A stretch of DNA of 64,000 nt from Candidatus Woesearchaeota archaeon. GTDB taxonomy: Archaea > Nanobdellota > Nanobdellia > Woesearchaeales > ARS49. Below are positions 1 to 64,000 of the stretch, one piece after another. The position numbers were made by a program, and so were the translations under genes. Location: positions 2,517 to 66,516 of the forward strand of contig JACQMS010000011.1 of assembly GCA_016203445.1 (NCBI GenBank), written 5' to 3'. Below the pieces are notes generated by a model, which saw nothing but the letters and a program-made list of their open reading frames with translations, made no database searches and had not been told where the DNA came from. Within the stretch, counting starts at the first letter, position 1; each line of letters starts with the position of its first letter.

Positions 1-135
1 GACGATTTGGAAAAAAAAGGGTTTGTGGTTCAAGACTTAGACTGCGGAGAAATAGACGTGCCGGTAGTAAAAGACGGAAAAGAATTCTTTGTAACATGGA
101 TTTTTGGGGACGATTCAGAAAGAGAGGCAATATGA
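1..135 (+). CDS. C-terminal fragment of an upstream gene truncated by the window edge (unknown product)
   Basis: Frame 1 is open from base 1 to TGA at 133-135 (…GFVVQDLDCGEIDVPVVKDGKEFFVTWIFGDDSEREAI*). The stop overlaps the ATG at 132 (ATGA). Confidence 0.4.
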   Translation, partial: DDLEKKGFVVQDLDCGEIDVPVVKDGKEFFVTWIFGDDSEREAI

Positions 136-965
136 TTTTCACAGATCTAAGGTTCGGAACTCCTGGAATACCATCAAGGGTTCAAGGAACCATAGAAGGA
201 TTGATAGAAGTTTCAAAATTAGGATTGAAAGCTATGGAGCTAGAATTCGTGCACAACGTTAGTATAACAGAAGAAAAAGCAAAAGTTGTGAGCGCTACAA
301 GAGAAAAAGAAGATGTAAGATTAACGTGCCACGCCCCATATTACATAAACCTAAACGCTGTTGAGAAACCAAAATTAGAAGCGAGCAAAAAAAGATTGAT
401 AAATGCCTCGCTAATTGCCGACTTGTGCGGAGCATTCTCAATAACATTTCACCCGGCATTCTATTTAGGAATGCAAAAAGAAAAAGTTTTCGAAAACGTA
501 ACAAAAGCTCTAAAAGATGTTCAGAAAATTTTAGACGACAACGGAGCAACAATAAGGCTGTCACCAGAAACAACAGGAAAAACATCACAATTTGGAGACT
601 ACGAAGAATTACTAAAAATATCAAAAGAATTCGAAAACATGCAGCCATGCATAGACTACTCACACATGCACGCCAGAAATAACGGCGGTTGGAACACAAA
701 AGAAGAATTCCTAAAAATTCACGAAATGCTGGAGAAAAGTTTAGGAAAACAATCACTAAAATCATTACACTGCCACATATCAGGAATAGAATACGGAGAA
801 AAGGGAGAAAAAAAACACCAGCCATTAAAAGAGTCAGATATGAATTACCAAGAATTAATAGATGTATGGAAAGAGTTCAATGTTGCAGGAGTTATAATAA
901 CTGAAAGCTCAAACATAGAAGAAGACACAATTCTTCTTAATAATTTATGGAGGAAAAAAAGATGA
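132..965 (+). CDS. nfo: Endonuclease IV (AP endonuclease family 2, TIM-barrel). An alternative upstream start at 96 lies in the same frame.
   Basis: The HAPYYINLN…ITFHPAF segment and overall layout resemble Nfo/xylose-isomerase-like AP endonucleases. ATG at 132 overlaps the upstream stop (ATGA), suggesting translational coupling. Confidence 0.65.
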   Translation: MIFTDLRFGTPGIPSRVQGTIEGLIEVSKLGLKAMELEFVHNVSITEEKAKVVSATREKEDVRLTCHAPYYINLNAVEKPKLEASKKRLINASLIADLCGAFSITFHPAFYLGMQKEKVFENVTKALKDVQKILDDNGATIRLSPETTGKTSQFGDYEELLKISKEFENMQPCIDYSHMHARNNGGWNTKEEFLKIHEMLEKSLGKQSLKSLHCHISGIEYGEKGEKKHQPLKESDMNYQELIDVWKEFNVAGVIITESSNIEEDTILLNNLWRKKR

Positions 966-2305
966 TAGAATTCAAAATAAGCAAGGAGACAACAGATATA
1001 AATGTTGATTTCACAAACAAAACAGAAAAGCACAAAGGATTTGAAGGCAAAGAAGGGGAAACATTATGGAAAGACGAGAAAACAATACTCGCGGGAATAG
1101 GAGAGAAACCAACAGGAGAAACTTACAGAAGAACAGCAGGGATAATACTGAATATTATAAGAAAAAAAGAACCAAAAAGCGCAACATTCAATAATGCTGG
1201 AGAGAACGCGAAAGAAATAGCTGAGGGAATATTATTAGCGTCGTACTCATTTGATAAGTACAAAGAGAAAAAAAATCATTCGCTCACAACAGTTCACATA
1301 CCAGAAGCCAAAAACACAAATTTTGAAGAATTAACAAAACTATTTGAAGCAGTAAATTATTCCAGGGAAATAGCAAACGAAAACAGCAACATAATCACTC
1401 CAACATTTTTGGTTAAGGAAGCAAAAAGAATATCAAAAGAGACAGGACTAAAATGCACAATACTGGGAAAAAAAGAATTGGAAGAAGAGAAATTAGGACT
1501 GATACTGGGAGTTGGAAGTGGCGGAGAACACGAGCCAGCACTAATAATATTGGAACACGGGAGCGACAAAGACGGAACACCAATAGCGCTAATAGGCAAA
1601 GGAGTGTGCTTTGATACAGGAGGACTAAACATCAAGATTCAACAAATGCAAGACATGAGATTTGACATGTGCGGAGCGGCAACAGTACTCGCACTAATGA
1701 AACTATCAGACGAAAAAAAAATACGCCGACACATTATTGGAGTCATACCAGCTGTAGAAAATTTTGTTGACGCAAAAAGTTACAGGCCGGGAGATATATA
1801 TACAGCGTGCAACGGCGCAACAGTAGAAATTTCCAACACAGATGCTGAAGGAAGACTAATACTAGGAGACGCAATAGCTTACACGGTAAAAAAATACAAA
1901 CCAGAAAAAATAATAACTATAGCAACACTAACAGGAGCAGTACTAGTAGCACTAGGAGACTACATCGCAGGACTTGTAAGTACTGACGACAAAACGGCAA
2001 AAGAAATTATTGCTGCGGGAGAAACAACAGGAGAGTACGTATGGCAACTGCCGATAAACAAAGATTACATTGAAGAAATGAAAGGCGACAGAAGCACATG
2101 CAAAAATTTAGGGTACGCTGACGGAAAATATGCAGGAACTATAACAGGAGCAGCATTCCTAACGTATTTCACAGACAAAACACCACTAACACATCTAGAC
2201 ACGGCAGGACTATCATGGATGACAAAACAAAGATGGTATTACGAGAAGGGAGCAACGGGATTTGGAGTGCGATTACTATGGGAGTGGCTGAGGAAGAAGA
2301 AATGA
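947..2305 (+). CDS. pepA: Leucyl aminopeptidase (peptidase M17)
   Basis: The M17 signature NTDAEGRL is present, with a 452-aa length and a conserved C-terminal catalytic domain. Confidence 0.85.
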   Translation: MEEKKMIEFKISKETTDINVDFTNKTEKHKGFEGKEGETLWKDEKTILAGIGEKPTGETYRRTAGIILNIIRKKEPKSATFNNAGENAKEIAEGILLASYSFDKYKEKKNHSLTTVHIPEAKNTNFEELTKLFEAVNYSREIANENSNIITPTFLVKEAKRISKETGLKCTILGKKELEEEKLGLILGVGSGGEHEPALIILEHGSDKDGTPIALIGKGVCFDTGGLNIKIQQMQDMRFDMCGAATVLALMKLSDEKKIRRHIIGVIPAVENFVDAKSYRPGDIYTACNGATVEISNTDAEGRLILGDAIAYTVKKYKPEKIITIATLTGAVLVALGDYIAGLVSTDDKTAKEIIAAGETTGEYVWQLPINKDYIEEMKGDRSTCKNLGYADGKYAGTITGAAFLTYFTDKTPLTHLDTAGLSWMTKQRWYYEKGATGFGVRLLWEWLRKKK

Positions 2306-2309
2306 GAAA

Positions 2310-2984
2310 ATGATTCAAAACTGCAAAACGTTAGAAGACTTATGGACAGAAGTTCACTCCATCAACAATCAACACTTCCCAGAGAATGATTTGATGCCCA
2401 TCTTAGGTAATGGAAAAACAAACAATCCCAAGATCATGTTTGTCTTCATCAACCCAACACATGCGAATAGCAGTTCGAGGAAAGATTGGAAAGGGCCGCG
2501 ATTCCCATTTATTGGAACGAAAGCAGTATGGAGAATTTTCCACAGAGCAGGATTGTTCGACTACGATTTGATGAAAGAAATAGAAATATCAAAAACGTGG
2601 TCGATAGATTTCACGAACAAAGTTCTAGATTTTTTGAAGTCAAAATCGCTCTATATCACAAACATCGTGAAATGGACTGGAGAAGATGCAACACTGCCAA
2701 ACAAAGAAAAGATAAAGTTATTCCTTCCCATACTCAAAAAAGAGATAGAAATAGTACAACCAGAATATATTATCACATTCGGACTTATACCGTTCGAGAA
2801 TTTAACTGGGCAAAAGATCAAACTAGGAGACTATTACAATAAAGTTATTGTAGACAAGAAAATTAAATGGTACGAGAAAACATTTAAAAATACATCCACA
2901 AAAATAATTCCCTGTTATTTTCCCGTCGGAAGGGGAAACCCTAAGAGGGCGACAGAGATGTTGAGACTGATAAATAAACTGTGA
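2310..2984 (+). CDS. Mug/TDG-family (family 2) mismatch-specific uracil-DNA glycosylase
   Basis: FVFINPTHANSSS…GPRFPFIGTKAVWRIFHRAGL aligns with the E. coli Mug segment LVGINPGLSSA…FPFAHPANRFWKVIYQAGF. Confidence 0.55.
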   Translation: MIQNCKTLEDLWTEVHSINNQHFPENDLMPILGNGKTNNPKIMFVFINPTHANSSSRKDWKGPRFPFIGTKAVWRIFHRAGLFDYDLMKEIEISKTWSIDFTNKVLDFLKSKSLYITNIVKWTGEDATLPNKEKIKLFLPILKKEIEIVQPEYIITFGLIPFENLTGQKIKLGDYYNKVIVDKKIKWYEKTFKNTSTKIIPCYFPVGRGNPKRATEMLRLINKL

Positions 2985-3000
2985 AAAAGATGCATACCCA

Positions 3001-3393
3001 TTATTTGGAGTGTGTCATTGTTTTGGTATCGCTTGGAAGATAAGGAAAATCTAGTGTTTTTGTTTCAGAAGGCAACGGTGAAGTAAGTAATATTCCACCT
3101 TTTTCAAGAGATACTTGAAGAATTGTGCTGTCTGATAAGTTCAAAACAGTACTAATCTCTTTAGGTATTCTTAAAATGAGATTGCTTCGCACTCTATTTA
3201 GTTTGAGATTATATTTTTTCTTTTTTATTTTGTTCAACAAAAGTATGAATTCTGCTTTTCCAGGATTAAAATATTCTTCTCCGCAGTGTTTACACTTCCA
3301 TCCATCAATAGAGTATCCATTAAAACGAAGATTTTCCTCGTAATATGCTTTCTTTCCGCAGACACAGCTCATCCAACTTATTTTTTTATCCAT
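3001..3393 (-). CDS. Small protein with an N-terminal Zn-ribbon (CxC…CxxC) and a C-terminal AbrB/SpoVT-like segment; putative regulator
   Basis: CVCGKK…CKHCGEE cysteine pairs, followed by a RIPKEI… swapped-hairpin-like motif. Confidence 0.4.
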   Translation of the reverse strand: MDKKISWMSCVCGKKAYYEENLRFNGYSIDGWKCKHCGEEYFNPGKAEFILLLNKIKKKKYNLKLNRVRSNLILRIPKEISTVLNLSDSTILQVSLEKGGILLTSPLPSETKTLDFPYLPSDTKTMTHSK

Positions 3394-3461
3394 GATTTCC
3401 TCCCAAAAACACCAACATGAGTTACTATAAATACTTCTTCATTATAAAGAGCATTAAAACC

Positions 3462-3695
3462 TCATGCAATAACAATATTATACGTTTTTTCACCAGCATC
3501 AAACCATTTTTCTTCCATTGACGCAGACCTTTCCCTCGGAGCAGAATACCCATACTCAAGCCATTTTTTACAATCAGAGAGTTCTATTCCAATATCAATA
3601 AGTTCTCTACCAGCACTCTTTGAGAGGAGCAGACGGAGACCTTTATACCGCATAACAAACAAATCATATAATGGTATGTCATCAACATATGTCAT
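3462..3695 (-). CDS. Hypothetical protein (77 aa)
   Basis: ORF with ordinary amino-acid composition in a run of co-oriented small genes. No recognisable motif. Confidence 0.3.
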   Translation of the reverse strand: MTYVDDIPLYDLFVMRYKGLRLLLSKSAGRELIDIGIELSDCKKWLEYGYSAPRERSASMEEKWFDAGEKTYNIVIA

Positions 3696-3741
3696 ATATA
3701 AACTCTCCTTTTATTAACAATAAAAATTATATAAACAAAAA

Positions 3742-3773
3742 GCTCTCCCGGCATTGGGGGTGACCGGAAGAGC
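3742..3773 (-). terminator. Stem-loop (10 bp with 1 mismatch) followed on the minus strand by a T-rich tract
   Basis: gctctcccgg…ccggaagagc inverted repeat lies just downstream of the stop of the 3781..4080 minus-strand gene. rc shows TTTTTGTTTAT after the stem. Confidence 0.4.
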
Positions 3774-3780
3774 GCATTAG

Positions 3781-4080
3781 TTACTCGAAATCCGCCTCTG
3801 GAAGAATGTTCGCGAAAAACTTATCACTGTGGTCAATAATCCGTTCAAGAACGCTAGGAGTGCTCTCAATCTTTCTAAGCTTCCTATGCTTATAATCAAC
3901 GACGAAAATCTCACCGTTCCTCTCAACAACAGGAACAGCCTTAACATCCTGACCCTGAGCATTCTGAACAGAAGAAAACTCCATAGCGGCATTCCACCCG
4001 CGCTCGTAAACGGGGTGGAGAGCAGCCATGTAAAGACCAATAGCTCCAATCAATTTAAGATAAGTTTTCATTTTTTCCAC
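3781..4080 (-). CDS. Hypothetical protein (99 aa)
   Basis: ORF overlaps the upstream gene end by 13 nt, suggesting coupling. No motif recognised. Confidence 0.4.
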   Translation of the reverse strand: MEKMKTYLKLIGAIGLYMAALHPVYERGWNAAMEFSSVQNAQGQDVKAVPVVERNGEIFVVDYKHRKLRKIESTPSVLERIIDHSDKFFANILPEADFE

Positions 4081-4874
4081 CCTTGAATCCTTTTTTCATC
4101 AAGAATACGAACTTCTTGTGATGATTCCACATTCTCTACGATTGAATTTGTAGAATTTTTTAATTCATTAAGTATCGCGGTCATTCTTCTGAATTTTATT
4201 CCAAGATCTTTAATTGAATCATACGTAGGAACTATTAATCCCGCATACGTACGCATATCATCAACACGCCTACGAGAAATTACTGCATAATCAAGTGTTG
4301 ATTTTACAACGGCTATACGTTCGTTATAAGTAGTTAGCTCGGCACGTTCCTCTAATTCACAGTCAAAATTCAAATCAAGTCTAGACTGAACAACACAAAG
4401 ATCTCGGGTTCCTTCAAGCTTCGCAATATCTAAAGTAGTAAAATCTATAGTTCCAACAACTTCTTTCGGAAAAACTTTCAGCCCTTCTTTGCAATTAGAT
4501 ACTAGAGTTTCAAGTGAACAAATGTTCTTTCTGTCTTTGGCAGTTGATTTAACAAGTTCTAAATGCCTTGACTTTTTAAAATCATAATCTCTCTCTAATG
4601 ATACCAAATCTCTCTCTAAACTCTTAGCTCCACTACCAAATGACTTTGAAGCATTTTCAAGATATGAACAAAATCTTGCATGTTTGACACTAACAGTTGG
4701 CTGCCCAAATACTAAATCACGCAAACCATAAGAAACTCTTTGAACTACCGAGCCAGATATATCAATGACCCTTCCTGCCTTTCCTATATACTCGTCGGCC
4801 GCCTGCACATAAGTGTATCCAGATCCAACATTAGATACGGATCTGGCCATTAATTGTACTTCTCCAAAGCTCAT
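4068..4874 (-). CDS. Hypothetical protein (268 aa)
   Basis: Long ORF with balanced composition. No motif recognised. Confidence 0.5.
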   Translation of the reverse strand: MSFGEVQLMARSVSNVGSGYTYVQAADEYIGKAGRVIDISGSVVQRVSYGLRDLVFGQPTVSVKHARFCSYLENASKSFGSGAKSLERDLVSLERDYDFKKSRHLELVKSTAKDRKNICSLETLVSNCKEGLKVFPKEVVGTIDFTTLDIAKLEGTRDLCVVQSRLDLNFDCELEERAELTTYNERIAVVKSTLDYAVISRRRVDDMRTYAGLIVPTYDSIKDLGIKFRRMTAILNELKNSTNSIVENVESSQEVRILDEKRIQGWKK

Positions 4875-4898
4875 ATTTTCACCTCTACGTTTGTTTGT

Positions 4899-5279
4899 TT
4901 ATTTGTCAAAATCATTAGTTAATGTATTATTATCCTCTGGAATTCCAGTTTTGAACCACAACTTTCTTTCTAGATCAGAATGCTTTTCCCAATGATTTAT
5001 AACGTACTGCGCCAAATCTAAATTACCCCTATCATAAAGAGTTGTTACAGCATCCACAGGCGAGAGCGTTCCATTCGCAAATGCCAAATAAATATTAAAA
5101 TCAAGAGTTCCAGGTTTTGGCCCCCGAGGTTTCTGAACCAGCGCGTCAAAAACCCAGTAAAAAACACGAGACAAAATGGGCCGTCTACATTGAACAAATT
5201 CGAGCGTTGCTCTAGAAAAACATTCCTGTCCATAAGAAAATGATCTTGGCAGAGAATTTTCATCATTAGCTATAATCAC
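4899..5279 (-). CDS. Hypothetical protein (126 aa)
   Basis: ORF with a 4-nt overlap (ATGA-type) with the upstream gene 5276..5578. Confidence 0.45.
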   Translation of the reverse strand: MIIANDENSLPRSFSYGQECFSRATLEFVQCRRPILSRVFYWVFDALVQKPRGPKPGTLDFNIYLAFANGTLSPVDAVTTLYDRGNLDLAQYVINHWEKHSDLERKLWFKTGIPEDNNTLTNDFDK

Positions 5280-5578
5280 TTTACCACCCCGTAATGTTCT
5301 ATAATATCATTAGAAATAGGCAAAGAAAGACCGCTAGGCTTGTGAAAAATGCAAGGAACAAGATTGCCACGCTCATTCATCCTAACAACAAGCTCCAAAC
5401 CCTCAGGATCCTGAAAATATCCCTGCTCAACACTCAAATTCTTGTACAAAATATTCCTTTCCAACCTAGAAAACGCGTTATGATAAGTAGCACCCAAGTA
5501 GAAAACGCTCACGAACATTCCACAACGCATAGTAGTTTTTAAAACGTCAAAAACGAGTTTTGATCCAAGATCTTCCAT
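5276..5578 (-). CDS. Hypothetical protein (100 aa)
   Basis: ORF preceded by an A/T-rich TATA-like TTTTAAAAT box about 16-29 nt upstream. Confidence 0.45.
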   Translation of the reverse strand: MEDLGSKLVFDVLKTTMRCGMFVSVFYLGATYHNAFSRLERNILYKNLSVEQGYFQDPEGLELVVRMNERGNLVPCIFHKPSGLSLPISNDIIEHYGVVK

Positions 5579-5620
5579 GACAAAATACTAAACTCTAATT
5601 TTAAAATGTTTTTCTGAGAA

Positions 5621-5727
5621 AAAATCGGAAAAACAAACAACAAAACCGCAAAGTTTACGAAAAAACCGGAAAAAACACGCAAAAAAACGACAACAACCGG
5701 AAAACTTCCGAAAAAACCGGAAAAGAA
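5621..5727. repeat. Degenerate array of about 6 AAAACCGGAAAA-like units
   Basis: Units seen directly: aatcggaaaa, aaccgcaaag, aaccggaaaaaa, caaccggaaaac, aaaccggaaaag, within a 107-nt intergenic stretch. Confidence 0.5.
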
Positions 5728-5932
5728 TAAGACGAGAAAGAGTTTTTGTTTATAAAAGAAAAAGCCCGTTAAATCATATCCATTATTTTTTGAAGTCTGT
5801 TAAATTCTTTTGTTGAGATCTCATTTGGAAATAACCCCTCAACATTGTTCAATATTTTATTTCGCAGAGTATAAACGCTAAATTAGTATAAACTATTTTG
5901 GTCGCTTATTATAACTCATCATTAATACTCAA

Positions 5933-6784
5933 TCAAAATCTTAACTCTCTCAACCTTTTAATCCTATCCTCGGTTCTAGGGTGAGTGCTCAAAAGAGACA
6001 AAAAAGTGCTAGCCCTAAAAGGGTTAACGATAAACAGAGAACTAGTAGCTTCAGAACCGCCACGCATAGGCTCATGATGAACACCAACCTCCAACTTGTG
6101 CAAAGCATTAGCCAAACCATTCTTATCCTTCAAAAGACGAGCGGCCTTCTCATCAGCAAGAAACTCCCTAGAACGACTAATAGCCAACTGCAAAAGAGTG
6201 GCCATTATAGGAACAAGAATTGCTAGAGCTATAAGACCAAACAAGTTCTGACCATTTCTATCATCACGACCATAACCGCCAAACATCGCACCCCAACGAA
6301 CAGCAAAAGAAACATAACCAATAACGCTGGCAATAGTTGCGGCGATAGTAGTAATAAGCATGTCGCGATGCTGAATATGAGCCATCTCGTGAGCGGCAAC
6401 ACCCCTCAACTCATCATAATTCAACAAGCCAAGAATACCAGTAGTAAAAGCGATAACCGCTTTACTAGGAGTCGGACCAGTAGCAAAAGCATTAGGAGTA
6501 GGAGAGCTCATTATGTACACATTAGGCACAGGAACTTTAGCCTTATGAGCAATATCAGAAACCATAGAATACAACTGGGAATAAGTATTTTTGTCAGCAG
6601 GCTTCGCGCCATACATGAAAAGAACAAGCTTATGAGAGAAAAAATAACTACCAACATTCATAAAAATCGCAAGAATAAACGCAAAAGTTAACCCTTGAAA
6701 ACCACCAACAAGCCTACCAACAAACAACAAAAGACCAGTAAGAGCTCCAAGAAGAAAAACAGTCTTAACACGATTATCAATCAT
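5933..6784 (-). CDS. htpX: HtpX-like M48 zinc metalloprotease (membrane)
   Basis: HEMAHIQHRD zinc motif, N-terminal TM helices, 283 aa. Confidence 0.85.
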   Translation of the reverse strand: MIDNRVKTVFLLGALTGLLLFVGRLVGGFQGLTFAFILAIFMNVGSYFFSHKLVLFMYGAKPADKNTYSQLYSMVSDIAHKAKVPVPNVYIMSSPTPNAFATGPTPSKAVIAFTTGILGLLNYDELRGVAAHEMAHIQHRDMLITTIAATIASVIGYVSFAVRWGAMFGGYGRDDRNGQNLFGLIALAILVPIMATLLQLAISRSREFLADEKAARLLKDKNGLANALHKLEVGVHHEPMRGGSEATSSLFIVNPFRASTFLSLLSTHPRTEDRIKRLRELRF

Positions 6785-6815
6785 AGAATCGCATTTATTC
6801 CTCGCTATAAAAAAC

Positions 6816-7193
6816 TTACGGAGAATGACTGTCCAAAAAATTTATCAACCCCTCAATCTGCCTAAGCTCAGTATTCTTAAAAAGAAAGTACCTCAAACGA
6901 TTATCAATAATAACACCTCTCTGAGAAAGAACACTGTTCAATTGAGAATACAACTTTTTACCCTCCGAATCAAGATCTGTAAGAATTGCCACCCTCGACT
7001 TTTTAGGAATCTGCTCAACGACATTAAAAATAGCAGTAGTCTTAGTAGTGAGTATTCTAACCGAAGAGAAATTTTTTATAGCTTTCTTATCATTAACACC
7101 CTCAACAATGACAAAATCTAAATCATCAAGTTTTGAAAGAAGAAGTATCAACTTGTCAATTTCGGACTTATTCATGATAACAATGTGCTGCAA
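6816..7193 (-). CDS. Small Toprim-domain protein
   Basis: Conserved Glu (VIVEGVND) and DxD (ILTDLDSEG) Toprim signature, 125 aa. Confidence 0.6.
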   Translation of the reverse strand: MQHIVIMNKSEIDKLILLLSKLDDLDFVIVEGVNDKKAIKNFSSVRILTTKTTAIFNVVEQIPKKSRVAILTDLDSEGKKLYSQLNSVLSQRGVIIDNRLRYFLFKNTELRQIEGLINFLDSHSP

Positions 7194-7209
7194 ACGTTTT
7201 TAAAGCGAT

Positions 7210-8076
7210 ATGCTAAAATTTGTTGATATGAAAATGTTAGCAGTGGGAGATTTACACGGACAAATACCAGTGATAACATTCAAAGAGTTTGATGCAATAA
7301 TACTACCTGGAGATTTCTGTTCTGACAGAGGAAAAGAATACATATGGAAAGCAATGAAGTGGAACGCGAAAAATCCAAAAAAAGAGAAAAAGTGGTGGAG
7401 TTTCTGCGGAAAGAAAAATGCAGAAAAAATCATATTACAAAACATTAATTCTGGAAGAAAAGTTCTAGAAAAATTATCAAAATACAACAAACCAATATTT
7501 GTAGTACCCGGAAATTGGGATTACACAGGGGAAGCAAAAGGAAGAGCATTAAGAGGGTGGAAAATTCAGGAAACAAACTTTTATGAAAAAATAATAAACG
7601 AGTTCCCACTGGTTATAGACTGCTTCAGAAAAAGCTACAATTATGATAATTACAAAATAGTAGGCAACGGAATAATGTCCGCACCAGAAAGAAGAGGAGC
7701 ACAATACGGCTACGAATATTGGAGAAAACCATTAGAAAAACATTTTAAAAACGCTAAGAAGAAAAGAAAACCGATAATTTATTTGAACCATGACATACCA
7801 TACATGTGCATGGACCAGATAACGAATAAGAACTCGCCAGCCTACGGAAAACATTATGGGTCAAAAGTAGCAAGAGACTTAATTATAGAATACAAACCAG
7901 CAATCTGTATAGGAGGGCACATTCATGAACACTATGGAACAAAAAGAATAGGGAAAACAATAGTACTCAACACAGGATTCGGAGGGGACAAGAACACGCT
8001 AATCACGCTAGAAAAAGGTAAAGTAGCAAACATAGAATACGCGACAAATCCTTGGAGCGGAAAAGTGAAGATTTAA
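7210..8076 (+). CDS. Calcineurin-like metallophosphoesterase
   Basis: LAVGDLHGQ, GNWD and GGHIHEHYG metal-binding motifs. Confidence 0.75.
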   Translation: MLKFVDMKMLAVGDLHGQIPVITFKEFDAIILPGDFCSDRGKEYIWKAMKWNAKNPKKEKKWWSFCGKKNAEKIILQNINSGRKVLEKLSKYNKPIFVVPGNWDYTGEAKGRALRGWKIQETNFYEKIINEFPLVIDCFRKSYNYDNYKIVGNGIMSAPERRGAQYGYEYWRKPLEKHFKNAKKKRKPIIYLNHDIPYMCMDQITNKNSPAYGKHYGSKVARDLIIEYKPAICIGGHIHEHYGTKRIGKTIVLNTGFGGDKNTLITLEKGKVANIEYATNPWSGKVKI

Positions 8077-8104
8077 AAATTGCTTCATTCTTCACACGAG
8101 AACA

Positions 8105-9868
8105 ATGCTAAGAACTCACACGTGCGGAGAATTAAAGAGAAGCGACGAGAAGAAAAAAGTATCATTATGCGGATGGGTGCAGTCGAGAAGAGACCACGGA
8201 AACATAATATTCATAGATTTAAGGGACAGATACGGAATAACACAAATAGTGTTCGACCCATCAAAAGAAAAAAACGCCCACAAAAAAGCAGAAAAGATAG
8301 GAAGAGAATGGGTAATAAAAACAGAAGGAGTTGTAAGATACAGAGGCGAAGGCTTAGAAAACAAAAAAATCCCTACAGGAGAGATAGAAGTAATAGTTAA
8401 CAACGTAGAAATACTTAACGAATCACTAATGCCTCCAATAGAAGTAACCGATGAAACGACAGCTGGAGACGAAGCAAGAATGAAGTACCGGTACGTAGAT
8501 CTTAGAAGGCCAATAATGAAGAAAAGGATAGTTTTCAGAAGCACAATGGCTCAAGAAGTAAGAAAATATATGACAGAACAAAAGTTTATAGAAATAGAAA
8601 CACCATTACTAATAAAAGCAACACCCGAAGGGGCAAGAGATTATGTAGTGCCATCAAGAGTTAATCCAGGAAAATTTTACGCATTACCACAAAGCCCACA
8701 GCTATATAAACAAATATTAATGATAGCTGGAATGGATAGATACTTCCAACTTGCACGATGCCTGCGAGATGAAGATTTAAGAATGGACAGGCAACCAGAA
8801 CACACACAAATAGACGTAGAAATGAGCTTTGTAGAAGTAGAAGACGTTCTGACAACGGTTGAAGGATTAATGAAACAATTATTCAAAACAACACTCAACA
8901 TAAACATACAAACACCGTTCATAAGGATACCCCATGAAACAGCGCTCAACGAGTATGGCTCTGATAAGCCTGATTTGAGGTTTGAACTAAAATTAAACGA
9001 TGTAAGCGACATTGCAAAACACACAGAATTTTCAGTGTTTCACTCAGCGCTGGACAAAGGAGGAGTAGTAAAAATGCTCAACGCCACAAGTTGCGCAACC
9101 TTTACGAGAAAAGACTTAGACGAGCTGATAGACATAGCAAAAAGACACCACGCCCAAGGACTAGCATGGGCAAAAATTACAGGAGGAAAACTAGAAAGCT
9201 CAATAGCGAAATATATTAATGAAGAATCACAAAAAAAAATAATACAAAGAGCTAAAGCAAAAGATGGAGATTTAATATTATTTGTAGCAGACAAGAAAAA
9301 AGTGGCCTGCACAGCGCTAGGACAAGTAAGACTATCAATAGCAGAGAAGACAAAAATAAAAAGAGAAGGATTCAATTTTTGCTGGGTCACAGAATTCCCA
9401 TTGTTCGAGTGGAATGAAGAATCAAACAAGTGGGATCCAGCACACCACCCGTTCTGCATGCCACTAAAAGAACATATGCAACTAATAGAAACAGATCCTG
9501 GAAAAGTACACTGTACACAATACGATCTGGTGTTGAACGGTACAGAAATGGGCTCTGGAAGCATAAGAATTCACAAGCCAGAAATACAAAAACAAGTATT
9601 CAACGCTATAGGATTATCACAAGAAGAAGCAGAAGAAAAATTCGGATTTTTGTTAAACGCGTACAATTACGGAGGACCACCTCACGGAGGGATAGGAATA
9701 GGATTCGACAGGCTAGTGGCAATGATGCTGGGACTAACAGATATCCGAGAAGTAGTAGCATTCCCAAAAAACAAGAAAGCCGAAGGAGTAATGGACGGAA
9801 GCCCATCAACAATATCACAAGAACAATTACGAGAGTTAAGCATAAAAGTTGAAGGGTTAAGGAAGTAA
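8105..9868 (+). CDS. aspS: Aspartyl-tRNA synthetase (class II, archaeal/eukaryal type)
   Basis: MLRTHTCGEL start, OB anticodon-binding domain, and class II motifs (FRDE…, GSIR…, GIGIGFDRLVAMM). Confidence 0.95.
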   Translation: MLRTHTCGELKRSDEKKKVSLCGWVQSRRDHGNIIFIDLRDRYGITQIVFDPSKEKNAHKKAEKIGREWVIKTEGVVRYRGEGLENKKIPTGEIEVIVNNVEILNESLMPPIEVTDETTAGDEARMKYRYVDLRRPIMKKRIVFRSTMAQEVRKYMTEQKFIEIETPLLIKATPEGARDYVVPSRVNPGKFYALPQSPQLYKQILMIAGMDRYFQLARCLRDEDLRMDRQPEHTQIDVEMSFVEVEDVLTTVEGLMKQLFKTTLNINIQTPFIRIPHETALNEYGSDKPDLRFELKLNDVSDIAKHTEFSVFHSALDKGGVVKMLNATSCATFTRKDLDELIDIAKRHHAQGLAWAKITGGKLESSIAKYINEESQKKIIQRAKAKDGDLILFVADKKKVACTALGQVRLSIAEKTKIKREGFNFCWVTEFPLFEWNEESNKWDPAHHPFCMPLKEHMQLIETDPGKVHCTQYDLVLNGTEMGSGSIRIHKPEIQKQVFNAIGLSQEEAEEKFGFLLNAYNYGGPPHGGIGIGFDRLVAMMLGLTDIREVVAFPKNKKAEGVMDGSPSTISQEQLRELSIKVEGLRK

Positions 9869-9932
9869 AGCACACATTTTCATTGCTCTTTAATACAACA
9901 ATCTTTTTATACCACGATTTAATCCCAAGAGC

Positions 9933-10424
9933 ATGGATGAACGAAGAACAGAAGTTTCAAGAGAGCTGGATTCATACTTATCGCAGAGAAAAAGTGGCGG
10001 TGGATGGAAAGGATGGTTCTCAACAAGCAATGAGCAACCTCAAGGAAGATTAAACATAAAAGGTTCACAAATGGTACAACAAGTTCAAGAAGCAGTCGTT
10101 CAACAAACAGAACAAGAACCTCAAGCAGTACAATTATCAGAAACTCAAGAATCCCAAGAATACAAGGAAGCATCACAGAAAAAAACTTTTCTGCATAAAA
10201 TATTCGGAGGGTTAAGAAAAAATCCTTCAAAAGAAGAAGCGGAAAAGGTTGAAGATATGGTGGTAAAACAAGAAACCGACGCCGCCCAAGACATACAAGA
10301 ATTAGCAAGAATAACACTAAGAGTGCTAAAACACCTGCCAGACGAAGAATTGGCAGAGTATAAATCATCAGAAGATTTTGACAGGATGAAAGACTTATTA
10401 AGAAAACACAAAATAATCAAGTAA
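9933..10424 (+). CDS. Hypothetical E/Q-rich low-complexity protein (163 aa)
   Basis: ORF in the correct intergenic position. Composition is biased, so the coding status is uncertain. Confidence 0.35.
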   Translation: MDERRTEVSRELDSYLSQRKSGGGWKGWFSTSNEQPQGRLNIKGSQMVQQVQEAVVQQTEQEPQAVQLSETQESQEYKEASQKKTFLHKIFGGLRKNPSKEEAEKVEDMVVKQETDAAQDIQELARITLRVLKHLPDEELAEYKSSEDFDRMKDLLRKHKIIK

Positions 10425-11346
10425 CAGGAACTGATAATTTTCTAATCCTTAAGTATTCATCAACAAATTTTCTTGCAACAGCATCAGAGCGAATTATTAA
10501 TATATTCTCATCATTGTGTTCATAACCATTCATCGACGGGTTTGCACTACCAGTAATTATTGAAGAGTTATCAATAATAAAAAGTTTGTGATGCAAAAGA
10601 CCAGAACCATTAAACTCGTAAATGTTTCTAAACCTGAGATTTTTTCTTTCCTCACCCAAAAATTTTTGTTTAGAAAAAACTCCCTCAATATAAACATCAG
10701 ATTTAATAAGCTCCTCTGCAATAATGTCGTCGGTGAAAGAATAAGCAAGAAAGTATATTGAGTGTTTAGACTTTCTTAATTCTTCCAAAACAGAATCCCT
10801 ACAATCATCGCCGGGACAATGAAAAGAAGAAACAAGAACTCCAGACAAGTTGACCGTTTTATCATCAGTAACAGGTTTTTTACCAATACTCAACAAATCA
10901 AAAGCTTCGGAAAATTCTTCAGAAATACTTATAGACTTCAAAACTATTACGACATCAAAATTTTTGTTATTAGTAGGATTATGAGAACCAGTAATAACTA
11001 CGCCGTCATAAACACAATACTTATTATGCATCAAATTCTTGTTAAAACTCTTAATTCCGAAACCATTAAAATTTCTCTTATCTATAACGCTCAGCTTTGG
11101 AGGAACAAAACCACCATAATCATAAAGAGCACACTTGGCATATTTCGGAACTTGCTCGAACAAATTCTGGCACTCTGCAGAAGGACAAAAATAAATTGAG
11201 ACATTGCCCGGCTCGTTGATAAAATCATAATTATTTCCAGCAATGGAAAAACCAATAGTCAAAGAATACTCGGCAAAGAATAATAATAATAATAATAACA
11301 CGGCAATCATTAAGACTATTGCATCGACAAAAAAAGATCTTCTCAC
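10417..11346 (-). CDS. Phospholipase D-family protein with two HKD motifs and an N-terminal TM helix (Nuc-like nuclease or cardiolipin-synthase-like)
   Basis: HNKYCVYD…GSHN and HHKLFIID…GSAN (HxK…D…GSxN, twice). GTG start at 11346. TATA-like TATTTAAAAAA box 20-30 nt upstream. Confidence 0.75.
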   Translation of the reverse strand: MRRSFFVDAIVLMIAVLLLLLLFFAEYSLTIGFSIAGNNYDFINEPGNVSIYFCPSAECQNLFEQVPKYAKCALYDYGGFVPPKLSVIDKRNFNGFGIKSFNKNLMHNKYCVYDGVVITGSHNPTNNKNFDVVIVLKSISISEEFSEAFDLLSIGKKPVTDDKTVNLSGVLVSSFHCPGDDCRDSVLEELRKSKHSIYFLAYSFTDDIIAEELIKSDVYIEGVFSKQKFLGEERKNLRFRNIYEFNGSGLLHHKLFIIDNSSIITGSANPSMNGYEHNDENILIIRSDAVARKFVDEYLRIRKLSVPVT

Positions 11347-11590
11347 ACAAACTCAAACGTAAGAGTTTTTTAAATACTTTTTGCACCAAAAACCGGAAAG
11401 TTTACGGAATTGTTCATGGATTATTCAGTCAAAACAAACAAATCATTGTCGGGATTATTGGTTACAAATTCTTTAAATTCTAATTATAAACCTTATGGTT
11501 GTCACCACTAGAAAATGTTAAAAGTATCGAAAGATTTATATATTAGCTATACTGGAATAGCTATGTTGGGAAAGGTGGATCATATTTTAC

Positions 11591-11679
11591 AATCACCTCT
11601 TTTTCCCGTCCGCTAAGCTTCGGCCTATACGGGCGGGTTTATAATCACCTCTTTTTCCCGTCTCGAAAGGGACGGGTTT
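11591..11679. repeat. Two tandem units of a 20-nt identical leader, each followed by a different stable hairpin
   Basis: aatcacctctttttcccgtc at 11591 and 11643. Unit 1 hairpin cccgtccg…cgggcggg (8 bp, 1 G-U), unit 2 hairpin cccgtc…gacggg (6 bp). Both end in gggttt. Confidence 0.5.
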
Positions 11680-11715
11680 GAAAAACACACAGATGATAGT
11701 CTGAAGTTTTATAAT

Positions 11716-13329
11716 TTATAGACGACTTTTTCCAAACAATAAACCAAGAAAAAAACCTAATAAAATACCAATAACAATTGGAAGAACGATGCCTCGAAAA
11801 TCATACAAAGGAAATCTACTGTCAGAAATAAAAGAATTATTCCTAATATCACCAACAAGAGTTACGTCAAGATTTGAAAGCTCCAAAGCATACTCCGCAA
11901 AAAGAAGAGCAGTTGCGGGATCATCCCTAAGAACTCCAGCGTACTCATAATAACTATACCCCATAGTAGGGAAAAAACCCCTATTTTGCGCCCTCAACAA
12001 AACGTCCCGAGTAACTAATAATTTGGAATCAAGAATTTTTTTAATAGTATCATCAGTAGCACCAAGACTACTCAACAAAGTATTCATATCAGCCTTAGCC
12101 TTAACAGCACGAAATATGCATAACTCAAAATCTTCAACATCCTTATCATTCTTAGCATCATTAATAGAATGCTCAGTCCTGAAAAGAGACCCCGGGTAAA
12201 AACTAGAAATGTAAGAAAAATACTGCTCCGCCTCAGAAAGTTTAGCACTACAAGAATTTTTTATAGAATCTTTAGAAATCTTAATCTTCTGACCATCAAC
12301 ATCCCTAACATTCATCCAAGACCTAGCACTACGCAAACGCTCCTGAACATACGCAAGCTTTTCAGGACTAATCTCAGAATCAAGTTCTTTACGAGCCTCC
12401 GAAACGCGCTCTTCAACAGCCATACGACTCTGAATATCAGCATAAGTTACAGAACTAGAATTATCTAATTCATGAATAATAGATTCAGACTCCAAAAACA
12501 ATGTGTTCCTCAAAAATTCCAATTGTTCCAAAGAAGAATTTTCAAGAATTTCTCTAGTAATCTGAATATTATCACGAAAACAATAAGAAGCCGCGCTATA
12601 ATACTTGCCGTCAGAAATCAACTCCTCAGACTTAGAACTATTAGAACCATAGCACAACTCATCAGAAACCTTTTTCATAGCAGAATTATAAGATTCAGGA
12701 ATAAGCAATGCATCAGTAATTATAACGGGCTTGTAACTGGTAGTATTAACAAGCAATTCCCTCAAAGTGCCAACCTCAAATATTTGAACAGTAAGATCAT
12801 CCTCAATGCCAGAAAGATTTTCTTGGGATATAGCTCCCTGAGGAACAAAAAACTTTTTCAGACCTTGCAATGCCCCGGCACGAATCTTTTCAGAATACCC
12901 GCCAACAGGACCAATAACGCCGCCGCTATTTATAGTACCAGTAACAGCAACAGTTTCAGAAGAAAGATTCACGAGAATTTGAGAAGTAAGAAATGACGCA
13001 GCAGCACCAGCACTAGGACCGCCAACAATTCCCGGAGGAGCTCTTATAGTATAATAAAAATTTAGTGAAGAACAATCAAACTGCAACTCCTCACAAGCCT
13101 GCTCCTTGGCCTGCTGCATTGATAACTGAGTAGATATCTTTGTAAGAGGGTAAGTATTAAGAAAAACATCACCGCTACCATCACCAACAAAAAGTTCCAA
13201 AGATGCAACAATGCCCGAACTGTTAACTCCCTCAGTAACTGCAAGCAAAGGTATTGAACCTGAAGAAGCAGAAACAAAACTAGAAAGTACAAAAATTAAA
13301 AAAAACAGTAATACATACTTAAAAATCAT
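11716..13329 (-). CDS. Lon (S16) protease-domain protein, secreted/membrane-anchored (signal peptide plus C-terminal TM)
   Basis: PPGIVGGPSAGAAASF matches the S16 GPSAG catalytic-Ser motif; TGTINSGGVIGPVGG is also present. N-terminal hydrophobic signal and C-terminal VLPIVIGILLGFFLGLLF helix. Confidence 0.7.
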   Translation of the reverse strand: MIFKYVLLFFLIFVLSSFVSASSGSIPLLAVTEGVNSSGIVASLELFVGDGSGDVFLNTYPLTKISTQLSMQQAKEQACEELQFDCSSLNFYYTIRAPPGIVGGPSAGAAASFLTSQILVNLSSETVAVTGTINSGGVIGPVGGYSEKIRAGALQGLKKFFVPQGAISQENLSGIEDDLTVQIFEVGTLRELLVNTTSYKPVIITDALLIPESYNSAMKKVSDELCYGSNSSKSEELISDGKYYSAASYCFRDNIQITREILENSSLEQLEFLRNTLFLESESIIHELDNSSSVTYADIQSRMAVEERVSEARKELDSEISPEKLAYVQERLRSARSWMNVRDVDGQKIKISKDSIKNSCSAKLSEAEQYFSYISSFYPGSLFRTEHSINDAKNDKDVEDFELCIFRAVKAKADMNTLLSSLGATDDTIKKILDSKLLVTRDVLLRAQNRGFFPTMGYSYYEYAGVLRDDPATALLFAEYALELSNLDVTLVGDIRNNSFISDSRFPLYDFRGIVLPIVIGILLGFFLGLLFGKSRL

Positions 13330-13420
13330 ACTTTTGGAATCGCGGAGAGTTTAATAAATATTGTGGTGCTGCACTTAACAACCCGCCAACTTTATAAACG
13401 CGCAACAAATTCACGAATAT

Positions 13421-15247
13421 ATGACGGAGAAATCTTTCGCACTAATAATCCCTGACTTTTCAGTAATAGTGGACGGGGTTTTAGCGCAAAAAATAGAATC
13501 AGAAGAAATAACTTGCTCAGAAGTGGCAATCCACGAAGCACTAATAGCTTACATAGAATCACAAGCAAGAATAGGAACCGCCCTAGGAAATGTAGGGGTT
13601 GATGAAATAGCAAAAATATCAGAAATATCAAACTCGGGAAAATTTTCATTAAGATTCTCAGGACGAAGACTACAAAAACACGACAATGAAGATTTATTGC
13701 TTGTAGATGCAATAATAAGAGATTTAGCAAGAGAAACCGGCGGGGTACTAATAACGTCAAGGCATTTACAATCAAAAATAGCCAAAGCTCAAGGAATACA
13801 AGTCCACTTAATAGAAAAAAACATCACTGGAAAAAAAATAAGCATAGAAAAATTTTTTGATGAAACAACAATGAGCATACACTTAAGAGAAAAAGTGTGC
13901 CCCGTAAAAAAGTGCGGACGCCCGGGAAATTGGAATTTTGCAACGGCCAGAGAAACACCACTAAGTGCTGAAGAAGTAAAAAATTTTTCCAGAGAAATAA
14001 TAGAGGCCGCGTCAGCAAGCGATGATGGGTTCATAGAAATAGAAAGACCCGGAAGCACAATAGTACAGCTAGGAAATTACAGAATCGTGATAACAAGACC
14101 ACCATTCAGCGATGGTTGGGAAATAACTGCGGTAAGACCAGTAAAAAGATTATCACTGGAAGAATATACACTGTCAGAAAAGTTAAGAACTAGAATATCA
14201 AAGCATGCCGACGGAATATTAATAGCAGGATCACCGGGGCAAGGAAAAACAACATTTACACAAGCGCTAGCAGAATTTTATTCAAATCAAGGAAAAATAG
14301 TGAAAACAGTTGAAGCTCCAAGAGATATGGTGCTTCCTGAAAACATAACGCAACTAGCAATAAGCCACGGCTCATCGGAAGAAATCCATGACATACTTTT
14401 ACTGTCAAGACCTGATTATACAATATTTGACGAGATAAGAAACACCAAGGACTTCGAGTTGTTCGCAGATTTAAGACTGTCAGGAGTTGGAATGGTAGGA
14501 GTACTTCACGCAACAAAAGCAGTTGACGCAATACAAAGATTTCTTGGAAGAGTAGAACTTGGAGTTATACCTCAAGTTGTTGACACAGTACTATTCATTA
14601 AAGACGGAGAAGTAAAAAACGTTTTGAGCATACAAATGTCTGTAAAAGTTCCCACAGGAATGATAGAAGATGATCTTGCAAGACCAGTGGTAGAAGTTAT
14701 GGATTTTGAAACTGGAAAATTAATAGCAGAGATATACAGCTACGGTGAAGAAACAGTTGTAGTGCCAGTAAGCGAGAAAAGTTCCGAAGAAAACAGGGGA
14801 GTAAGAGCACTGGCGGCAAAACAAGTTGAAAGAGTTTTACAAAGATTTGCGGACGCCGTAAAAGTTGAAGTAGTAAGCGACAACAAAGTAATAGTAAAAG
14901 TTCCAGAAAAAGACATCGGAGGAATTATTGGAAAAGAAGGAAAAAATATAAAACAATTAGAAGAAGACTTAGGAGTGTCAATAGACGTGCAACCATTAGA
15001 ATATTCTGCAGGAAAAAAAGGAGAACTACTACCTTTTGATGTGAGACACTCAAAAAAATTCTTCGATCTGGCAGTAGGAGAAAGATACTCTGGAATGCAG
15101 ATAACAATATACGTGAAGAATGATCTTATAGCGACAGTGGCAGTATCAAAAAAAGGAGTTATAAGCATGACAAAAGACAACAAAGTAGGAAAATATTTAT
15201 TGAACGCAATAGATAACAATGAAGAAGTATCGCTACACATGATTTAG
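13421..15247 (+). CDS. COG1855-type archaeal ATPase (N-terminal PIN domain, PilT/VirB11-like P-loop ATPase, C-terminal KH domain)
   Basis: Walker A GSPGQGKTT, an N-terminal PIN-like acidic module, and a C-terminal KH-like IGGIIGKEGKNIK (GxxG). Confidence 0.75.
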   Translation: MTEKSFALIIPDFSVIVDGVLAQKIESEEITCSEVAIHEALIAYIESQARIGTALGNVGVDEIAKISEISNSGKFSLRFSGRRLQKHDNEDLLLVDAIIRDLARETGGVLITSRHLQSKIAKAQGIQVHLIEKNITGKKISIEKFFDETTMSIHLREKVCPVKKCGRPGNWNFATARETPLSAEEVKNFSREIIEAASASDDGFIEIERPGSTIVQLGNYRIVITRPPFSDGWEITAVRPVKRLSLEEYTLSEKLRTRISKHADGILIAGSPGQGKTTFTQALAEFYSNQGKIVKTVEAPRDMVLPENITQLAISHGSSEEIHDILLLSRPDYTIFDEIRNTKDFELFADLRLSGVGMVGVLHATKAVDAIQRFLGRVELGVIPQVVDTVLFIKDGEVKNVLSIQMSVKVPTGMIEDDLARPVVEVMDFETGKLIAEIYSYGEETVVVPVSEKSSEENRGVRALAAKQVERVLQRFADAVKVEVVSDNKVIVKVPEKDIGGIIGKEGKNIKQLEEDLGVSIDVQPLEYSAGKKGELLPFDVRHSKKFFDLAVGERYSGMQITIYVKNDLIATVAVSKKGVISMTKDNKVGKYLLNAIDNNEEVSLHMI

Positions 15248-15300
15248 CTGGAAAATTATTATTAAGAAAGTATTCAAAAATTGTCAACGCGGGGTGCGGG

Positions 15301-17295
15301 GTGGGATTAGATTTTCGTTCGGGAAATTTGTTTAACAAATTCTCATTAGAAGAAACATTAGGCAAAGGAAGCATCGGACAAGTTTGGAAAGCAAAAGACA
15401 CCATAATTGGAAGAACAGCAGCACTAAAAATATTAGATCCTGAAGCAGAAAAAAATGCCAAGAAGAAAGGAAAAAATCTTAAAATTAGAGAAATATTCAT
15501 CCAAGAAGCAAAAAATCTTGGAAGATTACAGCCAAAAACAATAGAAGACCACAAACCAGCAGAAAGAATAGCGCAAGTCTACGAAGCAAACATAGACCAA
15601 AAAACAGGCTTAATGTATATAGCTCAAGAATTCGTTGAAGGAGTAACACTAGCAACGACTCTGAGAGAGAAAAGAAAAATTGATGCCAGAAAAATAATAG
15701 AGCAAATACTTGAAGGGTTACAGTACGCCCACGAAAGAGGAGTTATTCACAGAGATTTAAGCATTCACAACGTGATGATAAGCCAATCTGGAGCGAGAAT
15801 AATAGATTTTGGCATAGGATCACTTGGAATACCAACAAGCATATTATACCTTGCACCAGAATTAATACAAAACCCCGAAAATTCAAGCCCACAAACAGAC
15901 TTGTGGTCTACAGGGATAATAGCTTACAGAATTACGCACGGAAGATTTCCTTTCGGATTAAAAAACAGAAATATTGAGGAACACGACAATGCAAGAACAA
16001 CACTTGACGACGTTGTGAAAACAAAAGAAGAATATGAAGATGTAAGAAGACAAATATTAGAAGAAGAATTAGAAAATGTTCCAATGATAAAAATTGCGAG
16101 AACCCCCCTTGAAAGAACTATAAGAAAACTATTAGAGAAAAAACCTGAGTACAGGCCAAAAAATGCGTACAAAGCATTAAGAATGGTGGCAAGGCCTGAA
16201 GAGATAACAACGCTTGCAAGAGCAATACCAATTTATGGAGGAATAGTTTCAGGAATATTATACTTCATGTTATGTCTTGGAGAACCAAAAAATTATTTGT
16301 TAGCAATTGAAGCAGGCAACAAAAAAGAAATAATGGCTTATTCAAATCCTGAAAGTATGGGAGCCCTGCATTCAGAAGAAACACCCAAATCGCTACCAAG
16401 AATAGTAAGCAAAGATTTGAGGGCGGCAGACTATGACAAAAAGTATGCACTGATAGAAGAGCCAGAAATAATGATACAATCAACAGAAGGAAGATATGTA
16501 TTATATGGAAACGTAAATACATTATACTTACTAGACACCAAAACTGGAGAAAGCAACAATATAAATATCCAACCAGCAAACGAAGAAAGCATACTCTTCG
16601 AAAGAATACTGCGCATAGTTGATAATCAAGGGAGATATTTTGCAATGAATCCAAAAAGTCCAAACATTGCAATTCCCAAAAATATTAAACAAGTAATAAA
16701 TGGAACAATAAGCCCAGAAGAAATAAGACAAATTGCAACTGATGGAAGAAATATTTTTTATGCTACAAGAACTCACATTTACGACGAGGAAAGTGACACG
16801 CCATTAGTTGAGGGCGTTGATATAACTAACCTAAATTACGTACAGTACAAATCAGAGGCAACACTATTCTATATCGATGAAGGAACACAATGCGGAATAC
16901 CATTAAGAGCATACTATGGTTACAGAGAACAAAATAATGAAATGCCAACACTTGACAAAAAAGCATTAACAGCTGCGCCAATGGAACGAGTAGGAATGAA
17001 AATATTAGAAAGAGTAGGAGAAGAATGGTTCTTGATTACGGTTAACGAGCAAAAACATTTGTGGAACTCAAGAATAGACAAAACATACGCGCCGCCATTC
17101 CTAGAAAGCGCAACAACAATTACAAGCACCGGCGAAAAGTTTTTTTACACTGCAAAAGTTAGGGACGAAACAGGCGACGGAATAATTGACGAAAAAGATT
17201 CAAGAACATTCATATGCGATGCTGGCACAGGAAAGCTTTTAGAAGGGCCGAGAGCAATAAGAATAGCTATAGTAAAAACAGATTATGAAGAGTAG
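15301..17295 (+). CDS. Ser/Thr protein kinase with a large C-terminal non-kinase domain
   Basis: GKGSIGQVWKA glycine loop, HRDLSIHNVMI catalytic loop, DFGIG, APE. About 350 further residues follow without a recognised motif. Confidence 0.8.
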   Translation: MGLDFRSGNLFNKFSLEETLGKGSIGQVWKAKDTIIGRTAALKILDPEAEKNAKKKGKNLKIREIFIQEAKNLGRLQPKTIEDHKPAERIAQVYEANIDQKTGLMYIAQEFVEGVTLATTLREKRKIDARKIIEQILEGLQYAHERGVIHRDLSIHNVMISQSGARIIDFGIGSLGIPTSILYLAPELIQNPENSSPQTDLWSTGIIAYRITHGRFPFGLKNRNIEEHDNARTTLDDVVKTKEEYEDVRRQILEEELENVPMIKIARTPLERTIRKLLEKKPEYRPKNAYKALRMVARPEEITTLARAIPIYGGIVSGILYFMLCLGEPKNYLLAIEAGNKKEIMAYSNPESMGALHSEETPKSLPRIVSKDLRAADYDKKYALIEEPEIMIQSTEGRYVLYGNVNTLYLLDTKTGESNNINIQPANEESILFERILRIVDNQGRYFAMNPKSPNIAIPKNIKQVINGTISPEEIRQIATDGRNIFYATRTHIYDEESDTPLVEGVDITNLNYVQYKSEATLFYIDEGTQCGIPLRAYYGYREQNNEMPTLDKKALTAAPMERVGMKILERVGEEWFLITVNEQKHLWNSRIDKTYAPPFLESATTITSTGEKFFYTAKVRDETGDGIIDEKDSRTFICDAGTGKLLEGPRAIRIAIVKTDYEE

Positions 17296-17297
17296 TG

Positions 17298-17323
17298 GTT
17301 TAACTGCAAAGTTTAACTGCAAA
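17298..17323. repeat. Perfect tandem duplication of a 13-mer (gtttaactgcaaa x2) at a convergent gene junction
   Basis: Read directly. Spans the 17-nt gap between the kinase stop (17295) and the pilin-like gene stop (17313). Confidence 0.5.
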
Positions 17324-17792
17324 TTTTCAAGAGTATTTCAACATCAGTGCCAATAATATTCCTCTTCTGAGAACCGCTACGATACTCACCAACACAATTT
17401 TCAAAACCATTATTTATTCTCTGAACTGCACTAGTACCAAAATCCAAACTATACTGCAAAGCCCAATCTTTCAAAGTTGCACCCAAAATTTTCTCGCTAT
17501 CAAGCTTAACAGCATCACATACTTGAACTGTCGGAGAACTGCACTTAGTCGTAGGAGTAGTTACACAATCTCTTAATGCCTGATCAATAGTCCTGCCAAT
17601 ACAAGTAAAACTGCTAGTTTTCAGCAATGCGTCAAGAGTACTCTGAGGCAAGTCCGCCTCGCGAAACTCTTCAGACAAACCAACACTATTCTTACCAAAA
17701 ATGAAAAGCATAGTAAACATTATTCCCATAACTACTAGAACCATGACTATAACCAAGCCAATAATTTCCGTTTGCGCCTTATTTTTAGTCAT
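17313..17792 (-). CDS. Type IV pilin-like protein (class III signal peptide)
   Basis: N-terminus MTKNKA|QTEIIGLVIVMVLVVMGIMF: a KA-Q motif followed by a ~20-aa hydrophobic helix. Confidence 0.6.
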   Translation of the reverse strand: MTKNKAQTEIIGLVIVMVLVVMGIMFTMLFIFGKNSVGLSEEFREADLPQSTLDALLKTSSFTCIGRTIDQALRDCVTTPTTKCSSPTVQVCDAVKLDSEKILGATLKDWALQYSLDFGTSAVQRINNGFENCVGEYRSGSQKRNIIGTDVEILLKICS

Positions 17793-18315
17793 AAGCCCTT
17801 ACCTTTAACAACGCGAAAGAATAATGCCTAGAAGTTGCAGGATCGCACAAATTATCACAAACAACTATAGGCAAAGTGAACAATTGATAACCAGAATCAG
17901 TTTTAGGATTAGAATAAATTTTAATGTCGCTCCACTTGGAATTTTGATGATTATACACTGATATGTTGACATCAGAATAACCGAAAACCGTTTTAAACCT
18001 ATCATTTAATTGCGACGACAATGCGCTAATAGCTCTAGCTTTCTCCTCATCAACACACTTCTGGGTGATATCGCCGGCATAAGAACAATCAAGCTCTGGA
18101 AGAAATTGCGCTTGAACAGCAATCTGCACAGCCCTCATCTGCTCAAACTGGGCAAAATCCCTCTTCATAGAAGATTCCTGAACGTAATAATAAAAATTCA
18201 TGCCGAAAGCAAGCAAGAAGAAAAAAACAATCATTACAGCAATACTCTCAAAAGTCTTAATCTGTCCACGCCTGCTAATACCGCTAATATATTGATGGGC
18301 AACCATTGCGCACAA
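17785..18315 (-). CDS. Type IV pilin-like protein (class III signal peptide)
   Basis: …SRRG|QIKTFESIAVMIVFFFLLAF. Overlaps its neighbours by 8 and 32 nt. Confidence 0.55.
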   Translation of the reverse strand: MCAMVAHQYISGISRRGQIKTFESIAVMIVFFFLLAFGMNFYYYVQESSMKRDFAQFEQMRAVQIAVQAQFLPELDCSYAGDITQKCVDEEKARAISALSSQLNDRFKTVFGYSDVNISVYNHQNSKWSDIKIYSNPKTDSGYQLFTLPIVVCDNLCDPATSRHYSFALLKVRAYD

Positions 18316-19327
18316 GATCCTCGTTTTTATTTTTTAATAATTGGGAATTAGTTTTGATTATTGAAACTGGCGATGAGCTTGATGTTGTTGAAGTTAACAA
18401 GCCGTCACGAAGAGTTTTAGCATTAGTATATATATTTTGCAACGGGGCAGTTATTGTTCCATACAAAGCAGTACAAGAACTTCTGGTCGGAGGAGTAGTA
18501 GTTAGTGCAGAACTTATTTTTGTTATTCTCCCTATCTGAATGCTCGCAACGGCCTCCAACCTCTCAAAAGACTTCATAGAGTTACACTCAAACATATCAA
18601 CATCAGAACTGAACAATGCTCCAAGAATTTGAGGAGTTTCTAGATAATACCTTTTCTCACTACCAATATTAATTTCATTGCTTGAAGGATTAACTACTAC
18701 AAATTTTGTTATGCCTTTAAACTGCATAGGAGTATTTAGATTAGTTCCTGATGTAGGAGTATTAAGAAGAGCAATAGTAACACTCTCATAATTATTATTC
18801 TGAATGGATGAAACATCTGAAAAAGCATCAACATACTGCACATTAAACCTTTCAGGAATCAATTTCTTAATTTCGTTAAATAAGTTCTGATTATTATTTT
18901 TCACGATAATATATTTATGCCTGTCATTAGAAGCAAACAAAAAGTTAGTAATCCTGTTAGGCACATCCCAAGAAAGACTCCACAAATGCAGTTGAGTCCC
19001 AGTAATTTTTTTAGGAGCAAAAATAATTCTCTGATTAAAATCACGAGACATACTACCAGAAGTGTAAGAACACTCGCAAGAAATACCCCTCTTCCTGCAC
19101 TGAAAAGACAAATCAATATTAGGAACTTCCTTAGTGCTAACAGTATTCTTCTCAGTACCAGCAACAGTCACCAAAGTTTCTATCTGGCGAACAATAGTGC
19201 TATCAGTTTTTGCCAATGACAAAGACTGCTGTTTCTGAATCATTGAGAAGAAAAACAAAAGAATAACTGCTCCAGCAATAATTATGAAAATCCAATTGAA
19301 TTGATCGCTCAAAGCCTTATTATTCAT
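18284..19327 (-). CDS. Type IV pilin-like protein, 347 aa (class III signal peptide)
   Basis: MNNKA|LSDQFNWIFIIIAGAVILLFFF. Confidence 0.6.
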   Translation of the reverse strand: MNNKALSDQFNWIFIIIAGAVILLFFFSMIQKQQSLSLAKTDSTIVRQIETLVTVAGTEKNTVSTKEVPNIDLSFQCRKRGISCECSYTSGSMSRDFNQRIIFAPKKITGTQLHLWSLSWDVPNRITNFLFASNDRHKYIIVKNNNQNLFNEIKKLIPERFNVQYVDAFSDVSSIQNNNYESVTIALLNTPTSGTNLNTPMQFKGITKFVVVNPSSNEINIGSEKRYYLETPQILGALFSSDVDMFECNSMKSFERLEAVASIQIGRITKISSALTTTPPTRSSCTALYGTITAPLQNIYTNAKTLRDGLLTSTTSSSSPVSIIKTNSQLLKNKNEDLVRNGCPSIY

Positions 19328-19360
19328 AACACATCATCACCACAAAATTGTTGTTGAAAA

Positions 19361-19894
19361 TTATTTGCAATCTTTAATGCTTAAAGGAACAACACCCCAT
19401 TTTGAAACGCAGACAGTCTTGCCAGAACCCTCAGCCCTAAAATCAATAACGCCATCATTAGAATCGAGGCACAAAATACCATTATGAACAGTCAAATTCT
19501 TAAGCTTAATACTAACATCCGAGGGAGGAATAGTAAAAACGTTCTGATCAACGGTTTTAGACTTTTGTATAACAATATCAGGAGTTCCTGTCGGAGCTCG
19601 ATAATTTAATGGATTCACTTTAAATCTCTCAGTAAAACAAACTTTAGAAAACCCTCCAGGCAAAGAAACCTCAACATGCTTAACAGTACCCCTTTGATAA
19701 GCGATATTTTCAACATTACTCCTCAAATCATTAGCAAAATTGACAAGCTTTGCATCATCAGTGCGCTCAGTGAAAGACTTGATAGCTCTGGAACCCCACA
19801 AAATAATAATTATTAAAACGAAAGCAGCAACTATGATGACGAACATCTCGCTGACAGTCTGAGACTTTTTTGATGCAACAACGAAAGAACTCAT
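19361..19894 (-). CDS. Type IV pilin-like protein (class III signal peptide, Glu at +5)
   Basis: …ASKKS|QTVSEMFVIIVAAFVLIIIILW. 4-nt overlap with the giant gene upstream. Confidence 0.55.
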   Translation of the reverse strand: MSSFVVASKKSQTVSEMFVIIVAAFVLIIIILWGSRAIKSFTERTDDAKLVNFANDLRSNVENIAYQRGTVKHVEVSLPGGFSKVCFTERFKVNPLNYRAPTGTPDIVIQKSKTVDQNVFTIPPSDVSIKLKNLTVHNGILCLDSNDGVIDFRAEGSGKTVCVSKWGVVPLSIKDCK

Positions 19895-22800
19895 TTTTTT
19901 GCAACCTCCCTCAAAGCAGAAAGACCAGAACTTTTAGACTTTTTCTTAGACTGACCAAGCTCAACATAATCATCCTTAACAAATTTTGATTCATCGTTCT
20001 TTGAAAAAGTTTTAAGAGACCTCAACTTTTCAAGAGCACTCAACTGTTTAGACTCCTGCTTCTGAGACTCTAACTTTTTAACAATCTGCTGATTTTGAGT
20101 ATTTACTTGAGAAATTTTTGCTTGCTGAACTTTCTGAGGCGCCACTTGCCGTTGAACAAACGAAGAACGCTGAGAAGTTAAAGGACTGCCGGAAGTAGTT
20201 GGACGATTAACTGGCTGTTGTTTACCCAAAGGCATTCTAATCTTAGGAATAAATGAAGGTCTAGAAAATAATTGCGGAGATTTCTTAACATGCTTGCCTG
20301 AAAAGTTGGTATACAAATACCAACCACCAGCCACAAGAACTAAAAGAATGATAATCCACAAAAGTATAGATTTACCCTTACCACCAACGATGCTACTACC
20401 ACTAACGCCAGAATCACCATCATCACCGTCAACACTCCAATCATCATCATCAAAACCGCCAGTATCATCAATAGGTCTATCAGTAGTAGAACAAGAACCA
20501 CTAGTACACTCCAAACCATCAGAACAATCCTCTTTTTGGAAGCAAGACTGGAACAAATCGCACTTTTTAGAACACATAGTACCACAATCAACATCAGGCT
20601 CTCCAGGATCACGCTCATTATTCTCGCAAGGTCCGGGAATCTCACAAGTACCAGTATTCAAGCAAACAAGATTAGTATTACAATCAGTAGTGCTAATACA
20701 CCCGCCACCCAAATCGCATTGATTACTGCAAGAACCGCCACAATCAACACCAGACTCCAAACCATCCTTCTTACCATTAGTACAACTAGCACCAGAACAA
20801 GTATTATTAGTGCAGGACAAACCACCAGAACAATCCCTCTGCTGAATACAAGACTGGTTTATAGAACACGCACCACACTGCCCGCCGCAATCAACACCAG
20901 ACTCTCCAACATCCTGCAAACCATTCCTGCACAATTGAGGAATTGAAGCAATATCAATCTTTATAGGAGAAGAAGTAAGGGGAGAGCTTTGAAGACCAGT
21001 CTTATCCTGAAGCCACGCGGTTACTTTGTAACTATCACCATTAGTTAGATTAATGTTTTTACCATTATGATCAGTGTTGAAAACCCACTCCTTATTAAAT
21101 TCCTGAGAGTGAACACACCTGCCGCTCGCAAACTTTTCAGGAGAACAATCAACGACTATGTTGGAAGAATCATCTTCCAATTTGTAAAACATCCTAGAAA
21201 TACCAGAACCATTATCAAAACCAGAAACCCTAACAATCAATCTAGACTTATCAAAATAAGTGCCTGTTTTGTTAGGGGAAGAAGAAATATTAACACTGTT
21301 GATTAATGGAGAAGTTGTATCTATAGTAAACTTTCTAGAATTTCTAGCAATCTGGGAAAAACCGGGCTTTCTGCACTCAACAATAACAGTATGATTGCCA
21401 TCAACAATATCACTAAATTCGTCCCAGTGATCATAAGAAGTTTCTCCGGGGCCCAAAGAGTCATCAGACGAAAACATAACTAGAGGAGAGTTGTCCAAAG
21501 AATGATAACAAAGAGCGCCCTTATTCGTAATAACGCTAACTCTGGGACTTGCTATATTAATAAAAGAATTCTGAACGGGCGCAACAAAAGAAAAATTCAG
21601 ATCAATATTAGTTTCAACCTTGAAAGCAATATTTTTCAAATCACTCTTAGAAGTTTGACTTGGATTAGTGCACTGAATATTAACATTATAACTCTGATGA
21701 TCCCTATCAACAATGTATTCCTCAGTATGAGAAATACGAGGCTCCAAAAGCCAGCCAAAAAATTCTCCGTCCATAGATTCATAAACACTAACTGAAGAAT
21801 CATACTTGCAAAAGGTTTCGTCAGTAGTTTGAACATTTAATGACGTGTTATAAACCGGAACCCTGTTAATAATTGTAGGTTCGGTTATAGGGCTAGGATG
21901 CGCGAACACTTTAACAATTTTTGGAGGACCATCAAAAAATCTAAGCTTGAAACGCTGAGTTGTTACTATATTCTTAGCAATATTCCTGCAAGCAATAGCA
22001 ATATCCTTAGTCTCACCCTTAAACAATTTTTTGCCGGTAATCTTTTGAAAGTCCAAAATAGTTTCAAACAAAGAATCACTCTTCCTAGTCAATCCGGGAA
22101 TATTATCATAACCTGCAAGAGTTGCATCCTCATCAACACTATCAGTATAATAAACACACGATTCTACAGGCTGCAAAGTTTGGACTTGCAATGTAAAAAT
22201 TTGTTTATCTGTAACACAATAAGGAGGAGCTATAACAGCCATAATAGGCCCGACTTTCTCAATAGTAAAATTTAATTTGAAAAAAGCAGAATTATTTGCT
22301 TTGTCTGTTATTGAAACATTCAACCACCTAATACCATCAATAGAACTACCATCATCAACAACTGAAGACCAAGAAGTATTCGCGGGGTCGTCAGTTGACA
22401 AGAACATTGGATTTGTGGAGCTTGAAATATTAACGACATCAAAAGCAATACCACACTTAGCAACAAGACCCGTATGGCCCTTCCAGGACAAAGAAACATT
22501 TTTTAAATATACAAACTCGTCAAAAATTAGTGAAGCACTACCACCATCAGAGTAAATAGAATCACTGTTAGTAAGATTTGGAGGAGTGGTGTCGAGGATG
22601 AATTTTAGTTCGGCATCTTTTTGTATAGGTTTGCCATACAAAGAATCCTGACCTTTGAAAGATAATATGTATTCACCATCAGGAAGGTTGGCATCAAGAA
22701 GGTTAAAAGAGTGAGTATACCTGCTCTCACCACTAACAGAATATTTATACAACTCTTTAAGCGAAGGATCTGAAGCGTTTAATATATTCGCCTCGAATAG

Positions 22801-24870
22801 TACTATTGAAGGAACAATCTTATTGGGAAGCTCCAAAAATCGTAGTGATAAAACAGCATTTTTCTTGTTAGTATACCACAAACCATACTCCGGCAAAACG
22901 TCAACATTTTCAACACGAATCGCTGGACTAACTACAAAATTTTTAAGTGAAGCATTCTCACAACCTTTACAACCAACAACAAACGTTTCCTGAACTACAC
23001 CTTTGTTTTTAGCCCAGTCAGTAGAAAAAAACTTTAATGTGTTAACTCCGGTTTCCAACTGCAAAGTAGAGTTATCCTCGAATATAATTTTGTCATCATA
23101 TATGTATACATAATTACAACGAGTGTTCTTATAATTGCAAGAATTATCAACAGGATTTAAAACACAAATACTGGTAGTAGATTCTTTAAAGGTTTCAGGA
23201 CACCCGGGGTATAAAGGATCATCAACATCATAAGAATCAATTTCTACGGGCTCCTCATCAAACAATTTTAATTTTTTATCATACAATTCTATAAGCAGTT
23301 TATCCCTAGAAGGAGACCTTGTTATAGAAACATTCGGAGAAAAATAATCTTTCTCGCAATCAGAATTTTTTTGAACATTTTCAGTACCATCATCATTAAA
23401 AAAGTTGCAATCACGAGCACCATCACCATCAGCATCCTTGAAGCAAGATTTTGATTTTACAGAACCAGAATCATACCTGCAAACAGGAATGCCGCAAGCA
23501 TTATCAGAACGCCCAACAATATTATTAGAAATATCAAGTGAAGGAACTGAAGGGTTCGCGCCGCCTATACATTTCTGCTTTATATCAGTAGGACTGCTGC
23601 CAAGCTGAGTAAAATTAGTGCAGCTCCAATCATTACAAGAAGCTGTACCACCATCAGTATACAAACATTGAACTCCAGACAAGCTTAAAGCATTGCTTAA
23701 AGGCTCCGTACAAACATCAAAAATATCGTTGAACGCCTCCTCATTAGGAGCATCAAGAGCAGTTCTTTTAGTACCACAAAAGAGACAATTATCAGCATCT
23801 TTCTCAACACAAACACCGATACCTAAAAAGCCCAATCCTGCAACATCATTCCAAGAACACCTAGGAGGCCTGCCACCAACCTGGCATGAATCAGTAGAAC
23901 ACGCATCGCGAGTTTTATAATCATAACACTTCATAGTTGAAGAACAAGAATAACACTTGTTAAGCAAAGTTTCAGACTTATCATAAAAACAAGATTTAGG
24001 AACTCCCTGAGAATTTTTCAAACAAGAATTTTTAGTAGTGAAAAGACCAAAAAAGTCTTCCTGTTCACACTCACCATCAATAGAACAAACAGGACTTCTA
24101 GAATCATCAATAACGCACAATTGCTGAGGAGTACATGAAGGATTTATAGGAATATTTTTAAGATTATTATCATCACCAGGGCATTGAAAAGCTTTTCTAA
24201 CACGATCAGAAAAACTCGCAGGCGTTTCGCTCTGTAAAGATGACTGTGTATAAAATGATGGATTAATACAAAAAGTTTCAGTGCCTCTGCCCAAACACTC
24301 AATATTTCCTAGAGAAACAACCTTTTTCTCAGTAGTCGATGAAACCTCGTTGTTTTGAGTGCCAGCATAAATTGCGGTAACCCTAAACTCATACTTAGTA
24401 TCGCCAACTTTTTGAAAAGTCAGACCAGTATCAGTATAAGCAGTAACACCTCTAGGAACAGTAACAGTTTTTGAAGGCTGAGATTCAGGAACTCCATTAC
24501 TATCAATTTTGAAACGTTTCAACTCGAATTTTAACGGCTGACAAGTAGAAGTCCAAGACAACTGAATATTTCTAGAACCCTTGACAACCCTGCCATCAAG
24601 ATTTTTTACAGGATCCCTATTACTCTGACAATTAACAATATTAGTAGTAGGAGTTGTGGCAACGACTCTACACAATTCCTCAGGAGTTTTAAACGCATCA
24701 GAAGCACTATTTATTTCCTGATACTTCCCAGCAGGGCAAACTTCTCCAGCAGAATAAGTGTGAGGAGTTGGAGCGCAACAAACAGCGAGAGTTTCGGCAG
24801 AAACATTTTCAGTGTTAACAAATATTGCGATAAACAATATTAGAGCAATGATTATTATTCTTTTACTCAT
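19891..24870 (-). CDS. Giant (1659 aa) Cys-rich, Ser/Thr/Asn-rich surface protein: Sec signal peptide, C-terminal TM anchor, ~150-aa K/Q-rich cytoplasmic tail
   Basis: N-terminus MSKRIIIIALILFIAIFVNTENVSA|E. Three tandem Cys-rich modules (…GESGVDCGGQCGAC…, …LESGVDCGGSCSNQC…, …GEPDVDCGTMCSKKC…). Acidic DDDDWSVDGDDGD linker, then the ILLWIIILLVLVAGGWYLY TM helix. Confidence 0.8.
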   Translation of the reverse strand: MSKRIIIIALILFIAIFVNTENVSAETLAVCCAPTPHTYSAGEVCPAGKYQEINSASDAFKTPEELCRVVATTPTTNIVNCQSNRDPVKNLDGRVVKGSRNIQLSWTSTCQPLKFELKRFKIDSNGVPESQPSKTVTVPRGVTAYTDTGLTFQKVGDTKYEFRVTAIYAGTQNNEVSSTTEKKVVSLGNIECLGRGTETFCINPSFYTQSSLQSETPASFSDRVRKAFQCPGDDNNLKNIPINPSCTPQQLCVIDDSRSPVCSIDGECEQEDFFGLFTTKNSCLKNSQGVPKSCFYDKSETLLNKCYSCSSTMKCYDYKTRDACSTDSCQVGGRPPRCSWNDVAGLGFLGIGVCVEKDADNCLFCGTKRTALDAPNEEAFNDIFDVCTEPLSNALSLSGVQCLYTDGGTASCNDWSCTNFTQLGSSPTDIKQKCIGGANPSVPSLDISNNIVGRSDNACGIPVCRYDSGSVKSKSCFKDADGDGARDCNFFNDDGTENVQKNSDCEKDYFSPNVSITRSPSRDKLLIELYDKKLKLFDEEPVEIDSYDVDDPLYPGCPETFKESTTSICVLNPVDNSCNYKNTRCNYVYIYDDKIIFEDNSTLQLETGVNTLKFFSTDWAKNKGVVQETFVVGCKGCENASLKNFVVSPAIRVENVDVLPEYGLWYTNKKNAVLSLRFLELPNKIVPSIVLFEANILNASDPSLKELYKYSVSGESRYTHSFNLLDANLPDGEYILSFKGQDSLYGKPIQKDAELKFILDTTPPNLTNSDSIYSDGGSASLIFDEFVYLKNVSLSWKGHTGLVAKCGIAFDVVNISSSTNPMFLSTDDPANTSWSSVVDDGSSIDGIRWLNVSITDKANNSAFFKLNFTIEKVGPIMAVIAPPYCVTDKQIFTLQVQTLQPVESCVYYTDSVDEDATLAGYDNIPGLTRKSDSLFETILDFQKITGKKLFKGETKDIAIACRNIAKNIVTTQRFKLRFFDGPPKIVKVFAHPSPITEPTIINRVPVYNTSLNVQTTDETFCKYDSSVSVYESMDGEFFGWLLEPRISHTEEYIVDRDHQSYNVNIQCTNPSQTSKSDLKNIAFKVETNIDLNFSFVAPVQNSFINIASPRVSVITNKGALCYHSLDNSPLVMFSSDDSLGPGETSYDHWDEFSDIVDGNHTVIVECRKPGFSQIARNSRKFTIDTTSPLINSVNISSSPNKTGTYFDKSRLIVRVSGFDNGSGISRMFYKLEDDSSNIVVDCSPEKFASGRCVHSQEFNKEWVFNTDHNGKNINLTNGDSYKVTAWLQDKTGLQSSPLTSSPIKIDIASIPQLCRNGLQDVGESGVDCGGQCGACSINQSCIQQRDCSGGLSCTNNTCSGASCTNGKKDGLESGVDCGGSCSNQCDLGGGCISTTDCNTNLVCLNTGTCEIPGPCENNERDPGEPDVDCGTMCSKKCDLFQSCFQKEDCSDGLECTSGSCSTTDRPIDDTGGFDDDDWSVDGDDGDSGVSGSSIVGGKGKSILLWIIILLVLVAGGWYLYTNFSGKHVKKSPQLFSRPSFIPKIRMPLGKQQPVNRPTTSGSPLTSQRSSFVQRQVAPQKVQQAKISQVNTQNQQIVKKLESQKQESKQLSALEKLRSLKTFSKNDESKFVKDDYVELGQSKKKSKSSGLSALREVAKK

Positions 24871-26120
24871 TGAACAGTCACCGTCCTCTCCTGATAATCA
24901 TACAAATCACCATCAGATGCAACAACGGAAAATTTGGTAGTGCTAGTAATCAATGTCAAAGTGTTCTGAATCGCAGGAGTTGAAGGAGTGTTAGAAACAA
25001 TACCAAAATTAACAACATCCTCATCAGGGTCGTGATAATACAAAGTTATAGGATTTAAAGGGGTTGTAACAGTTTGAGTAGATACCCCGCTACCAACATA
25101 ATACTTTCCGGTAGCGGTAATCTGCGCATTTTGAACAAATATTTTATAACCATTCTCAAATCTTTTGCCATCAAAAAAAGACAAGTCCGTCTTGACTAAA
25201 GCAGGATGCCTGTTCTGCCTAGCAAACCTAAACTTTACGATATCACCACGATAAGGCCTCTCAGAATCCCTAATCTCAACAATATCATCGCCACGATTTG
25301 CTGATACGGGATTTCTTATAACGCTTGAAGAAAACTTTTGAGTAATACCACCAATAACAACAGAAGTTTCCTTGCCATCAGGACTAAAAGTAATAATTTC
25401 CGCGTCATCAGAAGCTATCTGAAACGCGGCCTGCAACAAACCAGCAAGTCTTACAGGAACAGACAAAGTAAAAGAATCAGATTTTTTGACGTCGCCCAAT
25501 TTTGATGCTTCAACAATAATATCAACAACCAACTGAACATCCGAAGGATTCAAAAATATGCTAAACGATGGAACAGTTGCTGTAACAGATATACCTTCTG
25601 AAGAAAACTTGTCAAAATTTAAACAATTAGTAGACTTTCCAGACACATAATTTTTTAAATCGTTAATAACAGAATCATTAGAAGGTAGAACAACCTCACC
25701 AATCTTATATTTTTTTGTCAAATCCACAAGATTTGAAGTTCCAGGAGTGTTAGGAAAATCAATCCAAGGAAATTCAGGAGGAGATTTGTAAAAAACTTTA
25801 AAACCTCCAGCGGTGTAATCATCAGACAATCTCCTAATACCATAACCAATATTTCTAGACTCAAAAGACAAATAATTCTGAGGATTAATACTGCCTCCCT
25901 GAGCCAAAGATAATTCTACAGCACTCTCCAACAAACCCTGAAAGCAAGCACTAACGTAAGACTCCACAGAGTCCAAACCCTGAACATTTTTATTTTCAAC
26001 ACTCTTAATAGTTCCAGTAATGTAAATGCCAACAGAAATAGTTGCTACAAGAACAAGACCGATAAGTATGAAAACAGAAATTTGCGCCTTGACAAAATTG
26101 CGATAGGGGAAAAAAATCAT
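24867..26120 (-). CDS. Type IV pilin-like protein, 417 aa (class III signal peptide)
   Basis: MIFFPYRNFVKA|QISVFILIGLVLVATISVGIYI. 4-nt overlap with the downstream giant gene. Confidence 0.6.
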   Translation of the reverse strand: MIFFPYRNFVKAQISVFILIGLVLVATISVGIYITGTIKSVENKNVQGLDSVESYVSACFQGLLESAVELSLAQGGSINPQNYLSFESRNIGYGIRRLSDDYTAGGFKVFYKSPPEFPWIDFPNTPGTSNLVDLTKKYKIGEVVLPSNDSVINDLKNYVSGKSTNCLNFDKFSSEGISVTATVPSFSIFLNPSDVQLVVDIIVEASKLGDVKKSDSFTLSVPVRLAGLLQAAFQIASDDAEIITFSPDGKETSVVIGGITQKFSSSVIRNPVSANRGDDIVEIRDSERPYRGDIVKFRFARQNRHPALVKTDLSFFDGKRFENGYKIFVQNAQITATGKYYVGSGVSTQTVTTPLNPITLYYHDPDEDVVNFGIVSNTPSTPAIQNTLTLITSTTKFSVVASDGDLYDYQERTVTVQ

Positions 26121-26123
26121 AAA

Positions 26124-29100
26124 CTAAGAACCTCCAATAAGTCTAAGCTTTGTAGTCAAATCCTTCCAAGAAGTGTCAGCAGTAGAAAATTTGTTGACTT
26201 CAGAAGCTACAACATAATAATTACTGCCAGAATTATAAACGCCAAGAACAGACTTATATCTATCAAGATTTTCCTTAATTTGAGGATGCGCATTTTCGTA
26301 AACTGCAAAAAAAGAACTTCGAGGAGTTCCACCAGAAGGCACTCCTATATACACATCTTCAAAAAGTATTGCGTAAACAATACTAGCTCCAGAAGTTGTA
26401 GAACTCTTAGCCAAGAAAACTTTAGAATAATCAGCCCTAGAATAAAGAGGTTTTGATGAAGAATCCTTAGTTGTTGAAGGAACTGACAAACCATTAATAT
26501 CCTGATAAACAGTTGTGGAATAAAGAGCGTTCTCTGCGGGGCTACCAACGGCAGAATTAAAAATGTTGGTGTTTGACTGACTCAAAAACAAATCATTAAT
26601 GCTCTTTGATGAAGAAGGTTTAGTAATCGAACTATCAACAGAAAATATTGCAAGCTGTTTAACAGGATTATAATACAAAGTTTTAGTACCAACATTAGAG
26701 CATTTCATAAATTCATCACGAGATTGAGATATGATGGACAAGCACTCATTATTATTAGTACTGCCCAAAGATTTCAAAAAAGTGGCACTATTATCAGTAG
26801 TGCTCTTATTAATGGGAACGTTGAGAACCGCACCGATAATAACGGGAAGGTTAGGACGCTTCAAAACGCACATAGTAGATATACAATTATCGGGTCTAGA
26901 AGAATCACCATCAACAGGCTTACAAGAATTATCAACACCCATAGATCCAATGGCCGCGCTAACACCACTAACAGACTTAACATCCTTAACGCTACCACAA
27001 AACAATTCATAATCATTAGAACTTTTCACAAAATCATACAAAGCTGACGATAAATACGTAGCCCTAGAAGTCCACGCACCATTATCGCAAAACGCATCCC
27101 TTCTAGGAGGATTCGAAGAGGTAGAACTATGAAAACTTATGAAAGTTCCAGAATTCGCGCACCAAAACTTATTCCAAGAATCAGAACTCTCATACCAAGA
27201 AGTTCTATTACCAACAACAGAACCACCAGAAGGAGTCTTAGCAAAACAATGCTCTGCCTTAGGACAAAAACCAGTACTGCCAAAATCAGGAGAAGTTTTA
27301 GGAGTTATCTCAGTCCAAACACCATCACCATTGGCAGCAGTCTCGCAACGATACTTTTCTTTAGTAAGACTCAATGAAGCATCATTTTTCTGGTCGGAAA
27401 CACAAGAGTTACCATTCCAACAATAACCCTTAACACAACAACCAGTAGCAGAATAATAATTTTTATTAACGCTCTCAAAATAACTAAGATTAAACAATTC
27501 TTCACCAATAACAGAATCTTTAGAAAATTTTCCAGTAGACGGAGAATTACTCAATTCTTTAACAGAATTATCACTCAACAATTTAACCATTACGGGAACC
27601 AAGCCAACAATTTGAGGATTAGAACCATCAAAACCACGAACAGGATTAGAAACATCTAAAGGGTCTTGAGGAATATTGAAAATGTTCCATTTGCCATTAC
27701 CACTGCCACCAGGCTGGCACAAGGCATACTGCTTCAAAGGATTAGAAGACACAGAAGTATGCAAAGAAGCATTAAGCATGGAGCACGCAGGATAACCAGC
27801 AACCAAATTCTCAGAAGTTCGCATATTCGCGTTACCAGCTGTTAATGATAGAATGCCAGAATCCTTAATATCACAACCAACAAATTGTCCATTAATGTTT
27901 GCAACAGCGCCGCCCAAAAGCGAAGGTCTAGTATTATCATCAATAGAAATTTTCCCCCACAATTGAGAAGTTCCAGAAGCAACAAAAGTAGAATTCCAAC
28001 AACCACCGGAATCTTCATCAACTTTTCCTTGATAAAAGGCATTAACGTCGGGCTTGTTAGAAGACAAAGGCAATCTATCATTATAAAACTCTGGCATTTG
28101 ACCCCACTCACCGCAACATTTAGAACCAGTCCAGACAAACTTTCTATCATTACCACTATCAACAGTACCAATATCCAAATCTCTAGAAGTCAAAAATTGT
28201 GAAGACTTCTTAATCTCTGCGCACGCAAACTTGTTATTAAGAGACAAAGAGTCAAGCTCTGAAGACCACCTGCCAAAAGGTGAACAGTACAACTCCTCAG
28301 AATTTCTTGAAGAGTAGAAATCAATGTAGTAATCAAAAGAATATTTGTAATTATCATCAATAGAAGTACTACTAAGAATTCCTCCAATAGAAAATTTTTG
28401 TCCGGGAACCGCGAACTGGAAAAGTTGCAGAGGCCCCAGCTTTGAGGCAAAAGATTTCTCAACAACAACACCATTCAACAAGCACTCGGCATTAAGCGCT
28501 CCCCAAGAAAAACCTACAGTAAAAGAATTCTCAATATTCCAAGGCTGAGAAACTTCTACGGGAGAACTTTTAGTTCCATCATTCAAAGAGCACTTAATAA
28601 CACCGCCACCAGTAGCCGAAGGCTTCTCAAACCATATTTTTGCTGAAGACGCGCCATTGTTGTAAGATAAAAATGTTAAAGTTCCAACAAAATCAGACCA
28701 ATCAGTGGCAGTCAAGGAACCGCCACGACCACCACCAATTTTTTCCAAACCGTTAAGAACAACCCTCAAAGAAATCAAACCATCACCCTGCAAGAAAGGA
28801 GCATTAAAACCATCCTTGACAACAAGATCACAATTAGGACTACAAGAACTATGGAAAGTACCAACATTAGAAAATGTAAGCGAAGGAATCTCGTAAAGCT
28901 TTTCAGAAGAAGACTTACCAACAAGAGAACCATCAATATTTTTAGTCAAAGATTTAGGTGATAGTGACGCGAAACCAGAACTGCCACCACCATCAACCAT
29001 AGCACACTCCCTAATCCATAAACCTGTCAAAGAATTATCATTAACGCTTTTAGAAGTACAAACAAAATCGTGAGACTTGCCAGAATTAAAAACGGTAACT

Positions 29101-32100
29101 TTTTTGAAAGTTTCAGGAATTTTCAAAATTTTATCACTGCCACTAAGAGCTGAAGTAACAGCGTCCTGCTTTGTTTGAACAAACAATTTATCGAAAGAAA
29201 TGGGGTCAGAAATAAAAATGTCAGAACCAATATTAGAACTAGACAAACCCGTAAGAACATCGCCAGAAGTAACAGTAACTCTCAAACTGGAAGGAACTGG
29301 AGGAGTTACAGACTTCTCAAATGAAGATACCGCTCCGGGAAATTCCAACAAATTATCAACAGAACGAGTCACGGCGCCTTGAGATGCACCATCAACAAAA
29401 AATTCTGATTTTGTGGTTAGAGTTACAGGAATTTCAGGAATGCAGACAACAGATGAAGACGAAGCATAATCTGAATACCCAAAAACAGTCTCGTCTCCAG
29501 AAGTGCCAGTACTTGAGGTGTGATGATTCTCAACAAAAAACTTTTGAGTGTTAGAACTCTTTTCTGAAGGAATATCAATGGAAACTATTTGCCCATCATA
29601 AAGGCCCAAATATCCTGCATCAGAAATTTTAAGAAAATCTGAATAGTCATAATTACTGTAATCCCATCCTTGAATAGGGACGGAAAGATGTTCCACGCGC
29701 GCAATTACTGCACCCGCATCGTTCTTTATGACAGTAAAAGCTATAGGAACTTTCTCACTAAATGTATAATCATCGCCTTGACTATCTTTTTGGGTTACAG
29801 ATATCGTTGGCCAATCAAGCTTAACATTAAGAGCCGAACACCTGACTGGAGAGGCAACAGTCGCTTCAGAACCAGAGACGGTCATACCAATACCATTACC
29901 ATTAACGGTTGCAATGATTGGAGGAATAATACCACCAGAATAATCAAAAGATGAACCCTTGCCCTTAAACTCCAAACTAGTAATCGTTGAAGGACTAACA
30001 GGAAGTGAAGACGTTAAAGAATAAGTAATCTTGAGCTCAACATTTTTATCAATATGTTTTGGAGAAACTCCATCAATAGCCCTAGCAATATCACTAATAT
30101 CCGCGAGAACCAAATTATTTAGTTCAGGAGCTGTAATCTTTGCAGTGAAAGGAGTAATTCTTGAAAGCTCTGCGCGCTTAATATTCTCCGCTTCTGAAGG
30201 TGAAGGAACATAAAGATAAACGGGCGAGGACACTCCACCGGAAAGTTGTGAAGAAGTAATAATATTACCAGGAATATAATCAACACTTCCATAGGCATTT
30301 TTAGTTATAGGATTTGTTGACAATAAAACATTTTTTGATAAAGGAATTAAAACATAACTCTCAGCACCAGGAATAGTAGTCGAAGAAATCACTAACTGAT
30401 TACTATCAACAACGCCGGGTTTCAGATCTGCGGTTTTGATAACTCTCTTCACGGGAACGGCTCTGGCGTTAAAACACTCAATACCTGTCCAGGAAGCACC
30501 AGAACTAAGAGTTAAAGAAACAGAATTTACAAAATTGCCTGCAGGAATACTTGATGAATCAACAACATATTCAGCAGTACCATCACCATCATCATCAGGA
30601 CGCATAACCGCGGGTAAATTTTTTGAACCCGAAGAATCACCAACAAAACTAACGGCGGCGCTATAAAACAGAGGGGAAGAATGCGAACCAACAGCGTCAA
30701 TGTTCAAAATCAGAGAAGTGCAAGATTTAGGAGTTGGAAAAGTATAAGTTTTAGTTTCGGTAGAGGTTCCAGAAAAAGTAATAGAAGGATTAACAGAACC
30801 AGCAGTAACGCTTAAAGACTTAACGCCGAAAACAGCGATATCAAATTTTGATAACAACTCCTTGCTCACATCAGGAACGCCGCACATCAACCTATCAGAA
30901 CCATTAAGAAGTATTTGGTTATCGAAAAAGCAAGAACTCTTATAAACAGTACCGTTAACGGACTCAACCCACTCCCACTTTTTAGAACCATCGAGCTGAA
31001 CAACGTTATCACAAAACAACCTTTTATTATTCACAACCTCATTAGTATTACAATCAAGAGAGCCATCATCACCACAACAACCACTACCAAAAGTTACTAA
31101 ATCGTTAAAAACAAAACCAGTCTTAGTAATTGAAGCTCCAGGAGCAGTTTGAGCGTTCTCACAAGAATTCTTCCAAAAATCCCTATCATCCAAAAAATCG
31201 CAAACCCTATTCAAATCACTATCAAGACAAGAATAAACATAAACCTTGTCATCAAGCAAAGCATTACCACTAGAATCAACAAGCTTACCACCAGCCTTAA
31301 GATCAGAACCCCTATCAGTAATAATACTAGAAGGCTCAAAAGTATAAAACCAATCAACAGAAGGATAAGAAACAGGAGTTTTAGAAGAAAACCAGACCAT
31401 AACCTTAGGGTTAGAAGAGTTAAGCCATTGAATATTATGATCTTTAGAGTTTATAGCACTAATGGCTCCGGGAGAACCGGTACTGCCAGAGTTTTGACAG
31501 ATAGTTCCACCAGTGTAATAATCAGTTCTTGGAATCATTAAGTCCCTAACTGTTCCTAGAAATAGTGCATTATCATTGATAGATATCTTTGCCTTTTTAG
31601 GATTTAATGAGCTTGGAGAAATGGTTTTTCTTAATCGAAATGATACATCATTCAAGCTCATAGATGTCGCATCACCTAGTTCTGACATGAACCGGGCATT
31701 TGTAGCACTGATACTACTCAAAGGCAAGTCTAATGAATGCCACCCATAATATGAACCTCTACCCCAATCTTCTGTGAATACTTCGCCCCCATTATTGGGA
31801 AAATAAATGTGGATATTGGCATATCTTGATTTTTCTTTACACGGATCATCAGTATATGCTTTTACTCTCAAATTGATAACTTCTATGGGCGCATCAGAAA
31901 AAGTTACATCTAAAGATCCATACCTATTATCGCCCGTGCAGGCATTTCTTCCAACAGTAAAAAATCCTGACTTTCCCCAACAACTTCCCCCAACACTATA
32001 CTCTGATATATAATCTGCGTATATACTAAAAGATTCTTCAGCGGAACCCGCCAAGGAGAAAAAACATAAAAGTATGATTATACTAAATATCAAGACTGCT

Positions 32101-32120
32101 CTCTTAATGAACTTGCCCAT
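26124..32120 (-). CDS. Giant (1998 aa) secreted Cys-, Ser-, Gly-, Asn-rich protein; no obvious TM anchor
   Basis: Sec signal MGKFIKRAVLIFSIIILLCFFSLAGSA|EE. Uninterrupted 6-kb ORF, beta-rich composition, many N-x-S/T sequons. Confidence 0.8.
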   Translation of the reverse strand: MGKFIKRAVLIFSIIILLCFFSLAGSAEESFSIYADYISEYSVGGSCWGKSGFFTVGRNACTGDNRYGSLDVTFSDAPIEVINLRVKAYTDDPCKEKSRYANIHIYFPNNGGEVFTEDWGRGSYYGWHSLDLPLSSISATNARFMSELGDATSMSLNDVSFRLRKTISPSSLNPKKAKISINDNALFLGTVRDLMIPRTDYYTGGTICQNSGSTGSPGAISAINSKDHNIQWLNSSNPKVMVWFSSKTPVSYPSVDWFYTFEPSSIITDRGSDLKAGGKLVDSSGNALLDDKVYVYSCLDSDLNRVCDFLDDRDFWKNSCENAQTAPGASITKTGFVFNDLVTFGSGCCGDDGSLDCNTNEVVNNKRLFCDNVVQLDGSKKWEWVESVNGTVYKSSCFFDNQILLNGSDRLMCGVPDVSKELLSKFDIAVFGVKSLSVTAGSVNPSITFSGTSTETKTYTFPTPKSCTSLILNIDAVGSHSSPLFYSAAVSFVGDSSGSKNLPAVMRPDDDGDGTAEYVVDSSSIPAGNFVNSVSLTLSSGASWTGIECFNARAVPVKRVIKTADLKPGVVDSNQLVISSTTIPGAESYVLIPLSKNVLLSTNPITKNAYGSVDYIPGNIITSSQLSGGVSSPVYLYVPSPSEAENIKRAELSRITPFTAKITAPELNNLVLADISDIARAIDGVSPKHIDKNVELKITYSLTSSLPVSPSTITSLEFKGKGSSFDYSGGIIPPIIATVNGNGIGMTVSGSEATVASPVRCSALNVKLDWPTISVTQKDSQGDDYTFSEKVPIAFTVIKNDAGAVIARVEHLSVPIQGWDYSNYDYSDFLKISDAGYLGLYDGQIVSIDIPSEKSSNTQKFFVENHHTSSTGTSGDETVFGYSDYASSSSVVCIPEIPVTLTTKSEFFVDGASQGAVTRSVDNLLEFPGAVSSFEKSVTPPVPSSLRVTVTSGDVLTGLSSSNIGSDIFISDPISFDKLFVQTKQDAVTSALSGSDKILKIPETFKKVTVFNSGKSHDFVCTSKSVNDNSLTGLWIRECAMVDGGGSSGFASLSPKSLTKNIDGSLVGKSSSEKLYEIPSLTFSNVGTFHSSCSPNCDLVVKDGFNAPFLQGDGLISLRVVLNGLEKIGGGRGGSLTATDWSDFVGTLTFLSYNNGASSAKIWFEKPSATGGGVIKCSLNDGTKSSPVEVSQPWNIENSFTVGFSWGALNAECLLNGVVVEKSFASKLGPLQLFQFAVPGQKFSIGGILSSTSIDDNYKYSFDYYIDFYSSRNSEELYCSPFGRWSSELDSLSLNNKFACAEIKKSSQFLTSRDLDIGTVDSGNDRKFVWTGSKCCGEWGQMPEFYNDRLPLSSNKPDVNAFYQGKVDEDSGGCWNSTFVASGTSQLWGKISIDDNTRPSLLGGAVANINGQFVGCDIKDSGILSLTAGNANMRTSENLVAGYPACSMLNASLHTSVSSNPLKQYALCQPGGSGNGKWNIFNIPQDPLDVSNPVRGFDGSNPQIVGLVPVMVKLLSDNSVKELSNSPSTGKFSKDSVIGEELFNLSYFESVNKNYYSATGCCVKGYCWNGNSCVSDQKNDASLSLTKEKYRCETAANGDGVWTEITPKTSPDFGSTGFCPKAEHCFAKTPSGGSVVGNRTSWYESSDSWNKFWCANSGTFISFHSSTSSNPPRRDAFCDNGAWTSRATYLSSALYDFVKSSNDYELFCGSVKDVKSVSGVSAAIGSMGVDNSCKPVDGDSSRPDNCISTMCVLKRPNLPVIIGAVLNVPINKSTTDNSATFLKSLGSTNNNECLSIISQSRDEFMKCSNVGTKTLYYNPVKQLAIFSVDSSITKPSSSKSINDLFLSQSNTNIFNSAVGSPAENALYSTTVYQDINGLSVPSTTKDSSSKPLYSRADYSKVFLAKSSTTSGASIVYAILFEDVYIGVPSGGTPRSSFFAVYENAHPQIKENLDRYKSVLGVYNSGSNYYVVASEVNKFSTADTSWKDLTTKLRLIGGS

Positions 32121-32238
32121 ATCACAACCTCTTTTTTAATAATATTCATTCATAAGTGATTAGTTTATTTTTAAATGTTTGCCTAGAAAGGTTTAAAAAC
32201 TTGATTATGTATAGTCCTAGGAAAAAAGAGACAAAAAA

Positions 32239-32799
32239 ATGAAAAAAGTTATAGAATTTGTTGGAGTGCTGATTCTCATATTTGGAATTATTCTAGTTGC
32301 GGGAATATTCAAAAATTCAAACACCCCCATTACAGATTTTGAAATAAAATATAATGAATGTTTAAACATGCAACGAGCAGAATCTCACGTTGAAGCAATA
32401 CAGAAGAATAATCCAAAATTGTGCGATAATAGTTTTGACCCGGAAATGTGCAAAGCCAAAATTCTTGGAAATTCCAGTTTTTGTGAAGGATACGAAGGAG
32501 TGAAAAAAGATTATTGCAAAGGCACAATAACAGGAAATATAAATTTTTGTGGTACGAGTGGCACTTGTAAAGCGGAAGTTCTAAAAAATCCAGCATTGTG
32601 CTTAAGGAATAAAAGTGTTGAAGATGACTCTTTTAGCGACAGAGATTGTAAAATTCTTGCAGGAGAAAAAAGTGACTCTGAAGAATTCTGTTATGATACG
32701 ACGTGGAGTGACCTGGCATTTATGAAGTATGATTCATCACTATGTTCAAACATTCTGAACGATGATAGCAGAAAAAGTTGTGAAACAAAAGCACAATAA
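32239..32799 (+). CDS. Small N-terminally anchored protein with regularly spaced cysteines (about 10 Cys-containing repeats)
   Basis: MKKVIEFVGVLILIFGIILVAGIF TM helix, then C…C spacing of about 10-14 aa throughout. Divergently transcribed from the giant operon. Confidence 0.5.
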   Translation: MKKVIEFVGVLILIFGIILVAGIFKNSNTPITDFEIKYNECLNMQRAESHVEAIQKNNPKLCDNSFDPEMCKAKILGNSSFCEGYEGVKKDYCKGTITGNINFCGTSGTCKAEVLKNPALCLRNKSVEDDSFSDRDCKILAGEKSDSEEFCYDTTWSDLAFMKYDSSLCSNILNDDSRKSCETKAQ

Positions 32800-32829
32800 C
32801 TACCAATTCCATAATTTTTTAACTTCTAT

Positions 32830-32872
32830 ATCTCTCATTCCTAAAACTTTCAGCAATGCCTCAACATCATGC
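32830..32872. repeat. Direct repeat copy A (43 bp perfect core; similarity extends to about 100 bp with indels)
   Basis: atctctcattcctaaaactttcagcaatgcctcaacatcatgc is identical to 34322..34364. Overlaps the stop of the AAA+ ATPase gene. Confidence 0.75.
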
Positions 32873-34177
32873 CAAAAGCGCGAACAATGCAACAGGAATA
32901 ATTTTCACTTTTCCTTCAAGATTTACATCATTTTTTGATAATATAAATTTTTGTAGAAGATCTATTTTTGGAAAGTCTTTTGTTGAAACGCTTTCCTGCC
33001 ATTTAACTTCTATGCCCACGCCCTCACTAACAAAGTCCAGCTCTTTAGAACTTCTTAAGAATTTAACGCCAAGATTTTTTCTTCTCAAGCATTCTCCAAC
33101 AATACCCTCAACAATCTTAGGAACGTTTTCCTGTTTTTTTTCGGCGAGTCCCAAAGTTTTTAGTGATGCAATATGAAAAATAAATGGGTCTATAAAGTAA
33201 ACTTTTCTTTCTTTTCTAAAAAAAGGGGTTTTATCATACTCCTTCCAATAACTTCTTAAAACGTACAAACTTTCAAGAACTTCCAAATAATCACGAACAG
33301 TTATGTGCGAGGGGATTTCAACTTCTTTGGCAAGAGCACTTAAAGAAAATGATGAAGAGTACATTTTAACAACACCTTTCAGAACCGCACTTAAGGTGCG
33401 CTCACTAAGACCAATGCTTGAAATATCCCCAGCAATCCATTCCCAATATATTTGAAAAGTTTCATCCCGTATTTTTCCTTCTTCAATTAATTCATAAGCT
33501 GCACGCAAAAATCCGCCGCAATGAATGTAAAAATCGAATAGCTTGCTGATTTCTGTAATGTTGGGAAGAAGTTTTGGGGCACTCCTAACCATATTTTTAA
33601 TATTACTATGAAAAGAAATTGTTTTCTTCAAAGAACTGCTTCCGAAAACAACACAAAAATTCTTGAAATCAAGAGGTAAAAACTCTTTTATTTTTATCGG
33701 TCTGCCAGGAAATCTCTCTTTTTGAAGCTCCAAAGTTGTAGAACCAGTAAAATAAAAATTCATTCCTTCATTAAGATATTTAATTTCCAAAATTTGTTTC
33801 ACAGATCTTTCCCAATTATTAACAAAACTTATCTCGTCGAGAAAAATATATTTTCCTCCGGATTTTTTGAACAAAGAAACTATATCAATAATATCCTGAT
33901 AATTCATAACAAGATTACAAACAAAGTATAAACAATGCGTTGCAGGAACTTTTTTATCTAAGAGTTCTTTAATGCAAAGCTTCAAATAAGTGGTTTTTCC
34001 AGTTTGTCTGGGACCAAGAATTAAGTGATTGCCTTCTACAAATTTTGGAATGAATAAATGTTTTTTATTGACAGCATAACTAACTTGAGCATCCTTCTCA
34101 ATTTCAAGGATGTCACTCCACCAGGGGTTTTGGCTAACAACGGAATTCCAATCCATGAATTGATAACGAGATATCAC
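32867..34177 (-). CDS. AAA+ superfamily ATPase (COG1373 / DUF4143-type)
   Basis: Walker A LILGPRQTGKTTYLK, Walker B IFLDEISFV, 436 aa with the C-terminal DUF4143-like region typical of this archaeal family. Confidence 0.8.
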   Translation of the reverse strand: MISRYQFMDWNSVVSQNPWWSDILEIEKDAQVSYAVNKKHLFIPKFVEGNHLILGPRQTGKTTYLKLCIKELLDKKVPATHCLYFVCNLVMNYQDIIDIVSLFKKSGGKYIFLDEISFVNNWERSVKQILEIKYLNEGMNFYFTGSTTLELQKERFPGRPIKIKEFLPLDFKNFCVVFGSSSLKKTISFHSNIKNMVRSAPKLLPNITEISKLFDFYIHCGGFLRAAYELIEEGKIRDETFQIYWEWIAGDISSIGLSERTLSAVLKGVVKMYSSSFSLSALAKEVEIPSHITVRDYLEVLESLYVLRSYWKEYDKTPFFRKERKVYFIDPFIFHIASLKTLGLAEKKQENVPKIVEGIVGECLRRKNLGVKFLRSSKELDFVSEGVGIEVKWQESVSTKDFPKIDLLQKFILSKNDVNLEGKVKIIPVALFALLA

Positions 34178-34291
34178 AACTATATAAATGTTTCGATATC
34201 ACAATATCAAAACTTGAGTAAGTTATGATATTTTGATGTCAAAACGCTTTTGACATTTTTAACACTGAATTACACAAGACAAGCACGGCAC

Positions 34292-34774
34292 TCACCACTT
34301 CCACAAATTCTTGACTTCAACATCTCTCATTCCTAAAACTTTCAGCAATGCCTCAACATCATGCAAAGAGCGCAAATGCTCTGAAGATTCAGCAAAACTA
34401 CCTGCACGCATTTGAACTTTGTATTTTCTACACAAAGAGATATTCTGTCTGACACGACCAATAAGCACGGCCCTCTGCCTGCCAGAAGTTTCTATAATGG
34501 CCCTAATGTTAATAACCCAAAAAATATTTTTTTTGCTCATAATAACACAAATAACATGATTAAGACCAGACCTTCTATAATGCAAAGAGTCACGAGGCTC
34601 GATGTATTCAAAATCGTAAATGCCTTTAACGCCCCTCCTCTCCACGAGCGCGCGAACATCCTCACCAGCTTGAAAAACGCCCATTTTTGAAGACTCCTCA
34701 ACAAGAAAGCCAAGTCTTTCAGCCATCGAAACAATAACAGAATTTTTCTTCAAAATAATATCTTTATGAGTCAT
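34292..34774 (-). CDS. Hypothetical protein (160 aa). Its C-terminal ~25 codons lie inside the direct repeat.
   Basis: ORF with ordinary composition. A near-copy of its C-terminus (HDVEALLKVLGMRDIEVKKLWNW*) is readable out of frame just downstream of the ATPase gene. Confidence 0.45.
   Translation of the reverse strand: MTHKDIILKKNSVIVSMAERLGFLVEESSKMGVFQAGEDVRALVERRGVKGIYDFEYIEPRDSLHYRRSGLNHVICVIMSKKNIFWVINIRAIIETSGRQRAVLIGRVRQNISLCRKYKVQMRAGSFAESSEHLRSLHDVEALLKVLGMRDVEVKNLWKW
34322..34364. repeat. Direct repeat copy B (43 bp perfect core)
   Basis: Identical to 32830..32872. Encodes …HDVEALLKVLGMRD… near the C-terminus of ORF 34292..34774. Confidence 0.75.
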
Positions 34775-34789
34775 AGATTCATCACCGAT

Positions 34790-35317
34790 TCATTTATGAA
34801 CTATTTCTTTAGTAATATCGATAATATTTTTGCACAGGTTTTTCAATCTATTCATTTTTGGCCCATCTTTCAAAGAGGTTTGTGTGCCGTAAGTATATTC
34901 TTCTCTGAGGGTTATAACATGAAGCGTTTCGTCTTCAACATCAGAATATTCTAACAATTCTATAAATTTTTCATCAATATCAATTTTATTTTGCTCCTTA
35001 AGAAATCTTATTAAAGAAATTGTGCACGTCTGATTAGAAGATTCATAACCAAACTTTGCGGCGATGGCTAAGAAACAATGATAAACACAATAAAATCCTG
35101 CGGACGCAGACCAGTCAGAAAAACCTATTTCACTAAACTTATCAATACCTTCAAGATTGTGCTCTGCTTTGACTAAATGTTTTTTTGCATCAACAATTCT
35201 TAATCCCACCTTCAAAAGCCCCCTATGTTTCAGTCTCTTGTCCAGATTTTTACAGTCTTCAATTTCTTTCTGCGCTTTATTTAAGCACCATTCAACATGT
35301 TCAGAAGCTTGCGACAT
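34790..35317 (-). CDS. HEPN-domain protein (putative toxin of a HEPN–MNT pair)
   Basis: RIVDAKKH fits the Rx4-6H HEPN motif. Lies immediately downstream of, and overlaps by 17 nt, a nucleotidyltransferase gene (the canonical mntA–hepT order). Confidence 0.5.
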   Translation of the reverse strand: MSQASEHVEWCLNKAQKEIEDCKNLDKRLKHRGLLKVGLRIVDAKKHLVKAEHNLEGIDKFSEIGFSDWSASAGFYCVYHCFLAIAAKFGYESSNQTCTISLIRFLKEQNKIDIDEKFIELLEYSDVEDETLHVITLREEYTYGTQTSLKDGPKMNRLKNLCKNIIDITKEIVHK

Positions 35318-35891
35318 TTTTTAAAACCTCAACGTATTTGTTCTGCCCGCATAAAACAACTGCATTTTTTATAATATTAATAATTGCCTCATTCTTATTT
35401 TTTACATTTTCCAACAAATCTTTACAGGTCAATTTAATAACGTGAATTTTTTTGGGAAGAATATGCCCTTTCTTTTCTATTATGCTGTTTACTTCTTTGA
35501 TGTTTTTATTGTCCATTACAATAAGCACATCAATATCACGAGCACTAGAATAATCTTTAACCGCAGAGCCAAACAATGCCACAATGCGATTGCCCACAAA
35601 AAGTTCTTTAAACTCTTCTTTCCAACGCTTGAAATTATTCGCTTCATCTGCAAGGAGAAAAATTAAAAGTTGAATTGTGTACGTGTCATCAAAGTTTATT
35701 TTATAGATTATTGATTTTCCAATAGTCCTTTTTATAACTATGTTTGATTCGAAAAGCCTTTTGAGTAATTTTTGTGCTCCTACATGACTAATTTTAAGAA
35801 TTTTGCTTATAGAATTTGCATTATAAAATGCAGAATAATCTTTGAACAAAATAAGCAACGCTTCTCGTTCTTTGGAAGTCAGGTTTATCAT
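35301..35891 (-). CDS. Minimal nucleotidyltransferase (MNT) fused to an N-terminal winged-helix domain (putative antitoxin)
   Basis: ALFGSAVKDYSSARDIDVLIVMD (GS…D.D polymerase-beta NTase motif). N-terminal wHTH-like ~70 aa. Confidence 0.75.
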   Translation of the reverse strand: MINLTSKEREALLILFKDYSAFYNANSISKILKISHVGAQKLLKRLFESNIVIKRTIGKSIIYKINFDDTYTIQLLIFLLADEANNFKRWKEEFKELFVGNRIVALFGSAVKDYSSARDIDVLIVMDNKNIKEVNSIIEKKGHILPKKIHVIKLTCKDLLENVKNKNEAIINIIKNAVVLCGQNKYVEVLKNVASF

Positions 35892-35998
35892 AGTACTCTC
35901 CAGTTATCATATAATAACTGGAAGTTACTATTTAAACATTTCTATTATTAGAAATACAAGAAGAAAGATTATTATAGTTCCATAAACACAAAAAATTC

Positions 35999-36670
35999 AT
36001 GAATGACTATCAACTAACAAGAATAAACCAATATTTAGCATTGTGCGGAGTAGCATCCAGAAGAAAAAGCGAAGATTTGATAAGAAGCGGCAGGGTAACC
36101 ATAAATGGCAGGGAAGCAAAACTCGGACAAAAGGTTGGAGAGAAGGATGAAGTATTATTAGATGGGGAGAAAATAAGTAAAGAGCACTCGGTATACATAG
36201 CGTTCTACAAGCCCAAAGGAGTAATATCATCAATAGTGAGAGAAAGAGGGCTGCCATGCGCACTAGACTACATAGATGTAGAGGAAAGAATATTCATAGC
36301 GGGAAGACTTGATTTAGACGCCGAAGGACTACTAGTGTTAACAAATGACGGGTTGTGGGCGACAAAAATCGCCCATCCGAAACATGAAACTTCAAAAACT
36401 TACGTCGTAAAACTAAAAAACAGGCTTGACAGAGCCCCACAAAAAATGTTTATAGATGGAAGACCAGTTGAGATAAAAGCGAAAAAAAGAACACACTATA
36501 TATGGGAGATAACTATTCATGAAGGAAGAAAACACATAGTTAAAAGAATATTTGAGGAATTAAACAACAAAGTATTAATGCTACTGCGAGTAAGAATAGG
36601 CAATATAACTCTAAAAAATTTGAAAAGAGGAGAGTGGAGATACCTGTCAAGTAGAGAGGTGGAAATTTGA
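35999..36670 (+). CDS. RsuA/RluB-family pseudouridine synthase with an N-terminal S4 domain
   Basis: S4 domain (NQYLALCGVASRRKSEDLIRSGRVTING) plus catalytic Asp motif RLDLDAEGLLVLTNDG. Confidence 0.8.
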   Translation: MNDYQLTRINQYLALCGVASRRKSEDLIRSGRVTINGREAKLGQKVGEKDEVLLDGEKISKEHSVYIAFYKPKGVISSIVRERGLPCALDYIDVEERIFIAGRLDLDAEGLLVLTNDGLWATKIAHPKHETSKTYVVKLKNRLDRAPQKMFIDGRPVEIKAKKRTHYIWEITIHEGRKHIVKRIFEELNNKVLMLLRVRIGNITLKNLKRGEWRYLSSREVEI

Positions 36671-37386
36671 GAAAGCCTCAAAAAGAAATATGGAAAACTC
36701 TCAACGACGTGTTCGACATTTTCACAGAAAGAACAATACACTCGCTAATAACTAAAGGTGTTATAGACGGTTTAGAAAGCCCGTTAAGTATAGGAAAAGA
36801 ATCTAACGTTTTCACAGCAAAAAAGGGCAACGAGAAAGTTGCAGTAAAAATATACAGGTTACAAACAGCAGACTTCAACAAAATGTATTCATACATAAAA
36901 TCAGACCCGAGATTTTTAGAATTAAGACACCAAAGAAGAAAAATAATATTTGAGTGGTGCAAAAGAGAATACAAAAATTTGTTGATAGCAATAAGAGGAG
37001 AAGTAAGAGTACCACACCCCAAAGCGTTCGCAAACAACACTCTAGCAATGTCACTAATAGGAGGAGAAGCTCCAGCACCAAAATTAAGCGTTCAAAAACC
37101 GAAAAATCCTGAAGAATTCTACAAAAAAGTTTTAAGAGAAATGAAAAAATTATACGACGCAGGGCTTGTTCACGCAGACCTATCACAATTCAACATACTA
37201 AACTATGACGAGAATCCGGTGCTAATAGATTTATCACACGCCACAACGTTCAAAGACCCAAATGCTGAAGAATGGCTGAGAAGAGACTGCAAAAATGTTG
37301 CGAACTATTTCAAAAAAATAGGATTGAACATAACAGAAGAAGAAGTGCACAAAGAAATAGTTGGAAATTCCAAAAAAAATGATTAA
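36667..37386 (+). CDS. RIO-type atypical Ser/Thr kinase (Rio1-like)
   Basis: ESNVFTAKKG…VAVKIYR, LVHADLSQFNIL, and 239-aa length. 4-nt overlap with the upstream gene. Confidence 0.8.
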   Translation: MRKPQKEIWKTLNDVFDIFTERTIHSLITKGVIDGLESPLSIGKESNVFTAKKGNEKVAVKIYRLQTADFNKMYSYIKSDPRFLELRHQRRKIIFEWCKREYKNLLIAIRGEVRVPHPKAFANNTLAMSLIGGEAPAPKLSVQKPKNPEEFYKKVLREMKKLYDAGLVHADLSQFNILNYDENPVLIDLSHATTFKDPNAEEWLRRDCKNVANYFKKIGLNITEEEVHKEIVGNSKKND

Positions 37387-38507
37387 GGCAACCAGCTCTT
37401 AGGATTCTCCAATTTCTGAGGCAGATAATCACTCATAACATAATTCAAACCATGAGCCGCCAAAGCCTGCTGTTCCGCCCTCTTCTTCAATTTAATAATG
37501 TCGTGAAGCGCTTGCTGCCACTCCTTGTAATGTTTTACAAAAGGATCATTCTTTAACCCATCTTCAACCCTTTTTATATCTATATCTTTTAGTGGGTGTG
37601 TTGGTAGTTTGTATTCAGTGATATCTTTTGCGGTGATTCCTATAAAGTGTGCTTGTGGAACGCAAAAATATTTGTTCAAATGTGCAGCATTGCCCGATCC
37701 AACTTTTAGAGTTCTATAAATGTTTAGCCAACCATAAGGATCTCCATCATCAAAAACTAGCACTGGAATTTTTTTATCATCAGCAAGCCGTCTAATAAAA
37801 CGTCTTGTTGCTCTCGTAGGAACTCCTCCCATGCTTACAAGAATACAATTCTTCTTCTTCCAATAAGCGTGCTTTACAAGCCTAGAATACATACCCTGAG
37901 TTTCAATAGCCAAAATAAATTCCGCCCTGGTTTCAAACTTCAACTGCTCAACACTCGAAGGAACGCTATAAGAACCGCTACCAAACTTGGTACAATCAAT
38001 CTTAATCTCCTTACCAGTCTCAATATCTTCATCAATAACAGTTAATGCTCCAGCAACATCACCACCACGCTCATCAGGATAAAAACCCAACTGCTCCCTA
38101 TTAAAACCAAACAACGCCTCAATATCATCCATAACAGCATCACTCTCGGGCTGTTCAGAAAACCTGGCCTCCCCCCAATTTTTACTCTGATAATAAGCAT
38201 CCCTCTTAGTAGCCATATCATCAGTCTCAACAAGCAATTTTGAAAGCTCCATCATCCTCAAAGTTTGAGCAAAAGTTTTTATCGTATTAGCAGTCAAAGT
38301 CCTAGACTTTTTACCGCCAGCAAGCTCGAAATAACCATGCTTCTCGTCATAAGTAACATTAGACAAAGAACGCAAAGGAGTAGTAAGAGTTGGAAGCCTG
38401 CCACTCTTAACTGACTTGTATATATTCTCGGCCTCGTCACGAATCTTCTTAATAACCAAAGAACCATTATCAGTCTTCATTACCTTCACCATCCGCGCCA
38501 ATTTCAT
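37383..38507 (-). CDS. top6A: DNA topoisomerase VI subunit A (Spo11-like)
   Basis: CAP/winged-helix plus Toprim architecture and length. Overlaps top6B. Confidence 0.85.
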
Positions 38508-40158
38508 CCTTACCTACACTTGCCAATTCTTCATCATACTCAGGATTATCAACATCAAACTTTTCTAAAACACCCCTCTTCTTCTCAAGAATTTCTTTAA
38601 GCTTCGAAGAAACAACAGACTCCTCTTTCTGGCTTATTCCCAACAAATTTTTCAAAGCGTTAGCAACATGAGGAAGATAAGTCTCAATATAACTCCTCTT
38701 CTTACCCTCGGCGCCAACACGCTCCTTCTTCCTAACATATTGAGCAAGCCTTCGAGCAACCTCTTGAATAGCGAGTTTCATCTCCTTAATAATTTCAGGA
38801 TAGTGGGCAATAGCCTCCTTAGCCTCAGAAGTGAAAGGAGGCCAAACGGAAGCTAGATGAACAACAATAGTTAAAGGAGCCTGAGGCAAAGAACCCTTAG
38901 TCTGAGGAATACCATACTGCTTCCAATTAGTCTGAGCAACAGCCTTAAAACTAGCACAACTACCCTGCTGGTACAACAAAGGAACCCTATTAGCATACCT
39001 CAACAATCTAGAAGATTCGTCCTTGGGCTGCTCGCCACCAAAAGCAACAGCACACTCCACGACGAAAGGAATGCCCCTATAAACTTCAGGAGCTCTAGTA
39101 ATAGAAGTATAAAATTCGGCATTAACCTCCTTCCTCAAACCCTTCTCCAACAATTCAGCGCCTATAGGAACAATACAATCAGTAGGAGGAGCCATAATTT
39201 TAGTATCACGAATAGCGGACATCATCTTCTCAACCTGAGGATGAGTAATATCTGAAGGCTTAGAATTATTAGGAATCGAAGACTTCACCAAAATCTCTTT
39301 AGCAACAAAAGGGCTAACCCTAGAAAATTCAGTAGTCAAAAATTGCTGCATAGTCCTAGACTGAGTATTCCTCAACAATTTCTGCATGATACCATGCTCG
39401 ACACCATAAGGGTGAGGCTTAATCTCCCTAGCCTCCGGAGGAAGAGTACTAGTAGCTCTCTGAAAAATAAATTGTTCAGCCCTAGGAGTAGTATAAGTTA
39501 TAGTAGCATGAGGATTAGTAATAGCAGTTTCACGAAGATACGCGTCAACACTCTGATCGCCCTTCTGATAAATAGCCTCAAAATCAAGCTCTATTTTAAC
39601 ACCACTAACCTTGCCAGACCATTCAACAACATCATCTTTAATTATTTGTGGCACATTTTTTTGAGTATCAATATGAAGCTCATAATAATGAGCAGGCTCA
39701 TCCTTGCCAGTCTTAGAAGTAATTCTAGCAGGACGACCAGTAGTAAGCTGAGCGTACAACACTGCCGCGCTAATACCTATACCCTGCTGGCCTCTCTGTT
39801 GGAGCATCCTGTGAAATTTAGAACCATACAACAATTTAGCAAAAACATTAGGAATATTTTTTTTCACAATACCCGGGCCATTATCCTCAACAATGGTTTT
39901 AAAACGATCATTGCCCATATCAATAATCTCAACAGAAATATCAGGCAAAATTTTGGCCTCCTCACAAGCATCAATAGAATTATCAACAGCCTCTTTCACG
40001 ACTGTTAACAAAGCTTTTCTTTTATTATCAAAGCCAAGAAGGTGGCGATTCCTCTCAAAAAATTCTGCAACGCTAATATCCCTCTGCTTCTGAGCCAATT
40101 GTTCAGCAACAGTACTCATATTACAAACGCCTCTCTTTTCACAACATAAAACAACCAT
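38470..40158 (-). CDS. top6B: DNA topoisomerase VI subunit B (GHKL ATPase)
   Basis: Bergerat-fold motifs ([31 protein letters not shown]), 562 aa. Confidence 0.85.
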
Positions 40159-40166
40159 AATTTACA

Positions 40167-40712
40167 TTAAAAAGTTACCGGCCGTTTCATAAACCTGTTG
40201 CGCCTTTCAATCTTTTTATAAACGTTTCCATGCCTACTGCCCGCAAGCAATGATTCAACAGCTCTCCTAGCAACACTAATATCCTCAACATATCCTATAA
40301 TACTGATGGTTTTACCATAAACACACAAACTAGTCTTAGTAAGCTCCTCAATAGTCCTGCGAGCCTTGCCATCCTGACCAATAATCCTGCCCTTCAACCT
40401 CTCTAAATCATTAGGATTCCTAGAATAATCCTGAAGGTTCAAAACTTCCAAACTATAATCCTGTTTTATTAACTGCTGAGCAATATCAGGATTAAAACCT
40501 CTAGCGATAGCTCGAACAATCTCCCTAGTCTGATAAAGAAGCAAAGTATCAGAACCAGTAATAACAATCTCCCCAGAATCAGAATCAACATTAATCCTAG
40601 TCGTAGTCAAAGATTCCAATGCCCTCTTTGTAGAACCATCCTTACCAATAATAACTGCGACACGCTCCCTAGGAATTTTAAGATCATACCTGAATTCTTG
40701 AATGTCCTGCAT
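40167..40712 (-). CDS. Tandem KH-domain RNA-binding protein (aDim2/Pno1-like)
   Basis: Two KH-like segments, IIGKDGSTKRAL and IIGQDGKARRTIE (GxxG). Confidence 0.7.
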   Translation of the reverse strand: MQDIQEFRYDLKIPRERVAVIIGKDGSTKRALESLTTTRINVDSDSGEIVITGSDTLLLYQTREIVRAIARGFNPDIAQQLIKQDYSLEVLNLQDYSRNPNDLERLKGRIIGQDGKARRTIEELTKTSLCVYGKTISIIGYVEDISVARRAVESLLAGSRHGNVYKKIERRNRFMKRPVTF

Positions 40713-40752
40713 AAAACAGTGGTTAAAGCATCTTTTTTAAATGTAGTGCTAT

Positions 40753-41124
40753 GTGTTTCACAGAAACATAATCCCTACAAAACATACACAAATAATAGTA
40801 GTAATGTTTATAAACGACCTGCTCGCCCTTCGCAATATGAGGGGCAGATACAAGAACAGAACGTTCAAGAGGAAAAGAATAACACTACCTGGAGGAAGAA
40901 GAACAATACATTACGGCAGAGGAAAAACGGGCAAAGCAGAATGCGCAGACTGCGGAACAACACTTAAAGGAACAGTCAGAGGTTTTCCATCACAAATACA
41001 AAAAATGTCGAAAACGGAAAGAAGACCAGAAAGACCTTACGGCGGAGTACTGTGCTCAAAATGCACAAGAACAAGAATGATTGAGAAAGCTCAAGAAATA
41101 GCTAAACAAATAACAGGTGAATAA
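40753..41124 (+). CDS. rpl34e: Ribosomal protein L34e
   Basis: …RRTIHYGRGKTGKAECADCGTTLKG… zinc-ribbon-like pattern typical of eL34. Confidence 0.7.
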   Translation: MFHRNIIPTKHTQIIVVMFINDLLALRNMRGRYKNRTFKRKRITLPGGRRTIHYGRGKTGKAECADCGTTLKGTVRGFPSQIQKMSKTERRPERPYGGVLCSKCTRTRMIEKAQEIAKQITGE

Positions 41125-41440
41125 AATGTTCGAGATAGGATCATTATGCTTAAAGATAGCTGGCAGAGACTCCGGAGGAAAGTGTGTAGTAATAAAACAC
41201 GTAGACGAACACCATGTGATGATAGACGGGGAAACAAGAAGGAGAAAGTGCAACAAGCAACACTTAGAACCACTGGGAAAAACAATTGACATAAAAGAAA
41301 ACGCGCTCCATGAGGATGTAATTCAAGCATTCAAAATAATGAATATCACAATAAAAACAACTAAGAGTAAAGAGAAAACTACAAAGCCTAAAAATATTAA
41401 GAGAAAAAAGAGCACAGAAAAGGCGAAGAAAAATGAGTGA
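41117..41440 (+). CDS. rpl14e: Ribosomal protein L14e (KOW domain)
   Basis: MFEIGSLCLKIAGRDSGGKCVVIK… KOW motif followed by a K-rich tail. Confidence 0.7.
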   Translation: MNKMFEIGSLCLKIAGRDSGGKCVVIKHVDEHHVMIDGETRRRKCNKQHLEPLGKTIDIKENALHEDVIQAFKIMNITIKTTKSKEKTTKPKNIKRKKSTEKAKKNE

Positions 41441-41515
41441 TGAAATAAAAACTTAACAAAAAAGAAATCGTTCTCGCAAAGTTGTTAAATTCTAATAAAT
41501 ACTGATTTCTACACT

Positions 41516-43168
41516 TTATTTATTCATAGCTTCAGACAGCAAAGTAATATTAAGCTCTGCAGCAACAACAGACAGTTCCAAACCAAAAGAACTCAAAACT
41601 TGAGGGTGAATCTCTCCAATAAAAGCTATTTTCGTGCCATTAACACTAATGCTAGCAACTCTGCCCTGAATAAAACTCTTATGCTCACACTCCTCATAAA
41701 CAGGAACGACACCAATACCACGAAAAATAAAGTCGAAAACCTGCTTCAGCTCGGTAAAGTCAACATTAGTATGACTAGAAGCGAAAGCAATCCTCTCATA
41801 CTCTTTAACATCATCATCATTCCTGACAACAACAACACCTTCCTCAAACAATTTTTGAGGATAAACATTATGCTTATTCTTAGAAAGAATTTCCAACAAT
41901 TGAGGAATAATCCAAGTCCTCAACATAGAATAATTGGCACTCGAATAATTCTTAACTTTTACAGAGCCAAAATCGGGGCATCCCATTCTATCACTCATAA
42001 TCTCCTCTCCAGTAAGAAGCTGAGAAAAAGTTTCCTGAAAGCCTGCACCAACAGAAAGAAACCTCAAAGAATTAATCAAAGGCATCAAAGGAGTCATTCC
42101 GCCAACAGTGTAAGTAGTCATAGGCAAAGGTTTAATATTATCATAACCAGCAGATATCGCCAAGTCCTCAACAAGATCAACAGGATGTATTACATCAGCG
42201 CGATAAGAAGGCAACAAAACCTTTCCGGCAGAATAATCCAGCCTCATTTTTCTAAACGCATCCTTTTTTTCCTTTTCGGAAAAACTCCTGCCTAGAGTTC
42301 TCTCAATAACGTCCTCAGGAAGCTTAAAAGAAACGGGCGCAATTTTAGGAGCAATAACCTTTTTGCCCTCAAAAAATATTTTTCCGGGAATTATAACCCC
42401 GCCCCTCATAGAAAAAGAGTGAGCAAAAATAGACGAGACAACATTAACCAATTGATGATCAGTACCAGTAACTTCAAAAAATAATTCATCAACACCAGGC
42501 TCAACGGCTCCAAGATCTGAAGAATTAATAATAGGAGGAAAACTTAAAACATTCCTAGAAGAATCAACAAGCAAAGGATACTTCTTGAATCCAGAAATAA
42601 TTTTACCATACTCCAAACCTTTTGGGTGATTGTCCAAAATTTCCTGCAAGTTCAAATCTTCAAACATTCCCAAAGGAGTGAACCTAACACTTTTAGGCTG
42701 AACAGCCTTAAAAGTTACAGGAAAAGAAATTTTTCTCGAAGGATAAATCCCAACAGCAATTTTTTCGCGTTTCCTGCCGTAAACATCACAAATTTTTTCC
42801 TGCGACTGAATCAATTGAGCCAAAAATTCTTCGGTAACAACAATATTTTCAACCTTGAACGCAGAAATATACTGCCTAATACCACGAACACTCTTCTCAA
42901 CCCGGACCTCACAATACTTACCAGAAGTTTTAACAACAGGAATTCCTTCCTCAACTCCAAGAATTCCCTGAAGAAAAATAGCCAACCCCTCAACAGTCCA
43001 AAGATGAGGCTGATTAGTATCATTAAACTTAACAAGAATTTCATCACCAGAAAACCTTTCAAGCTCCGCCTTAGCAAATTTTAGAGACTCCTCAAACTGT
43101 TCCCTAGAAATTTTCTTCTTAATAAGAGAAGACAAATCTTTAAAAGAGTACATAAGAGTTGGCATCAT
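41516..43168 (-). CDS. pheT: Phenylalanyl-tRNA synthetase beta subunit (archaeal type)
   Basis: Length 550 aa, B3/4 and B5 domain layout. Immediately downstream of pheS with a 4-nt overlap. Confidence 0.85.
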   Translation of the reverse strand: MMPTLMYSFKDLSSLIKKKISREQFEESLKFAKAELERFSGDEILVKFNDTNQPHLWTVEGLAIFLQGILGVEEGIPVVKTSGKYCEVRVEKSVRGIRQYISAFKVENIVVTEEFLAQLIQSQEKICDVYGRKREKIAVGIYPSRKISFPVTFKAVQPKSVRFTPLGMFEDLNLQEILDNHPKGLEYGKIISGFKKYPLLVDSSRNVLSFPPIINSSDLGAVEPGVDELFFEVTGTDHQLVNVVSSIFAHSFSMRGGVIIPGKIFFEGKKVIAPKIAPVSFKLPEDVIERTLGRSFSEKEKKDAFRKMRLDYSAGKVLLPSYRADVIHPVDLVEDLAISAGYDNIKPLPMTTYTVGGMTPLMPLINSLRFLSVGAGFQETFSQLLTGEEIMSDRMGCPDFGSVKVKNYSSANYSMLRTWIIPQLLEILSKNKHNVYPQKLFEEGVVVVRNDDDVKEYERIAFASSHTNVDFTELKQVFDFIFRGIGVVPVYEECEHKSFIQGRVASISVNGTKIAFIGEIHPQVLSSFGLELSVVAAELNITLLSEAMNK

Positions 43169-44844
43169 AACACCTTTGAATTTCTCAAATAATCCAGATC
43201 CTGACTGAAAAGACTTCTTATATCAGTAATACCCAGCTTGAACATTCCAAGACGATCAATACCTAAACCCCAAGCCAGAACACTAACATTTCTTCCAAGC
43301 AAAGGACTAACAACCTCAGGCCTAAAAATACCCGCGCCACCAAGCTCAACCCATCCAAGAGTTGGATGCTTCGCGAACAATTCAGCACTAGGCTCGGTAA
43401 AAGGAAAATATCCAGGAACAATACGAACCTCCTCGACACCTGCAAACTCTCTAGCAAACATTTTCAAAAGACCAACAAGATGCCTCATATTCAAACCCTC
43501 CTCAATAACAATACCCTCTGTCTGATTAAAATCTGCAAGATGAGTAGCATCAATAACATCCTTCCTAAAAACTCTAGTAATACCAAAATATTTCCCGGGA
43601 ATTTTGAGATTGGAAGACGCCAAAATTCTGGAAGAACAAGAAGTTCCCTGACTCCTAAGAATAGTACTACAAGTCTTATCAACATTAAAAGAGTAATGCC
43701 AACCAGCAGATCCATCAACACCAGACTCATGAGCCTGCTTAACCCTCTTAACAATAGACTGATCCAAATTAATTTTTGACGGAAATTCAACGTAATAAAC
43801 ATCATGAATATCCCTGGCAGAATGAAATTGAGGCATGAACAACGCGTCCATGTTCCAAAATTCCGACTCAACAATAGGACCCGACATTTCCTGAAAGCCC
43901 AAACTAACAAATTTCTGCCTAACATCATCGAGAAAAGCCCTATACATTTGAACCTTACCAAAATTATTTTGAGGAACGCCAGCAGAAACATCATAACGCC
44001 TAAAAGTTTTACCACTCCATCCCCTGCTCTTCAAAAGAGAAGTAGTAACTCTATCAAGAATAGAATCATCCTTAACGCCCGCAGACAAAATATCCCTGCC
44101 CAAAGATTCCAAAAAAACGTGCTGAATCTTCAAAACATCAGACCTAAAATAATCCTTCCTCTTTCTCAACTGAGAATAAACGCGTTTCTCATCAACAGAA
44201 AGAGATTTAACATTCAAAGGAAAAACTTTATGAAGCAACAATTCCTCAGCAAAACCATTAGAAAGAATTGTTCGACCCCTATCAGTAATAGACAAAACAA
44301 GATTCTTATCCTTTTTCAAAGTAACGGCTGACAAAAATCTCAAAGCACCAAGCGCGGCATTAGCCTCATCCCTAGAAAGACCAGACTTTTTGCCCAACAA
44401 ACTCATAGGAATATCTTGAGAAGACAAAATATTCAACAATCTCCTCTCAGGAAGACCCTTAGAGGCAGCATCCGCGCCAATCTTTCCAAGAGATATTTGC
44501 TCAACAGATTCATGAGTAGTTCTAACAAGGCCCTTCTTCTCAAGCCATTGAACGGCCCTAGAAACCTCTACAGAAGACAAGCCAGTAACTTTTACAACAC
44601 CAGCAATAGAAGTCTGGCCCTCAAGAGCGGGAAGAACTGCGCGCTCCAACCTATGAAGCCCCTCAACAATTTTTTTATTGACGCCCCTAGGCGCTCCCGA
44701 GTTAACACCAGAAATACCAGCCCTCTTATCGGAAGAAAAACCTCGACCCATAATTACTCTACCATCCACAGCCACACCCTGACTCTTACGCCAAGGATTT
44801 TCATTGCCGGCGCGCCTAACAATCATTACATACCTACATTGCAA
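43165..44844 (-). CDS. pheS: Phenylalanyl-tRNA synthetase alpha subunit
   Basis: Class II core motifs (…FRPEVVSPLLG…, GLGIDRLGMF), N-terminal WH-like repeats. Confidence 0.9.
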   Translation of the reverse strand: MQCRYVMIVRRAGNENPWRKSQGVAVDGRVIMGRGFSSDKRAGISGVNSGAPRGVNKKIVEGLHRLERAVLPALEGQTSIAGVVKVTGLSSVEVSRAVQWLEKKGLVRTTHESVEQISLGKIGADAASKGLPERRLLNILSSQDIPMSLLGKKSGLSRDEANAALGALRFLSAVTLKKDKNLVLSITDRGRTILSNGFAEELLLHKVFPLNVKSLSVDEKRVYSQLRKRKDYFRSDVLKIQHVFLESLGRDILSAGVKDDSILDRVTTSLLKSRGWSGKTFRRYDVSAGVPQNNFGKVQMYRAFLDDVRQKFVSLGFQEMSGPIVESEFWNMDALFMPQFHSARDIHDVYYVEFPSKINLDQSIVKRVKQAHESGVDGSAGWHYSFNVDKTCSTILRSQGTSCSSRILASSNLKIPGKYFGITRVFRKDVIDATHLADFNQTEGIVIEEGLNMRHLVGLLKMFAREFAGVEEVRIVPGYFPFTEPSAELFAKHPTLGWVELGGAGIFRPEVVSPLLGRNVSVLAWGLGIDRLGMFKLGITDIRSLFSQDLDYLRNSKVL

Positions 44845-44865
44845 ACGAGAACCCCAAAAAAAAGT

Positions 44866-45675
44866 TCACTTTTGCGGTTTTTTCATTGCTTCCCACGCAA
44901 TGTCAAATAACTGCTCGAGAGACGATGCAAAAAAAGGAGTATTAACCCAAATACCAATATCATAAGTCGGGTGAACACTCTCATCATCCATAACCATAAA
45001 AATTATTTCCTGGCTGTCAACTATAACAAACCTAGACCTCGAGCTAGTATGCCTAACATCTGCAACACCAGCCAAATCTTTCGCAGCCTTCCTAGCCTCA
45101 TCAGTAACAAGAGGCGCGGCAATCCTAACATGAACTCCACGCTTCTTCAACTTTTCAAAAAGAGGCTTCAAGCCATCAACCTTCCTAACAAGACCCGAAG
45201 GAGTAGTCATAATGGTAACACTCTTATTGGCTCCGCGAATAGTCAGCTCCAAGTGAGAATACAAATTATGCCTGCCCCTCAAACTACCAGAAAGATCAGT
45301 AGGATCGACGAGCTCAACACCTTGAGTGTGCAAAGATTCCAACTCTTTAATAACATCAGTATTCCTCAAGGAATCCAATCTTTTAACAAAATCTTCAGCG
45401 TCCTTCTTAGTATTCTTCTTGACGCGCTCAACAACCTCAGTAGGAGGAACAGCGATATACTTTATGGGCTTGCCAAGCTTCATGACGACAAAACCCTTCT
45501 TCTCCAAACTCTCGAGAACATCATAACTTCTACTTCTAGGAACATTAGAGATGTCAGACAATTCACCAGCAGTAGAAACACCCCTTGACAACAAAGCAGT
45601 CCAAATCTTAACCTCATAAAGGTTCAATGAGAAATAGCGTCGAAGTTTGCTTAAGAGCTCCTCTTTGACTATCAT
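44866..45675 (-). CDS. TrmB-family transcriptional regulator
   Basis: N-terminal wHTH (LYEVKIWTALLSRGVSTAGELSDISNVPRSRSYDVLESLEKKGFV) plus a TrmB C-terminal domain. Confidence 0.75.
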   Translation of the reverse strand: MIVKEELLSKLRRYFSLNLYEVKIWTALLSRGVSTAGELSDISNVPRSRSYDVLESLEKKGFVVMKLGKPIKYIAVPPTEVVERVKKNTKKDAEDFVKRLDSLRNTDVIKELESLHTQGVELVDPTDLSGSLRGRHNLYSHLELTIRGANKSVTIMTTPSGLVRKVDGLKPLFEKLKKRGVHVRIAAPLVTDEARKAAKDLAGVADVRHTSSRSRFVIVDSQEIIFMVMDDESVHPTYDIGIWVNTPFFASSLEQLFDIAWEAMKKPQK

Positions 45676-45824
45676 GGTTCTTTCCTCCTCTTTTTACCCC
45701 TAAAAAAAATATTCACCAACTTTCAGTAGGGATAAGCCACCAATATAAAAACCTTCCTTTTTATTCAAGAAAATTCATTACTTTACAGTCAGTAGACAAA
45801 ACACTTAATTATAAGTTGATTCTA

Positions 45825-46904
45825 CTAATCTGACTTCCACCTAAGAAACGCGCCGATGCCACCAAGACCGTCAAGAATACTGCCACCCTCAAGCTCCGAA
45901 GAAACAATCATAATACTCCCATTAAAACTTTCAACAAGCGACAACAAATCCTCGACATCACGCCTCTTTTCCGCGCGGTCCTTAGAAATAATTTTTGTTG
46001 AAACAACAATTTTTTCGACCGCGCCCTGCTGAGCCAAAAATTTAACATTAACAAAACCATAAGAAGCCCTTCCGCCCTTATGAATAAGACTTAAAAAATT
46101 TTCAACAACAGACAACTCCTCACTAGCGCGAACGTCTCTAAGAACAGACTTCAAATCATCCTTCTTAAGAACTTCAAGAAGCCCGCGAACACCATCATCA
46201 GAACAAGTAGCAAAAACTGTTCTACTCTTCAAATCTTTGGGCAAGTGCTTAGAAAACTCGTCCTTCCAAAAACCAGGAGAGCCAACAACAATATTACTAA
46301 CACGGATAGTTTTCAACAAATCCTCCAATTTTTTAACAACCAAAGGAAAAAATTCCTTAAAAGAAACATTCTCATACTTTTTTTGAACATCACCACGAAG
46401 CTTCGCAAGAACAGAATACCCCCCACTATTAGTCAGTGCAAAAAGAGCAGAATCCCTATCAATAATAAGAATTAGAACAGGAACGACTCCGGACTTCAGA
46501 CAATCACTAAGAACAGACTCGTCAACAGGACCCCAATTCTTAATCACCGTCAAAACATCACCGATAGATGCAGTAATGGACTGATGACTGCCCTTAGGAA
46601 CATCATTATTATCATCACAAGTTACACCAGAAATTCTCAAAGAATTATCAGAAATATCAGACTTCAAAACGCTAAGAGTTGCAGTAAAAGTAGTCCTGAC
46701 AATATCAGAACCCTTAAGAACTTTTCTAGAAGCACGACCCACAACAATATCCCCCTCCTGCAAAATCCGGTGAATATACCAAAAATCTTCAGGAACGGTA
46801 AGCAACAATTTAGCAGAATTATGCTTCCTATCCCTAGCAAGAAGTTTCATAGACAAGCAATCAGTATAACATTTAAAAACATTTATATAATGTTTAGCCA
46901 ACAA
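45825..46904 (-). CDS. pelA: Pelota/Dom34 (mRNA surveillance factor)
   Basis: eRF1-like three-domain layout, 359 aa, no GGQ motif. Confidence 0.7.
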   Translation of the reverse strand: MLAKHYINVFKCYTDCLSMKLLARDRKHNSAKLLLTVPEDFWYIHRILQEGDIVVGRASRKVLKGSDIVRTTFTATLSVLKSDISDNSLRISGVTCDDNNDVPKGSHQSITASIGDVLTVIKNWGPVDESVLSDCLKSGVVPVLILIIDRDSALFALTNSGGYSVLAKLRGDVQKKYENVSFKEFFPLVVKKLEDLLKTIRVSNIVVGSPGFWKDEFSKHLPKDLKSRTVFATCSDDGVRGLLEVLKKDDLKSVLRDVRASEELSVVENFLSLIHKGGRASYGFVNVKFLAQQGAVEKIVVSTKIISKDRAEKRRDVEDLLSLVESFNGSIMIVSSELEGGSILDGLGGIGAFLRWKSD

Positions 46905-48028
46905 TGACCAAAATGACGTTCAAAAAGAGGAAGAATTCTCAAGCAACAGGAGCAACAATGCTGATACTTGTGCTCATAGGAATATTTCTGCTATTCGCAA
47001 TGGTGACAAATCCAGAAAAATTTCAAAACACTATGAGGGGAAGCGCACAAACGGCAGGAGTAATGAAAGAGTACACGATAGGAGTTCTACAAGGAGGAAC
47101 AAACGATGACAACACAAAAACAATCCAAGGGTTCACACTACAATCACTCCAAAACACTAAAGTACTGGCAAGATTTCCAGATGTCAGCGCAAGCAATGGA
47201 ATATTTAGAAGAAGCGACAATACAAAAACGTTTATGCTAGAAGACCCAAAAAACACAGACAACATATTCCTAAGTTTTACTGCAACAGAAAAAAAAGGAA
47301 CACTAGCAATAATACTTAACGACAACGCATTATTCAATGGGATTTTAGAAGAGACAAATCCAGCACCAATAAAAATACCTGCGCAATACATAAAAAAAGA
47401 CAACTCGCTAAAATTCTCAACAGAAAGCGGATTCCTGCAGAGCGCGGCGTACACACTAAAAGATGTATCATTAATAGGAACAGTAACAGATATAACGCCA
47501 CTGACGAAAAAATCAACATTCACAATAACTCAAGAAGAATACGAAATCACGACAGGAGCAACACTAAAATATTTCGCGAGATGCGATGAAGAAACAATAA
47601 TGGAAATAATTCTGAACAAAAATACAGTAAAAAATGGAACTATTACATGCGAAGAAGAAACAACAAACAATATACCAAAAAGCTCGCTAAAACAAGGAGC
47701 CAACACAATAACGTTCACGGCACAAAACAAGAACACCACAAAGATGAACAATATAAAAATAGAACTATCATCCACAAACACAAACAAGTTTGTAACAAGC
47801 TTCAACATACAAACAAGGCCAAGATCACTAAAATTAGAGTTAGAACTACCTGAACAAGGAGAAAAAATATTTAACGGAGTATTCAATGCAAAACCATTCC
47901 ATATAAGGACATCAGAATTCATAGGAATAATAGACCTAACTAATAGCACGACAACAGGAACAAACTATCTGGAAATAACCCCCGAAGGAACGGTCAACGT
48001 GCCAAAAGCAAGAATAAGAATCAGCTAA
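46904..48028 (+). CDS. N-terminally anchored extracellular protein (374 aa, Thr/Asn-rich)
   Basis: Basic N-terminus plus a hydrophobic helix (ATMLILVLIGIFLLFAMV). Remainder is hydrophilic and beta-rich. Confidence 0.5.
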   Translation: MTKMTFKKRKNSQATGATMLILVLIGIFLLFAMVTNPEKFQNTMRGSAQTAGVMKEYTIGVLQGGTNDDNTKTIQGFTLQSLQNTKVLARFPDVSASNGIFRRSDNTKTFMLEDPKNTDNIFLSFTATEKKGTLAIILNDNALFNGILEETNPAPIKIPAQYIKKDNSLKFSTESGFLQSAAYTLKDVSLIGTVTDITPLTKKSTFTITQEEYEITTGATLKYFARCDEETIMEIILNKNTVKNGTITCEEETTNNIPKSSLKQGANTITFTAQNKNTTKMNNIKIELSSTNTNKFVTSFNIQTRPRSLKLELELPEQGEKIFNGVFNAKPFHIRTSEFIGIIDLTNSTTTGTNYLEITPEGTVNVPKARIRIS

Positions 48029-48103
48029 ATGTTGACAGTTCGACAAAGCTTTAAAAAAGGCAGGTTCTTAAACAGGCAATAAAGCAAAAAAAGAGGAGTA
48101 CAA

Positions 48104-49984
48104 TTGAGCAATACAACAATTGCAAGCAAGTCAAAAGGAGGAATAGGACTGTTTTTCCTAATAACAATAATAGTTCACGCAGCAGACATTCTAATAAGAT
48201 TAACGGGCGAAGTAAAAATTTTTGATCCACTATTTATTATGCTACACTTCGTACTAATTCCAGGAATGGGGTGGCTATTAATAAAAAGTGTCAGAAACAA
48301 GGAAGGAATAGAAACTCTAGGAATATTCGCGCTGTGGGCGTACATAATACCATTAGTGTTAGTAATACCATTCATAGAAGAATTGGTAAAAAACACTCTA
48401 GGAATATTCGCGTACACTGCAATACTATTAGCAATGCCCGCATGGTTCTTCTTCATAATGACAAGAGATGAAAATGAAAAACCGGAATGGCTAAACAAAT
48501 TTTCTGCAGGGTACATGTTCATATGGTTTATCGTGGTAGCAACCACAATAATATGGCCAGCAATAAGCAACACCGGAGAAGGAATAGCATTCGGCTCCGA
48601 ATTTCACGCGGGCGACGCGATGGTTGAATCAGCAGGAGAATTCGTGACTATAATAGGACAAGTAATAAGCGCGGCGACAGCAGAAGTAGAAAACGTAAAA
48701 CAAGAAATAAAAGGCAACACGACACAAAAAGATGCATCAAGAAAAATAAACCCATCAGAATTTGAAGCAATAATAGATTGGAGCGATGAAGGAATAGTAA
48801 CACTCGGAGGAGCGCCATTCAAAACAACTGACGAGCTATCAGTAATAGGAACACTAAGAACGAAAACGTTCTCTGAAGACAAAGAAATAAATGTACAAAT
48901 ATCCTGCTTCACGCCAGGAGCAACAAACGACAAAATAACACTAACACCAGAAACATACGAAGCAATAGGAAGAAACATACAAAAAGAAAAAGTGACATGC
49001 ACAGTTTCAAAAAACACGCTAAACCCCGGAACGCACAAAGTAACACTAAAAGCAGACTACTCAATGGAAGCAATAGCGAAACTAGAATTCACGACGGGAA
49101 AAGAAGAATTATTCAGCCTAAACAAGTACGGAGAGTATACACCAAAAACGGCGGAGCTATCAAAAGCAATAATTCCATCAACAGTAACAAGCTCTAAAAC
49201 ACCGCTAAAAGTTGATATAGCGCTACCAGAAAAGTATGTAGTACTAAACGATAAAAGAGAAAACATAAAATTCACGCCAGACATAATAATATCAAGAAGC
49301 ACAGTTAAAGGTGAGGGAAAGGTTAAAGGAATAATAATAGTCGCACCCAAAAGCTTCACACTGGAAACAATAAGGCCATACAGTGAAAAAATAGTGAAAT
49401 CAAACTGCGAATATTTAAGAGAAGAATATCCATACACAGAAATGCCATGCGACAATACGTTTGAGACGGTATACTCAATAAATACCGGAGATCTCAGGAT
49501 AACAACCAATGCAAGAATATCAACAACGTTCACACTGCACAAGGATTCATGGGAAAGATTTCTTGGAGGAAGCTCATTCACACAAAAGGCATTTTATGCA
49601 CTAGCAAAATATGATTACACGATAAACGAATCAAAAGATGTAAGAGTTGAAGGAGAGACAATAACTGACGGAGGACGCACTGTAAACTCAAACATACCAG
49701 TGATAATATCGGGGCCGACAATACAATCATCAACAAACAATGCAAGAATAGAAATAGAAACAAACGTTGACACAAGAATAACAATAAAATATTGGAAAGG
49801 TAACGAAGAATCAAAAAGCACCACAAAAATAAGCAATTATGAAAGAAATCATAGAATAGATATTTCAAACCTAGAGCCGGGAACAAAATATTCAGTATTC
49901 ATTGACATAGTTGACAGAAAAAATAAAAGAAATGTACAATCATTAGAATTCACAACGAACACCGCGCCAGGAGCACAACCATGA
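48104..49984 (+). CDS. Polytopic membrane protein (~5 TM) with a large extracellular Thr-rich domain ending in an FN3/Ig-like module
   Basis: Five hydrophobic segments in the first ~170 aa. C-terminal …LEPGTKYSVFIDIVD… resembles FN3. Confidence 0.55.
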   Translation: MSNTTIASKSKGGIGLFFLITIIVHAADILIRLTGEVKIFDPLFIMLHFVLIPGMGWLLIKSVRNKEGIETLGIFALWAYIIPLVLVIPFIEELVKNTLGIFAYTAILLAMPAWFFFIMTRDENEKPEWLNKFSAGYMFIWFIVVATTIIWPAISNTGEGIAFGSEFHAGDAMVESAGEFVTIIGQVISAATAEVENVKQEIKGNTTQKDASRKINPSEFEAIIDWSDEGIVTLGGAPFKTTDELSVIGTLRTKTFSEDKEINVQISCFTPGATNDKITLTPETYEAIGRNIQKEKVTCTVSKNTLNPGTHKVTLKADYSMEAIAKLEFTTGKEELFSLNKYGEYTPKTAELSKAIIPSTVTSSKTPLKVDIALPEKYVVLNDKRENIKFTPDIIISRSTVKGEGKVKGIIIVAPKSFTLETIRPYSEKIVKSNCEYLREEYPYTEMPCDNTFETVYSINTGDLRITTNARISTTFTLHKDSWERFLGGSSFTQKAFYALAKYDYTINESKDVRVEGETITDGGRTVNSNIPVIISGPTIQSSTNNARIEIETNVDTRITIKYWKGNEESKSTTKISNYERNHRIDISNLEPGTKYSVFIDIVDRKNKRNVQSLEFTTNTAPGAQP

Positions 49985-50898
49985 GAAAAAATATCACCCG
50001 AATTTTAACGATAATACTATTAATATTTTTGATATTGCTAACTGCATCATGCGGTCTACAAACGAGAACAACACAAGTAGAAAAAGGAACTGAAGGTTTA
50101 TACACAAAAATATTTGCAGGAAACAACAACATATTGTACGAAGATACAACAGGAACAATAAATGTAGACGTAGAAAATAGAGGTGCCGGAGAAGTCAATC
50201 ATGGAATACTAGTACTAAACGTTCCAGAACAATTCATAGAAATACCCAGAGACCAACAAAAAGAATTATTATTAGCAGGAAGAAGCATAGACCAGCCGGT
50301 AGGAGAACAAATAACATACACGTTCAACGTTAAAATAAGAGAGATAACAAGCGAGAAAAAAGATATACCAACAATAATATCAGCAAGCACGTGCTATCAG
50401 TACAAAACAACAGCGAGCCCGACAGTATGCATACAAATGCCTGACGACTCAAAACCTGAATGCAAAGAAAGAACAGTACTCCTTGGAGGCCAAGGAGGAC
50501 CATTAGCCATAACAAGCGTTGAAACAACAACAATTCCATCAGAAGGAGACATGGTTATGCCAATAATAACGATAAAAATACAAAACAAAGGCAGGGGAAT
50601 AGTATTAGAGCCGAGCACAGTGCTGAACGCGTGCTTAAGCACGAGCGAGAAAGCTCAAGAAAACAAAGCATTAATAGAAGCATTCATAGACCACAAAGGA
50701 AGAATGCTAACGTGCAACAAAGAAAAAACACAAGGAGAAACAAGCATAAAAATAGATGAAGGAACAACAACAATAACATGCAAGTACGATCAAGGAATAC
50801 CTAAAAGCGAAGGAACTCACACATCCCAAATAATTATAAACCTAGCATACGGGTACTATGATATCACGACGCAAAAAATCGTGATAAAAAAGACGTGA
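49981..50898 (+). CDS. Putative lipoprotein (lipobox LTASC), paralog of 50903..51820
   Basis: MRKNITRILTIILLIFLILLTAS|CG. Shares CY(Q/E)Y…C…LG(G/A)QG(G/A)P… and C-terminal …YGY… blocks with the next gene. Confidence 0.55.
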   Translation: MRKNITRILTIILLIFLILLTASCGLQTRTTQVEKGTEGLYTKIFAGNNNILYEDTTGTINVDVENRGAGEVNHGILVLNVPEQFIEIPRDQQKELLLAGRSIDQPVGEQITYTFNVKIREITSEKKDIPTIISASTCYQYKTTASPTVCIQMPDDSKPECKERTVLLGGQGGPLAITSVETTTIPSEGDMVMPIITIKIQNKGRGIVLEPSTVLNACLSTSEKAQENKALIEAFIDHKGRMLTCNKEKTQGETSIKIDEGTTTITCKYDQGIPKSEGTHTSQIIINLAYGYYDITTQKIVIKKT

Positions 50899-50902
50899 TA
50901 AA

Positions 50903-51820
50903 ATGAAAAAAAAATATGTACTAACAATAATCGCGGTTTTAACAGTGCTGGCACTATCAGGGTGCACGACAGGAAATAGAGGCGAAGGAACTGGGGGGGC
51001 GGGCATTGGAGGCAACGGGTTAAGCATAAAATGGACACCAAACGTGCCACCAAACACAATATATGAAGACCAACCATTCGAGATAGCAGTAGAAGTAGAA
51101 AATTTAGGAGCGAACGAAATAGGCGCGAGCACTGACAGAATATACTTTTCAGGATTCTCAAGAGAAAGAATAAGCGGAGATTTTTATAACGGAATACAAA
51201 TACCAAAATTGGACGCGCAAACAAGATACAACAGCGGAGGCAAAGATTTAGTAAGCATAACAGGAACAATAGCAGACCTAGAAACACAAAACGAGTACCA
51301 AATACCACTAACGGCAACAGCATGCTACGAGTACTCAACAGAAGCCGGAGGAACAATATGCATAGACCCAGACCCGTTCACAACAAGCACAAGAAAGAAA
51401 AGCTGCACGCCAGGAAGCGTAACACTAGGAGCCCAAGGAGCGCCAGTAAAAATAACAGGAGTACAAACAGAACCAGCAAGCGGTAAAACAAGACTAACAA
51501 TAACAATATCAAACACTGGAGGAGGAGACGTGTACAAAAGAGAAGCACTAGCATACTGCAATCCTTACAACACACAAAGAGCATCATACAACAGCCTAAA
51601 CATTGTTCAAGTAGAAGAAGTAAGCATAGGAGGAACAACAATACAATGCACAGGACTAGGTAATGACAAAACACTAAGACTAATAGGAGGCAGAGGGCAA
51701 ATGAGGTGCACATACGAAACAACACAAACAACAGAATTCACAGACCAACTCAAAATAAAAATAAGATACGGATACAGAACAAGCATACAAAAAAATGTAG
51801 CAATACTACCAACAGATTGA
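50903..51820 (+). CDS. Putative lipoprotein (lipobox LSGC), paralog of 49981..50898
   Basis: MKKKYVLTIIAVLTVLALSG|CTTG. Same 305-aa length and conserved Cys/aromatic blocks as its neighbour. Confidence 0.6.
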   Translation: MKKKYVLTIIAVLTVLALSGCTTGNRGEGTGGAGIGGNGLSIKWTPNVPPNTIYEDQPFEIAVEVENLGANEIGASTDRIYFSGFSRERISGDFYNGIQIPKLDAQTRYNSGGKDLVSITGTIADLETQNEYQIPLTATACYEYSTEAGGTICIDPDPFTTSTRKKSCTPGSVTLGAQGAPVKITGVQTEPASGKTRLTITISNTGGGDVYKREALAYCNPYNTQRASYNSLNIVQVEEVSIGGTTIQCTGLGNDKTLRLIGGRGQMRCTYETTQTTEFTDQLKIKIRYGYRTSIQKNVAILPTD

Positions 51821-51826
51821 GAATGT

Positions 51827-53077
51827 TCAAGAACTATTATCGCCAGATTCTTCAACACCGCTAAGAAGTTTCTTTGCTTTTTTATCAATAATATCTGCAG
51901 CATCTTTAGGAATGCCTTTAGAAAATATTCCTGCACCAGTTTTTGACTCTGATTGTTTGGCTTTCTGCAAAGCTTCCTGTTTCAAACGCTCCGCAAGAGT
52001 TAAAGGTTTTTCTTTAGGAATGTCGCCAACAGTCTCTCCAGTCAATTCATCTCTTTTTGGAGGTTCAGCAAGCACGGAATCTTTTTTTTCATCAAGATTT
52101 TTTTCTGGCTCAAAATTTGAGGAAGGTTCAGTAATTAGTTGAGCATCTTTTGATTTCTCAACAGAAATTTCTTTAGACTGCCCCGCACCAAAATCTTGAA
52201 CAGCATTTTCTTCAACAACACTTTTTTCTGCTACTCCCGCAGTTGGCTGTTGAACATAAGAAGATTGAACAATCTGCTCCTGCACGCTCGCCGAAGAGGG
52301 GACATTTTGAGAAGAATTTTCCTCCACCAAAGATTTAGGATTCTGACCCAAATTCACGACCTCCAACATTCCAAGCATCTCAGAAGAAATATCAGGATGA
52401 GGCAAAGAAGAAGTTTTCTTCTTCAAAACATCAATCTCTCTAGTTAACGCTTCAATATCCTTAGACAATTGCTCTTTTCTATTATCTTCAGCAAATTTCA
52501 ATTCAACGCTCTTTCTATCAAGATCTGCTTGACGCTGCATGATAAGAGATTCCTTTATTCTAACAGCACCCTCCAATTCTTTAACCTTTTGAAAACGCTC
52601 AGAAATCTTATCTCTAGGAATATCAAAATAATCAAAAAATTTCTCTGCAATATTAATAATTTTAGTCCTGCCATGCTTCTTCCTAGAAATATATCCTGCA
52701 TCTTCAAGAATAGATAGATGATCATAAGCCTTATTAGTCCTAATCCTAACAACTTCAGACTGCAACAATGGAGCTTTGGAAGCAATAATTGCGAGAGTCT
52801 CAAGAACTGTCTTGGTAAGCTCAGTCTTAGTAACAATCCTCCTAATATAAGGAATACACTCCGGGACAACATGAAGCTTCCACAAATCATCCTCATTCTC
52901 AAGAATTATCGCGCCGCCCCTAACAGAATATTCTTCCTTAAGCCTCAAAAGCGCGCCCCTAACATCGTCAAAATTCCTAATCCTAGAAAGAGAAGAAATC
53001 TCATCCAAAGAAAGCCATTTACCAGAAGCAAAAAGAATTGCCTCAACTATCCTCAACAATTCCTCTTTTTTCTCCAC
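51827..53077 (-). CDS. scpB: ScpB (segregation and condensation protein B) with a ~240-aa coiled-coil/acidic C-terminal extension
   Basis: LLRIVEAILFASGKWLSLDEIS… and TLAIIASKAPLLQSEV tandem WH motifs. Long E/K-rich tail. Confidence 0.7.
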   Translation of the reverse strand: MEKKEELLRIVEAILFASGKWLSLDEISSLSRIRNFDDVRGALLRLKEEYSVRGGAIILENEDDLWKLHVVPECIPYIRRIVTKTELTKTVLETLAIIASKAPLLQSEVVRIRTNKAYDHLSILEDAGYISRKKHGRTKIINIAEKFFDYFDIPRDKISERFQKVKELEGAVRIKESLIMQRQADLDRKSVELKFAEDNRKEQLSKDIEALTREIDVLKKKTSSLPHPDISSEMLGMLEVVNLGQNPKSLVEENSSQNVPSSASVQEQIVQSSYVQQPTAGVAEKSVVEENAVQDFGAGQSKEISVEKSKDAQLITEPSSNFEPEKNLDEKKDSVLAEPPKRDELTGETVGDIPKEKPLTLAERLKQEALQKAKQSESKTGAGIFSKGIPKDAADIIDKKAKKLLSGVEESGDNSS

Positions 53078-53729
53078 TTTTATAAACCCCTTTTTCCTTA
53101 AAAATCAATTTTTGTTCAAGCATCCTATCAATATAAGGCTCCAAATCATCATCATTAACACCAACAATATTAGAAATCTCTCCCAAAGTCATAGGCTTAC
53201 TCTTCAAAGCGTGAACCACAAAATTCCTAAAAATCATCATGCTGTTCTTATCAAGAATTGCTGCCTTAGCAGTCAAAAGCTTCAAATCCATATCAACAGT
53301 ATGAAGCTTGGCCTGAAGATCATTAATAAAATTAGAAAGAACATCCCTATCCAAAGAAACGGTTACAGGATCAAGAATTTCAACACTAGAAGGCATAGAC
53401 TCAATACAAAAATTAAGAAGGCGCGCAACATCATCAAAAGAAATCTCCAAATCAGCAAAAGTAGAAAAAAGACTCTCCTTAGGAATAACATCAGCAATTT
53501 TAACAACAACCCGCAAATTCTTTTCACTCTTCAACCTATCAACATAAGCCCTAATAGTTTTGTCCAAATACTCGGCAGGAGAGCCAAGCATTTCCACAAT
53601 ACAACGAGCAGTAATCATGAACGAAGGAAAAACACAAGAGTTTATAACTCTTGTGCCAAGAAAACAATTCAATTTATTGGTTGGATAAATTATTTTCATG
53701 TCTTCTCCAACCAAAAAGCTTTTAAACAA
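53043..53729 (-). CDS. scpA: Putative ScpA (kleisin), assigned mainly by its position upstream of and overlapping scpB
   Basis: 228-aa ORF overlapping scpB by ~35 nt. No diagnostic motif recognised by eye. Confidence 0.45.
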   Translation of the reverse strand: MFKSFLVGEDMKIIYPTNKLNCFLGTRVINSCVFPSFMITARCIVEMLGSPAEYLDKTIRAYVDRLKSEKNLRVVVKIADVIPKESLFSTFADLEISFDDVARLLNFCIESMPSSVEILDPVTVSLDRDVLSNFINDLQAKLHTVDMDLKLLTAKAAILDKNSMMIFRNFVVHALKSKPMTLGEISNIVGVNDDDLEPYIDRMLEQKLIFKEKGVYKSGEKRGIVEDS

Positions 53730-53751
53730 TTAACCCTTAATCATATCATTT

Positions 53752-54351
53752 TTGATAAGATTGGTGTTTAACATGAACGAAGCAATAAAAGGACATTTAC
53801 GACAGTATCCAGTTTTTACTGTGAAAGATTTAGCAGGCACACTCGATAAACCCGCAGAATATGCATCTTTACAGACATACCGATGGAAGAAAAAGAATAT
53901 CATTCACGAAGTCGAAAAAGGAAAATATTCTTTCGAAGAAGACCCATTTGTTATCGCTTCGTGGATCTTGTGGCCGAGCTATATTTCTGGATGGGCGGCA
54001 CTGCAATACTATCATCTTACGGAACAATTGCCTTTCACAATTCAAGTTATGACAACGAGAAAAAGAAACAAAAAAAGTATCAAGTATGGAAACGCAAAGA
54101 TAGAATTTACGACAGTAAAACCGTCATTTTTGAAAGGATTTCAACAAATATTATATCATCAAAAAGAAATCTTCATTGCAGAAAAAGAAAAAGCAATCGT
54201 AGATGCGGTAGCAACGAAAAGAATGTCATTGAACGAATGTACAAGCATCATTCAACACAATAAAAATAATTTAAATCTTAAAAGATTATTTTCTTATGCT
54301 ACCATGATCAAAGGACTCTCAAAAAAAATAAAGGCGGGCATACATGATTAA
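53752..54351 (+). CDS. AbiEi-like antitoxin/transcriptional regulator
   Basis: ~200 aa, sits immediately upstream of and overlaps (8 nt) an AbiEii/DUF1814 NTase gene. N-terminal wHTH-like region. Confidence 0.5.
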   Translation: MIRLVFNMNEAIKGHLRQYPVFTVKDLAGTLDKPAEYASLQTYRWKKKNIIHEVEKGKYSFEEDPFVIASWILWPSYISGWAALQYYHLTEQLPFTIQVMTTRKRNKKSIKYGNAKIEFTTVKPSFLKGFQQILYHQKEIFIAEKEKAIVDAVATKRMSLNECTSIIQHNKNNLNLKRLFSYATMIKGLSKKIKAGIHD

Positions 54352-55102
54352 AAAAGAAGAATTATTACGAATAGCAAACCTCAAAGGACTCCCGTCCCGT
54401 TTTGCGGAACTGGATTATCTTCAAGATATTGCACTTTTAGGAATATGCCGAGAATTTGGAAATGCTCTTATATTCAAAGGAGGAACTTGCTTGTACAAGA
54501 TACACCACCTCAACAGGTTTAGTGAAGACTTGGACTTTACTGCTCAAAAAAAGTTTAAACCAAAAGACTTTTTTGCTCGTTTACCACACATATTTTTACT
54601 TTTTCACATTACATGTACTGTTACAATAGAAAGATTTCAGAACAATATCAATGTATGCTTGAAATTGAATGGCCCTCTTTATGATGGAAGCAAAGAAAGC
54701 AGAAGCAGACTTCTACTAAATATTAGTTCACGAGAAAAAGTTTTTATGCCACTCTTACAAATTTCTTACGCTTCATTATACCAAGAAGTTCGCCCATTTG
54801 ATATATACTCCATGGATGAGAGAGAGATATTAGCCGAAAAAGTACGTGCAGTATACCAAAGAGAAAAAGCCCGAGATGTATATGATATCTGGTATTTAAT
54901 CACCGTGAAAAAGATTTCGCTTGATTTGAAACTGGCACAGAGAAAGTTATCTTCTGTTCACGCACTATTTGGAAAAGATACATTCCTCAAAAATATAAAA
55001 GAGAAAAAGAACAGTTGGAATACTGATTTATCAGCACTAATATCAGGACAACTTATCCCTTTTACAGAAGCAGAAAAAGAAATTCAAAAGTATATAGAAT
55101 AA
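54344..55102 (+). CDS. AbiEii/AbiGii-family nucleotidyltransferase toxin (DUF1814)
   Basis: ALIFKGGTCLYKI…RFSEDLDF matches the family's F-K-G-G-T-[AC]-L … R-x-S-x-D-[LI]-D-[FL] NTase signature. Confidence 0.75.
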   Translation: MIKKEELLRIANLKGLPSRFAELDYLQDIALLGICREFGNALIFKGGTCLYKIHHLNRFSEDLDFTAQKKFKPKDFFARLPHIFLLFHITCTVTIERFQNNINVCLKLNGPLYDGSKESRSRLLLNISSREKVFMPLLQISYASLYQEVRPFDIYSMDEREILAEKVRAVYQREKARDVYDIWYLITVKKISLDLKLAQRKLSSVHALFGKDTFLKNIKEKKNSWNTDLSALISGQLIPFTEAEKEIQKYIE

Positions 55103-55142
55103 AAGATTTGCTTTTTCACAATGATATCCTAAAGATCAAACT

Positions 55143-55487
55143 TTATTTCCTATTAAGTTTTTTTTGCGACGACGCTACCTCGCAAGCACGGCCACTGTCG
55201 TCGAAGTTGCTGCATGCACTGACATAGCTCAAGTTGTCGTCGAAGCCGACGACACCCCAAACACGGAACAACCGAACAACAACATTATCACTCGTGAGAC
55301 CTTGAGATTTCAAATAACGAGGAGTTAATAACCAAATACCCCCAAAAGAATAACCTTCTTTTCTTCCACTCAAAAATAATGCATTACCAAAAGCAACTTC
55401 CCTGCCAACTATGGGAGTGAGAACTCTTGCATAATCACAACCATCATTATCAGGACTTAAAAAGTGAATGTCCCTATGCCGGCGCAT
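55143..55487 (-). CDS. Hypothetical small protein (114 aa). Its 3' third lies in an unusually GC-rich hairpin-rich segment.
   Basis: ATG directly abuts the hjc stop (TAAATG). C-terminal coding region is GC-rich, with GTCGTCG/CGACGAC inverted repeats. Confidence 0.35.
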   Translation of the reverse strand: MRRHRDIHFLSPDNDGCDYARVLTPIVGREVAFGNALFLSGRKEGYSFGGIWLLTPRYLKSQGLTSDNVVVRLFRVWGVVGFDDNLSYVSACSNFDDSGRACEVASSQKKLNRK

Positions 55488-55913
55488 TTAATTTGTCAAT
55501 GCCAAAAGCTCATCAAAACTCAAACCCTTATAAGAAGCCCTGACAAGAGATATAGAAAAACCTCCGGGAGACTCTACAAGATCCTCAACACTAAAAAAAA
55601 ACCATCCCTCACCATGAGAATTATTAGTTAAATCCTTAACAAACCTAGCGCCGATCCAAACCTCTGCACCAAAAAGCCCAGCAAAAATTTTCAAGTCCTC
55701 AAGCTGTTTACGCTCAACACGTATATAATCACCACTAACACTTTTACATTCTATAGCAACAAACCTAGAACCATTACCAGCAATAATATCAGGGCAAGGA
55801 AATCTTGAAACTCCAGAACCAGCAACCCTCAAAGCGGCCCAAGAATTAGAATCCCAAAATTTTTTTATAAGCTCTCTCTCAGCATTAGAACCTTTAGTCT
55901 TCCTGTCAATCAT
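55488..55913 (-). CDS. hjc: Holliday junction resolvase Hjc
   Basis: …GSNAERELIKKF…ALRVAGSG…DIIAGNG…FVAIECKS matches the archaeal Hjc motif pattern. Confidence 0.8.
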   Translation of the reverse strand: MIDRKTKGSNAERELIKKFWDSNSWAALRVAGSGVSRFPCPDIIAGNGSRFVAIECKSVSGDYIRVERKQLEDLKIFAGLFGAEVWIGARFVKDLTNNSHGEGWFFFSVEDLVESPGGFSISLVRASYKGLSFDELLALTN

Positions 55914-55914
55914 A

Positions 55915-56805
55915 CTACAACTTCAACCTCATAAAATCCTGCGCGATATGAGAATCATGATGAATAACCCTTGCCTCTTCAAGAACAACTGAAGTATCAG
56001 CATGCCTGCCACTAATATGAAACAAGAATAATTTTTTAGCGCCGCTCTTACTAGCAATAAGCCCTGCCTGTTGAGCAGTAAGATGCTTATACTCCTCGGC
56101 CTTATCCTTCTCAGCCTCAGTAAAAGAACTCTCGCATATAAGAACATCCGCGCCTTCAGAAATATCATAACAAGAAGAACACAGCCTTGTATCAGTAAGA
56201 TAAACAATTTTTTTCCCCTTCTTCAAAGAAGAAACATCATCAGGAGTAATAACAGAACCATTAATATTAACAGACCCGCCCATCTGAAGCTTCCCAATAA
56301 GAGGACCTACAGGAATTTTCAAAGATTTGACCCTATCCATATCGATAGCCCTCTTATCTTTAACCATAAAAGAGTAAGCATAACAAGGAGTTCCATGATC
56401 AAGAAGCGCGGCCTCAACAACAAAATCAGAATTTTCGAAAACAACACCATTACCAACCTCTTTAACAACAAAATCAACCCTAAAACCAAAAGGAATAGCT
56501 TTGAAAAAATGATACAAGTGCTCCTCAGTGCCCGGAGGGCCGTACAACTCTAAAGTTCCAGAATACTCAGACGCTCCCAAAGTTTGCAACAAGCCACCAA
56601 TACCCAAAGCGTGATCACCATGCCAATGAGTAAGAAAAATTTTCGAAATTTTTGTCAAGCGAATATTAGCAATCTTAAACTGCCTCTGAGTACCCTCACC
56701 ACAATCAAACAACAAACCATGCTCGTTAAACTCCAAAAAAACAGCCGGGTGATTGCGCTCCTTTGAAGGAGTCATAGACGAAGTTCCGAGAAAAGTAAGC
56801 TCCAT
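55915..56805 (-). CDS. rnz: Ribonuclease Z (tRNA 3' endonuclease, metallo-beta-lactamase fold)
   Basis: LTHWHGDH motif, 296 aa, a C-terminal His and the expected acidic residues. Confidence 0.85.
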   Translation of the reverse strand: MELTFLGTSSMTPSKERNHPAVFLEFNEHGLLFDCGEGTQRQFKIANIRLTKISKIFLTHWHGDHALGIGGLLQTLGASEYSGTLELYGPPGTEEHLYHFFKAIPFGFRVDFVVKEVGNGVVFENSDFVVEAALLDHGTPCYAYSFMVKDKRAIDMDRVKSLKIPVGPLIGKLQMGGSVNINGSVITPDDVSSLKKGKKIVYLTDTRLCSSCYDISEGADVLICESSFTEAEKDKAEEYKHLTAQQAGLIASKSGAKKLFLFHISGRHADTSVVLEEARVIHHDSHIAQDFMRLKL

Positions 56806-56855
56806 AAAATACCAATATCACAAACGTTTTTAAACCTTCCCGCCAAGAACGGTTC

Positions 56856-57383
56856 ATGGAAAGGATTAAGTCATGGATTGAAGGAAAATATGTAATAACA
56901 GAAAACTCTGCACAAGCAAAAGAGCTAAACAAAGAATTGGGCTACGGAATGATACTGCCGGACGGAAGAGTACAAATAGCACTTCACGAAGCGGCGCACC
57001 TGCTGGAAAGAGAAAAAATAATAGTTCTAGACAGAAAAGACAATAAAATAACGGAAGAGAAAATATTAGGGATCGCAGGAAAGAAAGAACATAAATTTAA
57101 CGAGAGATACTTAGTGTACAAAGATTTGAGAACAAGAGGATTTATTGTTCAAACAGCACTAAAATTCGGAGCAGACTTCAGAGTTTACAACAAAGGAAAA
57201 AAGCCGGGACAAGAACACTCAAAATGGATAGTGTATATAGCAAGAGAAGGAGAAAAACTAACTTGGAGAGAATACTCCGCGAAAAATAGAGTAGCACACT
57301 CAGTAAAGAAAAAATTACTTCTGGCAATAATAGACGACCAAGGAGAAGTAAGCTATTGGGAAAGCGAGTGGGTAAGATTGTGA
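56856..57383 (+). CDS. endA: tRNA-splicing endonuclease
   Basis: Length 175 aa and a conserved catalytic region (…RVYNKGKK…HSKWIVY…). Confidence 0.75.
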   Translation: MERIKSWIEGKYVITENSAQAKELNKELGYGMILPDGRVQIALHEAAHLLEREKIIVLDRKDNKITEEKILGIAGKKEHKFNERYLVYKDLRTRGFIVQTALKFGADFRVYNKGKKPGQEHSKWIVYIAREGEKLTWREYSAKNRVAHSVKKKLLLAIIDDQGEVSYWESEWVRL

Positions 57384-57435
57384 ATACTTTTCCATTACAC
57401 AAATATATATAAGTCTGAACCCAAAAACAAACACT

Positions 57436-58431
57436 ATGGCAGTAATAGAATACAGAGACAAAATATTATCACTACTAAAACTAAAAATTGCTCTGCTGCC
57501 CGCGCAAGTGGCCACAGAACTGAGAATAGATTCTATGATAGCATCAGCAATGCTCTCAGAAATGTCAGAAAGAGGGCTGGTAAAAGTTTCACGCATAAAA
57601 ATAGGGTCGTCACCATTATACTATGACCCTTCAAGACCCGAAGTATTAGAACAGTACATACACACGCTAAAACAAGTAGAAAGAGAAGCATTGCAATTCC
57701 TAAAAAATTCCAGAATAGTAAGAGACGGGTCACTATCACCGGTGGCAAGAGTAGCATTCCAAGGACTAAAAGATTACGCAGTACCATTAGACGTTACAAT
57801 AGGAAATACTAAAGAAGTATTCTGGAAATGGTACCTCATACCGGACGATTCCGCAGAAAAAATAATAGTTGAGATAGTTCAAGGAAAAAAAGAAACAGAA
57901 GAACAAACAATAAAACGCCCAGAAGAGCCAATAAAAGAACAAAGACAAGAAGCAATAATTCCCGCAAAGAAAAAGCCGGGAAGAAAACCTAAAATAAAAA
58001 ATCCAGAAACACAACAAAAAATTGTTGAAGAGAAAATACTCCAAACAAAAAATGCGGAAGACTTGCCAAAAACACCGAAAAAAACAGAAACCCCGCAACA
58101 AACAAGCCAGCACACGGACAATTCACAATTCTCAACAACACTAAAAAAATATTTCGCAAAAGAAAACATAAAAATAATAGAAAGCAACACGATAAAAGAA
58201 GGAAAAGAGTATGATTTAACAATACAGATACAAACACCAATAGGAATAATGAGATTTTACTGCAAAGCAAAAGAAAAAAAGAAGATAAATGATGCAGACT
58301 TAAGCGTTGCATACGTAGAAGGACAATCAAGAAAAATGCCAGTGCTATACGCAACAACAGGAACATTAGACAAAGGATTAGAAGAACAATTAGAAAAGAA
58401 ATTTAAAGGACTACTGTTTAAAACATTGTGA
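57436..58431 (+). CDS. Hypothetical winged-helix protein with a K/E-rich central linker
   Basis: N-terminal wHTH-like segment and a highly charged middle region. No specific family recognised. Confidence 0.4.
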   Translation: MAVIEYRDKILSLLKLKIALLPAQVATELRIDSMIASAMLSEMSERGLVKVSRIKIGSSPLYYDPSRPEVLEQYIHTLKQVEREALQFLKNSRIVRDGSLSPVARVAFQGLKDYAVPLDVTIGNTKEVFWKWYLIPDDSAEKIIVEIVQGKKETEEQTIKRPEEPIKEQRQEAIIPAKKKPGRKPKIKNPETQQKIVEEKILQTKNAEDLPKTPKKTETPQQTSQHTDNSQFSTTLKKYFAKENIKIIESNTIKEGKEYDLTIQIQTPIGIMRFYCKAKEKKKINDADLSVAYVEGQSRKMPVLYATTGTLDKGLEEQLEKKFKGLLFKTL

Positions 58432-58438
58432 AGAAATC

Positions 58439-59467
58439 ATGGGAGTAAAAATATTTGATATATTACGGCCGAAGAGCATAACGTGGAAAGAATTAGAAGG
58501 AAAAACTCTGGCAGTTGACGCCTCATTATACCTGCACCAATTCTTAGCATCAATAAGACAGAGAGATGGAACGCCATTAACAGACTCCAAAGGAAGAACA
58601 ACATCACATCTCGTAGGACTATTCTCAAGAACAGCACAATGGCTGGAAAGAGGGATAAAGCCAATATACGTATTCGACGGGAAGCCTCCGGAACTAAAAG
58701 AAAAAGTCAGAGAAGAAAGAAGAGTAATAAAGGAAGAAGCAAAAGAAAAATACCGGCAAGCAGTAGTTAAAGGAAATATTGAAGAGATGAAAAAGTATGC
58801 GTCAAGAACTTCAATACTTACAAAAGAAATAGTTAGTGAAGCAAAAGAATTACTGCAGGCAATGGGAGTCCCAACAGTTCAAGCACCATCAGAAGCCGAA
58901 GCGCAAGCAGCATACATGACTATTAAAGGAGACGCGTGGGCAGTAGCATCACAAGACTCGGACGCAATATTATTTGGGGCGGAGAGACTCGTAAGAAATT
59001 TAGCGATAAGCGGAAAAAAGAAAAAAGCAGGAAAATTATCATACGAAAATATAACTCCCGAAATATACCACGCAAAAGACGTACTCAACAATTTAGGAAT
59101 AGACAGAGAACAATTAATAGCACTATCAATACTAGTAGGGACAGATTACGAACCCGCAGGAATTAAGGGAATAGGATCAAAAACTGCGCTGAAACTAGTA
59201 AAAGAAAACGGGAAAAATTTCGAAGAATTATTCAAGAAGGCAGAGTGGGAAAAACACTCGAAAACTCCTTGGAAAGAAATAATGAACACGTTCAAAAATA
59301 TACCAGTAACTACAGATTATACGACACAACCGAAAAGTGCGAACGCAAAAAAAATAATGGAGATACTAGTACAAGAACACGAGTTTTCAAAAGAAAGAGT
59401 TGAAGAAACAATAACAAAAATAGGAAAAACTACGAGCCAGCAAGGACTCGCACAATTCTTCAGATAG
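58439..59467 (+). CDS. fen: Flap endonuclease FEN-1
   Basis: MGVKIFDIL…LAVDASLYLHQFL N-domain, I-domain acidic residues, C-terminal PIP-like QGLAQFF motif. Confidence 0.9.
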   Translation: MGVKIFDILRPKSITWKELEGKTLAVDASLYLHQFLASIRQRDGTPLTDSKGRTTSHLVGLFSRTAQWLERGIKPIYVFDGKPPELKEKVREERRVIKEEAKEKYRQAVVKGNIEEMKKYASRTSILTKEIVSEAKELLQAMGVPTVQAPSEAEAQAAYMTIKGDAWAVASQDSDAILFGAERLVRNLAISGKKKKAGKLSYENITPEIYHAKDVLNNLGIDREQLIALSILVGTDYEPAGIKGIGSKTALKLVKENGKNFEELFKKAEWEKHSKTPWKEIMNTFKNIPVTTDYTTQPKSANAKKIMEILVQEHEFSKERVEETITKIGKTTSQQGLAQFFR

Positions 59468-59495
59468 ACACATTTAAAAAAAGATATATCACAAT

Positions 59496-60332
59496 GTGCT
59501 TATGAGACCGTTACACAAAATACTTAAAGAAATAATAACTAAAAAAGAAATAAAAAAAATGCCTGCAAGCTTCGACGTGATAGGAGAAATAGCAATAATA
59601 GAAGTTCCAAAAGAACTAAAAAAGAAAGAGAAAAAAATTGCACAAAAAATAATAGAGACGTTCAAACAAGTAAAAACAGTTGCGAAAAAAGCAGGAATAC
59701 ACAAAGGAGAGTTCAGGACAAGAAAAACGAAAATAATAGGCGGGGAAAAAACTAAAGAAACAATACAAAAAGAGTCAGGAACAATAATAAAACTAAACAT
59801 AGACAAGTGCTACTACTCGCCAAGATACGGAACCGAAAGGTTAAGAATTGCAAAACAAGTAAAAGAAGGAGAAAAAATATTAGTAATGTTCTCGGGAGTC
59901 GGCCCATTCCCGTTGGTAATAGCAAAAAATTCCAAACCGGAAAAAATAGTTGGAGTAGAAAAGAATCCTGAATGCCACAAGTATGCACTAGAAAACAAAA
60001 AACTAAATAAGAAAACGGGAGAAAAAATAGAGTTTATAGAAGGCGACGTGAAAAATATAGTTCCAAAAATAAAAAACCAATTTGACAGAGTGGCAATGCC
60101 ACTGCCGAAAGGAGGAGAAAACTTTTTGAGCACTGCAATAAGGGCGGTGAAACCGGGAGGAATACTACATTTCTACGATTTTGCGACGCCAGAAAAATTC
60201 GAAGAATCAGCAAACAAAATTATTGAGGAGTGCAAAAAAGAAAAAAGGAAGTGCAAAGTTCTAAGAATAACAAAGTGTGGAGAAGTAAAACCAAGAACTT
60301 ACAGAATATGCATAGACGCCACAATAACGTAG
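59496..60332 (+). CDS. trm5: Trm5/Taw2-family tRNA methyltransferase (class I SAM-dependent)
   Basis: FDVIGEIAIIEV…, SAM motif ILVMFSGVGPFPLVIA, NLP-like …VAMPLPKG…. Confidence 0.7.
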   Translation: MLMRPLHKILKEIITKKEIKKMPASFDVIGEIAIIEVPKELKKKEKKIAQKIIETFKQVKTVAKKAGIHKGEFRTRKTKIIGGEKTKETIQKESGTIIKLNIDKCYYSPRYGTERLRIAKQVKEGEKILVMFSGVGPFPLVIAKNSKPEKIVGVEKNPECHKYALENKKLNKKTGEKIEFIEGDVKNIVPKIKNQFDRVAMPLPKGGENFLSTAIRAVKPGGILHFYDFATPEKFEESANKIIEECKKEKRKCKVLRITKCGEVKPRTYRICIDATIT

Positions 60333-60347
60333 AATGCAACCAAAAAA

Positions 60348-61049
60348 TCAGCTCCTACTCTCAACTTGAACAACGCCCTCAAAATTTTGAAAATCAAACT
60401 CGACACCAATATCACTATACAAAGCAGGAGGAATACCAATATAGCCGGCATACAAAACACCAGCAAAACTCTCATCCAAACCCTCCTTAACAAGGCCAAG
60501 ACACAAAGTAGCACTAGAAGAAATATGAGGAGTTCTCAACAAACCAGTCCTAAGCTCATAACCAGTAGGAACATCAATACTCAACAAAAAACGATCCTTC
60601 TTATTAACAATCTCTATAACAGTATGAATAATACCCCTAGGATTACCCTGCAAGTTATAACCAACAAGACCATCAATAACTATATCACAAGAATCCAAAG
60701 CAGGCTCCAAACCGGTAAAAGAGTGAAAAACAATGCCCGCATTTTCTAACAAATTTTTATACTCCAAGCCAACAAGTGAAGGAAAATCACAAGCAAGAAA
60801 AACACTCACAGAATAGCCCGCAGTATGCAAATTCCAGCCAGCGCACAAAGCGTCAGCACCATTATTGCCGGGACCGGCAAGAATTAAAACATTTTTCCTG
60901 CCATCAAGCATTTTTTTAGCGAGCTGAGAAACAGCAAGACCAGCATAAACAACAAGCTGAGACTCAGAAAGCTTAAATTTCTCCCTCAACAAAGAATCAA
61001 TCATCACGGCATCATTATAACCAATAACAGGAACAAACAAAGAATTCAT
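60348..61049 (-). CDS. NAD(P)H-hydrate epimerase (YjeF N-terminal domain)
   Basis: VLILAGPGNNGADALCAGWNL matches the YjeF-N GPGNNGGDG motif. Confidence 0.8.
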   Translation of the reverse strand: MNSLFVPVIGYNDAVMIDSLLREKFKLSESQLVVYAGLAVSQLAKKMLDGRKNVLILAGPGNNGADALCAGWNLHTAGYSVSVFLACDFPSLVGLEYKNLLENAGIVFHSFTGLEPALDSCDIVIDGLVGYNLQGNPRGIIHTVIEIVNKKDRFLLSIDVPTGYELRTGLLRTPHISSSATLCLGLVKEGLDESFAGVLYAGYIGIPPALYSDIGVEFDFQNFEGVVQVESRS

Positions 61050-61783
61050 ACATCATCAACCCTTGGAGCAAGAATAAATTCCAAAGAAACCTTATCAATA
61101 GACCTATATTCGAGCTTCAAAGGGTAATTAGTATCAATACGAACAGTAACAGAATCAGAAATTTTAGAACCCTGAACCATCTTTTTCAAATACTCAATAG
61201 CATACTTAGCCCTAGTCTTGCTATCAGAAAGAATAACAATACCATCGCCCTCGCGAGTCTGAATACTAGCCTTGCTAAGATCACCCTCAGCACTCAAAGT
61301 AAAAAAACCAGGCTCAACAGTAAACAAAACGCTCTCGGCAACAATACCCGCATCCTCAATAGCATTAGACAAAACGCTACTAGGAAGAGTAATACTAGAA
61401 GGAAAAGAAAGCGAAGGAACCTTCTGCTCACGATCATCAACAGCGATAATAGGAAGACTAAAAGTTCTCTTAGAAGCTCCATCCAAAGTAATATGAAGCT
61501 TACCATCAAAAACCTCCAAAGACAAAGAATCACCAAGACTAGCACGCCTCAAAACCTGCTTCAAATTAGAAAGGTTCAAACCAACAACCTGAGGATCATC
61601 AACATTATACTCAGAAAAACAAGAAGGAAGAAGTCTAAAAATAATCATCGCAACATTAGCAGGATCCATAGCAACAAGCTCAACACCATTCTTAGTAATA
61701 GAAAACCTGCCCTCAGAAACAAGCTCAGAAATAACGCCGATACTATCACGCAAATAACTAACATCCGAAAGAGACAACCTCAT
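61046..61783 (-). CDS. pcna: DNA polymerase sliding clamp PCNA. Start set at the internal Met 61783; the ORF-track extension to 61990 is rejected.
   Basis: MRLSLSDVSYLRDSIGVISELVSEG…VELVAMD… is a typical PCNA N-terminus. 246 aa. The upstream extension overlaps a tRNA-like fragment and is hydrophobic junk. Confidence 0.8.
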   Translation of the reverse strand: MRLSLSDVSYLRDSIGVISELVSEGRFSITKNGVELVAMDPANVAMIIFRLLPSCFSEYNVDDPQVVGLNLSNLKQVLRRASLGDSLSLEVFDGKLHITLDGASKRTFSLPIIAVDDREQKVPSLSFPSSITLPSSVLSNAIEDAGIVAESVLFTVEPGFFTLSAEGDLSKASIQTREGDGIVILSDSKTRAKYAIEYLKKMVQGSKISDSVTVRIDTNYPLKLEYRSIDKVSLEFILAPRVDDV

Positions 61784-61904
61784 AACAAAAACCCCTGAAA
61801 AAAGGATACTACAACAGTTTTTATACTTTATTGTTCCAGAGTATCGAGTTGAGAAAGAAAAATTCAGTGCAGGAAGCAAAAAGAAATAAACAAGAGGAAA
61901 TAAA

Positions 61905-61926
61905 TGCAGGGGGCAGGATTTAAACC
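61905..61926 (-). other. tRNA 3'-end-like fragment (degenerate copy of the T-arm/acceptor 3' strand of the neighbouring tRNA-Leu)
   Basis: rc GGTTTAAATCCTGCCCCCTGCA versus the tRNA-Leu GGTTCGAATCCTGCTCCCTGCA (19/22 identical). No matching 5' acceptor strand nearby. Confidence 0.4.
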
Positions 61927-62083
61927 AAACGCTTGCTACGCAACCGTTTGCATCATAAACTCTTACATCGTCGGGTACATTGCTACGCAAGTACCCATAA
62001 GAACTAAAACTAGAACTATAACAACAACAGTTAATTTTTCACACACTTTTCTAAATACAAAAGCATATAATAAGATTTACCAA

Positions 62084-62167
62084 TGCAGGGAGCAGGATTC
62101 GAACCTGCGAAGGCACTAAGCCAGCAGATCTTGAGTCTGCCCCGTTTGGCCACTCCGGCATCCCTGC
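62084..62167 (-). tRNA. tRNA-Leu (anticodon CAA) with a long variable arm; CCA not encoded
   Basis: Folded by eye: acceptor GCAGGGA/TCCCTGC, anticodon stem GCAGA/TCTGC, loop CUCAAGA, variable arm TGGCTTAGTGCCT, T-arm GCAGG-TTCGAAT-CCTGC, discriminator A. Confidence 0.85.
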
Positions 62168-62417
62168 AAAAAGAATAGACGCTGAAGAGAGGCTAAAAGT
62201 ACAGCTAAAAGCGCACATTTATAAACACTTCTTTCGATAATGGTTCTGTTAACAGAGAAATTATTGTTTACGAACCCAAAAGTTTTGGGTTTAGATATGG
62301 AGTGAAATAAGGTGACTATTAATAGAGGAACAACGCGTTTTCTCGTAAAGATTCACACTGCAAAGTATCACAAAGAAAAACAATATTATAAGAAAAGAAA
62401 GTTAACGGAGTAAAAAA

Positions 62418-63761
62418 ATGGCAATAGAAATATACGCAGTTGGAGGCTACGGAGAAGTAGGAAGAAATATGACTGCCGTAAAAGTTGGTGAAGAAGTATT
62501 CCTCTTAGACATGGGATTACACATGCCAAACTATATAAGATATACTGAAGAAGAAGAAACAGAATTAAAAAAGCACACAACCGAAGAGTTAAGAAAAGCT
62601 AAAGCGGTGCCTGACGACACGCTAGTGGACTCATTGAGAAAGAAAGTTAAAGCTATAATAACAACCCACGCGCACCTGGACCATATAGGAGCAATACCAT
62701 ACATTGCAGAAAGATACGAAGTACCAATATACTGCACACCGTTCACCGGAGAAGTAATAAAAGAGATATTAAGAGACCAAAAAAGAAAAATACCCAACCA
62801 GATAAAAACAATGCATCCTAATAGCAGTATGAAAATTTCTGAAAATGTAACACTAGAATTTTTAGGAATAACTCACTCAACACCGCAAAGCGTGATAGCA
62901 GTACTGCACACACCCGAAGGAATAATAGCGTACACGAACGATTTCAAGCTTGACAACAATCCAATACTAGGACAAAAACCAAATTATGAAGGAATGAAAA
63001 AATTATCAGAAAAAGGGGTAAAAGTAGCAATAATAGATACATTATACGCGGATGACGAAAGAAAAACTGCTTCAGAAATGATAGCCAGAGAAATGCTAAG
63101 AGATGTATTACTAAACGTTAACAACAAGAACAAAGCAGTACTAGTAACAACATTCTCATCGCACATAGCGAGAATAAAGAGCGCGGTAGAGTTCGCACAA
63201 AAAATAGGAAGAAAACCGGTACTAATAGGAAGATCGCTAGCGAAATACGTTCAAGCAGCAGAAAACGCTGGAGTAACACACTTTGGAAAAGACATATATA
63301 TAGTTAGATACTCGAGCCAGGCAAGAAAAGAGTTAAGCAAAATAGTAAAGAAAGGAATACACAAGTACCTACTAATAACAACAGGACACCAAGGAGAACC
63401 TAGAGCGGTACTATCAAAAATGGCCGACGGGATATTACCATTCCCATTCCAGCACGAAGACCACATAATATTCTCTTGCAATATTATACCGACAGAAGTA
63501 AACATCGCGCTGAGAGAAAAATTAGAAGAAAAATTAAGGACTAAAGGGTTAAGAATATTCAAAGGAATACACGTATCAGGCCACGGAGGCAGAGAAGACA
63601 TGAGAGACCTCATACACATGCTAAAACCAAAAAATGTAATACCCGCCCACAGCGACAAAAAAGTAATAGAAGCATTTGTACAACTGGCGGAAAAAATGGG
63701 CTATGAAAAAGGAAAAACATTACACCCAATAATAGAAGGACAGAAAGTAAGCGTTGAGTAA
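62418..63761 (+). CDS. Beta-CASP metallo-beta-lactamase ribonuclease (archaeal RNase J-like)
   Basis: ITTHAHLDHIGAIPY (HxHxDH), beta-CASP region, C-terminal His motifs (HVSGHGG), 447 aa. Confidence 0.8.
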   Translation: MAIEIYAVGGYGEVGRNMTAVKVGEEVFLLDMGLHMPNYIRYTEEEETELKKHTTEELRKAKAVPDDTLVDSLRKKVKAIITTHAHLDHIGAIPYIAERYEVPIYCTPFTGEVIKEILRDQKRKIPNQIKTMHPNSSMKISENVTLEFLGITHSTPQSVIAVLHTPEGIIAYTNDFKLDNNPILGQKPNYEGMKKLSEKGVKVAIIDTLYADDERKTASEMIAREMLRDVLLNVNNKNKAVLVTTFSSHIARIKSAVEFAQKIGRKPVLIGRSLAKYVQAAENAGVTHFGKDIYIVRYSSQARKELSKIVKKGIHKYLLITTGHQGEPRAVLSKMADGILPFPFQHEDHIIFSCNIIPTEVNIALREKLEEKLRTKGLRIFKGIHVSGHGGREDMRDLIHMLKPKNVIPAHSDKKVIEAFVQLAEKMGYEKGKTLHPIIEGQKVSVE

Positions 63762-63772
63762 GGACGGAAAAA

Positions 63773-63973
63773 CTATCCTAAAACTTTTATTCTCTCTTCA
63801 ATCTTGCTAATCTCTCTTTCCAAAACATCGAGCTTTTGGCTCGGAGGAGTATCGGAAGGCAAGTGCTCAACTTTATGGGTTACGACACGTTTCCACTCAT
63901 GTTTTGGAAGCTTCGAGCCCAACTTTTTTGCTAGAACAGATAATTCCTGTGAAGATTTTAAGAACTGACGCAA
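63773..63973 (-). CDS. Small hypothetical ORF at the window edge (possibly N-terminally incomplete)
   Basis: 66-aa ORF. Its upstream region runs off the window, so the start cannot be verified. Confidence 0.25.
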   Translation of the reverse strand: MRQFLKSSQELSVLAKKLGSKLPKHEWKRVVTHKVEHLPSDTPPSQKLDVLEREISKIEERIKVLG

Positions 63974-64000
63974 AACTTTTTCTTTCTCATCGCGAATTCT

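Follow-up and report, generated by a model that had tools for sequence, protein, structure and literature searches.

A seven-gene cluster conserved across Woesearchaeota may encode the pilin and adhesin components of a type IV filament system

What kind of apparatus is encoded by an archaeal operon in which the genes for two very large surface proteins stand among those for five small pilin-like ones? The operon lies in a window of 64,000 nucleotides, the whole stretch of DNA analysed here, from a Candidatus Woesearchaeota MAG; the DPANN-like source supposed in the first-pass annotation is thus indeed a DPANN archaeon. The reading favoured here, with a probability of roughly 0.55, is that the cluster encodes one half, pilins and adhesins, of a T4P/TFF-like type IV filament system conserved across Woesearchaeota. 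All seven minus-strand ORFs were found at exactly the coordinates and spacing annotated before, and their operon-like packing in one orientation was confirmed, the junctions comprising two gaps (3 and 33 nt) and four overlaps (4, 4, 32 and 8 nt). The features are listed below, a slash marking the predicted cleavage position.

Gene 1, 26124-32120, minus strand: 1998 aa; Sec signal (…AGSA/EESF), without membrane anchor
Gene 2, 24867-26120, minus strand: 417 aa; pilin-like, N-terminus FVKA/QISVFILIGLVLV; large globular part
Gene 3, 19891-24870, minus strand: 1659 aa; conserved giant, Sec signal and C-terminal TM anchor
Gene 4, 19361-19894, minus strand: 177 aa; pilin-like, SKKS/QTVSEMFVIIVAAFVLIII, Glu at +5
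Gene 5, 18284-19327, minus strand: 347 aa; pilin-like, NNKA/LSDQFNWIFIIIAGAVILLFFF
Gene 6, 17785-18315, minus strand: 176 aa counted from a TTG start; pilin-like, …SRRG/QIKTFESIAVMIVFFFLL
Gene 7, 17313-17792, minus strand: 159 aa; pilin-like, TKNKA/QTEIIGLVIVMVLVV
Upstream intergenic region, 32121-32238, minus strand: divergent from the plus-strand gene at 32239

The true start of gene 6 may be an internal one and not the listed TTG. In the intergenic region an A/T-rich TTTAAAAATA box about 50 nt ahead of the ATG and a GAGGT 8 nt ahead of it were read from the sequence, and we infer that the operon promoter and ribosome-binding region are likely to lie here.

The seven genes occur in the same order in 80 species-level genomes, at an identity of 22-35% and with one copy of the cluster at each of the 80 loci, and a relative is encoded in 284 species genomes. 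The median junctions of the relatives range from -34 to +1 nt, and a relative at about 70% identity retains the same junctions as the window. This conservation bears on the notion that the giant ORFs are chimeras or frameshift fusions, or that the cluster is a recently acquired mobile or viral island, for which one might cite that the 1998-aa protein matched itself alone in a search of 5.8 billion proteins and that the NCBI annotation places its start elsewhere, giving 1976 aa. An identical 1998-aa ORF is present in an independent Logan assembly (run SRR12113383), so the check for an assembly error in this giant came out clean. The cluster genes have a GC content of 0.36-0.39, like the remaining window, and no tandem DNA repeats were found in them; their neighbours in the window are housekeeping genes, RNase P p30 adjoining the cluster here and in two of the other loci (L005 and L008). 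Artefact and island are refuted by the independent assembly, the conserved junctions, the synteny of all seven genes in 80 genomes and the ordinary GC content, and have practically no probability left.

Each of the five small proteins begins with a short junction motif followed by about 20 hydrophobic residues: KA/QTEIIG in the 159-aa protein, RRG/QIKTFES in the 176-aa, KA/LSDQFNW in the 347-aa, KKS/QTVSEMF in the 177-aa and KA/QISVF in the 417-aa protein. The one Glu at +5 pointed out in the first-pass annotation is that of the 177-aa protein. Scoring of a [KR]x0-1[GAS]/ junction in orthologues from the 80 species-level genomes demonstrated that it is retained in 97-100% of the orthologues of all five families, namely in 34/35 for the 417-aa protein (Gln at +1 in 94%), 68/68 for the 177-aa (Gln at +1 in 92%), 78/78 for the 347-aa, 74/75 for the 176-aa (Gln at +1 and Glu at +6, each in 87%) and 68/68 for the 159-aa protein (Gln at +1, Glu at +3 and Gly at +6, each in 100%). 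Where the start of a 177-aa orthologue had been called too short, upstream start codons bring the motif back. Gln at +1 is thus found in 87-100% of the members of four small families, versus 0% in the giants, which served as an internal control; since the motif persists in orthologues of only 22-35% identity and is absent from the giants, it exceeds what chance would give. The 347-aa family, the largest member of the four-gene block, has a near-invariant QFNW motif, and six cysteines are conserved in the 159-aa family. Gln at +1 has been reported to be essential to the processing of Methanococcus pilins by EppA (PMC4390842).

In the AlphaFold model of the 347-aa protein (pLDDT 93.4), a 56-residue N-terminal helix is followed by β-strands and a C-terminal helical bundle. 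A long N-terminal helix of this kind is a pilin trait. The conservation of the cleavage-site motif over 80 genomes and this modelled helix together strengthen the class III (prepilin-type) reading of the five N-termini, which is supported by sequence and model. As regards the five class III signals claimed earlier, the motif and the helix speak for them, but a strict FlaFind-style motif, as coded in this analysis, is passed by the 417-aa protein only and failed by the other four. No solved structure matches the globular part of the 347-aa model, profile searches against PDB sequences yielded nothing significant, and the curated pilin profiles of Pfam and NCBIfam matched neither the seven proteins nor any orthologue. 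Below the threshold, the commonest NCBIfam matches among 45 orthologues of the 159-aa protein were PilV (5) and GspG (4), on the N-terminal helix only. The small families and two nearby ones, fam1 (about 100 aa) and fam0 (about 300 aa), resemble one another solely in their first 30-45 residues: pairwise hhalign probabilities reached 94%, and the similarity among the pilin-like families was lost after trimming 42 residues. Likeness limited to the N-terminus is typical of type IV pilins. The 417-aa protein, which had only 3 matches among the 5.8 billion proteins, carries a conserved C-terminal DPDED…ASDG…DYQ motif that looks cadherin/Ig-like by eye; Pfam gave no match on six of its orthologues.

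No pilus assembly machinery was found within the window, and neither a pilus ATPase nor a TadC-like platform nor an A24 prepilin peptidase was detected in 287 kb of upstream and 444 kb of downstream sequence at the 80 loci, the flanks having been screened by a Walker-A pattern for the ATPase and a hydropathy-based TM count for the platform, with Pfam applied to picked candidates only. The earlier observation that no such machinery is encoded nearby therefore extends to the relatives, with one qualification: a 608-aa protein at 13421-15247, 2 kb past the operon end, has a weak T2SSE-domain match together with KH domains. It belongs to that ATPase superfamily, yet bears no likeness to a pilus ATPase of the FlaI/PilB type. 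Machinery encoded elsewhere would fit with the CpaF/TadC loci that are reported as a conserved feature of Woesearchaeota and further cluster 2 DPANN lineages (PMC11291902).

The two giants differ in how they are conserved. In the 1659-aa protein a Sec-type signal (…NVSA/E) with a CC-x-x-P motif directly behind it precedes a fn3-like β domain (about 88-186), a Cys-rich region, β-rich domains, three disulfide modules, each some 50 aa long (CxNGxxDxGExxxDCGGxC; 1313-1470), a TM anchor near 1495-1520 and a cytoplasmic tail, about 140 aa in length and rich in Lys, Gln and Ser. Apart from its signal (…AGSA/E), the 1998-aa protein has no TM segment. Cys makes up 4.5% and 2.4% of the 1659-aa and 1998-aa proteins, respectively, versus 0.9% in 24 other window proteins, and Ser 11% and 15% versus 6.6%, so that the Sec dependence, topology and Cys- and Ser-rich composition ascribed to both proteins hold. 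Pfam gave only weak fn3 and Big_13 matches to the 1659-aa protein, Pfam and NCBIfam none to the 1998-aa protein, and the AF2 model of the former (pLDDT 46) is unusable. Seven homologues of the 1659-aa protein align at about 26% identity across 70-89% of its length. Its 34 complete orthologues have a median of 1694 aa (24 within 1671-1724 aa) and a median Cys content of 4.8%; a C-terminal TM segment is present in all 34, with 119-278 aa of tail behind it, and the family shares about 45 invariant cysteines. Both the near-constant length and these cysteines suggest a fixed structural component and not a variable adhesin, and a membrane anchor with a cytoplasmic tail fits poorly with a tip adhesin.

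Domain mapping of the 1998-aa protein against at least 40 relatives demonstrated that residues 1 to about 1240 are lineage-specific, conservation being limited to some 750 C-terminal residues, which comprise a conserved 'fam4' region (about 1240-1600) and a conserved C-terminal 'A' domain (about 1560-1998). Its relatives have 368-433 aa, or 860-1026 aa where both conserved modules are fused, and its C-terminal 365 aa share 69% identity with one relative (L003). The 1998-aa protein is thus a lineage-specific N-terminal expansion of a secreted protein of about 375-1000 aa, and its N-terminus is the variable part of the cluster; the protein is a candidate variable adhesin or cargo that would dock through a conserved module. 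Two giant ORFs are present here, as annotated, but only the 1659-aa family is conserved as a giant and the 1998 aa reflect a local expansion.

Such a conserved, anchored giant might also belong to a static envelope complex, a core structure of Woesearchaeota in which five bitopic proteins with uncleaved signal-anchors form an S-layer-like scaffold with it. This explanation would account for its near-constant length, invariant cysteines and cytoplasmic tail, for the absence of linked pilus machinery from the screened flanks of all 80 loci and of any matching pilin profile or fold, and for the single copy, housekeeping neighbours and ordinary base composition, which fit a vertically inherited core structure. 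However, a plain anchor needs neither a conserved [KR][GAS]/Q junction nor the invariant Glu at +3 and Gly at +6 of the 159-aa family, the 56 continuous helical residues of the 347-aa model far exceed a TM span, and short pilin-like genes (about 100 aa, KKA/QGLPITTIIIAALG), situated downstream of the cluster in 35/80 loci, have the same N-terminal module. A static envelope complex is considered unlikely. In the window itself there is no major-pilin-like gene.

The type IV filament reading finds precedents in both domains. Bacterial minor-pilin/PilY1 operons join a large protein with minor pilins. The operon fimU-pilVWXY1E of Pseudomonas aeruginosa and GspH-I-J-K, the tip of the T2SS pseudopilus, resemble the cluster in having four to five pilin-like genes, one markedly larger, and a large non-pilin surface protein with a conserved C-terminal and a variable N-terminal part, and in that the genes for the assembly ATPase and platform lie outside the operon. 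The cluster differs in being archaeal, in its signal (Gln at +1, Glu at +5 not conserved), and in its second, membrane-anchored giant, to which these operons have no counterpart; no β-propeller or PilC-type domain was found in it, and apart from the sub-threshold PilV/GspG helix matches no sequence or fold homology to them was detected.

Comparable, too, are the archaeal T4P loci predicted by Makarova, Koonin and Albers in 2016 (PMC4858521), whose census refers to Nguyen et al. 2015 for the bacterial operons. Such loci are predicted there to combine at least five minor pilins with a pair of large Cys-rich proteins, of which one carries a TM segment at its C-terminus ('S-layer-like') and the other is secreted by the Sec route ('adhesin or minor pilin'); the nearest are those of clade 4G (Pyrobaculum/Thermoproteus) and clade 1 (Methanococci/Thermococci, Epd pilus). 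The cluster agrees with them in its two large proteins of corresponding topology, in its five class III proteins taken as minor pilins, in the cysteines that most components conserve and, as in EppA-processed Epd pilins, in Gln at +1. Unlike the loci as described, it has no ATPase, TadC or peptidase at any of the 80 loci, no DUF2341 or PilY-like domain was detected in it, and Pfam and NCBIfam gave no match beyond the weak fn3/Big_13 ones in the giant and those below threshold; Woesearchaeota are not among the lineages discussed in the passages of the census considered here (PMC4858521). Large adhesin-like proteins have also been reported in archaeal TFF loci (bioRxiv 10.64898/2026.04.22.720090). 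The architecture, which had been taken as uncharacterised, is thus known as a type, from the bacterial PilY1 operons and from what the census describes; the absence of linked machinery is the new feature. Two conserved type IV pilus loci, which encode CpaF, TadC, FlaF/PilA and coiled-coil proteins and for which a role in host interaction has been proposed, occur in the same cluster 2 DPANN lineages, Woesearchaeota included (Hamm et al. 2024, PMC11291902). The present cluster has no ATPase, platform or coiled-coil proteins, and instead five pilin-like genes and Cys-rich giants; those loci are the likely source of its missing machinery.

A related possibility is a bindosome-like or pseudopilus structure for capture or secretion, comparable to Sulfolobus Bas or the bacterial T2SS, in which the pilin-like proteins would build a short, periplasm-like pseudopilus that positions or exports the two large proteins or scavenges substrates and does not serve host attachment. 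In archaea, class III signals are also common on proteins that form no filament (bioRxiv 10.64898/2026.04.22.720090). The 176-aa protein has a sub-threshold NCBIfam match to the bindosome protein BasB (E 0.042), and four small pilin-like genes with one larger resemble GspH-I-J-K. The BasB match is far below threshold and confined to the N-terminal helix, however, neither a substrate-binding-protein domain nor an ABC transporter is encoded within the cluster or next to it, and no T2SS is known from archaea with a single membrane. This possibility is rated as improbable.

In the favoured type IV filament system, the five small proteins (417, 177, 347, 176 and 159 aa) would be made as preproteins with class III signals, and a PibD/EppA-type prepilin peptidase encoded elsewhere would cut behind [GAS] to leave Gln at +1. 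The processed proteins may then join through their hydrophobic N-terminal helices. Because five distinct single-copy subunits travel together in fixed order, we infer that they would form one defined hetero-oligomer, either a complex of minor pilins that primes or tips the filament, or a short pseudopilus (cf. FimU-PilVWX, GspHIJK). The bulk filament is unlikely to consist of them; its subunits may be the pilin-like proteins of about 100 aa adjoining the cluster in many relatives, outside this window. The disulfide-rich, membrane-anchored giant of about 1700 aa would be a fixed envelope partner, corresponding to the protein termed 'S-layer-like' in the predicted archaeal T4P loci. The 1998-aa protein would dock by its conserved C-terminal modules and display its N-terminal 1240 residues as a variable, probably adhesive surface; the CpaF/TadC loci reported for Woesearchaeota and other cluster 2 DPANN would power assembly in trans. 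For this lineage the cluster probably provides the tip or adhesin module, hitherto undescribed, of a type IV filament, and a role of the putative apparatus in host attachment is plausible.

All seven co-oriented ORFs described in the first-pass annotation were reproduced in the ORF table on the minus strand between positions 17313 and 32120; neighbouring genes are 3 and 33 nt apart at two junctions and overlap by 4, 4, 32 and 8 nt at the other four. From 5' to 3' they encode a secreted protein of 1998 aa, a pilin-like protein of 417 aa, a membrane-anchored giant of 1659 aa and four further pilin-like proteins of 177, 347, 176 and 159 aa; in NCBI records the 417-aa protein is HY483_01270 and the 1998-aa protein HY483_01275, both on a 76.7-kb contig of a Candidatus Woesearchaeota archaeon. 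The DNA of the cluster is free of tandem repeats and its GC content is like that of the remaining window. The 1998-aa ORF was checked as a possible assembly error, and an identical ORF was found in an independent Logan assembly of run SRR12113383, so that this giant is no assembly artefact. The NCBI start of its gene (window 26124-32120, minus strand) lies 22 codons downstream of the ATG, giving 1976 aa; since that start would delete the predicted signal peptide, the upstream ATG looks the better one. At the other end of the cluster a 13-bp direct repeat, GTTTAACTGCAAA, present in 2.3 copies at window 17298-17327, covers the short interval that separates a kinase gene from the 159-aa gene convergent with it and extends into the 3' end of the latter.

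In a word-indexed database the 1998-aa protein matched only itself, the 417-aa protein gave three matches and the 1659-aa protein seven, at ~26% identity. The contigs bearing those matches have the gene order of the window, each gene being the reciprocal match of its window counterpart at 22-35% identity, as exemplified by three loci.

Gene order at three related loci (protein lengths in aa, ordered as in the window)
L005: 645+399 / 438 / 1692 / 166 / 360 / 160 / 155
L008: 843 / 411 / 2660 / 162 / 342 / 160 / 161
L009: 1441 / 412 / 1972 / 166 / 349 / 161 / 158

When the 347-aa protein was run in an exhaustive phmmer search, 1292 clusters (50% identity) were returned at E<=1e-3 and 942 at E<=1e-10. 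Among GTDB species, each represented by one genome, a scan gave 284 genomes with a relative, of which the best 80 were taken for the locus comparisons. The titles of these 80 are nearly all Woesearchaeota, Nanoarchaeia or Nanoarchaeota. Many TPA_asm MAGs with the cluster (L011, L014, L016, L017, L021, L023 and others) are titled 'uncultured Methanosarcinales archaeon', and one record with a Woesearchaeota-type cluster (L015) 'Candidatus Binatia bacterium'; these are probably mislabelled records or misbinned contigs. The block of the 177-, 347-, 176- and 159-aa genes is present in almost every one of the 80 loci with room for it. Upstream of the block, most loci with sufficient flank have the 417-aa gene and a 1659-aa-family giant, and the remaining ones a more divergent large gene; median junctions in the relatives range from -34 to +1 nt. 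As judged from these comparisons, the seven-gene cluster is conserved across Woesearchaeota. The reading of the cluster as an artefact or a mobile island retains hardly any probability, being refuted by the identical ORF in the independent assembly, by a ~70%-identical relative and by the synteny in 80 genomes.

The first-pass annotation had assigned class III-type N-termini to the five smaller proteins. This assignment was borne out: all five have a short basic leader, [KR]-[GAS] and then ~20 hydrophobic residues, and the junction recurs in 97-100% of the orthologues from the 80 genomes, where it was located before the first hydrophobic stretch of each orthologue after mending starts called too short. 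The glutamate at +5 claimed for one of them is likewise seen, in the 177-aa protein.

N-termini of the window proteins (slash, predicted cleavage site) and conservation of the [KR]x0-1[GAS] junction in each family
417 aa: …FVKA/QISVFILIGL; junction 34/35; Gln +1 94%
177 aa: …SKKS/QTVSEMFVII, Glu at +5; junction 68/68; Gln +1 92%
347 aa: MNNKA/LSDQFNWIFIII; junction 78/78; +1 variable, QFNW motif near-invariant
176 aa: …SRRG/QIKTFESIAVMIV; junction 74/75; Gln +1 87%, Glu +6 87%
159 aa: MTKNKA/QTEIIGLVIV; junction 68/68; Gln +1, Glu +3 and Gly +6 each 100%
Both giants (control): junction not applicable; Gln +1 0%

Gln at +1 was reported to be essential for the cleavage of Methanococcus pilins by EppA (PMC4390842). 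A strict FlaFind-type motif, coded here as [KRDE][GA][ALIFQMVED][ILMVTAS]x3, is passed by the 417-aa protein only; in the others position -1 is Ser or position +3 is polar. According to the profile-profile comparison, the mutual likeness of the five families and of two pilin-like families adjoining the cluster in relatives (~100 and ~300 aa) is confined to the first 30-45 residues; probabilities reach 94% in pairs of these families and vanish on trimming 42 residues. Likeness restricted to the N-terminus is the usual pattern of type IV pilins. Furthermore, the AlphaFold2 model of the 347-aa protein (86-sequence alignment; pLDDT 93.4, pTM 0.89) has an unbroken helix at residues 3-58, strands at 62-142 and then a C-terminal helical bundle; as modelled, this protein has the long helix of pilins (~50 residues) followed by a beta-rich domain. 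No structural similarity of its globular domain to a solved pilin was found, and the modelled fold is without a solved neighbour.

None of the curated pilin and archaellin profiles in Pfam and NCBIfam (e.g. Class_IIIsignal, Pilin_N, Arch_flagellin) matches a window protein, and the orthologues of the pilin-like proteins give isolated sub-threshold matches only, the most frequent in NCBIfam for the 159-aa family being PilV and GspG, which is a hint only. Sequence-profile searches of the PDB found nothing for the pilin-like proteins. In our judgement, the small proteins bear the signature of pilins, while homology with known pilin families is not established. The same N-termini bear on a different reading, namely that the proteins form a static envelope scaffold with uncleaved anchors. 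A plain membrane anchor needs neither the conserved junction nor the glutamine at +1, and we consider such a scaffold unlikely.

As for the giants, the predicted topology agrees with what had been described. In the 1659-aa protein a Sec-type signal is followed, near residues 1495-1520, by a TM segment, behind which ~140 residues form a tail; in the 1998-aa protein the signal is the sole hydrophobic segment. Both are rich in cysteine (4.5%, 74 residues, and 2.4%, 47 residues, respectively, vs 0.9% in 24 other window proteins) and serine (11% and 15% vs 6.6%). Complete orthologues of the 1659-aa family number 34 and are very uniform (median length 1694 aa, 24 of them within 1671-1724 aa), all 34 with the C-terminal TM segment and with tails of 119-278 residues; the median cysteine content is 4.8% and ~45 cysteines are invariant. 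Three disulfide modules of ~50 residues each occupy residues 1313-1470 of the window protein, the AF2 model of which was unusable (pLDDT 46); its predicted secondary structure is mostly beta. Relatives of the 1998-aa protein were found for residues ~1240-1998 only, either as one protein of 860-1026 aa or as two genes of ~570 and ~375 aa, the first 1240 residues being lineage-specific. The description of two giants therefore applies to the window, where both ORFs are present, but the pair is a local feature and the 1659-aa family is the sole conserved giant. From these alignments, what is conserved is a single giant together with a secreted protein whose C-terminus is kept and whose N-terminus evolves freely. 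Neither giant has a Pfam match at E<=1 to a PilY1/PilC beta-propeller or a DUF2341 domain.

The surroundings of the cluster contain the following features.

11716-13329, minus strand: protein of 537 aa that has a signal at the N-terminus, a TM segment at the C-terminus and a match to Lon_C (S16 protease) and may be an extracytoplasmic, membrane-anchored Lon-type protease
13421-15247, plus strand: 608-aa protein, 2 kb from the operon end, with a T2SSE match (E 5.8e-8) and KH domains
15301-17295, plus strand: Ser/Thr kinase, directly downstream of the cluster and convergent with it
34790-35891, minus strand: likely toxin-antitoxin pair, HEPN protein and nucleotidyltransferase
46904-51820, plus strand: second surface-protein cluster of four genes, encoding, in this order, a protein of 374 aa whose N-terminus, KRKNS/QATGATMLILVLIGIFLLF, is class III-like, a polytopic membrane protein of 626 aa with an fn3 domain at its end and two 305-aa proteins with lipobox-like LTASC and LSGC, one with a CARDB match
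53752-55102, plus strand: likely toxin-antitoxin pair, AbiEii-family nucleotidyltransferase toxin and upstream partner

Elsewhere the window carries archaeal housekeeping genes (Topo VI A/B, RNase P p30, RIO kinase, PheRS alpha/beta, aRF1, PCNA, FEN1 and tRNA-intron endonuclease). For the genes at 46904-51820, the flanking DNA of the 80 loci contains no homologue. AT skew on the plus strand is positive in 31 of 32 2-kb bins (0.06 to 0.47, one at -0.02) regardless of gene strand, which suggests a strand-wide compositional bias.

A Ser/Thr kinase of ~570-660 aa is also found directly downstream in many relatives, in either orientation (e.g. L005 17685-19583, L059 12107-13828 and L017 11947-13926), often followed by an AbrB/MazE+PhoU regulator and an AsnC-type regulator; together these genes may be a regulatory module. 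In 35 of the 80 loci, 1-4 genes of ~100 aa with N-termini of the KKA/QGLPITTIIIAALG type and four conserved cysteines lie downstream (L008 20518-20799, L026 16205-16510, L036 14739-15816, L048 12152-12750 and others), accompanied by two class III-like genes of ~300 aa and one protein of 1080-1530 aa. The ~100-aa proteins look like the best candidates for bulk filament subunits, i.e. major pilins. None of these pilin-like neighbour genes of the relatives is present in the 64-kb window.

The first-pass annotation had also noted the lack of assembly machinery nearby, which holds with one qualification. No T2SSF/TadC or A24 peptidase domain was found in window ORFs of >=150 aa, nor a T2SSE-family ATPase apart from the 608-aa protein with its weak T2SSE match, 2 kb away. 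Because of its domain composition it is taken to be a predicted secretion-ATPase superfamily member of the KH-domain type and no pilus assembly ATPase; its synteny extends to a single relative, the closest one (L011, 80% identical). The ±10-kb flanks of the 80 loci (287 kb upstream, 444 kb downstream), in which candidates were picked by Walker-A pattern and by hydropathy-based counting of TM segments and then run against Pfam, yielded no T2SSE-type ATPase and no TadC/FlaJ platform; the polytopic proteins were of the MFS, presenilin-type SPP, PMT, PAP2 and LPG-synthase kinds. Woesearchaeota and other cluster 2 DPANN lineages are reported to share two conserved type IV pilus loci with CpaF and TadC (PMC11291902), which makes it reasonable for this lineage that the machinery would be encoded elsewhere in the genome.

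The general claim that operons of this kind are uncharacterised fails. Makarova et al. 2016 (PMC4858521) predicted archaeal type IV pilus loci with two large proteins, multiple minor pilins and conserved cysteines, one large protein being C-terminally anchored and 'S-layer-like' and the other Sec-secreted, an 'adhesin or minor pilin'. Compared by features with the arCOG05471-type S-layer-like protein of that study, the 1659-aa family is alike in size, single C-terminal TM segment, cysteines and pilin-gene context. Large adhesin-like proteins also occur in several archaeal TFF systems according to a 2026 census (bioRxiv 10.64898/2026.04.22.720090). The cluster shares its layout of 4-5 distinct pilin-like genes and a large protein, with the machinery elsewhere, with PilY1/PilC-type systems, a likeness in layout that is no evidence of homology. 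Bacterial fimU-pilVWXY1E operons, with minor pilins and a large protein, follow the same plan. The cluster differs from known systems in that the machinery is consistently absent from the locus, in having no known domain, including DUF2341 and PilY, in its lineage and in at least one member whose modelled fold lacks a solved neighbour. A literature search of limited scope found no published description of it. The first-pass description of the genes is confirmed and its interpretation supported in part; the cluster is a new, machinery-detached form of the known 'minor pilins plus large surface protein' theme.

Because of the motif, the helix and the synteny, we favour reading the cluster as one half of a type IV filament system, the half with the pilins and the adhesin, with a probability of roughly 0.55. 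The five single-copy, co-inherited pilin-like proteins would be cut by prepilin peptidase and would join via their N-terminal helices into one defined hetero-oligomer, either a short pseudopilus or a complex that sits at the tip or acts in priming. In this scheme the conserved giant would be a fixed, membrane-anchored envelope partner, and the secreted 1998-aa protein would dock by its conserved C-terminus and show a variable head; complex formation, docking and adhesion are proposed here by analogy. Such proteins might instead form a pseudopilus like that of a bindosome or a T2SS, used in capture or export, which we hold to be slightly less probable even than the static scaffold.

Beyond the pilin-and-adhesin reading, we tentatively propose, as a possibility that we doubt more than we believe, a surface organelle of a separate kind that would be vertically inherited throughout Woesearchaeota. 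A short stalk of five dedicated pilin-like subunits, a 1700-aa disulfide-locked membrane protein with a cytoplasmic tail linking to the cell interior and a fast-evolving secreted head would together form the long-sought host-contact apparatus of this DPANN lineage, served by a shared CpaF/TadC motor elsewhere; within the same joint estimate, the stalk subunits would come from new families, at least one with a fold lacking a solved neighbour. The seven proteins escape current domain databases, and since the cluster stands consistently apart from any pilus motor, it would be missed by surveys that look first for ATPase and platform genes (e.g. the MacSyFinder-based census). Variability is to be expected in the secreted protein, at its N-terminus, and not in the conserved giant. 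Woesearchaeota are among the most widespread uncultured archaea, and for work on how DPANN archaea attach to their hosts this odd operon is now a defined target.

What the first reader, a model, noticed from the sequence alone, without database searches (positions are those of the whole stretch)
32830..34364. AAA+ (DUF4143-type) ATPase gene bracketed by a 43-bp perfect direct repeat, with a disrupted remnant of the neighbouring gene's C-terminus
atctctcattcctaaaactttcagcaatgcctcaacatcatgc occurs identically at 32830..32872 and 34322..34364, and similarity continues for about 30 nt on each side with indels. Copy B encodes the in-frame C-terminus (…HDVEALLKVLGMRDVEVKNLWKW*) of the 160-aa ORF 34292..34774. 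Copy A, just past the ATPase stop, encodes HDVEALLKVLGMRDIEVKKLWNW* in a frame with no upstream ORF. The upstream similarity runs into the last codons of the ATPase gene. A ~1.49-kb segment carrying the ATPase therefore sits between two copies of what looks like one gene's 3' end. This is the footprint expected from an insertion into, or a duplication or gene conversion at, the end of the 160-aa gene. COG1373/DUF4143 ATPases are frequently mobile or defence-island associated in archaea.
Basis: seen in the sequence. Interest (0 to 1): 0.6.

Follow-up and report, generated by a model that had tools for sequence, protein, structure and literature searches.

The report
Defence-type ATPase gene inserted into Rpp30's end
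A single candidate anti-virus gene with its own promoter was spliced into the last ~27 codons of an essential RNase P subunit gene in a Woesearchaeote, leaving the old gene end behind as a duplicate; the same footprint recurs around related genes in other archaea, with no integrase found.

Summary
A 43-nt perfect direct repeat (32830-32872 / 34322-34364) lies inside an ~85-nt duplication and brackets a 1,492-bp segment. That segment holds one gene, an AAA_14+DUF4143 ATPase of the PDC-S01 candidate-defence family, and its promoter.

The 160-aa neighbour is RNase P subunit Rpp30. Six contigs from related Woesearchaeota carry an empty site: Rpp30 directly followed by the convergent gene. So the segment is an insertion.

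- Copy B completes Rpp30; copy A is the displaced old end, still abutting the native downstream gene.
- The copies are a mosaic: a perfect core plus a tail whose differences are mostly third-codon-position changes. One tail was probably imported.
- The joint at the ATPase 3' end lies in 6-11 nt of microhomology.

Related ATPase genes (65-80% identical) occupy eight unrelated contexts. Four more loci show the same bracketing by a neighbouring gene's 3' end, and three hold multi-cassette arrays.

I found no integrase, inverted ends or attC-like hairpins. Best reading: homology-anchored recombination with displacement of the gene's 3' end, as described for bacterial Rhs/T6SS loci. The enzyme is unproven. 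A conserved 16-bp palindromic operator travels with the gene. Interest is moderate.

The parts
34292..34774 (-). Rpp30 (RNase P protein subunit p30/Rnp3), 160 aa, intact. Its last ~27 codons are repeat copy B.
   Evidence: Pfam RNase_P_p30 E 2.9e-9. NCBIfam RNase P component 3 models, below their cut-offs. Homologues of 158-160 aa in other Woesearchaeota.
34292..34376 (-). Repeat copy B. Head 34365-34376, perfect core 34322-34364, tail 34292-34321 (DVEVKNLWKW, stop TGA). It is continuous with the Rpp30 body.
   Evidence: Tail GC3 is 0.60 against 0.26-0.37 for host genes, a weak hint that this tail is the imported one.
34157..34291 (-). 5' non-coding part of the cassette. Three 16-bp palindromic operators at 34161-34176, 34194-34209 and 34226-34241 (spacing 33 and 32). 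TATA box TTTATATA at 34182-34189. A 21-nt palindrome at 34236-34256. About 35 nt of unique sequence follow the Rpp30 stop.
   Evidence: (D6). The operator is enriched about 170-fold upstream of homologous ATPase genes in 64 loci.
32867..34156 (-). AAA_14 + DUF4143 ATPase (429 aa), PDC-S01 type. Architecture: AAA+ core, helical lid, winged helix, C-terminal PD-(D/E)XK nuclease-like domain. Its last sense codon and its stop codon are supplied by Rpp30-derived sequence.
   Evidence: Pfam. PADLOC PDC-S01 E 1.4e-30. AF2 model pLDDT 92.4. Foldseek matches to Orc1/Cdc6, RuvB, ORC and STAND ATPases. Invariant GPRQxGKTT, DE, E350, D374 and E383-x-K385. Junction detail.
32800..32884 (-). Repeat copy A, the displaced, non-coding remnant of the Rpp30 3' end. 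Microhomology joint about 32873-32890, perfect core 32830-32872, tail 32800-32829 (DIEVKKLWNW, stop TAG). Its stop codon abuts the stop codon of the native convergent gene.
32830..34321 (-). The inserted segment, counted with one repeat copy: 1,492 bp. It is absent from the syntenic locus of relatives.
   Evidence: Empty sites in L001-L007. Spacing 1492.
32239..32799 (+). Native convergent Cys-rich 186-aa gene, marking the original downstream border. Convergent genes of 178-224 aa occupy the same position, directly after Rpp30, in relatives; the DNA at its 3' end aligns with L001.
   Evidence: No Pfam or NCBIfam hit.

Best explanation
A compact accessory cassette was acquired horizontally and recombined into the last ~27 codons of the housekeeping gene Rpp30. 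The cassette is about 135 nt of promoter with three palindromic operators, plus one gene for an AAA+/winged-helix/PD-(D/E)XK ATPase of the PDC-S01 candidate-defence family.

Shown:
- The segment is an insertion, because relatives carry an empty site.
- Copy B keeps Rpp30 intact.
- Copy A is the displaced end and still sits next to the native downstream gene.
- The two copies are a mosaic of a perfect core and a coding-style diverged tail.
- The joint at the ATPase 3' end lies in a 6-11-nt microhomology.

Inferred: the incoming DNA carried an Rpp30 3' end from another Woesearchaeote, where the cassette already sat downstream of Rpp30. That homologous stretch anchored recombination by host machinery. 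The route was either a Campbell-type single crossover of a circularised fragment, or homology-facilitated illegitimate recombination with the second joint at the microhomology. Either route leaves a chimeric intact gene and an orphaned old 3' end, that is, C-terminal displacement.

The ATPase is cargo, not the recombinase. It most likely acts as a DNA-sensing ATPase-nuclease, and it probably represses its own promoter through its winged helix binding the palindromes (inference). Repeating such events at one site would give the cassette arrays seen in L020 and L016.
For: Repeat real and non-random. Empty site in six contigs from three related lineages. Mosaic: P about 0.001 for the 43-nt perfect run. 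Six of the seven coding differences in the tail are at third codon positions, and the stop codon changed TGA to TAG yet remains a stop. Joint: the ATPase consensus 3' end GCAnTnTTTGCG meets Rpp30 GCATTTGCG, and the ATPase stop now comes from Rpp30-derived sequence. Cassette relatives of 65-80% identity occupy eight unrelated contexts and share only the operator/promoter and the ORF. The same bracketing by a neighbouring gene's 3' end occurs in L010 (57-nt perfect core, P<2e-5, ATPase in the opposite orientation), L062 (185 nt), L041 (Zn-ADH; the remnant is an in-frame diverged homologue with a 2-codon indel) and L031. Multi-cassette arrays bounded by repeats occur in L020, L016 and L061; in L020 the repeat is demonstrably the 3' end of a small gene. 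Control: 0 of 88 pseudo-genes in the window are bracketed. No integrase or transposase among 20 window ORFs of 250-450 aa. No inverted ends. No attC-like folding. Repeat length (55-185 nt), sequence and cassette orientation differ between cases, so there is no fixed att site. A mechanistic precedent exists in Vibrio T6SS, Rhs and CDI loci (PMC5361080).
Against: No donor genome with the cassette next to an Rpp30 ending DVEVKNLWKW was found. Which tail is foreign is not settled: GC3 rests on only 10 codons, and L001 is about equally distant from both tails. A 43-nt perfect core between sequences that otherwise differ by about 30% needs an extra assumption, either heteroduplex repair or later gene conversion; a site-specific crossover would also produce an identical core. 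A duplication rather than a deletion at the illegitimate joint is the less usual outcome of homology-facilitated illegitimate recombination. Most ATPase loci (about 90%) show no bracketing repeat. In L062 and L031 the divergence is spread evenly, so those cases do not by themselves show import. An integrase elsewhere in the genome cannot be excluded from a 64-kb window. Six of the 20 scanned ORFs had no Pfam hit.
Confidence: 0.6

Rival explanations
1. Site-specific integration by an integrase acting in trans, or one since lost. In this reading the 43-nt core is an att core, the cassette (or a larger element later reduced to it) carried an attP that mimics the Rpp30 3' end, and a tyrosine recombinase encoded elsewhere did the crossover.
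For: Flanking direct repeats overlap and restore a gene's 3' end. A perfect core next to a synonymously diverged replacement end is the classic footprint of integrative elements such as e14 and phage 21 in icd (my knowledge, not tested here). An empty site exists. Tandem arrays at one site occur.
Against: There is no integrase in the 1.49-kb insert, in 20 window ORFs of suitable size, or in the held parts of the other loci. Related cassettes carry no Rpp30-like att sequence. Repeat sequence, length (55-185 nt) and cassette orientation all differ between cases. One joint coincides with the ATPase's own coding end in a microhomology patch.
Confidence: 0.17
2. Self-mobilising single-gene element. 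The AAA+/winged-helix/PD-(D/E)XK protein recognises the palindromes at its own 5' end and itself cuts and joins DNA at the 3' ends of host genes, producing long duplications.
For: The protein combines an ATPase, a DNA-binding fold and an invariant nuclease motif. A specific palindrome travels with the gene across phyla. Cassettes are single-gene units found in many contexts, and bracketing recurs specifically around them, including a second paralogue in L020.
Against: The palindromes flank the TATA box only on the 5' side, which is operator-like, and there is none at the 3' end. The arrays in L020 bracket toxin-antitoxin cassettes that have no ATPase in the same way. About 90% of family members have no repeats. 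The imported, coding-style tail is explained by homology rather than by cutting. PD-(D/E)XK ATPases of this kind are otherwise read as defence effectors (PMC12988326).
Confidence: 0.08
3. In-situ tandem duplication or gene conversion of resident DNA, with no foreign DNA involved.
For: Direct repeats can arise by local duplication, and the perfect core could be kept identical by gene conversion.
Against: The ATPase segment is absent from the syntenic site in all six related contigs. The tail differences are of the coding, third-position type, with the stop codon preserved, which is not pseudogene decay. Close ATPase relatives lie in unrelated loci of other genomes.
Confidence: 0.03
4. Assembly artefact: a chimeric join of two strains or loci through the shared 43-mer.
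For: The contig is a metagenome assembly, and I could not inspect reads.
Against: The copies have different tails, and each joins sensibly to its neighbours: the Rpp30 body on one side and the native convergent gene on the other. The same architecture appears in independent assemblies from other studies (L010, L031, L041, L062). The ATPase reading frame is completed across the junction.
Confidence: 0.03

Closest known systems
C-terminal displacement arrays in Rhs, CDI and Vibrio T6SS effector-immunity loci, attributed to homology-facilitated illegitimate recombination (PMC5361080 and the references it cites)
   Same: Incoming DNA is anchored by homology to the 3' part of a resident gene. The old 3' end is pushed downstream and kept as an orphan. 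Repeated events build arrays of orphaned 3' ends separating accessory genes. No dedicated recombinase is involved.
   Different: In those systems the displaced part is a variable toxin domain with its immunity gene, in bacteria. Here the duplicated end is a functionally equivalent C-terminus of a housekeeping gene (Rpp30), or of a Zn-ADH or a surface protein in other loci. The cargo is an unrelated, self-promoted defence-type gene, and the hosts are DPANN and other archaea.
Integrative elements that insert into the 3' end of a gene and carry a replacement end (tRNA-targeting elements; e14 and phage 21 in icd; recalled from general knowledge)
   Same: Direct repeats flank the insert. The target gene is kept intact by an element-borne substitute end. 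An identical core sits next to diverged replacement sequence. An empty site exists in relatives.
   Different: No integrase was found. The insert is a single 1.3-kb gene. There is no conserved att sequence among related cassettes. One joint lies in microhomology with the cargo gene's own end.
PDC-S01 (PADLOC candidate defence; AAA_14 + DUF4143/PD-(D/E)XK; COG1373)
   Same: Domain architecture, HMM match and conserved catalytic residues. The family is abundant and enriched in Archaea (PMC12988326).
   Different: Nothing differs at the protein level. The conserved operator and the insertion footprint are, as far as my searches show, not described for the family.
Integron gene cassettes and CALINs, including archaeal integrons (PMC9668308)
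   Same: Small, mostly single-gene cassettes, often defence or toxin-antitoxin genes, stacked in arrays separated by repeats (L020, L016, L061).
   Different: The repeats here are coding 3' ends of a host gene with no attC-like hairpin. The cassettes carry their own promoter. No IntI was found. The window holds a single cassette.

Membership tests
PDC-S01 / AAA_14-DUF4143 ATPase (COG1373) | N-terminal AAA_14 P-loop domain with Walker A and Walker B motifs | tested here: met
   Pfam PF13173 E 4.3e-21. GPRQxGKTT and DE are invariant in 96 homologues.
PDC-S01 / AAA_14-DUF4143 ATPase (COG1373) | C-terminal DUF4143 domain of the PD-(D/E)XK superfamily | tested here: met
   Pfam PF13635 E 2.3e-10. 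Listed as a PD-(D/E)XK family in PMC3424549. D374 and E383-x-K385 are conserved.
PDC-S01 / AAA_14-DUF4143 ATPase (COG1373) | Match to the PADLOC PDC-S01 models | tested here: met
   PDLC04787 E 1.4e-30, with four further PDC-S01 models also matched.
PDC-S01 / AAA_14-DUF4143 ATPase (COG1373) | Protection against viruses | not testable with these tools
RNase P protein subunit p30 (Rpp30/Rnp3) | Match to the p30 family profile | tested here: met
   Pfam PF01876: 37.1 bits against a cut-off of 35, but only over profile positions 122-209. The NCBIfam equivalog models match below their cut-offs. The protein is short (160 aa), as are all its Woesearchaeal homologues.
Integrase-mediated integrative element | Direct repeats (attL/attR) flanking the insert and overlapping the target gene's 3' end | tested here: met
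Integrase-mediated integrative element | Element-encoded (or nearby) tyrosine or serine recombinase | tested here: not met
   The insert holds only the ATPase. None was found among 20 window ORFs of 250-450 aa.
Integrase-mediated integrative element | The same att core in related elements | tested here: not met
   Related cassettes have no Rpp30-like flank. The repeats differ in sequence, length and orientation.
Transposon / insertion sequence | Terminal inverted repeats, a short target duplication of fixed length, and a transposase | tested here: not met
   The palindromes occur only at the 5' end. The duplications are 55-185 nt and variable. No transposase domain was found.
Integron cassette | An attC site that folds into an imperfect hairpin, and an IntI integrase | tested here: not met
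   Repeat units fold no better than shuffles: z between -1.2 and +0.7 for the window, L010 and L020. No IntI-like hit.
C-terminal displacement by homology-anchored recombination | A chimeric resident gene, with the old 3' end kept downstream as an orphan | tested here: met
   Mosaic repeat. The remnant abuts the native downstream gene.
C-terminal displacement by homology-anchored recombination | Microhomology at the non-homologous joint | tested here: met
   6-11 nt in the window, and a possible 7 nt (TTTGGAG) in L041. Not clear in L062.
C-terminal displacement by homology-anchored recombination | Dependence on the host's homologous recombination and independence from a site-specific recombinase | not testable with these tools
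   This needs genetics or a reconstituted reaction.

The most novel reading that the evidence does not exclude
PDC-S01-type ATPase cassettes may be autonomous single-gene mobile elements of archaea. In this reading the AAA+/winged-helix/PD-(D/E)XK protein binds the conserved palindromes at its own 5' end and itself catalyses excision and insertion at the 3' ends of host genes, creating long gene-end duplications and cassette arrays. That would be a mobile-element class with neither integrase nor transposase. A milder version holds that DPANN archaea build integron-like arrays of defence cassettes at gene 3' ends using host recombination only.
Probability: 0.08. Interest if true: 0.8.

Novelty: new variant of a known kind. 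Interest (0 to 1): 0.45.

Why it matters
PDC-S01 is reported as the fourth most common defence candidate in prokaryotes, yet neither its function nor its way of spreading is known. This locus gives a clean before-and-after picture of how such a gene enters a streamlined DPANN genome. It enters at the 3' end of an essential gene, without disrupting that gene and without any visible recombinase. The recurrence at other genes, and the multi-cassette arrays, suggest a general route by which small archaeal genomes accrete and swap defence and toxin-antitoxin genes. The conserved 16-bp operator gives a concrete handle for testing the family's DNA binding and regulation. The orphaned gene ends could also serve as a bioinformatic marker for recent gene acquisitions in metagenome-assembled genomes.

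Tried and rejected
- Exact-protein look-ups of the two window proteins found nothing. Homology search then identified the source as a Ca. Woesearchaeota MAG.
- ARAGORN missed the intron-containing tRNA next to the L008 cassette; Rfam found it. There is no tRNA or other Rfam family in or next to the window insert.
- The apparent bracketing repeats in L035 and L101 are A-rich low-complexity sequence and were discarded. Those in L092, L094 and L038 are weak and are not counted.
- The control 'hits' in other loci turned out to be further cassettes or arrays, not background.
- The viral-contig scan found no relatives. Plasmid and phage collections hold only relatives of 22-32% identity. No transfer vehicle was identified.
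- Base composition does not mark the insert as foreign: ATPase GC3 is 0.265, against 0.26-0.37 for host genes.
- Comparison with L001 could not decide which tail is native.
- attC-like folding, terminal inverted repeats and integrase or transposase domains were all negative.
- My impression that the L108 downstream gene is Bro-N-like was not confirmed by Pfam and is dropped.
- The sharp cassette edges seen in alignments may only reflect loss of detectable similarity in unconstrained DNA at this divergence, so I do not use them to define the mobile unit. The 1,492-bp size rests on the empty-site comparison.
- There is no sequence hit to solved structures, PHROGs or NCBIfam for the ATPase.
Full report
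**1. Observation**

The 43-mer ATCTCTCATTCCTAAAACTTTCAGCAATGCCTCAACATCATGC occurs exactly twice in the 64-kb window, at 32830-32872 and 34322-34364. No match is expected by chance, even with three mismatches allowed. Ungapped similarity is 82% over 101 nt, with a spacing of 1492 (alignment). All the genes concerned are on the minus strand. Copy B is the in-frame 3' end of the 160-aa ORF 34292-34774. Copy A reads HDVEALLKVLGMRDIEVKKLWNW* in a frame closed by a stop codon 11 codons upstream.

I make three refinements:
- The duplication is about 79-85 nt, has no indels and ends at the two stop codons.
- The ATPase stop codon lies inside the perfect core.
- The ATPase starts at the ATG at 34156 (429 aa), as in all its homologues.

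**2. What the genes are**

The 160-aa protein is RNase P subunit p30 (Pfam PF01876; NCBIfam RNase P component 3 models below their cut-offs). The bracketed gene is an AAA_14 + DUF4143 ATPase. DUF4143/COG1373 is catalogued as a PD-(D/E)XK nuclease-fold family of unknown function (PMC3424549).

The protein matches PADLOC's PDC-S01 at E 1.4e-30. PDC-S01 is a single-gene candidate defence system described as an ATPase fused to a PD-(D/E)XK domain. It is reported as the fourth most common defence candidate in prokaryotes, is enriched in Archaea, and has not been validated (PMC12988326).

An AlphaFold model built on 96 homologues is confident (pLDDT 92.4, pTM 0.91). Its best structural matches are Orc1/Cdc6, RuvB, ORC, clamp-loader and STAND ATPases. 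That fits a AAA+ core, a lid and a winged helix, followed by an alpha/beta C-terminal domain. Walker A, Walker B, E350, D374 and E383-x-K385 are invariant or nearly so.

The surroundings are housekeeping genes of a Ca. Woesearchaeota MAG: pseudouridine synthase, RIO kinase, topoisomerase VI A and B, FEN1, PCNA, RNase J and tRNase Z.

**3. It is an insertion**

The closest Rpp30 relative (79% identical) is on L001. There the gene is followed after 12 nt by the stop codon of a convergent 185-aa gene and then by the giant surface protein gene. The same holds for L002-L005 (56% identical) and L006-L007 (53% identical).

At nucleotide level, copy B is continuous with the Rpp30 body that aligns to L001. 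Copy A abuts the native convergent gene. Everything between the copies has no counterpart in L001. The insert, counted with one repeat copy, is 1,492 bp. It consists of about 135 nt of upstream region plus the ATPase ORF.

**4. Fine structure of the repeat**

The mismatches are not evenly spread. A 43-nt perfect run among 11-12 mismatches has P of about 0.001. In the 30-nt tail, six of the seven coding differences are at third codon positions. The stop codon differs at two bases (TGA against TAG) yet is a stop in both copies. So both tails look like genuine Rpp30 ends that diverged under coding constraint in different lineages. This is not a decaying copy made in place.

The core encodes the most conserved part of Rpp30 (HDVEALLKVLGMRD). 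Even so, L001 differs from the window at about 10 of those 42 positions, so protein conservation alone does not explain the identity.

At the other end, the 12-nt 'head' similarity is mostly the ATPase's own conserved 3' end (consensus GCAnTnTTTGCG TTA TTA AGT TAG) meeting the Rpp30 sequence GCATTTGCGCTCTTTGCATGA. The joint lies in 6-11 nt of microhomology. The ATPase's last sense codon and its stop codon are now Rpp30-derived (FALLA* in place of FALLS*).

Tail A fits host third-position composition better than tail B (GC3 0.30 against 0.60; host genes 0.26-0.37). With only ten codons this is a weak hint that tail B came in with the insert.

**5. The cassette elsewhere**

ATPases 65-80% identical to the window's lie in eight unrelated neighbourhoods:
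- the window (Rpp30);
- L008, between a 137-aa HIT-like gene and a tRNA;
- L009, after a 197-aa phosphatase-like gene;
- L010, between a surface protein gene and a helicase gene;
- L011;
- L026, which is the same locus as L107;
- L027;
- L106.

L011 comes from the same assembly as L003, which holds an empty Rpp30 site.

Between loci, detectable homology covers only about 100 nt upstream of the ATG and the ORF. The upstream part contains three 16-bp palindromes (TGATATC-NN-GATATCA) spaced 32-33 nt apart around a TTTATATA box. In the window they lie at 34161-34176, 34194-34209 and 34226-34241.

Across 64 loci this palindrome occurs on average 1.42 times in the 180 nt upstream of the ATPase start, against 0.008 per 180 nt elsewhere. 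It persists down to about 35% protein identity. A cis element that travels with a single gene across phyla is most simply the binding site of that gene's own winged helix, which would mean autoregulation. This is inference.

**6. The footprint recurs**

I ran a flank-against-flank local alignment test on 17 loci from species-representative genomes and 80 from metagenomes. It finds strong bracketing repeats in several:
- **L010.** 78 nt with a 57-nt perfect core (P<2e-5). The target is the last ~26 codons of a 1301-aa surface protein. The core begins at that gene's stop codon. Here the ATPase is antisense to the target.
- **L062.** 185 nt ending at the stop codon of a 253-aa gene. The remnant keeps the reading frame and again carries a different stop codon.
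- **L041.** The target is a Zn-dependent alcohol dehydrogenase. The remnant is an in-frame, diverged homologue of its C-terminus with a two-codon indel, which suggests import.
- **L031.** 55 nt, cut short by the contig end.

In the window itself, 0 of 88 control segments are bracketed. The control hits in other loci proved to be more of the same phenomenon:
- **L020** is an array. The 3' end of a small zinc-ribbon gene (...LKKKIENVEVAKEK*) plus its T-rich tail occurs five times. The copies separate cassettes that carry HEPN/MNT, VapBC-like genes and two different AAA_14-DUF4143 ATPases.
- **L016** has a comparable five- to six-copy array.
- **L061**, with L059 and L066, has five copies of a 63-290-nt unit with no reading frame, which I could not explain.

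About 90% of family members show no repeat.

**7. Mechanism**

I found no features of a dedicated mobile element:
- no integrase or transposase in the insert, in 20 window ORFs of 250-450 aa, or in the held parts of the other loci;
- no inverted ends;
- no attC-like folding;
- no shared att sequence, since repeat length, sequence and cassette orientation differ from case to case.

The data fit integration anchored by homology in the 3' end of a host gene. This could be a Campbell-type single crossover of a circularised fragment, or homology-facilitated illegitimate recombination with the second joint at microhomology. Either yields a chimeric intact gene plus an orphaned old end.

This is the logic proposed for C-terminal displacement and orphan arrays in Rhs, CDI and Vibrio T6SS loci (PMC5361080). 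Selection explains why 3' ends are seen: only fragments that reach the stop codon leave the target gene intact.

What remains inferred:
- the donor, which was not found;
- which tail is foreign;
- why the core is perfectly identical (heteroduplex repair, gene conversion or a site-specific crossover);
- the enzymes involved.

I put about 0.6 on host-recombination-type integration, about 0.17 on an unseen integrase, about 0.08 on self-mobilisation by the ATPase-nuclease, and a few per cent each on in-situ duplication and on an assembly artefact. That the segment is an insertion with displacement of the Rpp30 end I hold at more than 0.9.

**8. Known or new**

The gene is an ordinary member of a very large known family. 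The footprint belongs to a known kind: an insertion that preserves a target gene by supplying a substitute 3' end, or C-terminal displacement. The variant features are:
- the single, self-promoted defence-type gene with no recombinase;
- an essential RNase P subunit as the target;
- recurrence across archaeal lineages, including multi-cassette arrays;
- a conserved operator that moves with the gene.

My literature searches for DUF4143, COG1373, PDC-S01 and AAA_14 found no description of these features. The searchable library is incomplete, however.

**9. Verdict**

This is a real, well-supported insertion. Interest is moderate (0.45). The event itself is ordinary genome dynamics, but the recurrent integrase-less cassette footprint and the conserved operator are worth a systematic follow-up.

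Noticed in passing
window 34790-35891 (minus); L001 232-822; L006 1804-3051: An MNT-HEPN pair lies between the pseudouridine synthase gene and Rpp30 (the MNT hits PADLOC PDC-M05A). The pair is absent in L006 and L007, where the synthase gene sits 54 nt from Rpp30. In L001 the MNT gene has the opposite orientation. This is a second variable cassette, on the 5' side of the same housekeeping gene. In the window the HEPN stop is only 15 nt from the Rpp30 start, so Rpp30 may now be co-transcribed with it.
   Followed up: partly
window 35890-35931: A 42-nt near-perfect palindrome (two abutting 21-nt arms, 81% complementary) lies at the start of the MNT gene. It may be an operator for the MNT's N-terminal winged helix.
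   Followed up: no
window 34161-34241; upstream regions of L008-L106: A 16-bp palindrome, TGAYATY-NN-RATRTCA, occurs 1-4 times in the 180 nt upstream of AAA_14-DUF4143 ATPase genes in about 50 of 64 loci from several archaeal phyla. That is roughly 170 times denser than elsewhere in those loci. In the close clade, three copies spaced 32-33 nt apart flank a TTTATATA box.
   Followed up: yes
L020 3230-11119: An array of four cassettes (HEPN/MNT plus PIN/AbrB plus wHTH; ATPase plus MNT-like plus HEPN; a second ATPase; VapBC-like). The cassettes are separated by five copies of the last ~15 codons and T-rich tail of a small zinc-ribbon gene. The complete small gene is present at both ends of the array (90% identical over 223 nt).
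   Followed up: partly
L016 3511-11662: Five to six copies of a 60-66-nt repeat, spaced 0.8-3 kb apart, divide the locus into cassettes, one of which holds the ATPase. In addition, L016 1-300 is 100% identical to 1519-1818.
   Followed up: no
L061 2799-7946; L059 46-1886; L066 1400-3207: In GC-rich contigs, an identical ATPase (38-39% identical to the window's) is bracketed by a 63-290-nt unit. L061 holds five copies of it. The unit has no continuous reading frame on either strand, and its nature is unexplained.
   Followed up: partly
L008 7301-7398: An intron-containing tRNA gene (Rfam 51 bits; missed by ARAGORN) starts 10 nt after the ATPase stop codon in the 79%-identical relative.
   Followed up: partly
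L108 616-917: In another Woesearchaeote (Rpp30 58% identical; same sample as L106), Rpp30 is followed 98 nt later by a co-directional gene of unknown family rather than by the convergent gene. The Rpp30 3' flank may therefore be a recurrent variable spot. The contig ends before any remnant could be seen.
   Followed up: partly
L007 1354-3945 versus window 37383-38507: Topoisomerase VI subunit A in a related contig is 863 aa and carries an intein (Intein_splicing and a faint LAGLIDADG hit). The window's copy is 374 aa and has none.
   Followed up: no
window 34292-34774 and P0002-P0006: Woesearchaeal Rpp30 proteins are only 158-160 aa. They match the Pfam p30 profile over its C-terminal ~90 positions only, so the N-terminal half is divergent or reduced.
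   Followed up: no
L018 4376-4454 and 5926-6004: A 79-nt repeat (95% identical) comprises the promoter region and first seven codons of the ATPase. It is duplicated 1,550 nt upstream, in front of a segment that is not an ATPase homologue.
   Followed up: no
L062 1727-3010: A second AAA_14-DUF4143 gene of a different subfamily (C-terminus ...IPLWKWLLN, like the second ATPase in L020) lies directly upstream of the 253-aa target gene. That target gene is therefore flanked by ATPase cassettes on both sides.
   Followed up: partly

Follow-up and report, generated by a model that had tools for sequence, protein, structure and literature searches.

Hydrolases that are anchored to a membrane and open a wall locally from outside the cell are familiar from Gram-positive conjugation systems (the PrgK/TcpG type) and from the membrane-bound lytic transglycosylases. 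Woesearchaeota are tiny, uncultured and probably symbiotic archaea, among the most widespread uncultured ones, and are thought to depend on partners; we know of no identified partner or contact machinery for them, nor, more generally, of any machinery for archaeon-bacterium episymbiosis or predation. The literature connects large lytic transglycosylases of Woesearchaeota with attaching to bacteria or attacking them (PMC8204110, PMC9723730, PMC12352652), and those of Woesearchaeota and Pacearchaeota have been described as single genes (PMC8204110, PMC9723730). DPANN archaea are predicted to be rich in lipobox lipoproteins, and both lipoproteins and the lipidation enzyme AliA, the latter “with gaps,” have been reported in them (PMC12462473).

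The locus compared with these systems here is a cluster of four plus-strand ORFs, G1 to G4, read between pelota and scpB in the window (the whole 64,000-nucleotide stretch of Woesearchaeota DNA that was analyzed). An ORF check agreed with the predicted positions and common direction of all four, and Pfam identified both flanking genes, pelota by its eRF1_1, eRF1_2 and eRF1_3 domains and scpB by ScpB. The short spacing that had been described is also there: 75 nt between G1 and G2, a 4-nt overlap (ATGA) of G2 with G3, and 4 nt between G3 and G4. Through this overlap G3 is translationally coupled to G2, which itself starts at TTG downstream of a strong Shine-Dalgarno sequence, GAGGAG. The most likely pelota start (minus strand) is the ATG at 46850, rather than the TTG at 46904 of the ORF list, which leaves a divergent intergenic region of 53 nt (46851..46903) with a TATA-like TTTATATAA at 46882-46890, a candidate box for G1, and an A/T box at 46872-46879, a candidate for pelota; promoter roles for both would follow from the archaeal TATA consensus. 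The G1 box lies about 14-22 nt upstream of the ATG, suggesting a leaderless or near-leaderless mRNA. Judging from co-direction, the G2/G3 overlap, the G2 Shine-Dalgarno sequence and the TATA-like box before G1, the four genes appear to form one operon, and conserved synteny in other genomes supports this as well.

All four products are predicted to be extracytoplasmic or membrane-anchored, as originally proposed, with TM segments in G1 and G2 and lipoboxes in G3 and G4; the conserved Cys pairs of the ectodomains also point to an extracytoplasmic location. Beyond generic folds (CARDB/Ig-like, FN3, weakly lectin-like), no product matched a characterized family. The description of the products as Thr/Asn-rich holds for Thr (10.7-14.7%, vs. 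3.5-9.3% in other plus-strand genes), partly because the plus strand of the genome is A-rich, and for Asn only in G1 (8.8%). An extreme strand-specific A-over-T skew is a feature of this genome.

Relatives of the cluster are organized in the order pelota (minus strand), G1, G2, p1, p2, p3 in about 50 species of Woesearchaeota/Nanoarchaeia, with approximately 35 complete loci among 50 species-level loci, all from Woesearchaeota/Nanoarchaeia-type records. By gene content, the window cluster is a reduced form of this five-gene Woesearchaeota operon: G3 and G4 are the orthologues of p1 and p2, and the third lipoprotein, p3, is missing from both the window genome and its sister genome. Of the paralogues, which number two to four per operon, p3 is apparently the best conserved, and its loss in this lineage shows that the module tolerates major reduction. 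The 4-nt overlap of G2 with p1 recurs in L001, L007, L009 and L004, and is kept between lineages that are only ~40% identical. The operon is specific to Woesearchaeota (DPANN) and vertically inherited. In every lineage it occupies a fixed position among housekeeping genes, with no sign of mobility, and no relatives were found in viral contigs. The original prediction's broad suggestion of a surface interaction module pointed in the right direction, but it missed the conservation of the operon, the ancient paralogy of the lipoproteins and the loss of p3, and the hydrolase domains carried by some relatives.

G1 (46904..48028, plus strand; 374 aa) is a predicted surface protein with a single N-terminal TM segment: hydropathy places one such segment within residues 11-40, and together with conservation defines an anchor at about residues 18-36 (46955..47011). 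The family keeps the end of this helix and a juxtamembrane motif, FYILFLPPEER, in which Y31, I32, F34, P36 and R40 are nearly invariant (35 sequences), and an orthologue occupies the same position in ~35 loci. The ectodomain consists of repeated modules of ~90-100 aa with the pattern “LNG...G.N.I.F”; repeat a (~100-190) matches repeat b (193-292) with an hhalign probability of 97% (E 2e-11), and b matches c weakly (E 0.0056). A PDB sequence search with G1 gave no match. The modules resemble galactose-binding-like or CBM domains, a resemblance suggested by this motif and by sub-threshold Pfam matches to CBM_35, CBM-like and GH2_N2 in 5 of 35 family members. A type IV pilin-like identity for G1, with a class III signal peptide, was considered and rejected: its N-terminus, KRKNSQATGATMLILV..., has no [KR]-[GA] site before the hydrophobic stretch, and the “RGQ” of some orthologues lies ~10 residues ahead of the hydrophobic core.

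G2 (48104..49984, plus strand; 626 aa) is a polytopic membrane protein whose sequence is that of hypothetical protein HY483_01365 of Candidatus Woesearchaeota (100% identity), with ~25 full-length homologues in a library of 1.84-billion representatives. The layout first proposed for it, five TM segments followed by an ectodomain and an FN3 tail, is borne out by hydropathy, an AlphaFold2 model (mean pLDDT 79.6) and an FN3 match. The TM domain (residues 11-156, 48134..48571), defined by hydropathy, AlphaFold2 and conservation, has about five TM-like segments by hydropathy and modeled helices at 12-33, 42-59, 66-86, 89-109 and 128-155; the N-terminus would be inside and the C-terminus outside. 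Conservation is weak here: apart from a few prolines, the only recurrent residues are D28 and R32, at the outer end of TM1. This argues for a role in anchoring or assembly and against one as enzyme or transporter. The conserved ectodomain (residues 215-520, 48746..49663; from AlphaFold2 and conserved columns) is modeled as beta-rich (pLDDT mostly 84-93), with a strand of ~25 residues after each of two sandwich regions; it has conserved cysteines at C268, C299, C435 and C449 and a terminal Y-D-Y strand, the sole sequence link to the lipoproteins (“Y[DG]Y”; hhalign E 0.0085-0.012). Comparison with class II fusogens (HAP2/archaeal fusexin) was not sustained, their elongated three-domain beta architecture finding no match over the whole ectodomain. 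The C-terminal module (residues 527-617, 49682..49954), which fills the accessory position that varies across the family, is an FN3 domain both by profile match and by its beta-sandwich fold.

One rival explanation starts from a weak NCBIfam match (E 0.0037) between G2 residues 87-155 and a pilin-like protein of a Mycoplasma ICE, and from a layout of TM segments plus peptidoglycan hydrolase, seen in some relatives, that recalls the Gram-positive conjugation hydrolases: the operon might encode a secretion, pilus or conjugation apparatus, with G2 VirB6/VirB2-like or PrgK-like and G1 pilin-like. The match occurs in 1 of 37 family members, however, the flanks of every locus are free of ATPases, VirB4/VirD4 and prepilin peptidases over ~8-10 kb, and the N-terminus of the window G1, the fixed chromosomal position and the absence of viral-contig relatives all speak against it; this reading is largely refuted and retains very little probability.

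The position held by FN3 in the window G2 is occupied by peptidoglycan hydrolase domains in some other members of the family. SLT domains are found in L011 (E 2.6e-9), L047 (1.3e-8), P0104 (3e-10) and P0140 (6.6e-13), with intact ES and GLMQ-type motifs in L011 (AESQW...VGLMGV) and L047 (QESSM...IGLMQV), and Amidase_2 domains in P0145 (1.4e-24) and P0159 (1.1e-29); two further matches, to SLT in L058 (0.003) and to a glucosaminidase-like domain in L050 (5e-4), are weak and below cut-off. All are C-terminal to the conserved G2 ectodomain. Such fusions are a minority among the 47 G2 relatives scanned (six above the Pfam cut-off plus the two weaker ones), and about half have no accessory domain. 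In the L065 operon an SLT-tipped G2 is accompanied by G1 and four lipoproteins, and in L063 an amidase-tipped G2 by p1. A Pfam search of the window G2 found no SLT match; the window version is hydrolase-free.

G3 (49981..50898; ORF, BLASTP and orthology, group p1) and G4 (50903..51820; ORF, group p2), both on the plus strand and 305 aa long, are predicted lipobox proteins. The G4 signal peptide (50903..50965; MKKKYVLTIIAVLTVLALSG, C21; from the ORF, hydropathy and the model) ends in a canonical lipobox, ALSG|C; the lipobox originally assigned to G3 (signal peptide 49981..50052; MRKNITRILTIILLIFLILLTAS, C24; from the ORF, hydropathy and the conserved Cys), LTAS|C, fits only a relaxed PROSITE-type pattern, with T rather than strict [LVI] at -3. 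The lipobox Cys does not vary among 44 family members, and in all 16 orthologues inspected the Cys is present in boxes of the L/I/V-x-[GAS]-C type. G3 and G4 are 27% identical over 262 columns (BLASTP, E 5e-14), and the blocks CY[EQ]Y...C, LG[AG]QG[AG]P and a C-terminal YGY are real features of their alignment. Their paralogy is thus sound, but not the idea of a recent tandem duplication: as members of two orthologous groups, they are ancient paralogues. The G4 model has a helix at 4-19, a disordered, Gly-rich tether at 22-34, and two predicted Ig-like beta-sandwiches with very long joining strands, the N-terminal sandwich being CARDB-like; there are six conserved Cys in the mature protein, and the Pfam score for CARDB (PF07705) exceeds the gathering threshold.

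Archaeal and Gram-positive solute-binding proteins are typically anchored by a lipobox, and the lipoproteins could in principle be the substrate-binding components of a transporter, an outcome that the original prediction named as refuting it. Neither profile searches nor fold connected any cluster product with a transporter substrate-binding family: the lipoproteins are predicted to fold as all-beta, tandem Ig-like proteins rather than with the alpha/beta fold of binding proteins, and no transporter, permease or ATPase gene was found in or beside the operon at any locus examined. Fold and gene context together refute this explanation, whose remaining probability is close to nil.

The same gene context bears on a different form of nutrient acquisition, in which the module would capture free cell-wall debris (murein or glycans) from its surroundings and cut it to supply uptake systems, without contact with a living host. 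The hydrolase fusions and lectin-like repeats would serve this purpose too, and Woesearchaeota have been described as relying on building blocks from outside (PMC11606122, PMC9723730). It is nevertheless rather improbable, given the lack of neighboring transport genes, a poorly conserved G2 TM domain without transporter-like polar motifs, and the absence of any enzyme from the version in the window genome.

The reading favored here, at a little below an even chance, is that the operon encodes a lineage-specific, membrane-anchored, multi-protein surface module that contacts the bacterial cell wall, with a hydrolase-free version in the window. G2 would be its base, with a five-TM anchor bundle, a helical stalk modeled at low confidence, a tandem beta-sandwich ectodomain with disulfide bonds and, at the tip, a distal domain that can be swapped; G1 would be a signal-anchored protein of repeated lectin-like beta-sandwich modules, and p1 and p2 (p1-p3 or four in relatives) lipid-tethered tandem Ig-like proteins assembling around G2. 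By presenting its tip to bacterial peptidoglycan, the module would attach to the wall of a bacterial host or prey and open it locally: that the tip is a lytic transglycosylase in several lineages and a MurNAc-L-Ala amidase in others, with a weak glucosaminidase-like match in one, suggests that it faces this target. The reduced window version, with an FN3 tip, two lipoproteins and no hydrolase, would serve only for binding or adhesion. The missing hydrolase domain and the generic nature of FN3 modules count against the wall-contact reading, as do the minority share of hydrolase fusions in the family, the sub-threshold matches and motif behind the lectin-like assignment of G1, and the tolerance of the module for losing p3. 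A more specific proposal, that the operon is a conserved Woesearchaeota host-contact apparatus in which a heteromeric complex of G2 base, G1 lectin and two to four lipoproteins docks on bacteria and breaches murein where SLT- or amidase-tipped, is considered unlikely.

The fixed place of the operon among housekeeping genes is at least as compatible with a basic role in the envelope as with a device for contacting hosts. Tandem Ig-like domains are typical of archaeal S-layer proteins, and G1, G2 and the lipoproteins might form or anchor a cell coat, as an S-layer-like lattice or its anchor, with hydrolases as secondary add-ons. This would agree with a nearly universal, vertically inherited operon among core genes, with the predicted lipid or TM anchors, and with the lack of a hydrolase in most G2 proteins. 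On the other hand, the number of paralogues varies, from two to four, and nothing here supports the S-layer association suggested in the original prediction: searches of Pfam and NCBIfam found no S-layer domain in the cluster products; N-glycosylation sequons are strongly depleted (5 observed vs. 16.8 expected, with none of 2000 shuffles that low), unlike in many archaeal S-layer glycoproteins; and separately annotated S-layer genes are among the top transcripts in Woesearchaeota transcriptomes (PMC11606122). S-layers are reported to be made of one or two proteins (PMC5744192), against which five different subunits would be unusual. A structural envelope or S-layer-associated role is doubtful, but it is the chief competitor of the wall-contact reading.

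Four “hypothetical proteins” become a defined operon conserved lineage-wide, and metaproteomics, cryo-ET and complex prediction now have definite targets in G1, G2 and p1-p3. In the case of contact with bacterial walls, tip type (FN3, SLT, amidase or none) could mark lifestyle genomically; a host-contact apparatus would give molecular access to archaeon-bacterium episymbiosis or predation; and should the module rather be a basic scaffold of the envelope, it would define the surface of Woesearchaeota cells.

Among known systems, the large membrane-bound lytic murein transglycosylases of Woesearchaeota and Pacearchaeota (Castelle et al., 2021, PMC8204110; Vigneron et al., 2022, PMC9723730) come from the same organisms. 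The G2 relatives L011, L047, P0104 and P0140 (699-1332 aa) are extracellular SLT proteins of this sort, in which the conserved G2 TM domain and ectodomain precede SLT; at least some of the transglycosylases noted previously are probably elaborated versions of one operon component. The window G2 differs in having FN3 in place of SLT, and no description of the partner genes (G1 and two to four lipoproteins), the operon or the SLT-free majority was found in those two papers. With archaeal lipobox lipoproteins (Haloferax volcanii, AliA/AliB pathway; PMC12462473), G3 and G4 have in common a signal peptide, lipobox, invariant Cys and flexible tether; their lipoprotein status is predicted, the strict [LVI] at -3 is lacking in G3, and the mature domains, ~280 aa long with six conserved Cys and two Ig-like sandwiches, belong to a family not described before. 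With CARDB- or DUF11-type tandem Ig-like surface proteins only one domain, of ~100-120 aa, aligns, and no known protein has the whole architecture, with its long connecting strands and cysteine pattern. The likeness to PrgK/TcpG-type hydrolases is a functional analogy only, not one of sequence or fold, in an operon without secretion ATPases; because archaea lack murein, the wall to be opened would be that of another organism.

The four co-directional genes between pelota and scpB can tentatively be read as an operon for a putative membrane-rooted surface complex that contacts the bacterial cell wall, present in the window genome in a binding-only version. All four ORFs of the original prediction are there on the plus strand: the signal-anchored G1 (46904-48028, 374 aa); the membrane protein G2 (48104-49984, 626 aa), whose TTG start codon lies 6 nt downstream of GAGGAG; and two lipobox proteins of 305 aa each, G3 (49981-50898) and G4 (50903-51820). 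The overlap expected between G2 and G3 is seen as ATGA, a gap of 4 nt separates G3 from G4, and the flanking genes named in that prediction are indeed pelota and ScpB. The longest pelota ORF (45825-46904, minus strand) begins at a TTG abutting the G1 start codon; its true start is probably the ATG at 46850, where the conserved protein begins (MKLLARD...), so that the two genes would not abut but would be separated by a 53-nt divergent promoter region. Inside this region a TTTATATAA box lies 14-22 nt upstream of the G1 ATG. A leaderless G1 mRNA, with genes downstream that overlap or have Shine-Dalgarno sequences, would be consistent with a single operon; the promoter and terminator scan was of the sigma-70 type, uninformative for an archaeon.

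Close homologues are scarce (six matches for G4, two for G2), and G2 is 100% identical to a protein annotated as hypothetical in a Candidatus Woesearchaeota MAG. A lipoprotein profile search returned 45 clusters of ~305-330 aa, none annotated, and an exhaustive HMMER search with G2 found ~25 full-length relatives along with many unrelated FN3 repeat proteins. Scanning one genome per GTDB species recovered 50 loci, in all of which ORFs were called and then searched with one HMM per component. Common to ~35 complete loci is the block pelota (minus strand), G1, G2, p1, p2 and p3 (plus strand), p1 to p3 being orthologous groups of lipoproteins; the RFC small subunit gene is usually next. Operon-bearing records are titled Woesearchaeota, Nanoarchaeia or Nanoarchaeota. 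Many other such public MAG records (L013-L015, L019, L023-L024 and others) bear the title “uncultured Methanosarcinales archaeon”, and another that of “Candidatus Binatia bacterium”; given the same synteny, a wrong taxonomic label or mis-binning of the contig is the probable reason. A viral or mobile origin was rejected, the operon having no relatives in IMG/VR and a fixed chromosomal position.

A near-universal operon located among housekeeping genes might also encode a basic envelope or S-layer-associated scaffold, the strongest rival explanation. We consider it unlikely: five distinct subunits are involved, no S-layer domain was found in the products, N-glycosylation sequons are strongly depleted (5 observed vs 16.8 expected), and Woesearchaeota S-layer genes are annotated separately and highly expressed (PMC11606122).

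Hydropathy places about five TM-like segments of G2 within residues 1-156, and its AlphaFold2 model (pLDDT 79.6) has five TM helices, a long helix at low confidence (170-202), a well predicted beta ectodomain (223-516) and an FN3 domain. Across the family the TM domain shows little conservation, with D28 and R32 alone recurring; conservation is good in the ectodomain (C268, C299, C435, C449, P367, G403, Y503), and this combination favours an anchor role over a catalytic membrane domain. Two other readings were considered: G2 as an Lsp-like aspartyl protease for lipoprotein processing found no support (a single, partly conserved Asp, D28, in 29/37 members, in a poorly conserved TM domain), and a VirB2/pilin-like TM domain was rejected (an NCBIfam match in just one of 37 members). 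Secretion or pilus apparatus and fusogen readings were likewise tried and did not hold.

The C-terminal position that the FN3 domain occupies in the window differs between family members. In a set of 37 species-level G2 proteins it is FN3-like in about ten, weakly glucosaminidase-like in one and an SLT domain in three, two of these above the Pfam cut-off; the SLT assignment is backed by NCBIfam MltC-type matches in two members, and the remaining proteins have no accessory domain match. Catalytic ES and GLMQ-type motifs are retained in the SLT domains of two loci (L011, L047). Ten more distant relatives include two with SLT (E 3e-10 and 6.6e-13) and two with Amidase_2 (E 1e-24 and 1e-29). Alongside these SLT and Amidase_2 versions the operon again encodes G1 and lipobox paralogues. 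That one scaffold bears peptidoglycan hydrolases of two clearly distinct types, plus a weakly matched third, points to bacterial murein as the structure that the G2 tip would meet, as judged from domain matches. The same hydrolases could serve a surface module for scavenging debris, an explanation that seems improbable given the absence of a linked transporter. In the preferred reading, G1, G2 and the lipoproteins would assemble into one membrane-rooted complex touching the wall, and the version in the window, having no hydrolase tip, would only bind.

The two lipoproteins of the window share 27% identity (BLASTP, E 5e-14), and the sequence blocks quoted for them in the original prediction are real in the alignment. 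All-against-all BLASTP scores divide the lipoproteins into three orthologous groups, with G3 in p1 and G4 in p2. The supposed tandem duplicates are therefore paralogues, but not products of a recent duplication: the event was ancient, and the window carries a reduced version of the operon. Conservation appears to be highest in the missing group, p3, the majority of profile matches looking p3-type in consensus. It occurs in nearly all other lineages (for example L007 10001-10933 and L002 9422-10357) and is absent from the window genome and from its sister (L004/L013, 84-91% identity); a tblastn search found no third lipoprotein elsewhere in the 64-kb window. In both genomes the convergent scpB ends within ~6 nt of G4 (51821-51826 in the window) and the RFC small subunit gene is located elsewhere; its displacement and the absence of p3 indicate a rearrangement downstream of G4. 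One low-GC lineage (L065) has four lipoprotein paralogues.

The lipobox Cys and five more Cys columns are invariant in 44 lipoprotein sequences, and mature G4 has six Cys, sufficient for three disulfide bonds. Its AlphaFold2 model (pLDDT 86.4, pTM 0.79) runs from a signal helix through a disordered Gly-rich tether to a CARDB-like sandwich (40-123), a 23-residue strand region, a second sandwich (182-272) and a 24-residue terminal strand. A PDB sequence search with the lipoprotein profile gave no matches, and a substrate-binding protein reading was tested and set aside. In the models the G2 ectodomain has a similar layout, sandwich-long strand-sandwich-long strand; profile similarity is limited to the final Y[DG]Y strand (hhalign E ~0.01), with no broader match beyond it. 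The G2 ectodomain and the lipoproteins may share an origin, in which case the ectodomain would be a fourth paralogue joined to an anchor.

G1 has a single TM-like segment by hydropathy, and in its family the TM end and a juxtamembrane motif are conserved. Two of its modules are clearly mutually homologous (hhalign 97%, E 2e-11), with weak similarity in a third. Sub-threshold matches to galactose-binding-like carbohydrate-binding modules in 5/35 members suggest, but do not establish, that the modules are lectin-like. No relation of G1 to G2 or to the lipoproteins was detected, and its profile had no matches in a PDB sequence search.

Another feature of the window is that its whole plus strand is extremely A-rich, whichever way the genes point: at third codon positions, plus-strand genes have 55% A and 15% T, and minus-strand genes 54% T and 17% A (coding sense). 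Per-gene third-position AT skew reaches ~+/-0.6-0.8, its sign constant over 64 kb. The same skew, of either sign, occurs in a subset of other Woesearchaeota loci (L004/L013, L021, L022, L026, L033, L035, L036, L040), many others being without it. It suggests that mutation is very strongly asymmetric, in a way tied to replication or repair. The resulting T-poor coding strand opens long stop-free antisense ORFs, in the window for example at 47023-47523 and 49057-49581 (minus strand), and such frames explain the annotation of the sister assembly (GCA_964373285.1; L004 5979-6914), where two antisense minus-strand ORFs of 216 and 92 aa were called in place of the plus-strand G1 orthologue (374 aa). 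The skew also shifts the composition of surface proteins, towards Thr if they are encoded on one strand and towards Ser if on the opposite one. Three consecutive large minus-strand ORFs at 19891-32120 (1659, 417 and 1998 aa) are Ser-rich (11-15%), have no Pfam match at E <= 0.001 and may be giant DPANN surface proteins; the 1998-aa ORF has 8 N-X-S/T sequons vs 26 expected. For the G1-G4 ectodomains (46904-51820), none of 2000 shuffles gave a sequon count as low as 5, despite high Asn and Thr. Two segments, 32239-35891 and 53752-55102, have third-position skew of ~0 to +0.3, vs +/-0.6 elsewhere. The second, a toxin-antitoxin-like pair (Pfam AbiEii at 54344-55102, preceded by an overlapping 199-aa ORF), is missing at the equivalent site in the sister genome L004 and was probably acquired recently.

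Large murein transglycosylases are known from Woesearchaeota and have been read as tools to attach to or attack bacteria (PMC8204110, PMC9723730, PMC12352652); in this literature we found no description of the operon, the partner proteins or the hydrolase-free majority. Neither the folds nor the anchor types are unusual; what is apparently undescribed is the protein families, the conserved operon that holds them together, and a murein-hydrolase tip that can be swapped.
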